DNA from: Octopus vulgaris
Taxonomy: Eukaryota
DNA length: 64,000 bases
Direction: 5' to 3'
NCBI GenBank assembly: GCA_951406725.2
Contig: OX597816.1
Location: 46,934,001-46,998,000, forward strand
In this document: one piece after another, positions 1 to 64,000 of the stretch
How positions within the stretch are numbered: the first letter of the stretch is position 1
Layout: every line of letters begins with the position of its first letter
Made by a program: the position numbers and the translations under genes
Notes under the pieces: generated by a model
Told to the model about the DNA's origin: nothing
Seen by the model: only the letters and a program-made list of their open reading frames with translations
Databases searched by the model: none

Positions 1-3000
1 AAGGGTTCTTGTTGCTCTGGCTTGATCTTATAAACAATGATTTTGACATCTGTTACCAAGGTTACCTGTGTTATAAAAGAATGCATTTTGTTCTCTGCTC
101 ACGCACACACGAACACACACATACACACACGCACACATAGGCATCTATATTTAACAATTACTTTCGGCTGTTATTATTATTAGTTTGATCCCCTCCAAGA
201 TAAGTCCCATTCCCTTTTTCAGTTTGTTGCCAATCTGAGGACACCTGCACGAAAAGACAACTCAGTTTTCTTAACTTCCTTCCAAGTCTCTTCACAATTT
301 TTCTTACTTCCCTTTATCTATAATTTTTACTCTCTCTCTCTCTCTCTCTCTTCCTTTCTCTCTTCTCCCTTAAATTCTAACAAATCTCTTATTTTAGTTG
401 TCTGTCCTTTTATGAACAGGCTAATGACAAAAAAAAAAAAGATCAGTTTGTTCTCTCCCCCTCCCCCAATATATTGATGCAACCTCTAATTCAGTGGTTT
501 ATCATTGGTCTGCTAGCTTGACAGATAATTAGTTGCTTCTGCTTTACTTTATTTCCTCTTACACTAATAGTGTGTGACTCCCCCGAAATAATTTTATAGC
601 CAGCTCTTTTTGAGAGACATCGACAGGTGGTTATCTTGAAGACTGCTTTTTTTTTTTTAACCCCCTCCTCCAACACCTAAATCAATGAAATCTGTCCGCT
701 ATTTCTTAGAAAACAAATATTTAATAATTAGATCTGAAGGAAGTTTAAGTGTCATAGCAGATTCTTATCCAAATCTGCATAGTCCTTGGGTATTTCCCTG
801 TGATATATATATACTATACTGCAAATATGAACATTTACATCATATTTTTAAATACACACATGCAAGCATACATTCACACAGATGGACATGGACATGAACT
901 CTTATTATTGAATCATATTCTTTTATATTACAGGAATACTTTCTTTAAGATCGGTCTTATTAAAAAAAAAAAAATTTAATGGAGTAAAGAAAAACGGGAT
1001 AAAATGACAGCTGATTTTATAAAAGAAGAAAAATTTCAAAAATAAAGCTATGGGACTCCTGCCTTGGACAAGTTTCTACTCCTCCTTTTTAATTTGCAGA
1101 AAATTGCATTAGCTTTGAACTGGAGCAATAAAATATATTAAATCTTATAAAAATTTAGAAGATTAGTTGAAAACATATTTATGCAATCAAACATCATTAG
1201 CAGAAGAATACACAGTATTAAAATAAAAGAAACCCAGATAAATAATTGCCATCATAACCATTTGGGTCAAGAAACTAGAAATATTCCTTTGGTAATATTT
1301 TTTTTTTGTAATTTGTTTTATTTGTATTTTTCCATTTTTCTTTGAACTGATGAAGGAAAAGAACTTTGATGGTGGCAGTGATGGATTGGGTGAGGTTTGA
1401 ATATGTTAGGTTTTGTTGACCAAACCATTGACTTTTTGAGTACTGTAAATTGAGAACATCATAGATCCAGTATTCAAAAGGTTAAAACGAGAAAGATGAA
1501 GATGAAAAAAAAAAATAAAAAACAAAGGTATGTGCAAGGGTCTCAGGTTTTGTGTGTAATCAATGTATAAACACCATTACTGTTTACCTGAAACATTGCT
1601 CTTTTCCCTGTTCCATATTTTCCCAACCAGATTGGAGAAAAAAAATCCCAATGAAAGGAGATTAAAAGAAAGACTGCTCTGAGGCATCTTTCCTGTACAC
1701 TGATTTTTTTTTTTTTTAAGAAAGAATAAAAAAAAAAAATTAGGAAGCTAAATTAAGATTTTAGAATTTTAGTTCAAAGACAAGAGTAAGCTTTTGAAAG
1801 TAAACACAAAAACACAGTATTACTTTCTTCTAAAGAAAAAAGTAAAATAGAAACAATATTGACAATTGTTAAGAATTGAAGAGAGATAAATTAAAGAAAA
1901 GACTTCACATTGAAAAATTCTTTTTTTTTTTTTCTTTTTTTTTTTTGTGGGGGTTAATCAGGATTGTTTTGGAAATTGCTTTTTGTGTTAAGTACAAAGT
2001 TTCAAATTGGAGTGTTTTAGTTCTTGTAGAATTAGCATATTTGGGCTTGGAGTTGAAATGGGAACGTGAGAAGAAAAAAAAAAACTAAAGAAAAGAGAAA
2101 AAAAATGAACAAGCCACATAGAAAAATGATGCTCTGGTTCTTCAGAGTTAGAATAAAAAATGACTGAAAGGGTTTGAACATGTTTTCTCAGTCATTGCAA
2201 AGTATCTTTTAAAAATGTTTTGACCTTTAAACTCTATTACAGCCAATCCTTCCCATGTAAAAACAGTCTTTGATTCTCTATACCTGACTACTATTGTTAT
2301 CCATTCTAATTACTACTGTAATAATAATTATCATTATTGCTACTTTTAGTACAAATTGTACAAGACCATCTCTGCCAGCCAAATAGTGATACATGAGCAA
2401 TTTACTTGAGAAGCCAACAATTGTAATAAACAATTAAGCAAGGTAGCCTCAGTTGTTAACTCTTTACTAGAGATATGTGCCTGCTTTTTGTTGTCTGTCT
2501 TGTCTGTTACATTTGGTAAGATGGACACACACTTGACTGACTCAGTTTATTATCATTTAAAATCCTTTGTATTGTATGCATATTTCTTTTTTAATATTAG
2601 TTTGCTTAATAATTCACAATTGTTTTGGCATTGTCTATTTTGCTATTTTATGAAGTATGCTTAAAATATTATTTTTTTTCTCTTTCACATTGTCATTTAT
2701 TAAATGAGTATTAGGTAACTGCATGAAGTGGTAAGTTTCGGTCAATCGGTGGCCCACTTAAATTTGCACTTTGTACATTTTTTGAAATGTTAACATTGTA
2801 TTACAAGTTTGAATAGTTTCACTTCAAATAGATGAAAAATAACACCATATAACAACGGATTAGTCATTCTGGAAATTTTAGCGTCTACAGCTTTATCTCC
2901 AAGGATTCTTTAGTAGTAACAGGTGCAACCAAGGACAGAGATACTGACATGTTTTGCTGTAATGTATTTAACAAATCAATGTTCCCCATTTGTCAAGACT

Positions 3001-3227
3001 GTTACTGCTCTTAATTTACTGATGAGCTGACTAACTGTAAGTTAACCTCTATCCTCATCATTGTGTGAAGCAAGTGTTGAATGAAAATGTGTAATCCAGA
3101 TTTACCAGGATCTAGCTGGAACATGAATGAGAACTGCAAAGAATTACCAGTATTTTCTGTTAATTATAATATTGATTCCTCTATCTTTAATTATTACGAT
3201 TTATTTATTTGTGAAGCATCAGTTGTA

Positions 3228-3870
3228 GTGTGCTGGTATGGTCATGTGGCAAGAATGGATGAAGATAGTTGTGTGAAAAAGTGTCACACCCTAACGGTTG
3301 AGGGAACCTGTGGAAGAGGTAGACTCAGGAAAACCTGGGACGAGGTGGTGAACCACGACCTTCGAACGTTAGGTCTCACCGAGGCAATGACTAGTGACCG
3401 AGACCTTTGACTCAGCAGGACAAGTGAGGCCATAACCCGTGGCCTCTATGCATACCTTTCCTTCTTGGGACACAAAACCCTACTTGCGAAGACCTGTTGA
3501 GGCAAGTGAAATCGGATTCGAAATTGAAATCACTCAAAAATCAATGGAAATTGTAGTTGTGATACCAGTGCCGGTGGCACGTAAAAGAACCATCCAAATG
3601 TGGCCGTTGCCAGTGCCGCCCCGACTGGCCTCCGTGCCGGTGGCATGTAAAAAGCACCAACCGATCATGGCCGTTGCCAGCCTCGCCTGGCACGTAAAGA
3701 GCACCCACTACACTCACGGAGTGGTTGGCGTTAGGAAGGGCATCCAGCTGTTGAAACTCTGCCAGATCAGACTGGGCCTGGTGCAGCCTCCTGGCTTCCC
3801 AGACTCCAGTTGAACCATCCAACCCATGCTAGCATGGAAAGCAGATGTTAAACGATGATGATGATGATGT
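3228..3870 (+). mobile_element. RTE-clade LINE 3' end
   Basis: WYGHVARM...GRGRLRKTWDEVV..DL ORF C-terminus, 3'UTR with tandem units, (GAT)n tail; other copies near 13510-13745, 32425-32873, 34755-35415, 36445-37032, 46820-47172, 56650-56965 (+) and 29870-30110, 63880-64000 (-). Confidence 0.88.
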
Positions 3871-4151
3871 GGTACAAAACGTTGCAAAATTATCTGGTAA
3901 TAATATCCTTGTTTTGTTTCTAGCACTTTTTGAACAGCATGAGAGTTATCTTTGTACAATAACAGAGTTAAGCTTTTGCTGTGGGTTACTGCCCATGCTC
4001 TCCAGCACTGTATGACCTAAATTGACATCAAGATACAGCAAAATTCAAGGATCTGGTATGTGCAAATCATTTCTAGAAGCTATTTGGCAATATTTTCTCT
4101 GAAATTTATTTGATTCTTGGATGTAGCTGAGAACAGTGATCAAAGATTCAG

Positions 4152-4533
4152 TAGGAGTGGCTGTGTGGTAAGTAGCTTGTTTACCAACCACATGGTTCCA
4201 GGTTCAGTCCCACCACGTGGCACCTTGGGCAAGTGTCTTCTACTATAGCCTCGGGCCAACCAAAGCCTTGTGAGTGGATTTGGTAGACGGAAACTGAAAG
4301 AAGCCCGTCGTATATGTGCATATATGATTGTGCATGTGTGTGTTTGTCCCTCTAGCATTGCTTGACAACCAATGCTGGTGTGTTTATGTCCCCGTCACTT
4401 AGCGGTTCGGCAAAAGAGACCGATAGCATAAGTACTGGGCTTACAAAAGAATAAGTCCCGGGGTCGAGTTGCTCGATTAAAGGCGGTGCTCCAGCATGAC
4501 CGCAGTCAAATGACTGAAACGAGTAAAAGAGTA
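4152..4533 (+). mobile_element. tRNA-derived SINE family A (about 380 bp, internal (TA)/(TG) microsatellite)
   Basis: A/B-box head tggctgtgtggtaag...ggttcagtccc; further copies near 9105-9452, 11101-11512, 18443-18810, 19398-19772, 23752-24176, 25939-26610, 41828-42255, 43045-43447, 48655-49046, 51775-52180, 55003-55435, 62115-62497. Confidence 0.9.
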
Positions 4534-4659
4534 ACCAACTTTGGAAAGAAATTTAAAGTTCAACCTGGCTGGTTATGTGAAAACACTGAATTGCCGTTGT
4601 GCAATAAAAACAAAGCAATCAGCATACTGGTAGGCTAAAAGTAATATACATCATATTAC

Positions 4660-5640
4660 TTCATCGTCGTCATTTAACATTCATCCATGCTGATATGGGT
4701 TGGACAGTTTGACCTGAACTGGTAAGCTGGGGAGCTGCACTAGACTCCAGTCTGATTTGGCATGGTTTCTACAGCTTGATGCCCTTCCTAATGTCAACCA
4801 CTTTACAGAATGTGCTGGGTGCTTTTATGTGGCACCGTCACAAGTGTAAGACACTACCAGAAGGATCAGTCTTAATACTTTTGTTGTGGAGTACAGGTCT
4901 TCTTGAGTATGGCAGGGCGCCAGACATCTGAGTCCCTTGTCATCTCGCCTGAAAGGTTCAGCTTCCTGAGGTCATTCTTCGGTACTTCATCCCATGTCTT
5001 CCTGGATCTCCCACTTCCATATGTTTCATCCACTTTGAGAATTCGGCACTTCTTTATGGAGCTGTTGGCATCCATCCACACATCACATGACCAAACCAGT
5101 GCAGTCTTCCCTCTTGCACACAGCAACTAATTCCTCTTATTCCTAACTTCTCTCTCAGAACACTAGCACTCTGTCAAACATATACGCTTACATTACACAT
5201 CCAGTGGAGCATACTTGCCTCCTTCCTTTCTAACCTTTACATGTCTTCTGCATTCATGGCCCATATCTCACTATCACGTATATTTACTGTCCATATACAT
5301 GCATCATAAAATCTTTCATGGCCAGCAGAGGTAACAGCTCTCTGAATTTCCTGCATCCTATTCTAGCTATCACACTCTCCATGCATCCTCCTCCGCTACT
5401 CATTTGGTCCCTAGGTAGCAGAAATTATCTCCTGCGTCTAATGAGCCACCAGGGCATTTGAAAGAATCAATTTTCTGAGTCTCTTAAAGTTTTTATCGAT
5501 CCTCTGCATCTTCCACGTATGAAAACTATCTTTTCTGATAACCTTTCTATTAATCCACTGCATGTCTCATGTGTCCATAGCCTACACTGTATGGAGTTCC
5601 TGCCTACATCTCTCCTACAAATCAAACGGGGCCACCTACC
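4660..5640 (-). mobile_element. RTE-clade LINE fragment
   Basis: IKKCRILKVDETYGSGRSRKTWDEVPKNDLRKLNL, same family as 3228 in the opposite orientation. Confidence 0.8.
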
Positions 5641-8600
5641 TGAGTGGGATCAGGTCATATTTGTATTATAGTTCAGGCTAATACTGAACTTATGCATGAA
5701 AAATTTAGGAATGCATTGGTGTCGTGCAAACTATCCTGAGTGGCTGTAGAGATAATTACTGTTCCGTTTACAGCCAAGCACAAGTGTTTTTGTTTTGTTA
5801 GATTGGTAGCAGTATGAAGGACAAGTTTTGGAGCAGGCTTATTACACCTTTTGCCGACTCAAATGAGACAACCCCAAGTAGCTTTTCAGCACTGCAGTAA
5901 TGATGAGGGTGCACAGCAGTGTGTTTCTTACTGGAAAATATTTTTTTTCTTGATTCCAGAAGATTTTAGAGTTCTCAGTATCTATATAAAAGTACAGGTA
6001 AGATATGATGAGAAACATGTTTAGGGCTCACAGAACATGTCTGAGAGTTCGTGTAGATTCAACCACAGTCTAGAAGTAAACATGATCTTTACATGAATTA
6101 TGAGAGACAAGCATGAGCTGCTGTTTGTGGCCTTTATTAACTTTACAAAGGCTTGTATATATGACTTTACCCTCTAGCTACATTCTTTGGTTGCTTTGAA
6201 ATTTTTTGTATCTTTGGAGCCCCACTGCTTCATGTACAAGTTACAGTCCATATTAAACCAAAAGATTTTTGTAGTTTTCTCGGGTTGTGGTCTAGCTTCA
6301 ACTTTGTTCTCCTTCAAATATAAATAGTTATGTTTCTTGGCTAGTTTTCTGTATTCTGTGTATCCCATTGGACATGCTGAAGAAGGAATCTTCAAAGTCA
6401 TATAACCATATAAATGAGACTTGGACTCTGCAACTTGTCTCACAGGCTACCTGTTTTAGATGAACAGCAACAACTCTATTGCTGGCAACGTGATAAAATG
6501 CACCCAGTACACACTGTAAGACATGGCAACAAAGTTGGCCAGTTTTCTCTCGTGTGTGTCAGAAGATGCAACCTACAAAAATTAATTTAAACCGGCCATA
6601 TCCGGCCAAAATATTTAACCTGGTTTATGTTCAAACTGACCAGATCCAGGCCCTCATACCTACCCTACAATGTTATTCTACATTGGTAATTACACCATCA
6701 GGATCTTGAAGATATGAAATAATGCATGATTAATTCAAATCAATGGGAATCAATAGACATTATGTTTGATGGAATAATCTGAACACTAAAGGGTTAAAAT
6801 AATTTTTTTTTCTGTTCCTGGACTTGAACTTGGTGTGGAATAAAATTGGAAGATGCAAATGTGAGATTATGTATGTGTTACTTCTAAAGATTGTAGAAAA
6901 TACTGTGAGGTTAGATCTCTGGAAGCTGGATGAAATGCTAAAAAATGTGACAAATGATCAATATAAGATGAATGTCAATATACTATACACCAGACCCATC
7001 TAACCGATGTTAGCTAAAACACTGGACGATGATAATTGTGGTGGTGATGGTATAGATATCAGCTTTTTATAATTTTCAACCATCATATTAATTATACATT
7101 TTCTTATTGTCACGAATTCAAATATTTGTAACAATACCAATTATATTCAAGTTTTACAATAATACATGGCTACTATAGCTCTTATGTAGTCTGTACATTG
7201 CTATTATAGCTACTCTACATTACAAATCTTTTAATTATAATCAATGCAATATTCTAGGATTGTCCAAAGATCAAGTATGTTGTAGTTTTCAAATTGGCAG
7301 TGAGAGCATTGAATCAAATACCATGTGGAATTTATTTCAGTTTCTTGCATTCTAAGTTCAAATTATACTGAGACTGATTTACTTTTTCATCTTTTCAGGA
7401 TCAGTAAATAAAATGCTAGTGTGGATTGGTGGCCTGATGGAATTGTTAGAGAACTGGACAGGATGCCTTGCTGTATTTGTTCTTGCTTTTTGTGTCCTGG
7501 TTTCAAATCCGATTAGGGCCCTACATGGGTGGTCGAGTTAATTAATTGTCCAGCACTTATTTTAATATCATCTGCTTTTTCAGTGTCTTTTGCAAAGTCC
7601 ACTTTCTTGTAAGCATTTGGACTGTGAAATTAGACCATGAAGGCCTTTCCATCAGTTTCAGATGAGGATTGAATCAACTAGTTTTACTGTCTTTACACGT
7701 TGCCTCTCTACCTGTCTGGTACTCAAGTATTTATTTTCAAGATGTCAACTTTGTATCATTATGCAAATGACTTGTGTCTGCTGTAATTTAGTTTACTTTT
7801 TTATATGGTTTTTTTTTTACTATATCTTGCAGAGGGGAGATAAGTGATCCTTAATAACCTATAAAGACAGTAAAACCAAGAGGTCCAATGTTCATCTCAA
7901 GCTGTTGAAAATGACTTCATAGGCTTAAGAGACTAAATGCATATGAATACGACTTGTGCATATTTATTCATTCATAGCACATGGTGTATCGGTCTTCTAG
8001 TATTATATTTAACAATGTGAATGAAGGTAGTTGATTGGCAGAAACATTAGAGCATCAGATAGAATGTACCACAGTATTTGTTCCAAGTTCAAATCCTTCA
8101 AAGGACAGTTTTACCTGTCAGCTTTGTGCAGTTGATTAATTAAAGCACAAATCAATTACTGAGGCTGATTTAATCACCTAACCAATTCACACTAAATTTG
8201 TGTATCAGTGTTGAAAATGATGTGTTTCCAGATTGTAGTTTCTCTGGAAAGGTAAACAATTGCTTTAATGATTCCTTCTCCTAATATACATGCAATATGT
8301 TTTGGTGAGCAGTGAAATAGGTTTTTTTTACCTTTCATGCTTTTTCAAAGATCTCCAAGCAAAAACTGAAATTGGCTTATCAATTAGGTTTACCCTTTTG
8401 CTGTGGTGATTATGATATATAATTGAGTGTGTTTAGCTAAACATTTCCATATGTTTACAAGGTGAGAAAAATAATAGGAATCAAGGCAGGAAAATGTGCA
8501 TTTTGTATGAAATAAAAAGTTTTTCCAATTAAAACTTCAGCTTCTATACTCTCCTACATTTATTTTATATCTCTCTATATATACATATGTATATGTATTC

Positions 8601-10283
8601 ATTCATGTTAGTATGTTTTTCTATGCTGGCAGAATTACTACAGCCAGGTGCTCTTCCTGTCTACCAGCCTTTGTTTTCAAGTAAGGTATTTTCATTCCAC
8701 TTGTCCTCATGTGTCAAAAACGATTCTTTACTTACTGGAGAATGTAAAAGCCACTGATTATTGCTCGTGCAATGTTAATGAGGACACATGAAACAACATT
8801 CATATATTACGACTGGATTCTCCAGAGTTTCTATTGACTAGATCCACACGCAAGGCACTGGTCAACCAATGGCTATAGTAGACATTTGCCCATGGTACCA
8901 CACATTGGGACTGAAACTGGAAATATTGCAAAATGAATGGTGTGACGACACAGCCATGTCTGTGCATCTGTGTGTATCTGTGTCATCATTTAACGTCTTC
9001 CATACTGGCATGGGTTGGACAGTTTGACAGGCTCCAATTGTCTGTTTTGGCATGGTTTCTATGGCTGGATGCCATTCTAAACACCAAATATATATATATT
9101 CTTTTGTTCTTTTACTTGTTCCAGTCATTTAATTGCTGCCATTCTGGAACACCACCGTAAACACTTAGTTGAAATCGACCCCAGGACTTATTCTATTGGT
9201 CTCTTCTGCTGAACTGCTAAGTTACAGGGATGAAAACATACCAACACTAGTTGTCAAGTGGCAATGGGGGGGAACAGACACATACACATTTATACACAAC
9301 AGGCTTCTTTCAGTTTCCATCTACCAAATCCACTCACAAGGCTTTGGTTGACTCAAAATTATAGTAAAGGACACTTGCCCAATGTGCCTTGCAGTGGAGC
9401 TGAACCCAGAACCATATGGTTGGGAAGCAAGCTTCTTACCACACAGCCACACCTGATGTCTAAAGATTTTATTGCATAAATTTCTTAGTTTTCTAAATTT
9501 CTCTTAATTTTAAAAATGGTTACTTTTCAGACACCCTACATTTCATAAAATGCATGTAGGAGTGGTTGAAGATTTTTATATTTTAAAAAGCAGTTAAAAA
9601 AATCAAATATTGAAAAAATATTTCATACAAACATTACTATAATTTATAGATAAATTGAGCAAATTAATAATTAAATTTACTGGTTTCCTTAAAATTTTAT
9701 TCCAGTCATTAAAGTAATTTTAAAGGTCTAGTTTGATAAATGAGTTCTGTCCATAGCCATCCCAGGCCTTCTATGAAAGTGACATTAGCACAATCCCTCT
9801 TCAAATAATTACGGATTATGTTTTAGTGTCTAAATACTAATAGCAACACTACAGTAATTATATTCCTTTGTTTCCCGTGTTCTAATACTACTGAGGTTCA
9901 CTTCGCCTTTCATTCTGAGGTAAATAAAATAAAGCCCCTGTCTGGTACTGGATTTGATTTATATCCTTAGGATGCTTCTTTTTGTGTGAATGAAATAATA
10001 GATGAAAATGATGATCAGTTAGATTTATTCATGATTAGTCTTAGCATGTTTCTATTCCAAATTATTGTAAAGTTTATATTGACTGGTACTTTAACTTTTG
10101 TTTTGTTGAGTAAACGGTCAGGCAAAACTTAAAGACCTGATCAACATGAAATTTTAACTCAGCTCTTTGTAGTGAGCCCTCCCAAAATAGCAACCTCTAA
10201 CATCTATTTCTAATTATATCTCCTATATAATTTATATATTCCCTCTTCTTTGTTAAAGTAGCACAATTAATAAATGAATAATT

Positions 10284-10289
10284 TTTATT
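10284..10289 (-). promoter_or_regulatory. Candidate poly(A) signal AATAAA of the TRPA1-like gene
   Basis: AATAAA on minus strand about 150 nt after the stop; AT-rich context makes chance hits common. Confidence 0.35.
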
Positions 10290-10435
10290 TATTCATATTT
10301 TCTTTCTCAGTATCATCTTTAAGAGAATTGACTGCTCAATTCTCTATATTCCCTGATTTTCGTTTGCAAGATGTCTTAGGGTAGATATTTTCCAATGCTA
10401 ACCCTTGAAATTTTCAAATGAACACCAATCACAAA

Positions 10436-10691
10436 TCAGTTTTGTTTCTTCATGTTTTTGTTCTGCTTGTAAGACAAAGCAGCCGTTCGTTTTAACAAAT
10501 TATTTCGAACTAAATCAGATGACCATCCATTGACTACATGAGAGTTATCAACCCCTGATTCACTGTCACTCTCCACACTTGTATCAACACCTTCATCTTT
10601 GTGGTCATCCTCTGTGCTAATGTCCATCTTGCGAACAATGAGTCGAAGAAGTTCATAGTGTTTGTTTATGCTGTTTGTGATATCTCGCAAT
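10436..10691 (-). CDS. TRPA1: TRPA1-like terminal coding exon (coiled coil, acidic cluster, stop)
   Basis: ttccag acceptor; LRDITNSINKHYELLRLIVRKMDISTEDD...KKQN*; TGA at 10438-10436. Confidence 0.92.
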
Positions 10692-13600
10692 CTGGAAGGA
10701 AAGTACAAAACAGTGATAAAAGAAGGGGAAAATTATTAGATACTCGACAATCACAATGTGTATATTATATATACACACACATATATACCACACTATGAAG
10801 AAAAAAAACATTCTTATAGACCAACTTCATTTTTAATTTTAATGAAATGTTTCTCTTCATGGTATATCTAATTAACAAGTTACAGGTTAAATCATGATGA
10901 AAATTTCTAAAAGGAATAAAATAATGCTATACATGACTACCACCAACCAGAAACCCTAAGAACTTCATAGATAAATAAAATTTTAAAAATTAAATAAACT
11001 CTGCATCTTCGTGATCCTAAATTTCTAATTCCATTTCATGTTGCGATGAGGTAGTTACCTCCCTTCAGCATTTATGTGCATAAATAAATTTATATATATA
11101 CTTTTTACTCTTTTACTTGTTTCAGTCATTTGACTGCGGCCATGCTGGAGCACCACCTTTAGTCGAGCAAATCGACCTCAGGACTTATTCTTTGTAAACC
11201 TAGTACTTATTCTATCAGTCTCTTTTGCCAAACCACTAGGTTACGGGGACGTAAACACACCAGCATCAGTTGTCAAGCGATGTTGGGGGGACAAACATAG
11301 ACACACAAACATATACACACACACACATACATGTATATATACATATATACGACGAGCTTCTTTCAGTTTCCGTCTACCAAATCCATTCACAAGGCTTTGG
11401 TTGGCCCAAGGCTATAGTAGAAGACACTTGCCCAAAGTGCCACACAATGGGACTGAACCCGGAACCATGTGGTTGGTAAGCAAGCTACTTACCACACAGC
11501 CACTCCTGCACCTATATATATATATATATATATATGATATAAAAGTCCCTTTTCACATTAATATGATAAAAAAAAAAAAAAAAATTGGCATGGCAAGATT
11601 TGAACTCAAAACCTAAAGAGTCACAAGGAATATTGCAAAGCATTTTTTGCAATATTCTAATGATTCTGCCTATTCACTGCCTTAAAATAGTTTCTAGTTT
11701 AAGGCACAAGGGCAGCAGTTTTGAAGAGAGGAAGTTTGTTGGTATCATCAACTCCATTACTTGATTGCTACTGTATAATATTGACCTCAAAACAGAGACT
11801 TTGATAGAATTTGAATTCAGAGTGTAGAGAGCTGAAAGAAATATACCAAATCTTTTTATCAATTGTTCCAGTGATTTTACCAGACAAGCACCCTGTCTTC
11901 TATAATCTTAATAATACTACAGTTATATTACAAAGCAGTGAGCTGGCAGAATTATTACCCCACCAGGTAAAATGCTTAGCAGCATTTTGTCTGTCTTTAT
12001 GTTCTGAGTTCAAACTCTGCTGAGTTTGACTTTGCCTTTTATCCCTTTTGAGTTTGAGAAAATAAGTACCAGTTGAGCACTGGGGGTCAATGTAATCAAT
12101 TTATCCACTCCCTTCAAAATTGCTAACCTTGTGCCAAAATTTGAAACCAATTTTACTATTACATTACCTTTTCTTTTGTTGGTGCATTTCATCATAAAGG
12201 TAAGCATTCTGTGCAATTGAACGGCCCAAACTAGCTAATTTAGCATCCAATTGCCCTGCATCTGCATCTTCATTTACAATTTTCTACAAGAAATAAAGAA
12301 AATTATTAATGTTTTCTTACCAGTTCAGCTATTCAAAATATTATTACTGAAATCTTCAAAAAGAAAAAAAAAAGCACCTTTTCCTCTTCCCAAGTTTTGT
12401 GTTGTTTAACCCTTTAGTGTTCAGATTACTCTGTTAAATGAAATACTTTTTCACTCAAATTGTTTTGAATTAATCATGCATTAACTTATAGCTTTGAGGT
12501 TTCAATGATATGATTGTTTATTTTTAGAATGTCAATGTAGGTTAGGTGTGAGAGGCTATATATCGCCAGTTTAAACATTAAAGGGTTAATCCTCTAGCAT
12601 TTAAACTGGCCATACCTGGTTCAAATGTTCTACCTGTTTTATGTTCAAATTGGACAGATCTGATCTCTCACACCTACCATACAATGACATTCTAAAAATA
12701 AACAATCACACCGTCAAGATCTCAAAGCTATGAGACAACGCATGACTAATTCAAAACAACGTGTATGAATAAGTATTACATTTGACAATAATTCTGAATA
12801 CTACAGGATTAAGGAAGCTATTGCTGCTTTCTTGTATTAGTACTGTAACTGTAATAGAAAAAGTTGGTGTTGAGAATCATAATTGAAACCTATGCCCCAA
12901 GTAGAGCATTAGGAATTATCCTTAAATAATTATGGCACCAGGTCACCCAAAGGACAGAACCTTAAACCTAGTGTATGTGTGTGAGTTTGTTCGTGGTCCT
13001 CCAAAAATTTCTCAGTTTGAGTTGTGTCATTGTTGCCATTTCCTCTGTGAATGAATCATCTGTTGTCTTTACATGTTTTAAGACATGTGGTATAAGATAT
13101 CCCTTAGTTGAAAAACAAGAGATAGTAGCAAGGAGGGCATCTGGCTGTAAAACAATTCCTTAATAATATATTCATTTAAGTCATGCCAGCATAAAAAAAA
13201 AAACCCTGTAAAGACGAACATATACATATACTCCTCCACATATACATGCATACATACATTATTTATATATATTTATTATGATAAACTCTTGTATGTCCAA
13301 ATTTGGCCAGTTGTGTTTTTTTCAGTATTTTTGCTTGCAATAGCCAGTTCATTTGGTCAAACTATCATATCTCTAGCTGCTTCAACAGTTTTGGTATGGA
13401 ATAGTGAAACTATTTTTTTTGTTTTCTGAAAAAGCAATGTTTTGGATTTACAACACATTTGCATAAAAACAACGATATATGTATATATATATATATATAT
13501 GGCAAATTGGTGTGCTTGAGATGACATGTCAAGCTAAGTGAAATTGTGGACATGGCCTAGTGCTGGTGATAATGTGAATGGCACCCATGCTGGTGAAAGG

Positions 13601-14236
13601 CACCCTGTACTGTGGACTGGTTGGCATTAGGAAGGGTATCCAGCCATAGAAACCAAGCCACTACAGACTGGGACCTGGTGCAGGTCTCTGGCTTATCTAT
13701 CTAAGCCATAGTAGCATGGAAAATGGACGTTAAATGATGATGATATATATTTGTACTAATGTTCCCAGGTGGCAGGCTTGATAATTGTTGAGAGTTTTCT
13801 TTCTACATGAAACCATTGATAGCCTTGTTAACTCACAAATATGTGTATGCCTTTCTTTGATGCTCAACTGCTGATGAAATTGGAGGGACACCACTGTGTT
13901 GGGCATTTATTTTTCCAGACCTAACAGAGTTCATGCCTCTCCTGGTCTGATCATAGTTAAATTCTTTCAGAAATTGAGAAAGACGAAAACAGGCAGTGGA
14001 AAAGAAAAATGAGTGAGAGAACGAGAAGAATCTACCCCCAGTACAGGATTGGTACTTTATTGTTGCTAAAAGGATGAAAAGTAAATTGACCTGGGCAGGG
14101 TTTGAACTTGGTGTGCAGAGTGTTTGAACAAAAATTCCTCCAATGCTCTAACAACTCTGCCAATTGGCTGTCTTACATCATACATACAAAATCCCCCCTC
14201 CCACACACATAAACATGCATACATATACACTCATGC

Positions 14237-14278
<42 letters not shown>

Positions 14279-17200
14279 CACACACACATGGTGCGATGCG
14301 TAAATTTTCACCATTTTATATATTTAATTTCATGCATTGTTTTTGATTTTGTTGATTGCACAGTATTGTAGGGTCAGTTGGGCACCATCTGTGAGAAAAA
14401 CAGCACCATGATGCAATTCACTCTGATAGAAATTTGGAAACAACATGCTGTACTGCTTGGTATTCACAGTGGAAGCTCCAATACTAACATTTCAGAGTGT
14501 TTGGGTGTCAGTCTGAGGACATGTACTAAGAGTGATAAACATCCAGTCAACATCATGGTGTTTGGAGTGATCACTAGTGATGGTGACGTTATGCCTCCAT
14601 CTTCCCACATGACCTCAGTCTCAACACGGAAACCTACATGTAGTGCCTGAAGGAGGTAGTATTGCCTTGGGTCAAGAGGGTGGCTGATGTAAGGCAACGC
14701 TGGTAACGATCATGCTCAAATGGTGCTTTTTATGTGCCTGTTACTGTTAATCTAATTTCAGTCACAAGTCTTTGATAGAAGCCTTTGCTCAAAATTATAT
14801 GCTGTGGATTTGAACACACAATCGTATGACTGCAGCATGAGCTTGTTAACCGCATGGTCATATGTGTCTGAGAATACTATAAATGTGAAAGGAAACTAAC
14901 CAGTCTGTTGGGATAGATGCGATAAATCATTTTATTGACTTTCTGGATAAATCTGCGAGGTAGTTTGCTTTCCAAATCGGCATGTAATTCTACCTGTAAA
15001 ATGGATTTTAAAATATTCAAGCAAATAAAGGATTAACCGTATGGAACATGACAAAAGACTTTAACAATAATTAAGACTTAAAAGGTTTTAAATAATAATT
15101 GTTGTGTAGGTATGAGTGAATAAATGAATGCTTAAACCAAACGAGATTTAACTCTGTTTACATAACTAATTAAAGTATAATTAATGCACGTTTTGGTGCA
15201 CCTGACCACTATATACAATAATTTCATTATTATTTTATTATAATATAATTCCATTATAAGAATACAAAGTATTCTAGCTTCACTCTAAAATACATTTTGT
15301 AGTGGGGATGTGTGGCAGAAGTTGGAGTTATAACTCACTAAATTATCTTAGAGCAAAGCTAGAAATAACTTGTACATTGTAATTCTATTTATATAATTGT
15401 ATGTGTGTGTTTGTGTGCATACGTGTGTGTGTGTGTGTGCATAGTTCCAGTCTTTCTATAGTACTCTGTGTATGTTTATGTGTAATGTATATGAGAGAAG
15501 AGAGTGGGAAGGTAGATTACATTAAGAGAATTAATGAGGCGTAAAAATGTACAGTTGAAAGATAGAAAAATAGATCAGTTAGTGCAAGTGTATATTCTGG
15601 AATAAAGAAGGGAGTTGTAAAAATAAAAAAATATTATTACTAGTGAAAAAGCATATAAGAGAAAAAGGTATATTTGGGGAGAGAGAGAGCCTTAGGTAAT
15701 ATAATATCAATCAATTCACTTAACCTGGTTTTTGGTGAAAACAAAAATTTATCTCAAAATATTTTGATTAGATAAAACACCTGATGTTTAGTAGACATAT
15801 ACACAAACTCACACATAAACATAAAGAAGAGAAAGAGTCAAACATCAATTTGTTTATATTTGACTGAACAGACCTATATTTATAACCCCCACACCTGTGA
15901 TCATCCTCTCTCTCTCAAGATGGTTGTAAGATTTGAGGTACATTTGGTTGTTATTTCAAAGCAATTCAACGACTATATGGAGACTCTCTCATTGATTCAT
16001 TTTGTACTCTGTTGTATCCAGTGATACATCATTTGGTTCTGAGAGAACAAATGTATGCTACAGCTTTCGTGCTTATTTTATGATTCAGAGGCATCACTAT
16101 AGCATGTATTGCCCAGTGCAGTCCTTGAGCTTTTCCCCACTTCTGGGTCCTAAAGTCTGTACTGGCTTATACAACTGACCCAAAAGTGCTGCCCTCAAAA
16201 AAGCATCAACTGGGGGTAGACAGACCTTTCTTGTACCACCTAGCTAAATTACTGCAAGGATTTTATCATTCTTCTTAATTGGTTAAGAATATTTATTGTG
16301 TTAGAAGGCTCAGTTGTGTTTATGACATACATACCTCTCCCAGAAGCATTTAGTGTGTCAGTGAAGTGAAATAACATCAACTGGGACTTAGACTAGATCA
16401 CAGTTTACAGCAGTGTTTACTTCTTACTTTGTACTTATGTGTTTTCAGGAAGAAAAAGGTAATTATAACATACTTGCTTCTCCTTAGAGCATTTACTATG
16501 TAATTGAAATAAACGGTAGCCAAAAGCCATGGCTGTCACTCACATGTAAGTATGGGCTGCTTTCACGGACTGTTTTCAGTGCCTCTGTAGCCATGAGTAA
16601 ACATTAGTTTGCCTCCTGGCACTACCCATCCTTGATTTAGCAGAACATTGAGGATGTAACAGTTGAAAGGAAATAGGGCTGTACTAGCACTAGCTAGGGC
16701 TCATTTTCAGTTGAGTAGACTGGAACAGCATGAAATGAAGTGCATTTGTTCTCAAGAACATAATTTGTTGGCTAGTTGAACCTACACCTTAAGATCATGT
16801 AACCAACTCACTTAAACACATTGTTTGATGTTTTCTTCAAATTCTATGCCCATGGGCTATGGGTTATAATCCATTCAGTCATAACTGGTGCACCTGAGCA
16901 CTGTATACAATAATTTCATTATTATATTATTATTATAAAGATATCACTGAAGACTTCATTGTCATCTTTATGCAGGGTAAGTCAGCATGGCAGAGGGATC
17001 ATCCTTCTACAAACTGTACTCACAAGAGAAGTTAGGCTCAGTGCTGAGAGTTACTGAAATTCTTATCAATTTTATAGACCTTAAAGGGGTAAGTTGCTCC
17101 CATACAGCAGAATATATTTACAACCTTGTGCACCGGGTTAGTTAAGAGTTTTGGTTATGTACAAATCATGGCTGTTGTTTAAGCTCCAGGCCAGCCTTAA

Positions 17201-18658
17201 TTGGGTATACCTATAATGAAAATCATTGCAATTGTTATATACTCACTTCTACCCAAAACTTGTATATTTACTAACTAACAGGTACCCTGTTGGTTATAGT
17301 GATGAAGGTTCCAGCTGGTCTGATCAACAGAACAGCCTGCTCTTGAAATTAACATTCAAGTGGCTGAGCACTCCACAGACAAATGTACCCTTAATGTAGT
17401 TCTTAGGGAGATTCAGCATGACACAGAATGTGACAAGAGATGGCTGGCCATTTGGAATACAGGTACTAACTTTTGTCAGCTGTACTGATTGAAGCAATGT
17501 CAAAATATTTTGTTCAAGGATGTGTCTCTGGGAATCGATCTCATGTCCTTACAATCATAAGCTAAATACCCTGACCACTAAGCCATGTGCCTTCACTATT
17601 CATATATCTATCTATCCACTCAGTTACTCGATGGATCAGTGTTCTTCAGCCAGTTCTATCCTGGGTCGCTTCTTTCAGATTGGCTATGGCCATTCCTGTG
17701 TCACTCTTGATGATGTCAAACCAGTGGGTTCTTGGTCGGCCTCTTCCTCTCTTGCCACTGGCCATTCCGAGCATGATGTCCTTCTCCAGGGATTTTCTCC
17801 GCATAATATAACCAAAATATGCCAATCTATGCTTGGTGAGCCTAGCTTCTAGTGACAGTTTTGGCTTGATCTGGTTAAGAGCTTCTCCATTGGTGAGCCT
17901 CGCTGTCCATGGAATCCGTAAAAATCTTCTCCAACACCAAAGCTCAAATGCATATACTTAGGTCTATATTATGCAATGTGATCATCCTTTTTTTTAAGAT
18001 GGTAGGATGTGACATGAAGGAAATTGGGTTGCTAGACTTGCTTGTTTGTTCAATAGCAAAAGAATATTAACTTCTAACAACTTGATCATCTGGTCATCTA
18101 ATGACTTGTCTCTCCACTCATGTTGACTTCTTGTTGTGTACCAATAGCAATATCTATAAAGTGCCACTTTGTAATCAATCATACTCCATTCCTCCATTAC
18201 CAAACTGAAGCTTCGTGCCAATGTCAGAAAAACAATATTTACCTGCATTGTCAATCTTTTTAATCGTGCATCTCTGATGACAGCATCAATATTGCCAACA
18301 GCCAGGCCGATCTGGAAAAAAAAAGGAAAAAATGATATTAAAAAGAAAGGGGTCCCTTATTTGCTTTCCATGTTCTTGTACCCCTTTTATTACCATATTT
18401 GTGATGAAATATACTGCTTTTGTTATAATTAATTTTGAAAATAATCTTTTACTTGTTTCAATCATTAATCTGCAGCTATACTGGGGCACTGCCTAGAAGA
18501 ATTTTTTAGTTGAATGGATTGACTCTAGTGCTTATTTTTTTAAAGCTTACTACTCATTCTGTCAGTTTCCTTTGCCAAACTGCTAAGTTATGGGGATGTA
18601 AACATACCAACACCAGTTGTCAAGTGGTGGTGGTGGGGGATAGACACAGGCAGAAAGA

Positions 18659-18699
<41 letters not shown>

Positions 18700-21600
18700 C
18701 TGATGACCTTGTTTCAGTTTCCATCTACCAAATCCATTCACAAGGCTTTGGTCAGTTCCAGAAACCATGTGGTTTGGAAACAAACTTACCACACAGCCAC
18801 TCACGCACCTATATGACCACTCCAGTGCCTATAATGAAGAATTTGGTAAAATAACTCAGTCATTATTAAGTTGAAGTTTCAACGAAAACTAACATGAAAT
18901 TTGGATAGAAGGTTTTCATTTTGATCACTTTAGAAAAGCCAATTTGTATCATAAAACTAAGTCTTGAGTAGGTTGGTATCAAAAAGGGTTGATATTTAAA
19001 CTGAAGATATATATATATATACATACACACACTAAATAAAACCCTCGATTCAATAGCACTGTGTACAAACTCTGTACTTGGAATGACCGAGTTTAAATAC
19101 TGTTGGAATTTACTCACAAGGTATTGGAATCTTATATGTATACCATTCTGCCTAAATAATGGATCTACAAATGCAATATCCCTGCATATCTCACATCTTT
19201 TTTCATTCCTCAACTTCACTCTCTATTTCATATCTTATCTAAATTAACTATTGCTTAACCATTTTCTCACACTGTCTCTGATGAAGGGATATATAAAATA
19301 TCCTGGAAACAGCTGTAAGACCTATTTATAAATGTTCTAGAATCTTTACAGCCTTGGTTTTTTTTAAATCTCATTCTGGAAAAAAAATTTATATATAGGA
19401 GCAGGAGTGGTTGTGTGGTAAGTAGCTTGCTAACCAGCCACATGGTTCCAGGTTCAGTCCCACTGCGTGGCATCTTGGGCAAGTGTCTTCTGCTATAGCC
19501 CCGGGCCGACCAATGCCTTGTGAGTGGATTTGGTAGACGGAAACTGAAAGAAGCCTGTCGTATATATATATGTGTGTATGTGTTTGTCCCCCTAGCATTG
19601 CTTGACAACCGATGCTGGTGTGTTTACGTCCCTGTCACTTAGCGGTTCGGCATAAGAGACTGATAGAATAAGTACTGGGCTTACAAAGAATAAGTCCCGG
19701 GGTCGATTTGCTCGACTAAAGGCGGTGCTCCAGCATGGCCGCAGTCAAATGACTGAAATAAGTAAAAGAGTATATATATATATATATCATAGTGGAGGCG
19801 CAATGGCCTAGTGGTTAGGGTAGCAGACTCGCGGTCGAAGGATCGTAGTTTCGATTCCCAGACAGGGCATTGTGAGTGTTTATTGAGCGAAAACACCTAA
19901 AGCTCTACGAGGCTCCAGCAGGGGCCAGTGAACCCTGCTGTACTCTTTCACCACAACTTTCTCTCACTCCTTCTTCCTGTTTCTGTTGTACCTGTGTTTC
20001 AAAGGGCCAGCCTTGTCACGTTGAATCTCCCCGAGAACTACGTTAAGGGTACACATGTTTGTGGAGTGCTCAGCCACTTGCATGCTAATAAATGAGCTGT
20101 GACGTCACTGGTGCCAAGCTGTATCGGCCTTTGCCTTTCCCTTGGATAATATTGGTGGCGTGAAGAGGGGAGGCTGGTATGCGTAGGCAACTGCTGGTCT
20201 TCCATAAACAACCATGCCCAGACTTGTGCCTCGGAGGGTAATTTTCTAGGTGCAATCCCATGGTCATTCATGACCGAAGGGGGTCACAATATATATATCA
20301 TGGTTTATGGTTTAATATTACTGCTTTTTCTATCCTTGAGCCAAAATTTGAAACCAATATTACTTTCATTGCTCTCTTACTTTTTGCCAGCAAGGTATTG
20401 GTTAGGCCACTTAAATCTATCAACCTTGGCACCTGACCAGTACTGGAACATGACAAAGTGCTGAAAACAAACTTTAACCCTTTAGCATTCAGATCATTCT
20501 CTCAAATGTAATACATATTATTCACATAGTTTTGGATTAAGCATGCATTATCTTATAGCTTCAAGATTTCAATGATGAGAGTGTTTATTTTTACAATGTC
20601 ATAATTGGGTAGATGTGAGAGGCCAAATCTGGCTGGTTTCAACATAAAACAAGTAGAATATAGAAAGAAAACTTTAAAAGCAGCTTGTTTTATTTTTGAA
20701 GTCATACAGAAAAACAGAAGTGAGAGAAATGCTTATCTATTTAATGATAAATACTGTAGGAGCCATTTAACAAATATTGTTAAAAAGATCAACGTTTCAA
20801 CAAAATATGCGTTGAATTTATAACGGGGATGAAGATATTTTTAAAATAAATATATAGTTAGTTAAGAAGAAGAAATGTTGTATTTACCAGCAAATTCATA
20901 AGCATGATGGGTGTGAATAACATGAACATGGCCAACATTAGAATACTGACATTGCCGAAATGTAATGTGTATGGATCGTCGTCTGTAAATGGCTCATTGA
21001 AATTATCCATAAACTCTGGTTCCAGAATCATCATTCCAACTCTTAAGATAGACAAGGCTGGACTACGATGAGCATGGGATTCCTATAAAAGAAATAATTT
21101 TTTTTACTTATATAAATCAAACCCCTTAATGTATCAGCATCATCATTATTATTATTATTTTCATTAATGTGGTGAGCTGGCAGAATTGTTAGCACGCTGG
21201 ACAAATGCTTAGCAGTATTTCATCTGCCTTTATGTTCTGAGTTCAAATTCTGTCAAGGTCAACTTTGCATTTCATCCTTTCAAGGTCAATACATTAAGTA
21301 CTAGTGAAACACTGGGGTCGATATAATTGACTAACCCCCTCCCCTAAAATTTCAGGTCTTGTGCCTTTAGTAGAAGGGATTATTATTATTATCATTAATG
21401 TGGTGATCTGGCAGAGTCGTAAGCATGCAGGAGAAAATGCTTAGTGGCATTTCTTCCAGCTTTACCTTGTGTGTTCAATTTCTACCGAAGTCGACTTTGC
21501 CTTTCATCCTTTCAGGGTTAATAAATCAAGTACCAATTGAGTCAAAGTAATTGGGCTAGCTAACCTCCTAAGAAAAATTGCTGGCCTTGTGCCAAAATTT

Positions 21601-23919
21601 GAAACTACTACCACTACTACTACTACTAACTGGCAGAATTTTTATCATACCTGACAGCATTTCATCCAATGCTTTATATCCTGAGTTTAAATGCTACCAA
21701 GGTTGACTTTGCCTTTCATCTTTTTGGGGTCAATACAATAAGTACCTGTTGAGCACTAGGGTTGCTGTAATCAACTAAACCCCTCCTGACAAAATTTCAG
21801 GCCTTGTGCCTAGAGTAAAAAATTATTACTATTATTAATTTTATTACTGAGTGAGAGAGCAGCCCATGTCATCAAAGTGACACTGGGGTACAAATATTTG
21901 AAGCCCAATATATCCATCATGACTACTCATTTGACAAAGGTACACTAGGCACGTGATCATAACCATATGTGTGCAACATTGTCATCTCATATCAAGATAA
22001 ACAGTGGATGACCTTGCAGGTGGGTCCCCATTAGAATTTTCTTCAGGTTGAGTAGCCCATCCCACTCAAATGGTCCCTGAATAAGGTTTGTTTAAGGATG
22101 ATAAATGAAATACCCATGTTTTCCAGAGGTGAATTATTCACCCACCCCCCAATTCCTCTCAACACATGGCTATGATGCTCCCCCAATACTCCTGCTTGTG
22201 ATCAGAGATGCACATATTGTCAACCACTAAGGGACATGCTCAACTGATTAAGGTCAAGCAACTGACAAACAAATCTGCAGTATTGAGCAGAATGTTTGCA
22301 GTAGCCCATCTTTTACACCTAGATAAAACATGTACATGTTAATATTTCCAGTCAGTTAAGATCAGAAGCCATGGGAGTCATTGCCTGGTACTGCATCAGG
22401 GCATTTATTATTATTATTATTATTATTAAGGTGGTGAGCTGGCAGAATCATTAGTGTGCTGGGCTTAGTGGTATTTCTTCTGTCTTCACGTTCTGGGTTC
22501 AAATTCCGCCGAGGTTGACTTTGCCTGTCACCCTTTCAGGGTCAATAAATTAAGTACTAGTGAAACTCTTGGGTTGACGTAACTGACTAGTCCCATCCTA
22601 CCAAAATTTCAGGCCTTTTACCTTTAGTAGAAAGGATTATTATCATTACTATTCAAGGCGGCAAGCTGGCAGCATTGTTAGCACACTGGGCAAAATGCTT
22701 TGCAGTATTTCATCTGTCCTCATGTTCTGAGTTCAAATTCCACCAAGTTCAACTTTGTCTTTCATCCTTTCGGTGTCAATAAAAAGAGTACCAGCTGAAA
22801 ACTGGAGGTGATATAATTGACTTGCCCCCATCTTTGAACATGATGGCCTTGTGCCAAAAATTGAAATGATTACTATTATTAGTATTCAAGGCAGCAAGCT
22901 GGCAGAATCATTAGCACACTGGGCAAAATTCTTAGTGGTATTTCCTCTGTATTTATGTTCTGAATTTAAATCCTGCTCAGGTTGACTTTGCCTTTCATCC
23001 TTTCAAAATCAATAAAATAGATACCAGTTAGACATGGGTCAATGTAACTGACTTACTCCCACCCCAAAATTGCTGGCCTTGTGCCAAAATTGAAACCATC
23101 ATCATCATCATTATTATTGAGGAGGAGGAGACCCCCTTCGGTCATGAATGACCATGGGATTGCACCAAGAAAGTTACCCTCCGAGGCACAAGTCAAGGCA
23201 AGATGGTTTGTGGAAGGCTAGCAGTCACCCATGCATACCAGCCTCCCCTCTCCATGCCACCAATGTTATCCAAGGGAAAGGCAAAGGCTGATACAGCTTG
23301 GCACCAGTGATGTCGCAACTCATTTCTACAGCTGAGTGAACTGGAGCAACGTGAAATAAAGTGTCTTGCTCAAGAACACAACACACAGTCTGGTCCAGGA
23401 ATCGAACTCACAACCTCACGATCGTAAGCTCTATGCTCTAACCATTGAGCCATGCGCCTTCACTATTATTATTGTTATTGTTATTATTATTATTATTATT
23501 GGCATATACGCCCATTACCCATTTTGTCATCTTCGATCTCATTGTTTGCATCTGATGTTTCAAATATGAAATATAACAATGCTGAATGTAATTTCTATAC
23601 AAAATCTGTAGAGATAACCTTAACACATAATTTAAGTGCTAAGACAGTGGTACACAGTATTGACATATAAAAATGTTTAATATACTTTGTAGCATATTAT
23701 GGTTGCATAATGCAATACTGTGTGCTAAAAAGTTTTTAATATTTACATACCAGGCATAGGAGTGACTATGTGGTAAGTAGCTTGCTTACCAACCACATGG
23801 TTCCGGGTACAGTCACACTGTGTGGCACCTCGGGCAAGTGTCGTCTACTATTGCCTCGGGCCGACCAAAGCCTTGTGAGTGGATTTGGTAGACGGAAACT
23901 GAAAGAAGCCCGTCGTATA

Positions 23920-23962
<43 letters not shown>

Positions 23963-26900
23963 ATGTTTGTGTGTCTGTGTTTGTCCCCTCAACATCGCTT
24001 GACAACCGATGCTGGTGTGTTTATGTCCCTGTAACTTAGCAGTTCAGCAAAAGAGACTGATAGAATAAATACTAGGCTTACAAAGAATAAGCTGTGGGGT
24101 CGATTTGCTTGACTAAAGGCGATGCTCCAGCATGGCCACAGTCAAATGACTGAAACAAGTAAAAGAGTAAAAGAGCATGCCAGCTTCTAGGAATATGTTT
24201 AATATGTAAATTGGTATATCCAATAACATTACACCACTGTAATTAGTGGCTATTTAAGCAATGAGTTTGTCGATGATCAATGGGTTAGATGGGTGCTGAG
24301 GAAGGAGCAAAAACTCCTGAAATATGGCATATATTCCCATTACTCATTTTTCCATCTTTGATTTCATTGTTTGTTTACATGTGACATCTCGGATATGAAA
24401 TGTAACAAAATCAGTGGTGGCTATCATTTTGTATTGAAAATCTGTGGAGATGATCTTAACATGTGATTTAAGTGCACTGCTAACACAGTAGTACATGATA
24501 TTGATTTATAAAAATGTTTGATATACTTTGTCTTTGTAGCATATTATGGTTGCATAACAAAATACTGTATACCTGCAAGTCGATAATTATTATTATTATT
24601 CAGAGAGAGAGAAGTACATGCCATCAAAGTGACACTGGGGTAAAATAAAGAAGCCCGTCATATATATATATGTATATGTGTGTGTATATGTTTGTGTGTC
24701 TGTGTTTGTCCCCCCAACATTGCTTGACAACCGATGCTGGTGTGTTTATATCCCCGTCACTTAGCGGTTCAGCAAGCGACATTGATAGAATAAGTACTAG
24801 GCTTACAAAGAATAAGTCCTGGGGTTGATTTGCTCGACTAAAGGCGGTGCTCCAGCATGGCCACAGTCAAATGACTGAAACAAACAAAAGAAAAAGAAAA
24901 GAAAGAAATACAACAAATTGCTAAGGATTCACTGATTTACCTCTTTTGCCATGACAACGTAGAAACCCATACCAAAGGCAATGAAAAGAATGCTGTAGAT
25001 ACATAGTGCCTGGATTAAAGTTCTCAGCACTTCAAGACACATGACCACGTGAAGACCAAAGATCTCAATCCTGAAACAAATGAAGTTAGAATGTCATCAT
25101 CATCACCACCATCACAATCATCATTGTCAACATTGTCTTCGTCGTCCTCCTCCTCCACCACCACATCCTCCCCCCCCCACCATCATTGTCTTCGTTAATA
25201 TTGTCATTGTCATTATCATCATCACCCTCATAGAAATTGTTGTCCCACTCCTCCTCCTTTTCATCATTATCACCACCACCATCATTTTCATCATTATCAT
25301 TATCCTTGCCATCAGATCATCACCATCATTGTCCTTGTCATTCTCGTTGGGATCATCCTCATAGTCATCATTAACATCCTCTTCTCCATCATCATTTTCC
25401 TCCTCCTTTGCCATCTCATGCAAAGGAAAAAAAATTTGAGGTAAAAAGTGAAACAAAGATATCTACTATAATAATACTCGTGTGTTTTTCTCCGTCGCAA
25501 CATATGAATGAGAAAGGAAGGGGTGATAGATGAATAAGGAAGGAAAGGGTGATGTCAAAGTTGGTAGAGGGATGATGGAAATTCTACAGTGACATATTCT
25601 ATTTTTGCCCTTATTTATATATAAAATACAACAATTAGCCATCGTTTTTGATGGCATGGGGCCAGCTAGTATATATATATTTATTTAATTATAATGACAG
25701 CTTAATATGATAATACAATTGTCTTAGAATTCAGACTGTTGGTTAGCACATCAGACCCTGTTTGTTAAAATAAAGGTTTTTAGGTTCAATCTGTGGCACA
25801 GCTCTGGAATATTACCTGAAAATGGTTGAAGAGGACACCAATTGGAAATGTTACCTCACTATGACATACAATGATGAAAGAAATAATCCCCCAAAGCATA
25901 TATAACTATGAAAAAATATCTCAGAAAAATTATATAAAGCACAGGTATGGCTATGTGGTTATGAAGCTTACTTTGCAGTCATGTGGCTTCAGGTTCAATC
26001 CCATTGAGTGGCACCTTGGACAAGTGTCTTCTTTTATTGCCCCAGGGTGACCAATGTCTTATGAGTGAATTTGTTTACCAGAAACTGTACCAGAAAAGGC
26101 GGTGAGCTGGCAGAAACGTTAGCATACCGGGCAAAATGCTTAGTGGTATTTAGTCTACCGTTATGTTCTGAGTTCAAATTCCACCAAGGTCGACTTTGTT
26201 TTTCATCCTTTCGGGGTCGATAAATTAAGTACCAATTACACACTGGGGTCGATGTAATCAACTTAATCCCTTTGTCTGTCCTTGTTTGTCCCCTCTGTGT
26301 GTAGCTCCTTGTGGGCAGTAAAGAAATAAGAAACTGTGTGGAAGCCCATCATATATGTGTGTGTGTGTGTATGTGTGCCTGCCTTTATGTCTATGTTTGT
26401 CTCCCACTGACTACTTGACAGACAGTGTTGGTTTGTTTACATCCCCATAACTTAGTGGTTGGAATAAGTACCAGACTTAAGAAACAGATAAATGCTAAGG
26501 TCATTCTGACCAACTAAAACCCTTCAATGCAGAGTGCCCCAGCATGGCCACAGTCCAGTGACTGAAACAAATAAAAGATATAAGACAAATGAAAAGATAA
26601 AGAGATAAAAGAACTTTACCTTTGTAAGAATACCAGAAGGTTGAACCAAGCAAAGAAAATGGCCAAAGCACCTGCTTCCCACTGGAAATGAAGTGACAAC
26701 CGAAATAGAAATGGTAGAATGAACACACATGTGGAAGTGTAGAGTATCCATTCCAAAATGTTTATAGGTTCACGGAAATATCTCTTTCCCTATAAAAACA
26801 ACAATAAGAACAGCATCATCATCATCATCAACTAAACTCAGACTAGGAAAATCAGTCTTATTTACTTATTTTCCTTGTAGAATTTATCTGTAAAGTAGAT

Positions 26901-27666
26901 ATAAAAACATGTAGTGAGGATACTGGAAGAATCCCAAACACCAACTCACTATCAAGGAATTAAACTCCAAATTACTGTCTTTAGATGTGAAAATAACTAT
27001 AAACACCCACTGGGACTTTGTCAAGGACTGACAAGCAGCTAACCATTGCTAAAAACATTAAGAAACTAAACTTGCAAAAAACATTGAGAAACTGTTTTTG
27101 TCAGTGGCTGTGATAACTGTTGAAGTTGTGAAGGACCTAATCATTTTTGGGATAAACAACATTATTAGAATGTCATTAACAATTTTGTCTTTGGTGCATT
27201 TTCTTTGACAGTCTATTGGGTATATAAAGATAGTTTGTCTGGTAACAGACTAGTGGTTGTGACACAGCTAAAAATCAACTTGATGCAGGAACTAATACCA
27301 CTTACTTGACTATGGAATTTGATGCCTACTACAATCTGCTATTATTACTGATACATATCCCACACAACTGAACATCTTTTTTTTTTAAGTTGTTTCACGA
27401 TGACATTTTTTTGTTAACAATTAAATAAATATTTATGTATTAGGACTTCACACTGATTTTTGTTCTCTTTTCAACCAACCAAATATTTTGTTACAAGCAT
27501 GTGACAATGTGATATATTACTTACCTGCTGTATAATTTGTACAATTTCTTTCAGTAAATTTATGATACAGAAAATTGTTATCAACCATATTGTGATACTG
27601 TGAAAAATGGACAGCTGTAAAGGATATACAGAAAAAGAATTACAAACAAGAAGTAGTTAAAATAAA

Positions 27667-27697
<31 letters not shown>

Positions 27698-28439
27698 TGT
27701 TGTTGTCAGTTATTATTACACCCCTTTTGGTTCTAATTTGCCTGAGACCACCCTAAGTTCTATTATACAAATCCCTTGTTTTATAGCGATCTAAATTAAA
27801 ATTTGCCATCACAATTTCTTGTAAGTTTATGTTCCAAATACCAGCTTAATAACAACAAAGTTATTTAAAAAAATTCTTCATTACTTTAAAAATTGAAACA
27901 AAGGTAATATATTTCACAATAAATATGGTAATGAAATGGTTACAGCAAGCAAACTAGTTTCAATTTTATTTTAATTTCCTAATCAGTAGAACTGAACATA
28001 AATAGTTCTAGCTTCTTTTGTTAAGTGTAACTTATATAAAAAACAAAATGTTTTTAGTTCTATAATTACTAAGTTGAAAGGTAAACTACTTTTTTTTTGT
28101 AATTTAATCTCCCCTAATTAATCCTTCCTCCGAATAATGATAGGCAAAACCCAGATAGTTTAGGCTCAAAAACAATTTCTTTAAAGCTGCAGTGTGGATT
28201 GGTTTTGAATTTCCTTTCAAACTCTTGGAATTATGCCCCAAACACACGCACACACACACACACACACATGTATGTATATATACATTCTATGTAGAATACC
28301 TCATATAAAAACTAGTAGAGTTTTATACTTTTTGGGGTTCAGTCCATCTGCATGGAACATTGGGTGTCTTCTACTATAGCTCTAAGTTGACCAATGCCTT
28401 GTGAGTGAATTTGGTTGACAGAAAGTGTATGCAAGACTG

Positions 28440-28483
<44 letters not shown>

Positions 28484-31400
28484 CATCATATATATGTATG
28501 TGTGTCTCTGTGTCATTGTGTCTGTTCACTGCCCCAAACTATTCCATGAAAACCCATCTTAGTTCGTTTACATTGTATAACTTAGTGGTTCATCAAAATA
28601 GCTAATACAATAAATATCAGGCATAAATAAATGAGTATTGGGGTTGATTTGTTCAACAAAAAGACCCTTCTAGGTGGTGCTCCAGCATGACTATAGCCTA
28701 ATGACTGAAACAAATAAAGATAAAAAATAAAAACAAGAATCTTCACCAATGCTAAACCTAGTATTTCTTGAATTCTTTATTTACTATTTCACTTGAAAAC
28801 AATCATAGGTATTTCATTCAATCAATTTAAATGAGAATAAATGCATAATTTAATGAGTTAAAATAATTAAAAAAAGAAAAAATACATAAGAAATTTACCT
28901 CAAATGTCTGCATTACTTTGAAACTACAAGCATCAATTTCTTCTTTGGTCTTTTCATCATCAGCAGAAACTGTTGATACTTTTACAGTATGATTTAGAGC
29001 ATAACTATATAGGGAGGAGTTGTGAGGTAAGAGAGCAATTAGAAATATTATATAGTATGAATATTTTTGAAAATAAATCCTTAAACTAATACATACATAC
29101 ATATGATGGCTACCCCCTCGTTATCGAGTATGGCCATTGCACAAAGCTTAACTGTTATTGATGCTGTGATCGAATGTGACTTTTTAGCCCAGCTAAAGAT
29201 CTACAGTCTTGTACAGAATTGGCAGCTAAAACCTTTACCAGCTTCATGTACCTTTGCATGTCGTTTAAGTCCTCTTGCCGAATTACACTCTCTTCCACAT
29301 GCCTGACAGATACGATTAGTATGGTGTGTTACACCACCACCAGTGGCCAGGTTGTCACTCATCAGTCTCGCTTTATGACTATGAAGATGACTCTTGAGTC
29401 CAGCTTTACTGAGGCAAGGTCTTGCACAGACACTGCATGCCATCTGGAAGTGTAACAGCGATGCCCTTCCTGACATCCCTCCTTACTTTCTCATGCACAA
29501 CTCGAGATTTCTCATACATACATACATACACACATATCATTGTGTGTGTACACTTGTCCTGACATCAAACAATGGTTGTAAATAAGCATCATTGTCACAC
29601 AAGCAATTAGTTAGTTCCCAGTTTTACGTGGTAAAGCATGCCTGGCCATGGAAGATATTACCTTGCTTGGAAGCAGATGCGGGTTGGTGACAGGAGAAGC
29701 ATCTATGCATAGAAAATCTGCCTCAATAAATTCCGTCTGACCCATACAAGCAAGGAAAAGTGGACATAAAATGATGTAAATGTGTGTGTGTGTGTTTGTG
29801 AGGGTGTGCATGTGTCTGTATGTGCATTGTTTGTGTTCACCCTTGTCATCAATCATCATTATAATCATCATCATCATCATCGTTTAACGTCCGTTTTCCA
29901 TACTAGCATGGGTTGGACGGTTTGACTGGGGTCTGGGAAGCCAGGAGGCTGCACCAGGCTCCAGTCTGATCTGGCAGTGTTTCTACAGCTGGATGCCCTA
30001 TCCTAGCGCCAACCACTCCATGAGTGTAGTGGCTGCTTTTTATGTGCCACTGGCACAGGGGCCAGAGGAGGCTGGCAATGGCCACGATTGGTTGGTGCTT
30101 TTTACGTACCACTTGACATTATTTGTTGGTTGCAAATGAGTAAAAGAGTCATGCAGGCAAGGTTGTATAACAACAAGAAGGACATTCAGCCATAAAAAAT
30201 CTGCCTCAACAAATTCCATCTGACCCATGCAAATATGGAAAATCAACCACTAACTGATGATGGTGGTGATGATGACAATGTACTTTGGAGTGATCCCTAA
30301 TATATAACTGGTACTATTATTTTTCATATGAGCCACTGAGATGAAAGATAAAAACTATCTCAGTGGAATATAAAATCAAGAGAGAACAATACTCAAATGT
30401 TTTCAACCCCCTATCCTATTAACTCACTAGTCTTGTTCATTCTTGCTTTATGGAATTTAATAACAGAAATTCAGTTCATTAAAACTAAGAAATACAGATG
30501 ATAAGAGGATTTTAAAGAAGAAATCAAAGTCTATTGAAATAATATGCTATAGATACCAATTAAAATCAAAAGAAATCACTGTCTGGTACCTGCAGTCTGG
30601 ATCGTAATGCATCATTGAATCATGAGTGGTTACAAAATTGGTTAGAAGTCCAAGAAAGATTATGTACAGGAGAAGATTGAAGATATAGATCCAACGGCCA
30701 TATGCATTCCTATCAAATTGATTAAAGAAAATGAAAAATACAATGTGAATTAGATGATAGATTAAGTGTGGGTTAGATGGTAGAATAAATATGAATTAGG
30801 TTGTGGATTGTGTGTGGGCTAGATGATGGCTTAGTTGGTGGATTAGATGGTGGATTAAGTATGGGTTAGATAGTGGATTAAGTGTGGGTTACATGGTGGA
30901 TTACGTATAGGTTAGATGGTGGATTAAGTATGGGTTAAATGATGGGTTGTGTGTGGATTAGACCATGGATTATATATGGATTAGATGGTGGATTGTGTGT
31001 GGGGTAGATGGTACATTATTTGTGGGTCAGATGGTGGATTAAGTGTGAATTATATGGAGGATTACGTGTGGACTAGTCAGTGAATTAAGGGCAGTTAAGT
31101 GTGGGTCAGATGGTAGATTAATTAATGTTCCTCAAATTTCAAGTTCAGATCTTGCTGTCAACCTTACATTGTATTTTTACAAGCCACTGAGAGAACCTCT
31201 ACATGATTTCTTAACCCGATAGAAATAATAATAATAATAATGAAATTATTGTATACAGTGCTCAGGTGCATCACAACTTGTCAGAGTATATGCAGTAATG
31301 TACAAATGTCTGGAAAGCAAACAATGCATGAGTCAGATACATGTTTGTGTATGTATGGAGGGGAGAAAATCAGGTGTAGTGTTGGCGAATCTCAGAAAGC

Positions 31401-32353
31401 ATGGAAGTTTTGAAGGATGCAGTGCTCTGACAACTAACAACTGATGCTGGCAGTTTGTTCCATGCTTCAGCAACTCTCAGCGTGAAAAAATGTTTCCTGA
31501 AGTCATGGGAGCTGTGCTGTTTTCTGACTTTGTAAATATGTCCACGGGTGTTAGATGGGTGGAGTTTGAAAAGGTGCTCAGAGTTATTGTTTGTATGATA
31601 GTTGATAATTTTATGTGTGTCTGCCACATAAAATTATCAACCATCGTACAAACAATAACTCTGAGCACCTTTTCAAACTCCACCCATCTAACACCCGTGG
31701 ACATATTTACAAAGTCAGAAAACAGAAAATAACAAAGAAATTCTTGTGATAACACCCATATGATCTTCCAAAGTGAGGGTGACACTTTACAATGTAGTTT
31801 TGGATATGGCGATGCCCAAGAGGCTGTTATGGCTGCATTCCTTGTCTTATAGATTCTGCTTAGTTGTTAAGGATGACTTGGGATTAAACAACAGCATCAT
31901 TGTGCTTTTGCATAAATTAGATTGCTCATTCATCTAAGCTGAAAAAAAAATCCTGAGGCCATCTTTTGTAAAGATAATATAGGGATTTGACAAATATTTG
32001 GTGTAGAAGCTGTTGTACAGTGCCCTAAAGCAGTATTTCTCAAAGTGAGTTCTATGGACCCCAAAAGTTCCATGAAAATATTCTGGGATTCTGTGTGATA
32101 AGGTACGTTTTTAAAAAAAAAATTAACAAAAATTAATTTTATGAAAAAATTGAAGTTGTCAATTTCAAAATAATAAATTATATTTATTTTTTTATATAAA
32201 TAAATACTCTTCTATATTAGATGTTTGTCTGTAAAATAAAGCCGTATAAGCTCTGTAATTTCTGAAAAAATTACATACAAGTTCCATGATAAAATAAGTT
32301 TAGGCACCACTGCCTTTGATCAAGAGTGCTAACTAGACTTTCTTTAGTTTGCC

Positions 32354-32385
<32 letters not shown>

Positions 32386-34614
32386 TTTTATAAAGATTGT
32401 TGTTCATATGCACCACATGAGAGATGACTGCACTGGTATGGTCATGTGATGTATATGGATGAGGACAGCTGTGTAAAAAAGTGCCAATCTCTAACTGTGG
32501 AGGGGAATTGTGGAAGAGTTAGACCCAGGAAGACATCGGATGAGGTGGTGAAGCTTGATCTTCAAACATTGGTGATGACAAGTGACCAAGACCTTTGGCA
32601 ATATGCTGTGCTTGAGAAGATTCATCAAGCCAAGTGAAATTTTAGTTGTGGCCAATGCCAGGGTCATATGACTGGCACCTAAAAACACCTATGCCAGTGG
32701 CATGTAAAGAGCACCCGTTACACTCTTGGAGTGGTTGGCATTAGGAAGGGCATCCAACCATAGAAGCCATGCCAAATCAGAATGAAACTTGGTTGCGACT
32801 CTCTGGCTTACTGGCTTTAGTCAAACTGTCTAACTCATGCCAGCATGGAAAGCAGATGCTAAACGATGATGACATAAATCTTCATGAAGGTAAATAGACA
32901 ATGAAAAGAATGTGACGCAATTTGTAATAGTTTATTTAACAGTTTGAACAATATTTCAGCAGCTTGTCTGTCTTCTCCAGGTTAATAATAATAAACAATC
33001 CTTCCTAGTGTAACAGGATGAAAGGTCTGTAACACATGAGGGGTGCAGGTCTCATCCCGTTACATTAAATTATTTGTTGAAGGAAAAGCCAAGACATCGA
33101 ATATCTTCAAGCAGCATAAATATTTTTTATTTCCTGGATTTGCAATAATATATATATATTGGCGTTAGGAAGGGCATCCAGCTGTAGAAACACTGCCAGA
33201 TCTGACTGGACTGGTGCAGCTTTCGGGCTCCCCAGACCCCAGTTGAACCGTCCAACCCATGCTAGCATGGAAAGCGGACGTTAAATGATGATGATGATGA
33301 TATATATATATATATATATATATATATCCTTCAGGGCGAACCGGTAGCCATGGAACTAGTCACAGTAGTTAAATGGTGTGAACCAAATCCTATTTTGTTC
33401 CAGCATAGTGTAGCTTCGCCACGTGGTGGCAGCTTAGTAGAGCTATGAGGACGCGTCCATTCAATTCGGTGTCAGCTTCAAGAGAGAGAACGATACACGG
33501 GAAGTTTAGCTGCTGGTAGTTCTCTGCGCATGCACATGAGGGGACTTCCGGCAGCCTCCCGGAAGAAATCCAACTCTGCGCATGCGTGCTGAAGACTTCC
33601 AAAATCGCGTCACTACACTAGTGTAGGCACAAAGCTTGAAATTTTGTGAGAGGGGCTAGTCTATTACATTGACCTCAGTACGCAACTGGTACTTTATTTT
33701 ATCAACCCTGAAATGATTAAGGGCAAAGTCAACCTTGGCAGGATTTGAACTCAGAATGTAAAGACGGGCTAAATGCCGCTAAGCATTTTGTCCGGCTTAC
33801 TAATGACTCTGCCAACTCATCCCTGCTTCTCTTCTTCCTTTACAACTCAGTTGCTAGCAATCCAGCTGTAAAAAAATTAATCCAACAAGTGATTCATCTT
33901 CCCCCAGGGAAAGACAGATATAAAACAAAAAACATAATATGAAAAGAAAACAACTATGTTTCAAACAAAAATGTAAATATTTACCATTTCATTTTAAGAA
34001 AGTTTTCACAAACAGGATGTGAAAGTAAATCTTCTCTTCCAAGTTTTGCCATCATCTTTTGGAAGATATATAAAAAAATTATGTGATTAGTCATTTGTCA
34101 TTTGAAATAATATTTTCATTACTTTTAGTAAATGAAGTTACATTAGTCGTTTTTGGTTCTAATTTGTTGAATGGAAAGTATTTTTATATTTATTCACACA
34201 CACACATACAAGCGTACACATAGATGCTCATACATGCATGCACACCCATACACACACAAATATTAAAAAATGGTTGATAGATAGATAGATAGGTAAATAG
34301 ATAGATAGATGATAGACAGATGGACAAATGGATGGATGGGCAGACAGATGGACAGACAGATGGACAGACAGACAGATGAATAAATGGATGGATGAACAAA
34401 CAGAGAGACAGACAGACAGACAGAGAGATAGTCAGACAGATAGACAGACAGACAGAGAGATAGTCAGACAGACAGATAGATAGATAGACAGTCAGACAGA
34501 CAGATAGATAGATAGACAGTCAGACAGACAGATGAACGGATGGATGGACAGAGACAGATAGAGAGGTAGTCAGATAGACAGACAGATTAAATAGTTAGAG
34601 AGCTAGATAGATAA

Positions 34615-34657
<43 letters not shown>

Positions 34658-35610
34658 GAGAGATAGATAGAGTGCTTGTCTCTACTTCTCTACAATAGTT
34701 TCATGCTAGTATCCAGGAATTTGGACATGGTGATGTTTTATCAAACTTTTGTCATAGGAGGCAATGACAAGCGACTGAGGCCTTTGGACATATGCTGTGC
34801 TTGAGAAGACTTAGCAAGCCAAGTGAGACCGTAGCCATGGCCTATGCCAGTGTTGCATAACCGGCCCATTTAAGAGTACCCTTCAATCATTGGGCAATAT
34901 ACTGTGCTTGAGAAAACCTGTTGAATCAAGTGAAATCATTATCGTGGTCGATGCCAGTACTGCCTGACTGGCACCCATGCCAGTGGCATGTAAAAAGCTC
35001 CATACGAGCATGGTTGATGCCAGTGCCACTTGACTGGCTCCCATGCCAGTGACATGTAAAAAGCACCATACAAGTGTGGTTGATGCCAGTGCGGTCTGAT
35101 GGGCTCCCGTGCCGGTGGCATATAAAAAGCATCATTCGAGCATGGTCGTTGCCAGTGCCACCTGACTAGCTCAGATACCGGTGGCACGTAAAAAGCACCC
35201 TTTGATTGTGGTTGATGCCAGTACCACCTAACTGGCTCCCATGCCGGTGACATGTAAAAAGAACCCACTACACTCTCAGAGTGGTTGGCGTCAGGAAGGG
35301 CATCCAGCTGTAGAAACCTTGCCAGATCAGATTGGAACTTGGTGCAGCCTCCTGGCTTGCCAGTCGTCAGTCAAACCGTCCAACCCATGGAAAGTGGACA
35401 TTAAATGATGATGATGTGTTGAAGCAAAAGACAAGATAACAGATAATATTTATAAATCTAGACCCTGTAGGCGGAAAAAAAATGCTGAATCTGTAGCAGA
35501 TTGATGTTACTGGAGATGATGGAATACATATAATCAGGAGAAGAAGAAGAAGACGACGAAGAAAAAAAAAGAAGAAGAAGAAGAAGAAGAAGAAGAAGAA
35601 GAAGAAGAAG

Positions 35611-35642
<32 letters not shown>

Positions 35643-38600
35643 AAACAACAAAAACAGAAAGAAGAGAAATGAAGAAAGGAACAAGAGTGGAGGAGAAAAG
35701 GTGAAAAAAAATTGAAAGAATTAATAAAGAAGGGAAAAAAATTGATTTATAGAAGCTTCTATCAATGATAATTTGATGAATTAAAAAATAGCAATATCTA
35801 CTTACGACTAAGCAGGATAAAGGCCCAAAGCTCTCTTTCTGGGCTGGCTTCTTCTTGTGGTAAATTGCTGGATGTTGCATGTGTTTGAAGTTAAATTCAA
35901 TCTTGAAATATTAAAAGGTGGGGGAAAAAAAAACCAACAATGAAACAACAATAAAAATCATTGATTTCTCAGATTGGCACACAGCTAGAAATTTTCAACG
36001 AAGGTATAATTAAGTAATTCAACTTCAATATATGACCGGTATTTATTTCAAACTAATGAGTGACCTCTATATGATTAGAGAATCTTTTAAAATTTCCCTC
36101 AAATCACACTTGCATCATTATCATTATCTGTTTTCCATGCTGGTACGGGTTGGATGGTTTGACAGGAGCCGGCAAGCCAAAGGACTATGCCAGGTTCCAT
36201 TGTCTGCTTTGGTATGGTTTCAATTGTTGGATGCCCTTCCTAATGCAATTACTTTACAGAGTGTACTGGGTACTTTTTACATGACACCAGCACTGGTCCT
36301 TTTTATATGGCATCTTTAGTTCCTGAAGCACCATAAGAGGAAACAAAGTATATTTTGTTGGACTAATGGCTGTGGATGAAATATATATCATACATACATA
36401 AATACACACACACACACACGCAAACACATATGTATATTATGAGGCAATTTGGCCTCATGGAGGCAATGATGAAAGACCGAGATCTCTGGAGATATGCTGT
36501 GACTGCGAAGACCCGACAAATAACGTGAGTTCATGGCTGTTTCCTGCACCAGCTTCACATAGCAGCCCCAGCCCATCCAAAGTATCTTAGATTGCAGGAC
36601 GGCCTGCTGTGCTTACCTTGGATCATAGGGCGACCTGCTGTGCTTGAGGAGACATATTGAGTTAAGTACATCAACATCAAAATAAAAATTAAATGGAAAT
36701 TGTAGGTGTGATACCCTTGCCGGTGGCACATAAAAAGCACCATCTGAACATGGCTGATGCCAGTGCCACCTTGACTGGCTTTTGTGCCGGTGGCTCATAA
36801 AAAGCACCAACTGATCGTGGCCGTTGCCAGCCTCCCCTGGCACCTGTGTCAGTAGCACGTAAAAAGCACCCACTACACTCACAGAGTTGTTGGCATTAGG
36901 AAGGGTAGCCAGCTGTAGAAACACTGCCAGATCAGACTGGAGCCTGATGCAGCCTCCTGGCTTTCCAGACCCCGGTTGAACTGTCCAACCCATGCTAGCA
37001 TGGAAAATGGACGTTAAACGATGATGATGATGTGTGTGTGTGCATATTAGTCACAGCCTTACATTATATTGCACAAATATATGATAAAATGAAATTAAAG
37101 CAAAATATTACTGGTATCTTTTTTTTTTTATCTGCAGCAGGCATGAAAGACAAATCTAAATCAGTCAGTTTCAACTCTCTTAAACAATGCAACAAATGAA
37201 GTACCACTGTGTTGTTGAAGATTGAATCTTTGGATTCATATCTACTACACACCAAGAAATCTTAAAAAACACATTGAAATTTATAAGTAGCTATTAATGT
37301 GTAAAGCATGAGGAGAGAATTTATTGAGAATTGAAGTCACATTGCACAAAACACCATCATCCTTCAGTATGGTTGAACAACCAATCTCAACCAGTTAGGA
37401 TCCACAGTTTGCATTATACTGTTCATCTTTTTGACCCCTGAGTGCAAAACATGACTCACAAAACCCCTGTTTGGGTGATTTTACATGATTTTGAATGCAT
37501 TACTTTCTGGAAACATATTACCATTCTTATAGCACAGTTATTAAATGATTCAAATCATGGACTTAAAATGTATCCATCAAACAATAGTTATTTTAAGTTC
37601 TAATGACTTATAGAACAAATGTAATGAACCAACTTTATCATGATATAAAGACATAAAACTTACATAAAAATGATAGCTCTTTGGTTGATGACTTGAAGAA
37701 GTCTGGCATCGATCTAAGACAGCCTAGAAGGATAAATTCAAATAATGTAGTAAAGAATAAAAACATAGAACCATAGTTTTGCAGTGTATATCTTCTAGGC
37801 ATGGCTATAGTGTTAAGAAGTTTGCTTTGCAACCATATGGTTTCAGGTTCAGTCCCACTATGTAGCACCTTGGGCATGTGTCTTCTTCTATAGTCCTGTG
37901 TTGAAATGATTTGTCAATAGAGGAGAGAGAGTAAGACGATTACAGTGACCATAGTCTTCAATTGACATTATTTTATTGATCTTGTAAAGAGAAAAGGCAA
38001 AGTTGATCTTGGTGCTATTTGAACTTAGAATGTGAAGACATGAAATGTTACTAAGTGTTTTGTCTGGAATGCTAACAGTTCTGCCAGCTTGCCACCTCTA
38101 AACTGTTAAATGATACTGATTGATGACCCCCATCCTGTGGAAACTACAGTTAGATAAACAGGAACAATTTGAAAATTGTCTTTACCTCAAATATGTTGCA
38201 GTGCAAACCATAATATGTATATGATGACATGTCATCTGGTTTACTGATGCTCAACCAAGCCAGCCATCTGTTCTTTGAAATCCTAAATCAATAATTCTCA
38301 ATAAGTGTTATTGTATTTGATGGCACATAAATACAGTGACCGAGCGAAGGAACAAGCAGGGCCTCTACTTTCGTGGACAAAACCACATGTCCAGGGGGTG
38401 AATCCATCAGCCTGCGGGATTGGCTGCAAACCCTTCGATGCACGGATCATAACCTCACATAAATAGCTGTGGTGCACCTGAGCAGTTGTGGTGTACCTGA
38501 GCACTATATACAATAATTTCATTATTATTATCATTTCATTATTATTATAAGACAAACATTTAAAAAAGCAAGTCTCAAAACAATACTTGAAATATATGAA

Positions 38601-41450
38601 ATTGGGCCTATTATTATATGGCTTTAATACACAAAAAACTTTTTTTCCTGAATATGCACAACTGAAATTAGTGTGCATCTAATATACCCATATGTCTTTA
38701 ATACCATTAAATATAGATTTTATATTTACTACATAAATCTTCTAGTGATTGATTCATGACAAAATATATTTAAAACCATCAAAATCTTTTCATAGCTGTG
38801 TAGGTCTTCATTTTTCATAACCTTTAATTTCTTATAGCTTCTCATCTTCAATATTCTTATATGATATTACAAAATCTACATTCATCTTTCCACTATGAGA
38901 TCATGTAAACATTATGTTATAAAACTTGATTTTAATTAAGATTAATAAGGTTCAAATCATTCCCATCTTTTTAGGGATTGTAGATATATGAGGGGTTACT
39001 GAAAAGTTCCTGGCTTTAAGGGTATCGCAAAAGTCTAGGTTGGAGGCCCAACTTTCTGAGTTCTCTTACAGGGCTTAGGAAAACTGAAGGACCACTGCAA
39101 CAAGTGTGTGAATCTGTGTTGGATCTATGCTGGATAAAACTATAATTAACTGATCTTCCTGTATTTTCTTTTACCCAAAGCCAGGAACTTTTTAGCAGCC
39201 CCTCATATGTATATTTATAGTTGTACATGTATTTACAGTTCCATCATATCATAAGAAAAAGGTAGACAATGAAATTAGTACCAAATGAAGTAGCCCAGTA
39301 AGAATTATTGGTTTGTTGAAGATTACCCACATGGTAATTGACTCAATTTGAGTGTTATAATTAACATAATTTTATGCTTAGCAACTGGAATCAGTCTGTG
39401 ACATATATGAGAATATTACTTATAATAATAATAATAATAATAATAATATAACAGTGAATGATAACAAAATAGCACTAAATGATATGGATTAGTTGAGAGT
39501 CATAAATGAAACTGACTTGCTCACCATACAAACTTCAGGAAGTTGTCGAACAAGGCCAATCATTGGCCAGCCATATAACACAGAATATAGCTCCATACAT
39601 TCCTCCCATCTGTAAAATATCAATAACAATAACAACAATAATTGTTTCAAATTTTGGCATAAGGTTAACAGTTTTAGGGGGTGGGGTAGTTGATTGCATC
39701 AACCCCAGTACTTGACTGGTACTTTTATTTTATCAACCCTAAAAGGATGAATGTCTGTGTGTTTAAGGAGTTTGCTTTGAAACCATATAGTTCCAAAGGA
39801 TGTGTGACTCAGGAGTGCATGAGTAGGGATGATGCCAGTTCTGAGTATCAGTGGCCACTAATCTATGTAGAAAAAATAAACAGAAATAATATAGTATGAC
39901 TCTGAACCAGATGTATGTTGATGATCAACTTCATGTTAATCAGATGGTAGGTTGTTCTTCTTTAGAATGCATGGTGCATTAAAGAGCTACCTAGAAAATA
40001 TTACATGGTGGGGAAAAAAGAATGATATTAGTCCTTCACTAATATCATTTTTATTTCGGCAAGTATGAGAGTCAAGTCTGAACAGGTTTTAATCATGGTA
40101 TGCTCTCATTATCAAAGTATAGGCTTCACTGTACTTTTCAAAGTAATAAAGTAATTGTACAATTATTGTAATGTAAGGGCTGTTGAGGGAGGGGCAGAGG
40201 CATAGGGCCAGTGAATGGCCAAGGGGTCTTGCTGTAAGGAGAGGAGTGAGGGAGGCCATGTGAGCAGAAGGATGACTAGTGTGGGCCTCTTTTGCTTTGG
40301 ATCTGTTGCTCACAGTGGATGTGGTGACTGTGTGAGTTCAGGGAGTTTGCTGTTAGATTCTGGCTAGAGGTTAGACAGATAAGGCTCCTACAGATATATC
40401 TCAGCTGGAAAGGATCAATGTTACATGTAAACTCACAAGTTAGGTGAACTTTTTCCCCCCATTACACGTATAATAAAACTGTTCAATAAATAAATAATTC
40501 AGAGGTACATCTACATTAAAAAATAATAAATCTTAAGTTAGATTTAAACATATTTAGGTCTTCCTGCATGATGAGATGTATAAGGCAACAAACTTTCTCC
40601 ATTGTGGCTGATCTAACACAGTTCTTGTTGTACCTGTCCAACCAATCACTATGCATTTAAGGTCCTCCTGGAATTTCCAGCACAGGTGTTCTTAATAGGT
40701 GCTTTTCTTGTTTTCCTTCTTTCAGTGTGCATTTTTCTGCAGTCTTTGCATCCTGAATGGCTGGCAGACCCAAAATATGACCTGCTAGATGAAACCAACA
40801 CAATACCATGGTGTTTTGCAGTGATTGGGATTCTCTTTGAAAAAGGATTTCCTCATTTGTAATTCTATCTCACAAGTGACTTTGCAAATTCTTTGCATGG
40901 ATCATTGATACTTCTTGACTAACTTCACTCTCATTTTCTAAGTTTCACTGCCACAGAGAACCATTGGTAGAACTATTGTACTATAAAATTGTACCTTCAC
41001 TATTCTAGAATACAGCCCCTGTTTTGAAAATTATACAATTCACATTACATCCTATTTACAGAAAGCGCTGTAAAGAATAGAAGAGTCAAGTTAATATTAG
41101 CATATTCAATGGAGGCTAACAAGAAACATTTGCATAGCAATGAAGAAAGAAACAAAAAAGTTTTTACCTTTCATGTAAAACTACTGTCATTGCTGCATCA
41201 TGATGTTTGTTATAAATAATGTAATCAAAAAAGGTTTTCTCTTCATTATTGGAATCAAGTTTGGCTCTGAGAGTTAACAGAACGTTTACCATTGCTGCAT
41301 GCCCTTCAGCAGCAGTGACATGAAGGGGTGTATCCTAAAAACAAAAATTTAAGTCATTGATATTTCATTGTGCATTTGTGTGTAGTGCATTTTATATATA
41401 TATCATCATCGTCGTTTAACGTCCGTTCTCCATGCTAGCATGGGTTGGAC

Positions 41451-41510
<60 letters not shown>

Positions 41511-42636
41511 TGTGTTTTAATCTCTACCTGATCGGCTTGAAGAATTGTTAAGATATTTCTTAACAAGTAAACAATCGTAGCCTTAATACACAAATACAGA
41601 ATCTTTATCCACCAATGCATATATCTAGTATATATAAATCACAGTATGTGTGTGTATATTGACTAACGTATGCATTTCCACAATTCTCAACTGATTTTCA
41701 CCAAACTTTATACACACATTAATTATGTGCCAAGGATGGCCATGCATTTTGCCCAGAGTTCCAGTGTAAAAGGACAAACAAGGAAAAACGGTGGTTTACA
41801 TGGGCTTTTCTCTAATTCCTTGCATTATTCTTTTATTCTTTTACTTGTTTCAGTCATTTGACTGCAGCAATATTGGAGCACCGCCTTTAGTTGAACAAAT
41901 CGAGCCCAGGACTTATTTTTTGTAAGCCTAGTACTTATTCTATCAGTTTCTTTTGCTGAACCACTAAGTTACAGGGATGTACACACACCAGCATCAGTTG
42001 TCAAGTGATGGTAGGAGGGCAAACACAGACACACAAGCACACACACAACACACACACACACAGACACATACACACACACACATATGCATATGACAGGCTT
42101 CTTTCAGTTCCCATCTACCAAATCCACTCACAAGGCTTTGGTTGGCTGAAGGCTATAGTAAAAGACACTTGCCCAAGGTGCCACACAGTGGGACTCAATC
42201 TGTAACCATGTGGTTGGTAAGCAAGCTACTTACTACACAGCCACTCCTGTACCTATGTACATAGTTTTTTCGTATGTAGGGTCTTCCATACTTTTTTTAA
42301 TCTATATGGTCATATATTATATCATTAGAGAATATTTTTAGTGGTTTTCACATTTTTTGATTTATTATTTATTTGTATGTTGTAATTGTGCATTATTACT
42401 TTCTATTTTTTTAAAATATGTGTATTGGTGTGTATTGTTTGAGGGTTTTGGCTAGAGAATATTACAAAAGTGAAAGGATTTTGTCTTTATATTTATTTCG
42501 ACTGTTTCCCATACTTTTTAATCTATATGGTCGTATATTTGCATTACAGAATATTTTTTTTTAGTTGTTTTTACATTATTTTGATGTATTATTTATTTAT
42601 ATGTTAAACCGTCCAAAGGACAGCTGCGTTTGCTAG

Positions 42637-42718
<82 letters not shown>

Positions 42719-45700
42719 ATAAGGATTTATAAACTTTTGAGAGAATGTAACATCATTCTTTTATGGAACAGTGAATTTCAAAGCACATAAAACTATAAAT
42801 AATTACGTGTAGACCATGGGTTGTATATATGTGTGTATGTATGCATTAATGAAAATCTTAACAGAGAATCATTACAAACAGTTAAACTGGGGCACTACCT
42901 TGAGTGGTTTTAGTGGAACAAATCAACCCCTGCACCTGTTTTTTTTAAGTCTGGTACTTAATCTATCAGTTGCTATTGCTGAACAAGCAGTGGGTTACAA
43001 ACACAGATACAAAGACACAGACACACATGCACATATATATATATACTCTTTATTCTTTTTTACTTCAGTCATTTGACTGTGGTCATGCTGGAGCACCGCC
43101 TTTGGTCAAGCAAATCGACCACAGGACTTATTCTTTGTAAGCCTAGTACTTAATCTATCGGTCTCTTTTACCGAACCGCTAAGTTATGGGGACATAAACA
43201 TGCCAGCACCGGTTGTCAAGCGATGTTGGGTGGGGGGGGACAAACACAGACACACAAACACACACACACATATATGTATACATATATACGACAGGCTTCT
43301 TTCAGTTTCCGTCCAACAAATCCACTCACCAGGCTTTGGTCGGCCCGAGGCTATAGTAGAAGACACTTGCCCAAGATGCCTCGCAGTGGTACTGAACCCA
43401 GAACCATGTGGTTGGTAAGCAAGCTACTTACTACACAGCCACTCCTATATATATATATATATATATACACACATGACAGGCTTCCACACAGTTTCATCTG
43501 TCTTTACATTCTGATTTCTAATTCTATCGAGGTCAACTTTGCCTTTCATCCTTTCAGGTTCAATAAAATAAATACCAGTTAAACACTGGGGGGTTATGTG
43601 ATCGATTTACCCCTTCCCCCAGAATTGCTGGTCTTGTGCTAACATTTGAAATCATTAATTATATAAAACATTATATAAAACAGCCACTCCTGCACCTATA
43701 TATATATATAAAACATTTATAATTAATCATATTATAATTATACCCATGCTAGCATGGAAAGCGGACATTAAACGATGATGATGATGATATTATGATTATG
43801 ATTATATAAAATGTTTATAATTAATTAAATTAATATTTTATATATTAACTATATAAAGCATTTAGATCTTACTCTGTTTAGATTTTTAGAGTCCAAGATA
43901 TTGGGGTAAATATCCAAAAGTAGTCGCGCAGTTTGTGTATATCCATTCTTTGCTGCTAAATGAAGGGGCGTGTTACCATCATTGTCTCTAAGATAAATAA
44001 AGGAAAGAAAAGATAGAAAGAAAGTAGAACAAGAGGAGACAGGTGGGGGTAGAGAGACACTGAAGAGGTCACAGTATGTGTGAGGAAAAGACTTTGAGAA
44101 ATAAACTAAGAGTAATTATAATAAAGCTAAAGAAAAGATCAAATAAATAGAGTGTGTTTAATTGACAAAAGATGACCACCCCCAAGTATAATAATAATGA
44201 AAGAAATATTCTAATTTAATTTCTTCTCTCATCAGAAAAACTAAATATACATGCATGTGTACAACTATCCATACATGACCACCACTACCACCACCACCAT
44301 CATCATCATCAGTTTAATGTTCTCTTTCCCGTGCTTGCACAGGCTGGATAGAGTTTGTTGAAGCAAACATGCTACAGCTGTATGCTCTTCCTGTTCCTAA
44401 CTCTCACCTATTTTCAGATAAAGAAATGTTACCATTTGGCCAGGTAAATTCATGCAGAATATTGGAAATAAATAACACTGCTTGTATGACAGTGGCAATC
44501 ATTTTCTAATTATCATGCAATGTCAAGCCAAGGAAACACAAATATACACAAACTTTCATGACACACATACACACACACATACACACTCTTTCATGCATAT
44601 ATATACATATATGTGTATGTATATATGTGTATGTGCGTATGTATGTATGTTTCCTTTCCTGAGCATCCAATAACACTATACTTGTTCCACGTCCTTGCAC
44701 TTGTGTTTTCTCTTTGTGTTTTCATGTTTGGATTAACTATGTATGTATGTATGTAAACACACACACAAGCATATACAGGCTTCTTCCAGTTTCCATCTAC
44801 CAAATCCACTCACAAGGCTTTGGTTGACCTGAGGCTACAGTAGAAGACACTTGCCCAAGGTGTCACACAGTGGGATTGAACCCAGAATTATGTGGTTGGC
44901 AAACAAACACCTCACCATACAGCCATGCCTGTACCTATTGACATATATTCTGAGGAGTTTCAAATCAGTTTCAACAATGAATGTTTCTATGTGTGTTAAG
45001 TTACTGGAACAATTTACTTATTGAATTATAGTATAAGTGGCTGAATACTCCACAGACATTTGTACTTTTAAAGTCCTTCACAGGCTGACTCAATTTTACA
45101 CACTGTGTGACAAAGCCAGCCTTTAAAGTACAACCAATTACAGTTACAGACAAAGCAATTTATTCAACATAGACTGGAGTCAAATGAATGTACTTATTTT
45201 AGGTATATAAAATAAGCATAGGCATGTGGTTAAAAAGCTTGCTTCTTAAGAAAATATTGTTGGGTTAAGTCCCACTGCATAGCGTCTTGGGCTGGTGTCT
45301 TTTGCTATAGCCCCAAGCTGATCAAAGCCTTGTGAGTGGATTTTGGTTGGTAGAAACTGAAATAAGGCAGCAAGCTGGCAGGAGCGTTAGCATGTCGGAC
45401 GAAATGCTTAGCGGTATTTCGTCTGCCATTATGTTCTGAGTTCAAATTACACTGAGGTTGACTTTGCCTTTCATCCTTTCGGGGTCGATAAATTAAGTAC
45501 CAGTTACGCACTGGGGTCGATGTAATTGACTTAATCCCTTTGTCTGTCCTTGTTTGTCCCCTCTATGTTTAGCCCTTGTGGGCAATAAACAAATAAGAAA
45601 CCGAAAGAAGCTCATTGTGTGTGCATGTGTGTGTGTGTACTTGTGTTCTTGTCTTGGCATCACTTGATAACAGTAAATGAGTGTCACTGTCATACAAGCA

Positions 45701-48556
45701 GTGCTGTTCATTTCCAATATTTGGCAGGTCGACTTTGCCTTCCATCCTTTCAGTTGTGTACTGAGGTTGAGCTAATCGACTGACCCCCTCCCCCCAAATT
45801 TCAGGCCTTGTGTCTAGAGTAGAAAAGAATATTCTGCAAAAGCATATCTGGCCATAGGGAAATATTATCTTGCTTAGGAAACAGGTGAGGATTGGTGACA
45901 GGAAGGGCACACAGCCATAGAAAACCTGCCTCAATAAGCTCTGTCCAAACTTTGTCGAAGTATGGAAATGACAATATTAAAATGATGGTGGTAACCTTAT
46001 GCAAGATATAGAAATAATTAAAAAAAATATAAGGATAATCTCTATCTATATAAAGCTGAAGTTGTCTGTACATGGCTGGTTTGGTAGCCTTCAATTAACA
46101 CTATCTCCTCCAAGACCCTGCAGTGCAAGTTGACCAAAATTGAGAGTATGATAGAAGAAGGCTTGCTCTTCCTTCCATAGAAGAAAAAGTTCAAATTGGA
46201 CCATGTTAGCACCAAAAATTATTTACATCAAAAAGGTGCTTTTTTTCTATGAAAATCCCTATTTTTTACTATTTTTTGACTGCTGTGTCGCCATTTTTCG
46301 GTGTATTTCAACCAGAAAAATGTTCACTTAAAGAGAATAACAAGTTACGTAATGCAAAATTTTTACTTTTCAAAAATTCCAATTCTAAAGGGTCAAAACA
46401 AATCCGAGCAACACCGGGCGATACTGCTAGTATATATTAAAGAAAGATCAATACTTACTTATATATTACTGCACCCTTCCTTAGCAAAAGTGATACCAGC
46501 TTGGTATGACCATTCTGAGAAGCCAGATGAAGAGCAGTCTGATTCAGGTTATCCATCTCGTTTAACATTGTAGATCCATCTTTACCCGTGAGGAGCCGCA
46601 CACATGTGTTAAAGCGACCATATCTTCGATAGAAAACAAAGAAAGCTTATTTATAAGAAGCAGTTCGACATTTTGAAGTTGATATATACATACATAATTA
46701 CATGTAGGTATATACATACAGACACACACATGGAAAAGTGGATGTTAAATGATGATGATGATGAGAAACATAAGATTAAAGAAATTAGACACATTTAGAA
46801 CTGATGTGAAAATAAATATTTAGACTGACCGTTGCCAGTTCCGCCCCGACGGGCCTCCGCGCCAGTGGCACATAAAAAGCACCATCTGATCATGGCCGTT
46901 GCCAGCCTCGCCTGGCCCCCGTGCCAGTGGTATGTAAAAAAGCACCATTTGACCATGGCCATTTGCCAGCCCCATCTGGCACCTGTGCCGATGGCACGTA
47001 AAAAGCACCCAATACACTCACGGAATGGTTGGCATTAGGAAGGGCATCCAGCTGTAGAAACATTGCCAGATCAGACTGGGCTTGGTGCAGCCTTCTGGCT
47101 TCCCAGACCCTAGTTGAACCGTCCAACCCATGCTAGCATGGAAAGCGGACGCTATATGATGATGATGATGATAAATGTTGATGATATTTCCTAAGTATTT
47201 GTTTAATATAACCAAAACATACCTGGATGCAAGGTGAAATGGTGACTGTTCATTATTGTTTTTCAAATTAACAATAGCCCCTAGTTTCATTAAGTCATCA
47301 ATAGCAGTTAAATGACCCATTTTAGCAGCATAATGCAGAGGTGTCCAACCACTTATGTCTCTTTCATTTAGTAGATCTTTACTGTGCTGAAAAAGGGAGA
47401 AAATATTCTTTGAAGATTCTAAACAAGGAAATTAAAAAATTTCTAACTGTATGTTCTCTGAATCAAATCATAAAATTACTAAATATAGCAAATTATGCAT
47501 GCATGCATGCATCCATGCATCCATCCATCCATCCATACATACATACATACATACATACATACATACATACATACAAACAAACAAACAAACAAACAAACAA
47601 ACAAGCAAACAAGCAAACAAGCAAACAAACAAAAATACCCTGTTGTTGATGTTGAAATTCCAACTTGGATCTAGTTTAGAAACCAGCTCTTTTCTGTTGG
47701 CAAGAAATCTTGAAGTAAAACTGAACAATGACACACATACATATATACACACACACACACTCACACACACAAACACATATAACAACAACAACAATCCCTT
47801 CTATTATAGGCACAAGGCCTGAGAATTGGTGGAAAGGGAGAGTTGATTACATTGACCCTAGTGCTCAACTGATACATTTTTATTGACTCTGAAAGGGTGA
47901 AAGGTAAAGTAGACATCAGCAGTATTTGAGCTCAGAATATAAGACAGAAAAATGCTGCTGCTGCTAAAAACAGCAGCAGCAACAGTAACAACAACAACAA
48001 CAACATATACACACATACGTACATACATACACACGTACATACATACATATGCATGCACATACATACATACATTGTTGTTGTTGTTTGTTCCTTCGTGAAC
48101 CACGCCTGGCTCATAAGGACCAGTTTCCCTGTAAGATGCAGGAGGAAAGAGTGAGAGAAAATTGTGGCGAAAGAGTCAGCAGAAGTTTGCCATTACCTTC
48201 TGCTGAAGCCGCATGGAGCTTAGGTGTTTCACTCATAAACACAAACATCGCCCAGTCTGAGATTCGAACCCGCGATCCCTCAACCGCGAGTCCGCTGCTC
48301 TAACCACTAGGCCATGTGCCTCCACACATACATACATACACATATATATATATAATAATGCCAAACCAAATATTGATGTTTTGAATGCATTTAAAATATC
48401 AGTATTTGGTTTGACTTTATTATTATATGCTATACAACTCCAACTCATTACAAGATAGTGATACTGTAAAAGATTTGGAATGGTTCGTTTCACTGTGCCC
48501 AAGTTGAGAATTTCTGCTAAAGTGCATTACATCTGCAGACACACACACACACACAT

Positions 48557-48611
<55 letters not shown>

Positions 48612-51600
48612 CATATTGAGAAGATACTTTAGTGATAATCTGGATAACTCTTTTTTTACTCTCTTTTTACTTGTTTCAGTCATGCTGGAGCACCACCTTT
48701 AATCGAGCAACTCGACCCCGGGACTTATTCTTTTGTAAGCCCAGTACTTATTCTATTGGTCTCTTTCGCCGAACCGCTAAGTAACAGGGACATAAACACA
48801 CCAGCATCGGTTGTCAAGCAATGCTAGGGGGACAAACACAGACACACAAACACACACATGCATATATATATATACATATATACGACAGGCTTCTTTCAGT
48901 TTCCATCTACCAAATCCACTCACAAGGCTTTGGTCGGCCCGAGGCTATAGTAGAAGACACTTGCCCAAGGTGTCACGCAGTGGGACTTAACCTGAAACCA
49001 TGTGGTTGGTAAACAAGCTACTTACCACACAGCCACTCCTGCGCCTAGGGTTTTCAGAAAAACAAATCAACTGACTAACTTACACATTACAAATACAATC
49101 TATAAATGAAACAGTAAAATTATGCAAAACTTCTCTTAAGTTTAAAATGTGACACTGTTTTTCCAATGATAGAGCTTCGTGTCTTTGGTAGAAACCAATT
49201 CCTTCTTCAGAGGAAGAATTTAAATAATTAAAAACAGAAGTGTTCACACACACACACACACACACACACATATGAACGGTGTTGATTAATCTCTTATTTT
49301 CTGAGATATATTAATTTACAATTTTCATATCTACTGATTTTCAATATTGTACATCTTCTTAATAACTCTGGCATCACTACTTCAGAGAATACAGTAAAGT
49401 CTCTGACTTGCTAAGGAGGTTTAACTAGACTGAAACATGTTTGGAGTTGTCTGTTTTACCTGCTAGAATAATTAAAATAATATTACTGTTTAATGACTAA
49501 TATACTTTTTTCATCACATAATTATTTCAAATTAGCATTTTAATGCTACTGAACTAAATATAGTGCTAACAACTCAACCATTATTTTCATGCAAATGGCA
49601 TTCCTGAGTAATTTCTTACAAAATTCATCATTATAATAAGTTTCATTTAACAGGCTATGACTCTTCTCAATTAAGAAATCAATTAATCCACTAAGTTAAG
49701 AGCCATTAACTCCATTCACAGACCATATTTTATCTATACTATTTGAAGAGAAACAGAAGTATTCATACTTTCCTCAAAGAATTCCAAAACAAATTTAAAT
49801 GGGATCCATTTTCAATTGCCAGGTGAAGGAAATTCCGATAGCTTTCATCTTTCACTAATAAATTTGCACCTCTTTTAATTAAAACCTGAACCATTTCCCA
49901 GTGTCCTTTACTTGCAGCTAAAAGTAAAGGAGTTCGGCCATGAGAATCCAGTGCATTAATGTCAGCACCCTTCAAAAGAAAGAAAGAAAAAAAATGTTAT
50001 ATATTTATCAATATAATAGACTGGATTATGATAGAGTCATTCTGGCATTTTTAAATACATGTATTATTATATACCCACCCTTTTTTTTGTCCTAGCATCA
50101 TATAATATTAAGTATGAAAGCCTTTCATTGTACATTTAATAAATAGTTGTTGATATTCCATTCCACTGTTTCATGCCACATCGCTGTTTTTCAGTGGAAT
50201 ATCAGTAACTAGATCATAATTAATGTTATGTACAACTGGAAAAAAATATATATAACAACAAATAAATGTAACAATCATCATCATCATCAGCAGCAGCAGC
50301 AGCATTATCAAAGTCATCATTGTCATCATTCAATGTCTGTGTTTTCCATGCTGGCTTGGGTTGCATGGTTTAACCTTTTCAATACCAAGCCTGCTGAAAC
50401 TGCTTCTGACTCTGTAGTACAAATGTCTTGTTTTCATAAGTTTTGAATTAAAATCTTCCACCAAACCTTAGTCACAATATATGTTCCTAATACACTAGCT
50501 TAATGATAACCAAGACATTTTACTAAATTCTTTGTTATATTTAAAGTAATTGAAAGAAACACAGAGCACCTCAAAATAAATATGGTAACAAAAGGATTAA
50601 CAGAATCCAGCAATTTGCAGGACGGCATTGAGCTCCAGTACCAGTATTGGCATGGTTTCTATGGCTGAATGCCCTTCCTAATGCCAGTGTGTGTTTTGAC
50701 AGATTAACATGAAGTAGTCATCTTAGTTTCAACATACAATCTCAAATCAAAACTCCTGTCAACATGTAGTTACAACAAAGAAACCGTTTCTATACTTATG
50801 TTTTTTCTTATGTCATTTCAACAGTTACAGTTATTGGACCATAGCCATGCTAAGTCAATGTCTTCAAAGGTTTCTAGTCAATTATATGAACTCCAGTAGA
50901 AGCTATGGACTATGTTTTGTGAAACAGGCATGCATCATGATGTGAGGAGACAAACAAACAGAAAAACAAGTACTGGTGTCAGTCAGATGGATAATGACAG
51001 AGAAAAACAATATCAAAGATAAAAAAGTCTACAAAAATTGGATTTACATCATGTCACACTAAGGGAAGCAGATAGATAATCAGCATAGGTACTACCTCAT
51101 GAGCTTTGAACATCCTGTCAGAATAGCAAGGTATGGCTACACTCCAAGACAATGCCTGTTCTCTAGTTAGAAATAACAACACACAAAAAGCCTGTCACTT
51201 TGGTTACTATCCACACAAAGAGGAGAACAGGTTACAGTACAATGTTGTTTACAAATTAACCTATGAAAGGGGAAATGCAAACAATGGACTGACCAAGTGA
51301 TAATTGCATGTCAAAATAGCAGGACATTTACAATCATACACCTTCTAGTATAGTAGACCACCACAACAATTATGCAAAAAAAACAAACAAAAAAAACAAA
51401 TACATTTAAATATTCAAATAAATAAATAAGAAACCCACATATCTTTGTGAGACATCCAAATACTAAAAATTATTGGGTTGAATAAATATAGTTCATGGAG
51501 AAACAGAAACCAATTTTGAACTGCAGTTGAGAATCAGACATGTAGAAATAGACATTTAGTCCCTGCGAGTTGCAAAAGTATGTGATTCCATGTTTCTCCT

Positions 51601-54600
51601 CTATTAATGAGAATACAAATCAATGTCATATGAAGACTTATATATAAATCAAAATTGCTCTCAGTATAAGCAATAGAACTTATACCAGCAGCAAAGGAGC
51701 TTCCATTCAAAAGTTACCCATCAATTTGTTTATACATTTATCTGTTTGTTTATGCATTCATCCGGCCATACACTTACTCTTTTACTTGTTTCAGTCATTT
51801 GACTGCAGCCATGCTGGAGCACCGCCTTTAGTTGAGCAAATTGACCCCGGGACTTATTCTTTGTAAGCCCAGTACTTATTCTATCGGTCTCTTTTTTGCC
51901 GAACTGCTAAGTGACGGGGACATAAACACACCATCATTGTTTGTCAAGCAATGCTAGGGGGACAAATACAGACACACAAACACACACACACATACATACA
52001 TATTTACACATATACATATATATGACAGGCTTCTTTCAGTTTCCGTCTACCAAATCCACTCACAAGGCATTGGTCGGCCCGGGGCTATAGCAGAAGACAC
52101 TTGCCCAAGATGCCACGCAGTGGGACTGAACCCGGAACCATGTGGCTGGTTAGCAAGCTACTTACCACACAGCCACTTCCCTGAGTATACAAATATAAAA
52201 AGTTGTAGTAATGTAGAAGACATGATTCCTCACAATACAAAAGATTGCTGGAAGGTTTTAGTCAAAAGCTCAATAAAATGCAAGTCTAACAGACCAGACA
52301 TAATGACCTGAGATTGAGGAAAGAAGTTATCCAGAGGAAATCAGTTACCCAGCTGATGTCAGCATAATGTTTAATGATTAGTGGAATGAGAATCCTACAG
52401 TTACTCCACCCAACTTTGAATTTATACCTGTAGTTATAGGGGTACTTGGATATATAACTAACTACCTTAACACTAATCTTGAAATGCTAGGCTTTACAAA
52501 AGCTAAATGAACATGGCTAATCAGGAAATTACTGCTACAAACCATTAAGAGCACTGTCACAATATGTAAAACATTCTAGGTTAGCATTTAATAAATGTAT
52601 ATTCACATGTTTAAATATGCAAACATACTTGTGTACACATATGCAATGACATCTATGCTTGCATACATGTATATATGTATAATACAATGAAAGTATATAA
52701 ACAGGCAAACAACTGGTGTCAGATTAGATTATGATATTTATATATTTAAACATAATGGTTATTACATAAGGATGAAGAAAGTAAGGAGGTGTGCAGATAG
52801 TTCCTTACAGCTGTTTCAAAAATAGATGCACAGATGATGCATTTCTCAGCAAACGAACAATAGATAATATAAGCAGTGATCTATTCCATCATCAGAGAGA
52901 GAATGAGGTAGTTTCTTAGTAGAAGGCTTTGGTCTACCATCAGTGTAGTAGATCAAAGCTTTCTATCAAGGATCCTCTCCAATGATAGAATTGATTGCTA
53001 CTTAAGCTCTCTACTGAAAATACCAGTTATTTGCCTGTTTATATTACCATTTTATTATACATGTATCTGCTCAAATGATAAACCACCTATAGCCAATCAT
53101 TGTTAGGTAGCAACATCTTTGTTTTCAGTTGGAGTCTTAGGTGGCAAGTCAATTTGAGCACTAATTGTATGTACATATTACATTACATCATCAAACATAA
53201 TATTACATGAATTTTACATGTATACAAGTGCTTATACATATATACAAACATACATGTTTTAATATTGGGTTGACCGGAAAGTTCCTGCCAATTTTTAAAG
53301 GAAAGGAAAAGGTCAATAAATACTTGCCATTACATTTTTAATCAACCAAATATGAATCATTGTATTGCACTATGCGTCTCCATCTTTCCTTTAACTTGAA
53401 AATACCCACTTCTCAGAGTTGAGGTGGTTTCATGGCAAAGAATACATCAAGATCTCTTTTTACGTCATCCAAAGAATTGAAATTTTTACCATTAACCCTT
53501 TAGCGTTCAGATTAATTTGTCAAAAGTAATCCTTATTTATTCACATTTAAAAAAAATTATCTGATATTATTTTGTACCTTCAAGATAGGAAAGATGTAAT
53601 TGCTTATTTTTGGAGTGACATTGCAGGGTAGGTGTGAGATGCATGTTCTGGCCAGTTTGAGCAATAAATGTGTAGAATATTTGGGCCGGATACAGCCGGT
53701 TTAAACACTAATGGGTTAAGACTATTCTGCAGAGACCTGAATAAGTGGAAATCCAAAGGAGCAATATCTGGTGAATATGGAAGGTTGGGTAACACATCCC
53801 AGCTGAGCTGCAGCAATTTTTGTCTGGTTCCCAAAGCATCAAGTGCCGAAAATGAACTTTCTTATCTTCCATTTTAAAGGGTTACAGAATTAACACAGGT
53901 TATAGGAACATAAACTTTCTTCCACGAAAAGATAGCTTAAACTGTGCTCTAAATAGAGGTGTAATCAAATCCTATTTTATGGACTCAACCATGTTCTAAA
54001 ATAAGTCGAAAGGTAAGCTACTATAAATCGGCACGAACTTTCCGGACAACCCAATACATACATATGTACTTCATACATATATACATGCATATCTGCACAT
54101 ATGTACTCATACATGCAAGAGCATATATGCTTTGATGAATTTATCTAAGTTCCAATGGAAGAGCCTTGTGTCTGTTTAGAAGCTGACTCTTTTTCCATTG
54201 GTGAAGAATTCAAATTATAAAACCATTTGTAAAGACGTACCCTATCAAGTAGGAAGTGCACGGCAGCAGCTTGGTTCAGTTGTGCAGCTCTATGTAGTGG
54301 TGTCATCTTATGAAGATCAGCCATGGAAATGGCAGAGGAGAACTTTTCAGGTTGGTATTTTTGCATATATTCTAGAATTTCCACTTTGCCTTGTGATGAA
54401 GCACAATGAACCGGAGTAGAGAAATCTTCCTGAAATATATGATTACGATAAATAAGAACCAGCTCTTTTATCAACATCATGTTTTATCTGTTGTTGTTGC
54501 TGTTGTCATTGTCATCATCATCATTGTCATGGTCATTGTTCATTATTTACATTATTTACATAATTTACATTCAACGGATATTTGTCCTCATCTTGTTTGT

Positions 54601-55225
54601 TGTTAACACGTTTAATACAAAATTTCAAACCTGGGTTCAGGTTCGAAATTTCCCCAAGACACCTGAAGAAGGCTGGAGGGTATATCAGCTGAAACATTGT
54701 GTCAACAACAAACAAGATGGGGACAAATATCTGTCGAATGTAAATAATGTACATAAATCCTCATCTCTTAAATACAGAACTGTATGGTCATTGTTGTTCT
54801 CATCATCATTTATATCCATATTCCATACTGACATGGGTTGAACAGTTCTACAGGATCTGACTTAACCAAAGGGCTGCATTGGTTTCCAGTATTCACTTTA
54901 GCAAGGTTTTTATGGTTGCTTACCTTTCAGTTTACAGAATTAGCTGAGTACCTTTTTTTCATGGCAGATGGTCAAAAATTCAATAAAACAATCCTGAGTT
55001 CCTTACTCTTTTAATTGTTTCAGTCATTTGACTGCAGCCATGCTGGAGCACCACCTTTAGTCAAGCAAATCAAGCCCAGGACTTATTCTTTTTGAGCCTA
55101 GTACTTATTATATCAGCCTCTTTTGCTGAACTGCTAGGTTATGGGGCTGTAAACACACCAGCATTGGTTGACAAGTGATGTTGGAGGGACAAACACAGAC
55201 ACACAAACATACACACACACATACA

Positions 55226-55271
<46 letters not shown>

Positions 55272-58157
55272 TACAATGGGCTTCTTTCAGTTTCCGTCTA
55301 CCAAATCCACTCACAAGGCTTTGGTCGGCCTGAGGATATAGTAGAAGACACTTGCCCAAGATGCCTTGCAATGGGAATGAACCCAGAACCATGTGGTTGG
55401 TAAGCAAGCTACTTACCACACAGCCACTCCTGTACCAGTTTCTCTATTTTTATTGCATATCACACTCTTCTAATTGACAATTTACCTTAATAAAGTGTTA
55501 CATCAGTTTTCATGATAGCGTGGTGGCAAAATTGTTAGAGTATCAGAATAAATACATTTTGGTATTTCTTCTAACTCATTATGGTCTGAGTTCAAATTTT
55601 ACCAAGGTCAAGAAAATAAATATTGGTCCAGTACTGGGATTGATGTAATCAACTTGCCTGCTTCCTTCACAATTGCTGGCCTTGTACCAAAATTAGAAAG
55701 AATTATTATTATTATTACCTCCATCTTAGAGGAGGCAGAAATATTGTTTTCAGTCACGTTTGTTTGTTTGTTTGTCTGTGGACAAGATATCTCAAGAACT
55801 GCTGGATGGATTCAGATAAAACTTTCAGGGATGCTTGGCCTCATGACTGGCACAAGCTGATAGATTCTGAGATCGATCTGGCACCGATAAAGGATTCTGG
55901 ATTATTTTTCTGGTTCTTTTGCTTAATTTTTGAGAGCAGTTGGGTTCATTTTTAGTATTCTCGTTTGTGAGAGCAGTCAAGTTTATTTCAGATATTCTCA
56001 TTTTAAAAATCATCTCTGGCTAATTGTTGAGAGGACATTAGTGTTGATTTGGTGGAGGTTTGTACTCGCTGAGTGCTCTTGTTATTATTATCATCATCAT
56101 ATTTTCTTTGCTTACCTTTTAACACTGGAGATGTGTAACAGTATCAGCAGTCCATTACCAGGCTGAGGTAACACTTTATCGACATCGTCGTCATCATTAT
56201 TATTATCATTTTTATTAAGGCGGTGATCTGGCAGAATCATTAGAACACTGGGTGAAATGCTTAGCATTATTTCGTCCACCTGAGTTCAAATTCAGTGGAG
56301 GTCAACTTTGCCTTTCATCCTTTCGGGATTAAGTACCAGTGAAACACTGGGGTTGATGTAATCAACTAGTCCCTTCCCCAAAATTTCAGGCCTTGGGCCT
56401 ATAGTAGAAAAGATTTTATTATTATTAATACAGCAAACTGATAGAATCACTAGCATGCCTGGTGAAATGCTTAGCGGCATTTCATCCAACCTTATGTTAT
56501 GAGTTCAAATTCCGCCAAGGTTGACTTTGTCTTTCATCCTTTCAAGATCAATAAATTAAGTATCAGCGAAACACTGGGATCGATGTAATTGACTACTCCT
56601 CACCACCCAAATTTCAGGCTTTGTGCCTATAGTAGAAACAATTATTAATGTTCCGGTGGCACGTAAAAAGCACCTTCCGATCGTGGCCGTTGCCAGCCTC
56701 GCCTGGCCCCTGTGCCGGTGGCATGTAAAAAGCACCATCTGATCGTGACCGTTTGCCAGCCTTGTCTGGCACCTGTGCCGGTGGCACGTAAAAAGCACCC
56801 ACTACACTCATGGAGTGGTTGGTGTTAGGAAGGGCATCCAGCTGTTGAAACACTGCCAGATCAGACTGGGCCTGGTGCAGCCTTCTGGCTTTCCAGACCC
56901 CAGTTGAACCGTCCAACCCATGCTAGCATGGAAAGCGGATGTTAAACGATGATGATGATGATGATTAAGGTGCTGAGCTGGCAGAATTGTTACCATGCCA
57001 ACAAAATGCTTAGTGGCATTTCGTAAATCTGTATGTTCTGAGTTCAAATTCCCGTGAGGTCATCTTTGTCTTTTACCCTTTCAGAATTGATAAAATAAAT
57101 ACCAGTTGAAGTCTGGGGTTGATATAATCAGTTTACCCCCTCCCCCAAATTACTGGCCTTGTGCTAAAACTTGAAACCATTATTATTATTTTCTCTTTAT
57201 CACAGGTTTTGTTCGAGCTCCTAGAGTCTTGCATGCATAGCAGGCTTACTACCTGCAGCCTATGGTACCATGTCATTTGTTCTTTTCAGTTAATACTTTC
57301 CTGATTATTCTGGCCATGCCAAGGAGGCAAACCTTTTGTAACAGTTCTACTGGGCACTCTATTCTAATTTCCTTTATATTCATCTTGATGCCTTCTCATA
57401 CTGTTCCCAAGGACCCAGCAATAATTGGCACTATTTTCACCTTCTTCATTTTCCATAGCCAGGCTTTTTTGTACTTAAGAGGGTATCTATCTATCTATCT
57501 TTTCATCTTCTTTCTTGACTTTTGGGGATCAAAGGGGCATGCAACACTAGCTATATAGCACATGTGGTGCACCTTGTCCACCACTACTAGGTCCGGTCTG
57601 TTATGCTCTAGCACCTGATCTATTTGGATTGGGAAATCCCAGAGGATTTTGCTACTCTCCAACTCTACCACTCTGCAGTCTGTTCTCATACCACATCTTG
57701 TCTCTTTCTAGCCCCCCCCCCCCCCATCATCATCATCATCACCATGACCACCACCACCACCATCATCATCAAGGTTGTGAGCAGCAGAATTCTAACCATG
57801 CCAGACAAAATGCTTAGCAGCATTTTGTCTATCTCTTAACATTTTGAGTTCAAATGCTGCCAAAGTCAACTTTACAGTCACCTTTTCAGAGTCGATAAAA
57901 TAAGTACCTGTTTAGGTCTAGTGTTGATGTAAATGACTTCCCCTCCCCTCAAAATCACTGGCCAAGTGTTAGCATGCTGCGCAAAATGCTTAGCAGCACT
58001 TTGTTCCTCTTTATTTTCCGAGTTCAACTTCTGCCAAGGTTAACTTTGCCTTTCATCTTTTGGGGGTTGACAAAATAAAAATCAGTTGAACACAAGGGTT
58101 GATGTATTGACAAGCTTCTCCACACAAATTCCAGGCTCAATGCCTATAGTAGAAAGA

Positions 58158-58198
<41 letters not shown>

Positions 58199-58556
58199 CA
58201 TTATTATTATTGAGAGAGAGAGCAGTGCATGCCATCAAAGTGACAAATATACGAAGCCCAGTATACCCATCAGGACTACCTGTCTGATAAGAGTACACCA
58301 GGCACATGCATCACAACCATATGTGCATGAAATGATGATCTCATATCAAGGTAAACAGTGCATGACCTTGCAGGTGGAGCCTGGTGAGAATTTTCTTCAG
58401 TTCGGGTAGCCCATTCCACTCAAAAGGTCCCTGAATAAGGGCTGTTAAAAGATGTATAAAAATACCCATGTTTCCAAAGGTGAATTATTCAAACCCCAAA
58501 GAATTCCTCTCGACACATGGCTATGATGCTCCCCATGATTATCATCATTATCATCA

Positions 58557-58602
<46 letters not shown>

Positions 58603-59248
58603 CATCATCATCATTATTTTAAGGTGGGGAGCCAGCAGAATTGTTAGCACGCTGGGCAAAATACTTAGTAGTATTTTGTCCATCTTTACATTCTGAGTTC
58701 AAATTCTGCCAAGGTTGACATTGCCTTTCATCATTTCAGGGTTGATAAATTAAGTACCAGTAAAACACTGGGTTGATGCACTCGATTAGTCCCCTCCATG
58801 CAAATTTCAGGCCTTGTGCCTTTAGTAGAAAGGATTGTTGTTGTTGTTATTATTATTTCTATATAAAGTATATTTGAATGTCACAAATTTGAATAGAGTA
58901 CATAAAATACTTCTCTTTTCTTGATTTGTATATTTACCTCTAAGTCATCAATTGGACAGCCAGCTTGTAGGAATTTCAAAACCCTCTGAAATGAAAGAAA
59001 GATAACAAAAATTATTCTTTTTTAGTTTCAGTAATTGGACCCTAATCTTGTTGGTGCATCTTATCTAACAGTTTCTAGCTGATTATATTAATTTCACTAC
59101 TGTGTCAACCTCATTGTTATTGGCCCAAGAAGGAGGCAAGTGATTTGAGTTCATCTGGGCAGGATTTAAACTGAATTACCATAAAGTGTATTGTTTACTG
59201 TTCTACTAGTTCTGTCCTTTACACCCTGTCCACACAAATATGTGCACG

Positions 59249-59299
<51 letters not shown>

Positions 59300-62200
59300 T
59301 TTCTCTATACTTTTGATGTGTGGAAAAAGAGGTTGGGTCTCCTGATGGACCTTTGCATGGCTTGTTGTCCACTCCTTAGAGTAGACACACTTGGTTTCCT
59401 TCCCCATTTAATATCTCAGAATATCATTTTGTCATATAAAGTAGTCATAAATTAAGCTATCGACATGATGGCTAACTTAATTTGATTGCTTGTCATATCC
59501 TAGGATCAAAAGGCATTAAAAATATGTTAAAAAGATGTTGAGTAATGAACAAACCTGTTTGTGATAAAACTCTACCATTTTAGTAACATCAAAAGCATAT
59601 TTTAAAAATCTGTAAACATGTGCCCTTACCTTTATCTGAGAGAGAAAATGAAAGAAAATGGTATTACTGAGTATTCAATCTACTCTCTACTCACCCCAAT
59701 TTTAATTTTCGTCTGAATATATAAAAGAGATAAGTACTGAACTGTCTTTGCAAGGTTAAAAGATGCTTCAAACAGATGAATACTGAGCATTCTTCTCAAG
59801 GTTAAAAGATACCATCCTTAAAAAATTAACAACTTTCGACAAAGCCCAGTTGAGAGCCATAATGAAGATTACTGTAACATATGTGATGGTGCTGCATGAA
59901 GACTGCATTCAGAAAAGAATCATCTGATTGACTGACATAAAGACAAGTACAAATGCACTCCAGCATCTGGTTCACAGGTGTGCTCTCTCTCTCTCTCTCT
60001 CTCTCTCTCCTGTCTGCCTTCTCTACTACTACTATAATGGGTGCTGCTCCTCAGAGCTAGGTGGGCTCATATCACCCCTACTCAACCTTTCATCACCTTT
60101 GTTGAGCACTGCTCTAATCACTACACCCATTCTTTCTGACCTAGAATGTCAGTCCTTTGGTATTCCCTCTGTGCTCCTTTATTTTCCTGAAGATGCTGAT
60201 CTACCAAGTTAAGAACATTAATGGCATTAATCTCAGTGATCTTGGAGGGCCTACAAAAACCATGGACACTATCCCTTCCGCCAAAAACCATCAAATAAAA
60301 ACACAAACATACACAAAAGTTTGAGTGCTAACAGGAGCTTTTTTTCTTCCTTCTCAGGTAAGTGGTGACTAATCTATCTTTGACAGTCAATATATTACTG
60401 TATCAGATAAAGCATTTTATTGTGATGGTTTCACATCCATGCCGTTTAAATGACATTGATAGAAAAACATTGTAATTCCTGTCTCATATAAATTAGTGTT
60501 TTTCTATATTATTGTCATCATCATCATCATTTAATGCTTATCTTCCAGACTAACAGTGAACAATAATCCCTTGCCATATAGCGGTTCACCTATCGTGGTT
60601 TATTATTTAAGCTTATCTCGAATGTTCCATGATGTTGTTTTGCATTTATAATTAAAAAATATATATACAAATTATAAAAGTAATAAAAAAATATACAGTA
60701 GTGTTCCTACTTCGCAGATTTTCACCTATTGTGGAGGAGGGGTGTTGGAACGTAACACCCATGATAGTTGAGGGATTACTGTATATGCATGCATGTATGT
60801 GTGCATATGTGTGTGTGTGTGTATATATATTTGTATGTGTGTGTATATATATATATATGTGTGTATGTATAAGTATGCATAGGTATTATAGATAAGTACA
60901 TATACACAGACGTGAAGGAAGTAAATAGACAACTTTAATTTTCAAAATTTCTAATCTAAGTGTCTTAATATGTTTTCAGCAGTGTAGAATTTACAATGTA
61001 ATTATTATTTTTCATTCCAGGTGCCATTATATTAAACATTTGCAAAGAGTAACCATGCCATACACAAAAAATTCAGCAGAACTGTCAGATTTTCAAAGAG
61101 GTCATATTGTTGGGCAATCTGAAGCTGGTCTTAGCCAGTGAAAAATTGCCGAAAATCTTCAAATTCCTCTTGCTACTGTTAATAGAATTATAATACAATT
61201 CAAAAGCCCAGGAAAAAATCAAAGATTCTCATCCCGGCCGACCTGGGTCCTCGGAAAGGAAGCTTTGCTGTTTGAAGAGAATTGTGGAAAATAAACCCCG
61301 TTCAAAGGCTTCTGACATTGCAAAACAGCTAGAAGTTAGTCCAAGAATGTGTGTTACATATCAGCATAAGCTTGGGTATTATGGATGAGCAGCTTGAAGA
61401 AAACCTCTCCTTCAACCAATTAATATCATGAAAAGAAAGAAATGGGCTAAGGAGATGTCAGAAAAATCCAGTTCATTTTGGGTTAGAGTGATTTTCTGAG
61501 ATGAATCCAGATTTGCATTATTTTCAGATAGTGGACGTGTTTGGGTCTGGAGGTTTCTCAATCAAGAATTTGATTTGAAATGACTCCAACTAACTGTGAA
61601 ACATGGCGGTATCTCTGTAATGGTATGGGGAGCTGTCACCAGCAATGGTCGTTCTGAGCTGATAAAATGTGTTGGAACCATAAACTCTGAAAAATACATC
61701 GAAATACTTAAGCAAGGACTACTTCCGATGTATTCACACGATAACATAATGAAAAAAGAGTTTTTATTCATGGAAGATGGGGCTCCATGCCACACAGTGA
61801 AAAGTAATCAACAATGGCTGACTGAAAATGGATCAAAAAGCTTCCTTGGCTGAGCCAATCTCCTGACATGAACCCAAATGAAAATCTTTGGAGCATACTT
61901 GATAGAGCTATACAAAAAACTTGACAGAAACCTAAATCTAAAGATGAATTGTTTCGATTGTTGTGTGAAAAGTGGGCAGAAATTCCACAAGAGACAATCA
62001 TAAAGCTCATCAGTCCAATGTCAAAAAGAGTTTCTGAATTAAAAACTGCAAAGGGAATGTCAACTAAATACTAAAGTATGTAGTCCTACCTGCCTATTAC
62101 ATTTCAATTGTTCGCTTTTACTCTTTTTTTTCTCTTTTACTCTTTTACTTGTTTCAGTCATTTGACTGCGGCCATGCTGGAGCACCACCTTTAGTACTTA

Positions 62201-62620
62201 TTCTATCGGTCTCTTTTTGCCGAACTGCTAAGTGATGGGGACATAAACACACCAGCATCAGTTGTCAAGCAATGCTAGGGGGACAAACACAGACACACAA
62301 ACACACACACATATACATATATATACATATATATGACGGGCTTCTTTCAGTTTCCGTCTACCAAATCCACTCACAAGGCATTGGTCGGCCCGGGGCTATA
62401 GCAGAAGACACTTGCCCAAGATACCACGCAGTGGGACTGAACCCGCAACTGTGTGGTTGGTTAGCAAGCTACTTACCACACAGCCACTCCTGCGCCTGTC
62501 TGCAATTTTATTTCAACAAGATAAGTTGAAAATTAAAGGTGTCTATTTACTTCCTGCATGTCTGTGTATATATGTATAAGTATATATTTAAATATATCTA
62601 CTATCTATCTATCACTATAT

Positions 62621-62653
<33 letters not shown>

Positions 62654-63273
62654 TGTGCACAAAACTCTCAGCCCTTGATTCCCTCTGTATCTTCTGCCAA
62701 TTATTAAAAATGCATATGCATGTGTGTCTGTACATATGTCTGTCTATCTGTATGTATGTATGTATGTATGTATGCATGTATGTATGTATGTATGCATGCA
62801 TTTACGTGTGCATACATGTAGCTGCGTATGTATTGTTGTTGTAGCTTTGTTTACAGTTTTATAAACTTCACATCCTACTGCAAATGCTGGCCTTTGTCAC
62901 AAACATTCGGTCATAAATATTTTATTCTTTGCGTTGTTTGTTTAGACTTTGTAATTTGTTGTAATTTTGTAGCCAAAATAAATGAATTGAAAAAAAAATA
63001 AAACAAAATTTAATTAAATTGTCACTGTGGTTTTGTGCAAGTAGAAAAAAAAACCCAAAAAATTCCCCCAAAAATCAGCACATGTGTAATCTGAAGCTCG
63101 AAGCATAAACTAAGTCGTTTACTTACCACATCTTTATAATTAATCAAACCTAATTAATGAACTCTCATTACTTACCTTTCGGTCACTGTTACAGATTGCA
63201 ACACGTAGATTTACATTAGTCTCGCTATCCACAATGTTTTTGATGTCACAAGCTGTGTATAATCCAATTGGAG
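10436..63273 (-). CDS. TRPA1: TRPA1-family ankyrin-repeat TRP channel, 5'-partial, 22 coding exons in window
   Basis: Manual splicing gives one open frame with compatible phases: ankyrin TPLH motifs, then RWEEC/LDRC/IEFNFK linker, LLSHPVC..KMKW pre-S1, six TM segments, LMNLLIGLAVG (S6), LKRLTMQVELH (TRP-like), coiled coil. Family is clear; orthologue versus paralogue status is not established. Confidence 0.93.
12168..12283 (-). CDS. TRPA1: TRPA1-like exon 21 (start of coiled coil)
   Basis: tag/gtaatg; 116 nt, phase 0 to 2; KIVNEDADAGQLDAKLASLGRSIAQNAYLYDEMHQQKK(R). Confidence 0.87.
12407..12812. mobile_element. Two abutting piggyBac-like MITE copies in opposite orientation
   Basis: ttaaccctttag...aaagggttaa followed directly by the reverse copy, sharing TTAA at about 12586. 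Confidence 0.75.
14290..14690 (+). mobile_element. Tc1/mariner-superfamily remnant
   Basis: KHPVNIMVFGVITSDGDVMPP resembles the transposase VMVWG region. Confidence 0.45.
14901..14993 (-). CDS. TRPA1: TRPA1-like exon 20
   Basis: cag/gttagt; 93 nt; VELHADLESKLPRRFIQKVNKMIYRIYPNRL. Confidence 0.92.
17620..17952 (-). mobile_element. RTE/BovB-like LINE 3' fragment
   Basis: Minus strand reads AFELWCWRRFLRIPWTAR-type motif. Confidence 0.75.
18243..18311 (-). CDS. TRPA1: TRPA1-like exon 19 (S6 gate, TRP-like helix)
   Basis: cag/gtaaat; 69 nt; IGLAVGNIDAVIRDARLKRLTMQ. Confidence 0.94.
19274..19321 (+). ncRNA. Minimal type I hammerhead ribozyme motif (Penelope-like)
   Basis: GTCT-CTGATGA-a-GGGATAT ataaa ATATCCT-g-GAAA-CAGCTG-TA-AGAC: stem I GTCT/AGAC, both core boxes, palindromic stem III ACAGCTGT, GUA triplet. 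Confidence 0.7.
19793..20288 (+). mobile_element. tRNA-headed SINE joined to the 3' half of the CORE-type SINE
   Basis: ggcgcaatggcctagtggttagg...tttcgattccc head; body shared with 17280-17595 and 48095-48325; tail shared with 23132-23320. Confidence 0.7.
20888..21082 (-). CDS. TRPA1: TRPA1-like exon 18 (pore helices, filter, S6)
   Basis: tag/gtaaat; 195 nt; ESHAHRSPALSILRVGMMILEPEFMDNFNEP...FTPIMLMNLL. Confidence 0.94.
21165..23100 (+). mobile_element. Cluster of tRNA-derived SINE family B copies (about 210 bp)
   Basis: ggtgagctggcagaa...gagttcaaattc...gtcgactttgcctttcatcctttcggggtcgataaa...aagtacc, (ATT)n tails; about 6-7 copies; central domain recalls the Meta-SINE domain (from memory). 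Confidence 0.85.
21848..22410. repeat. Unclassified dispersed repeat in (ATT)n context
   Basis: Related copies at 58212-58535 and 24600-24645 (gagagagcag..gccatcaaagtgaca). Confidence 0.65.
23132..23465 (-). mobile_element. CORE-type tRNA SINE
   Basis: tRNA head, gtgttcttgagcaagacacttt...ctcagctgtagaaatg core, tail shared with 20090-20288. Confidence 0.75.
24941..25070 (-). CDS. TRPA1: TRPA1-like exon 17 (S4-S5 linker, S5)
   Basis: cag/gtaaat; 130 nt; IEIFGLHVVMCLEVLRTLIQALCIYSILFIAFGMGFYVVMAKE. Confidence 0.94.
25093..25420. repeat. Degenerate (CAT/CCT/CAC)n low-complexity tract
   Basis: Direct inspection. Confidence 0.9.
25462..25669 (+). mobile_element. Non-autonomous Helitron-like element
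   Basis: a|TC start, hairpin gccatc-gttttt-gatggc, CTAG|t end. Confidence 0.65.
26620..26789 (-). CDS. TRPA1: TRPA1-like exon 16 (S3-S4)
   Basis: tag/gtaaag; 170 nt; GKRYFREPINILEWILY...QWEAGALAIFFAWFNLLVFLQR. Confidence 0.94.
27525..27614 (-). CDS. TRPA1: TRPA1-like exon 15 (S2)
   Basis: cag/gtaagt; 90 nt; LSIFHSITIWLITIFCIINLLKEIVQIIQQ. Confidence 0.9.
28899..29004 (-). CDS. TRPA1: TRPA1-like exon 14 (extracellular S1-S2 loop)
   Basis: tag/gtaaat; 106 nt, phase 2 to 0, needed to keep frame between exons 13 and 15; YALNHTVKVSTVSADDEKTKEEIDACSFKVMQTFE. Confidence 0.82.
29103..29515 (-). mobile_element. RTE-type LINE 3' end with C2H2 zinc fingers
   Basis: EKSRVVHEKVRRDVRK then CSVC..LKSHLHSH, CQAC..LKRHAKVH, CQFC..(frameshift)LAGLKSHIRSQH; short 3'UTR gccatactcgataacgaggggtagcc. 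Confidence 0.7.
30590..30709 (-). CDS. TRPA1: TRPA1-like exon 13 (S1)
   Basis: tag/gtacca; 120 nt; NAYGRWIYIFNLLLYIIFLGLLTNFVTTHDSMMHYDPDC. Confidence 0.9.
30753..31120. repeat. About 22-bp minisatellite (gggttagatggtggattaagtgt)
   Basis: Roughly 15 degenerate tandem units next to the exon 13 acceptor. Confidence 0.85.
31225..31725 (-). mobile_element. CR1-like LINE 3' fragment with inverted duplication at its 5' end
   Basis: NTRGHIYKVRKQ...RKHFFTLRVAEAWNKLPASVV; (TTA)n tail; short 3'-end copies near 15195, 16887, 38470. Confidence 0.85.
32031..32312. mobile_element. hAT-like MITE remnant
   Basis: cagtatttctcaaa ... tttaggcaccactg termini. Confidence 0.4.
33009..33617 (-). mobile_element. 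Solo LTR (Gypsy-like) with 4-bp TSD CTAG
   Basis: TGTA...TACA termini; CTAG at 33005-33008 and 33618-33621; splits a SINE tail; CpG-rich; RTE tail nested at 33159-33302. Confidence 0.75.
33985..34055 (-). CDS. TRPA1: TRPA1-like exon 12 (pre-S1)
   Basis: aag/gtaaat; 71 nt; MMAKLGREDLLSHPVCENFLKMK(W). Confidence 0.93.
34277..34672. repeat. (GATA)/(GACA)/(GATG) compound microsatellite
   Basis: Direct inspection. Confidence 0.95.
35538..35655. repeat. (GAA)n(CAA)n microsatellite
   Basis: Direct inspection. Confidence 0.95.
35806..35901 (-). CDS. TRPA1: TRPA1-like exon 11 (linker)
   Basis: aag/gtaagt; 96 nt; IEFNFKHMQHPAIYHKKKPAQKESFGPLSCLV. Confidence 0.9.
37664..37723 (-). CDS. TRPA1: TRPA1-like exon 10 (linker)
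   Basis: tag/gtaagt; 60 nt; AVLDRCQTSSSHQPKSYHFY. Confidence 0.88.
38989..39205. mobile_element. Mariner-type MITE
   Basis: TIRs TGAGGGGTTACTGAAAAGTTCCTGGCTTT / AAAGCCAGGAACTTTTTAGCAGCCCCTCA, TA flanks. Confidence 0.85.
39525..39609 (-). CDS. TRPA1: TRPA1-like exon 9 (linker)
   Basis: cag/gtgagc; 85 nt; WEECMELYSVLYGWPMIGLVRQLPEVCM. Confidence 0.9.
41168..41334 (-). CDS. TRPA1: TRPA1-like exon 8 (last ankyrin repeats)
   Basis: tag/gtaaaa; 167 nt; DTPLHVTAAEGHAAMVNVLL...AAMTVVLHER. Confidence 0.92.
41624..42636 (+). mobile_element. Helitron-like element with nested SINE and internal about 100-bp duplication
   Basis: a|TC start, hairpin gtcc-aaa-ggac, CTAG|t end; SINE at about 41828-42255. 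Confidence 0.55.
43873..43987 (-). CDS. TRPA1: TRPA1-like exon 7 (ankyrin)
   Basis: tag/gtaaga; 115 nt; DNDGNTPLHLAAKNGYTQTARLLLDIYPNILDSKNLNR. Confidence 0.93.
46039..46430 (+). mobile_element. Non-autonomous Helitron-like element
   Basis: a|TC start, subterminal GC hairpin ccgagcaacaccgg, CTAG|t end. Confidence 0.7.
46459..46623 (-). CDS. TRPA1: TRPA1-like exon 6 (ankyrin)
   Basis: aag/gtaagt; 165 nt; YGRFNTCVRLL...QTALHLASQNGHTKLVSLLLRKGAVIY. Confidence 0.93.
47223..47386 (-). CDS. TRPA1: TRPA1-like exon 5 (ankyrin)
   Basis: cag/gtatgt; 164 nt; HSKDLLNERDISGWTPLHYAAKMG...EQSPFHLASR. Confidence 0.93.
47495..47635. repeat. (ATGC)(CATC)(CATA)(CAAA) compound microsatellite
   Basis: Direct inspection. 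Confidence 0.9.
49769..49969 (-). CDS. TRPA1: TRPA1-like exon 4 (ankyrin)
   Basis: aag/gtatga; 201 nt; GADINALDSHGRTPLLLAASKG...RNFLHLAIENG. Confidence 0.93.
50371..50600. mobile_element. Second TTAA-type MITE family (relative at about 27716-27943)
   Basis: ttaacctttt...aaaaggattaa ends; internal similarity between the two copies. Confidence 0.5.
52801..52900 (-). ncRNA. Degenerate hammerhead motif with long stem II
   Basis: Minus strand CTGATGA-tggaatagat...atctattttt-GAAACAGCTGTA-agg; same stem III as the 19274 copy; weak stem I. Confidence 0.45.
53265..54054 (-). mobile_element. Internally deleted mariner element
   Basis: TIRs TTGGGTTGACCGGAAAGTTC / GAACTTTCCGGACAACCCAA with TA flanks; mariner motif PYSPDIAPLDFHLFRSLQNSL. 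Confidence 0.9.
53496..53715. mobile_element. piggyBac-like MITE nested in the mariner
   Basis: TTAA-CCC...GGG-TTAA; interrupts the mariner frame; relatives near 6585-6797, 12407-12812, 20474-20660. Confidence 0.8.
54241..54429 (-). CDS. TRPA1: TRPA1-like exon 3 (ankyrin)
   Basis: cag/gtac; 189 nt; EDFSTPVHCASSQG...KMTPLHRAAQLNQAAAVHFLLDR. Confidence 0.92.
54545..54752. mobile_element. Penelope-like inverted terminal-repeat remnant
   Basis: About 60-bp arms (tttacattcaacggatatttgtcctcatcttgtttgttgttaacac / gtgtcaacaacaaacaagatggggacaaatatctgtcgaatgtaaa) around a hammerhead motif. Confidence 0.55.
54658..54703 (+). ncRNA. Degenerate minimal hammerhead motif inside an inverted-repeat element
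   Basis: GACAC-CTGAAGA-a-GGCTG gagggtatat CAGCT-GAAA-catt-GTGTC; stem I GACAC/GTGTC; stem III looks CpG-decayed. Confidence 0.6.
55515..58850 (+). mobile_element. Second cluster of SINE family B copies
   Basis: About 7 same-orientation copies interleaved with RTE and R4-like fragments. Confidence 0.8.
57190..57700 (-). mobile_element. R4/Dong-like (restriction-like endonuclease) LINE 3' fragment
   Basis: KILWDFPIQIDQVLEHNRPDLVVVDK; a more decayed NRPDI fragment at about 52200-52590 (+). Confidence 0.75.
58938..58985 (-). CDS. TRPA1: TRPA1-like exon 2
   Basis: tttcag/gtaaat; 48 nt; RVLKFLQAGCPIDDLE, ankyrin second helix. Confidence 0.78.
60560..60784. mobile_element. pogo/Tigger-like MITE remnant
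   Basis: caataatccct...gagggattactg-ta imperfect TIRs. Confidence 0.4.
60905..62566 (+). mobile_element. Tc1-family DNA transposon, decayed; SINE inserted at about 62115-62497
   Basis: About 41-bp TIRs CACAGACGTGAAGGAAGTAAATAGAC... flanked by TA at both ends; internal transposase remnant. Confidence 0.92.
61055..62074 (+). pseudogene. Tc1 transposase pseudogene
   Basis: ELSDFQRGHIVG, DESRF, TVKHGGISVMVWG, FMEDGAPCH, SPDMNPNENLW, KGMSTKY*; several stops and frameshifts. Confidence 0.92.
63176..63273 (-). CDS. TRPA1: TRPA1-like exon 1 (in window), degenerate ankyrin repeat
   Basis: ttttgcag/gtaagt; 98 nt, phase 1 to 0; PIGLYTACDIKNIVDSETNVNLRVAICNSDRK; weak similarity, supported by splice sites and phase. 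Confidence 0.7.
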
Positions 63274-64000
63274 CTGCAAAAAAGATAAAACAACTGTGTA
63301 AGTGTCATTAAGTGTAATTATTCAAATCTATGTAACTTTAAACTAAAACAGCATCTGAAGGCCAGTGGTTAGCTGAAAGTTTGGCGGTTTATTTGTACTT
63401 TGTCCATGGCATTGTCTTGTATCCATGACCAAAGTAATTAACTGTCAAATGATCCAGTTCACTATGTTGAAAATAGGTACAGCTGGCTAGAAACTATTTG
63501 TTGCTTTGAGAAATAGCAATAAATTAACAAAGTCTAAAATTGCTAAATAGTACATTAGCTTACAGAGTTAAGTTTTATTCTTCTAGCAGACAATGCTTTG
63601 AGAAGGATAGCTTGAAATTCTTTAAATGAAAGTAAAGTTTGTAATATACTCCAACTACCCTATGGATTATAGTGGACGTTCCACTTTATGCTGTACTAAT
63701 ATACACATGAAAGATTGTTCTAAAAGCATACAAAATATTAATTAAGCAAGCCAAGAGGAATTATGCATTTAAGTGATATTCCACCAGCTCTCTGCCCTCT
63801 CTAATCATTATTCAGCACCACCACCACTGCCATCACCACAGCCACCACCACCACCGTCACCATCATCACCAATATTATCATTTAACATGTTTTCTATGCT
63901 GGCATGGGTTGTACAGTTTGACAGGATTCGGTGAGCGACAGAGCCGTGTCAAGTTCCAATGTTAGCCGAAGCTGACATTGGTATGGTTTCTACAATTGGA

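Follow-up and report, generated by a model that had tools for sequence, protein, structure and literature searches.

Absence of the filter glycine in an octopus TRPA1-like channel and across mollusc alpha-TRPA1 proteins

Introduction

The window analyzed here, a stretch of 64,000 nucleotides from Octopus vulgaris contig OX597816.1 (positions 46,934,001 to 46,998,000), contains most of the length of a TRPA1-like gene on its minus strand. At the place where the selectivity filter of human TRPA1 carries a glycine, Gly914, the octopus pore exon passes directly from leucine to glutamate. The locus therefore raises the question of whether this is a flaw of the assembly or of the gene, a site restored by RNA editing, a peculiarity of the octopus, or an inherited property of a working channel, and what such a filter could mean for ion passage.

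Results

Gene structure and protein class

Residues 240–1173 of the annotated O. vulgaris protein CAI9719233.1 (P0001) match the window at 934 of 934 positions in 22 exon blocks running from 63274 to 10439 on the minus strand, while the first 239 residues are encoded past the window end. Eight ankyrin-repeat exons (41167–63274, residues 240–622), delimited by the exon match to P0001 and by Pfam, are followed by four that encode the linker and the pre-S1 region (33984–39608, residues 623–726), four S1–S4 exons in which the Ca2+ site residues E, Q, Y, N, and E are kept in the alignment (26619–30708, residues 727–888), and one exon for the S4–S5 linker and S5 (24941–25069, residues 889–931). The pore exon (20888–21082, residues 932–996) is of phase 0, is bounded by AG and GT, and comprises pore helix 1, the filter, pore helix 2, and S6. 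The lower gate and the TRP-like helix share an exon at 18240–18311, where the exon match and alignment reveal an intact IGLAV motif (18311–18297) and a change of the subsequent GD to GN. Three C-terminal exons (10439–14990, residues 1021–1173) cover a coiled-coil region and end in TGA. The gene is intact and not decayed, and the original prediction was right in regarding decay as unlikely and the IGLAV gate as preserved. An annotated short isoform, P0061, reads through the donor at 20887 into the intron and lacks the lower gate; it may be an annotation artefact.

Pfam assigns to P0001 the families Ank_2 (E 1e-81, eight stretches) and Ion_trans (residues 807–1007), and together with the predicted model it places a long N-terminal ankyrin array before a six-helix ion-transport domain, as expected of TRPA1. 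The lower gate IGLAV and the S2–S3 Ca2+ site, both features of alpha-TRPA, are present. Fly and human TRPA1 occupy ranks 1–11 among the closest solved folds of the octopus model; the best matches are 7YKR (E 5e-53) and 6PQQ (1e-30), at 35–36% identity. The octopus protein thus resembles human TRPA1 (PDB 6V9V and others) and Drosophila TRPA1 (7YKR) in its ankyrin array, six transmembrane helices, two pore helices, IGLAV motif, and Ca2+ site, but differs from them in the filter (L-E instead of L-G-D/E), in the proline following the acid, and in GN for GD. In a tree of the transmembrane region, sampled without beta- and gamma-TRPA rows, the gene falls within a mollusc TRPA1 group of 47 rows (SH-aLRT 98); its exact position among molluscs is unsure, as its branch is long. 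Table S1 of PMC13402157 classes two members of the protein's cluster, XP_052822050 and XP_036356844, as alpha-TRPA.

The filter sequence

The pore exon (21082–20888) translates as ESHAHRSPALSILRVGMMILEPEFMDNFNEPFTDDD, within which SILRVGMMILEPEFMDNFNEP is read from the minus strand at 21052–20990. Aligned with the human TRPA1 PDB chains (SSPLLSIIQTFSMMLGDINYRESFLEP, first residue 899), the octopus stretch, with the filter RVGMMILEPEF, is one residue short, which confirms the predicted absence of the filter glycine; the codons CTG GAA CCA GAG lie at 21025–21014, as had been anticipated. With the gap set at G914, the residue map reads G947=F909, L951=L913, E952=D915, P953=I916, E954=N917, D957=E920, and E961=E924. 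Leu951–Glu952 (CTG GAA, 21020–21025) accordingly form the junction without human Gly914, with Glu952 in the place of Asp915, and Pro953–Glu954 (CCA GAG, 21014–21019) are octopod-specific, other molluscs having L/M/I-D here. Alignment and model agree in placing Asp957 and Glu961 of pore helix 2 (20993–21007) at the positions of Glu920 and Glu924, so that acids are kept at all three human places, D915, E920, and E924.

For the octopus sequence alone, a gap at F909 fits as well as one at G914 (mean scores 29.5 and 28.9, respectively; 44 of 60 pairs). Less diverged Gly-less mollusc rows, however, place the gap at G914 in 1870 of 2340 pairs, and the octopus sequence aligns to other Gly-less mollusc rows without a gap. 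These pairs exclude three Branchiostoma rows as well as five from echinoderms, whose pore helix 1 is one residue longer. The alternative of a gap at F909 combined with a change of G914 to leucine was rejected on the evidence of the less diverged molluscs.

Two further traits pointed out in the original prediction were seen, and both have counterparts in other molluscs. Gly947 (21035–21037) does stand at the place of human Phe909, yet glycine is also found there in 10 of 49 mollusc rows (scallops, a mussel) and in 4 of 112 others. The outer pore is indeed very acidic, with seven acidic residues in 20, but the alignment puts this at the top of the mollusc range and inside it (median 5, range 3–7; 46 rows).

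Assembly, transcripts, and RNA editing

An assembly deletion of three nucleotides would have accounted for the short filter, but none was detected. Genomic contigs of runs X3 and X9, the latter possibly the source of the assembly, span the pore exon without a differing letter or a gap, and the same is true of spliced contigs of X11, X15, X16, and X18, which exhibit no A-to-G difference. RNA status was deduced from exon-only cover and, for X18, also from the loose ends of its contig, which match the exons on both sides of the pore exon and hence indicate splicing. Seven of the eight runs examined covered the filter, with no difference there; X12 gave no cover, and the X20 contig over the filter is unspliced and unchanged at that place. 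Elsewhere, unspliced X20 contigs carry two single-letter differences, A>G at 20900 in the exon, at depth 4, and G>A at 20866 in the intron; for a minus-strand gene neither is an A-to-I change. These differences are likely alleles. The filter of O. vulgaris recurs in O. bimaculoides, O. sinensis, and Argonauta hians. Given gap-free matches in genomic and spliced contigs, an identical filter in four octopod species, and 934 of 934 residues intact, the probability of an assembly error or a decayed gene is negligible.

It had also been suggested that A-to-I editing of GAA (Glu952) to GGA would create a glycine here; on this reading, editing could supply the missing residue in some tissues. The codon is editable in this way, coleoids recode widely, and contigs drop rare variants, so that low-level or tissue-limited editing would escape them. 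At the level of contigs, a G at window position 21021, where the DNA has A, was absent from all four spliced contigs, which come from three studies. The edit would produce L-G-P-E, a filter still one residue short and deprived of its only acid. Moreover, the same glutamate and the same gap occur in bivalves, snails, and a chiton, and most of the 49 mollusc rows, all of which have this glutamate, belong to lineages that are not known to recode heavily. The suggestion fails because the spliced contigs carry no variant, the edit removes the acid without restoring the length, and other molluscs share both the glutamate and the gap; we regard it as very improbable. No TRPA1 entry occurs in the supplementary file consulted for PMC8382921 or in that for PMC9068888; the files are likely not site tables, and this is not evidence in either direction.

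Distribution of the glycine loss

A collection of 163 proteins was assembled by protein searches (one of which contributed the best 120 of 700) and a cluster look-up, and 161 of them were aligned; many rows are near-copies, and all counts refer to rows rather than events. The 49 rows labelled as mollusc by source name comprise five octopod rows, a cuttlefish, a chiton, gastropods, and bivalves. The filter glycine of alpha-type TRPA1 is missing in 49 of these 49 rows, and the next residue is glutamate in every one of them, so the rarity implied for the short filter did not hold. By comparison, 108 of the 112 non-mollusc rows retain the glycine, and 105 of the 112 have glutamate at the filter. 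Glycine-bearing relatives include the annelid Owenia (MMLGEIDY), the nemertean Lineus (MMMLGDYDF), and the bryozoan Watersipora, these three being the named lophotrochozoan outgroups sampled. Since no mollusc row possesses the glycine, the alignment indicates that the L-G-D/E motif, replaced by L-E in the octopus protein, is typical of alpha-TRPA outside molluscs rather than defining for it.

The four exceptions among the non-mollusc rows are one Gly-less row nesting among bivalves and three full-length Branchiostoma rows with E-G-P. The latter (P0106, P0114, P0118) read GMMILEGPDAVD or similar, with the order of Glu and Gly swapped and proline next; their likeness to the octopus GMMILEPEFMD lies on a separate branch and is likely a case of convergence. 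In the freshwater-snail TRPA1-like proteins P0188, P0205, and P0209 the filter has drifted further (ILIF-EIEY, ILTF-EIEY, and IQIF-KKDF), and in P0209 a lysine replaces the filter acid.

In a tree computed without the pore-loop columns, 47 Gly-less rows of 83 lie on one side of a single branch (SH-aLRT 98), and one change is needed to explain the distribution. This was a quick IQ-TREE analysis rooted on Trichoplax, from which the long-branch rows P0059, P0060, and P0090 were left out; the trees were also built without the cut isoforms P0061, P0107, and P0109 and without most insect and fish rows. The glycine loss was likely inherited once from the mollusc ancestor rather than being an octopus oddity. 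The chiton lineage represents the deepest living split in molluscs, and as the chiton shares the Gly-less filter, the loss likely predates that split. The statement is confined to alpha-type TRPA1; another TRPA type of the O. vulgaris genome, on contig C2, reads MMIGELEF. No paper describing the mollusc glycine loss was found in the mainly open-access literature searched.

The octopod copy and its sister gene

Upon the filter shared with other molluscs, octopods carry a second layer of change. Proline after the filter glutamate is found only in the five octopod rows among the 49 mollusc rows, plus record P0162, the other rows having L/M/I-D/E. The 42 other mollusc rows share 128 columns conserved to 90% or more; octopods depart from these at 21 columns, 16 of which lie between the S4–S5 linker and the TRP-like helix; the S4–S5 linker/S5 exon alone accounts for nine of the 21 (FDxFGIYVVMF to IEIFGLHVVMC). 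At columns conserved outside molluscs, the octopod copy breaks 17 of 64 in the pore module, as against 2–11 in the 42 other mollusc rows. The excess of octopod changes in this module gives a Fisher p of 0.016 with mollusc-defined columns but 0.54 with columns defined outside molluscs, and their clustering there is not robust. Comparison of Octopus with Argonauta yields identities of 43/44 for the pore, 55/55 for S6–TRP, and 124/141 for the ankyrin/linker part. In the lower-gate exon, Asn1003 (AAT, 18293–18291) replaces the nearly invariant aspartate of IGLAVGD in octopods. An A-to-G change at the first base of this codon would restore aspartate, and the single contig that shows the codon (X18) is unedited. 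Among the codons read, four of the 21 octopod changes (T573, I912, N1003, T1017) could be reverted by A-to-G.

A sister gene on contig C9 (G000:C9:55150001-55190000) has an ordinary mollusc pore, with GIYVVMFLEIL, MMMLELDY, and IGLAVGD, and resembles the cuttlefish (Sepia) protein P0096. According to PMC13402157, O. bimaculoides has two alpha-TRPA genes, on chr3 and chr9, and these match contigs C3, which carries the gene studied here, and C9 of O. vulgaris. P0096 (CAE1328150.1), which falls in the Gly-less group, is likely the cuttlefish counterpart of the C9 copy; the TRPA rows consulted in Table S1 of PMC13402157, a paper that reports alpha-TRPA from octopods only, do not include this accession.

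The places of human C621, C641, and C665, the reactive cysteines for electrophile sensing, were mapped through the mouse protein P0116. Tryptophan and histidine occupy the C621 and C665 places (39608–39525 and 35901–35806, minus strand) in each of the four octopod rows and also in cuttlefish P0096, unlike human TRPA1, whereas octopods keep C641 as cysteine. The octopod pattern is therefore W, C, H instead of the three cysteines of TRPA1; among the 42 other mollusc rows, 27 have cysteine at the first place and 27 at the third. The C9 sister copy reads YGQT at the first place. These substitutions suggest that coleoid alpha-TRPA1 may respond poorly to irritants of the mustard-oil type.

Structure models and nearest known channels

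AlphaFold2 monomers were built for the octopus protein and for Owenia as a Gly-bearing annelid control, each from a 24-row alignment. In the octopus model, pore helix 1 spans residues 939–951 and pore helix 2 residues 955–963, joined by the three-residue loop E-P-E, whereas the control has the five-residue loop L-G-E-I-D. The pLDDT over octopus residues 951–960 is 56, compared with 74 in the control, and the models hint at a shorter, more rigid link between the pore helices in the octopus.

The nearest functional precedent is TRPA5B of the insect Rhodnius prolixus. PMC10993193 describes this protein as lacking Gly914 and having a short Leu-Glu pore loop, as in the octopus channel, a likeness taken from that description; it assembles into a homotetramer that, expressed in HEK293T cells, carries a heat-evoked whole-cell current. 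As RpTRPA5B is a member of another TRPA clade, its loss is likely independent, and within the insect TRPA5 group the loss concerns only a part, versus all sampled mollusc alpha-TRPA1. A word search of the paper returned no reversal-potential or permeability data for RpTRPA5B. The paper also cites G914 as important for upper-gate movement and gating in human TRPA1. According to PMC5100928, D915 is the constriction of human TRPA1, and E920 and E924 collect ions; in 500 mM Cs+ the D915E channel still conducts, at 77% and 71% of the wild-type level, although its pore is more than 2 Å narrower, and mouse D918E has a raised Ca2+ permeability.

A clade-wide shortening beside the filter and a new proline before the post-filter helix also characterize vertebrate TRPM2, a member of another TRP family. 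There, according to PMC6461439, the proline that starts this helix turns it by about 10 degrees and, together with a loss of acids, accompanies inactivation; the octopus channel gains acids. The cephalopod alpha-TRPA genes listed in PMC13402157 include the two cluster members named above, and the words 'pore' and 'selectivity' do not occur in its main text, which leaves the filter undescribed. This paper and PMC8539334, PMC12980990, and PMC12919962, in the parts consulted, classify mollusc TRPA genes, give expression, or test worm orthologues; those parts contain neither an analysis of the pore nor a recording from a mollusc TRPA1. Likewise, no current or permeability recording of any mollusc TRPA1 turned up in the mainly open-access literature searched. 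The original prediction had named as its refutation a shortened filter common among characterised invertebrate TRPA channels of ordinary selectivity: the short filter is common, and in this literature no carrier with measured selectivity was found.

Discussion

The reading we favour, and consider probable, is that the locus encodes an intact, spliced alpha-type TRPA1 that carries the ancestral mollusc loss of Gly914 and works as a cation channel which conducts and admits Ca2+ through a filter both shorter and stiffer. In the low-confidence model, pore helix 1 would run through Leu951, leaving only Glu952-Pro953-Glu954 to join pore helix 2. We hypothesize that in a homotetramer Glu952, directly after pore helix 1, would replace human Asp915 as the constriction, and that cations could be drawn in by Glu954, Asp957, and Glu961. 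Without a glycine hinge, the upper gate would presumably widen less, so that large organic cations would pass less well; the selectivity may be altered. The octopod copy would then have had its pore and gating retuned after a coleoid duplication, through Pro953 capping pore helix 2, the change of GD to GN, and the S4–S5 linker substitutions, and would since have been preserved by selection, with the ordinary mollusc pore presumably retained in the sister copy.

That the pore is dead is argued against by RpTRPA5B, which passes heat-evoked current as a homotetramer with the same glycine loss (PMC10993193). The original prediction had considered a modulatory or poorly conducting subunit, an idea weakened by this precedent and by the acids kept at the D915, E920, and E924 places. 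In its developed form, the octopod protein would conduct poorly alone and work in heteromers with the C9 copy. Such a role is made conceivable by the existence of that more ordinary copy, by the loss of the cysteines at the C621 and C665 places, and by changes at I894, Y895, F899, I902, F913, M988, and D1003 (mollusc consensus), residues that none of the 42 other mollusc rows has changed and that almost every further row also keeps. Against it stand the pore and S6, which differ less between Octopus and Argonauta than the other parts compared; the retention of the IGLAV gate, the Ca2+ site, and the three acids; and the loss of the same two cysteines from Sepia P0096, which is C9-like. We judge a subunit of this kind quite unlikely.

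Somewhat less remote, although still unlikely, is a pore of qualitatively different behaviour, in which the glycine loss, Pro953, and the extra acids would combine to make the channel strongly Ca2+-preferring, or Pro953 would tilt pore helix 2 and cause the filter to inactivate, as happens in vertebrate TRPM2. Over 20 residues starting at the filter there are seven acids and no basic residue, a larger net charge than in any other of the 46 mollusc rows, and E-P-E is constant in all five named octopod rows and in P0162. One snail row, however, also has seven acids, and the inactivation of TRPM2, for which the helix-starting proline offers the parallel, is tied in PMC6461439 to lost post-filter acids, the opposite of the octopus condition. 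A broader proposal, which we put forward tentatively and hold to be doubtful, is that TRPA1 of all molluscs operates on a Gly-less, hinge-free filter gained once at the base of the phylum, and that the octopod duplicate, proline-capped, highly acidic, and without the main reactive cysteines, would be a novel sensory channel, distinct in selectivity or gating, for example strongly Ca2+-preferring and electrophile-blind, beside the ordinary copy. For the favoured reading of a conducting channel, it should be kept in mind that inference from relatives is least safe for the octopod copy, as its count of broken pore-module columns is the highest among the mollusc rows.

The glycine loss is less surprising than it first appeared, being old, widespread, and accompanied by a conducting precedent. 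No account of this phylum-wide filter indel was found in the literature searched; there is one conducting precedent in insects, and the octopod copy is changed further. The Gly-less filter provides a clean indel marker for mollusc alpha-TRPA1. A whole phylum without Gly914, together with annelid and nemertean relatives that have it and a pair of octopus copies that differ at P953/E954, forms a graded series suited to probing the role of the glycine in gating, Ca2+ permeability, and pore dilation. For work on cephalopod nociception, the vertebrate pharmacology of TRPA1, with its F909 site and reactive cysteines, may not transfer.
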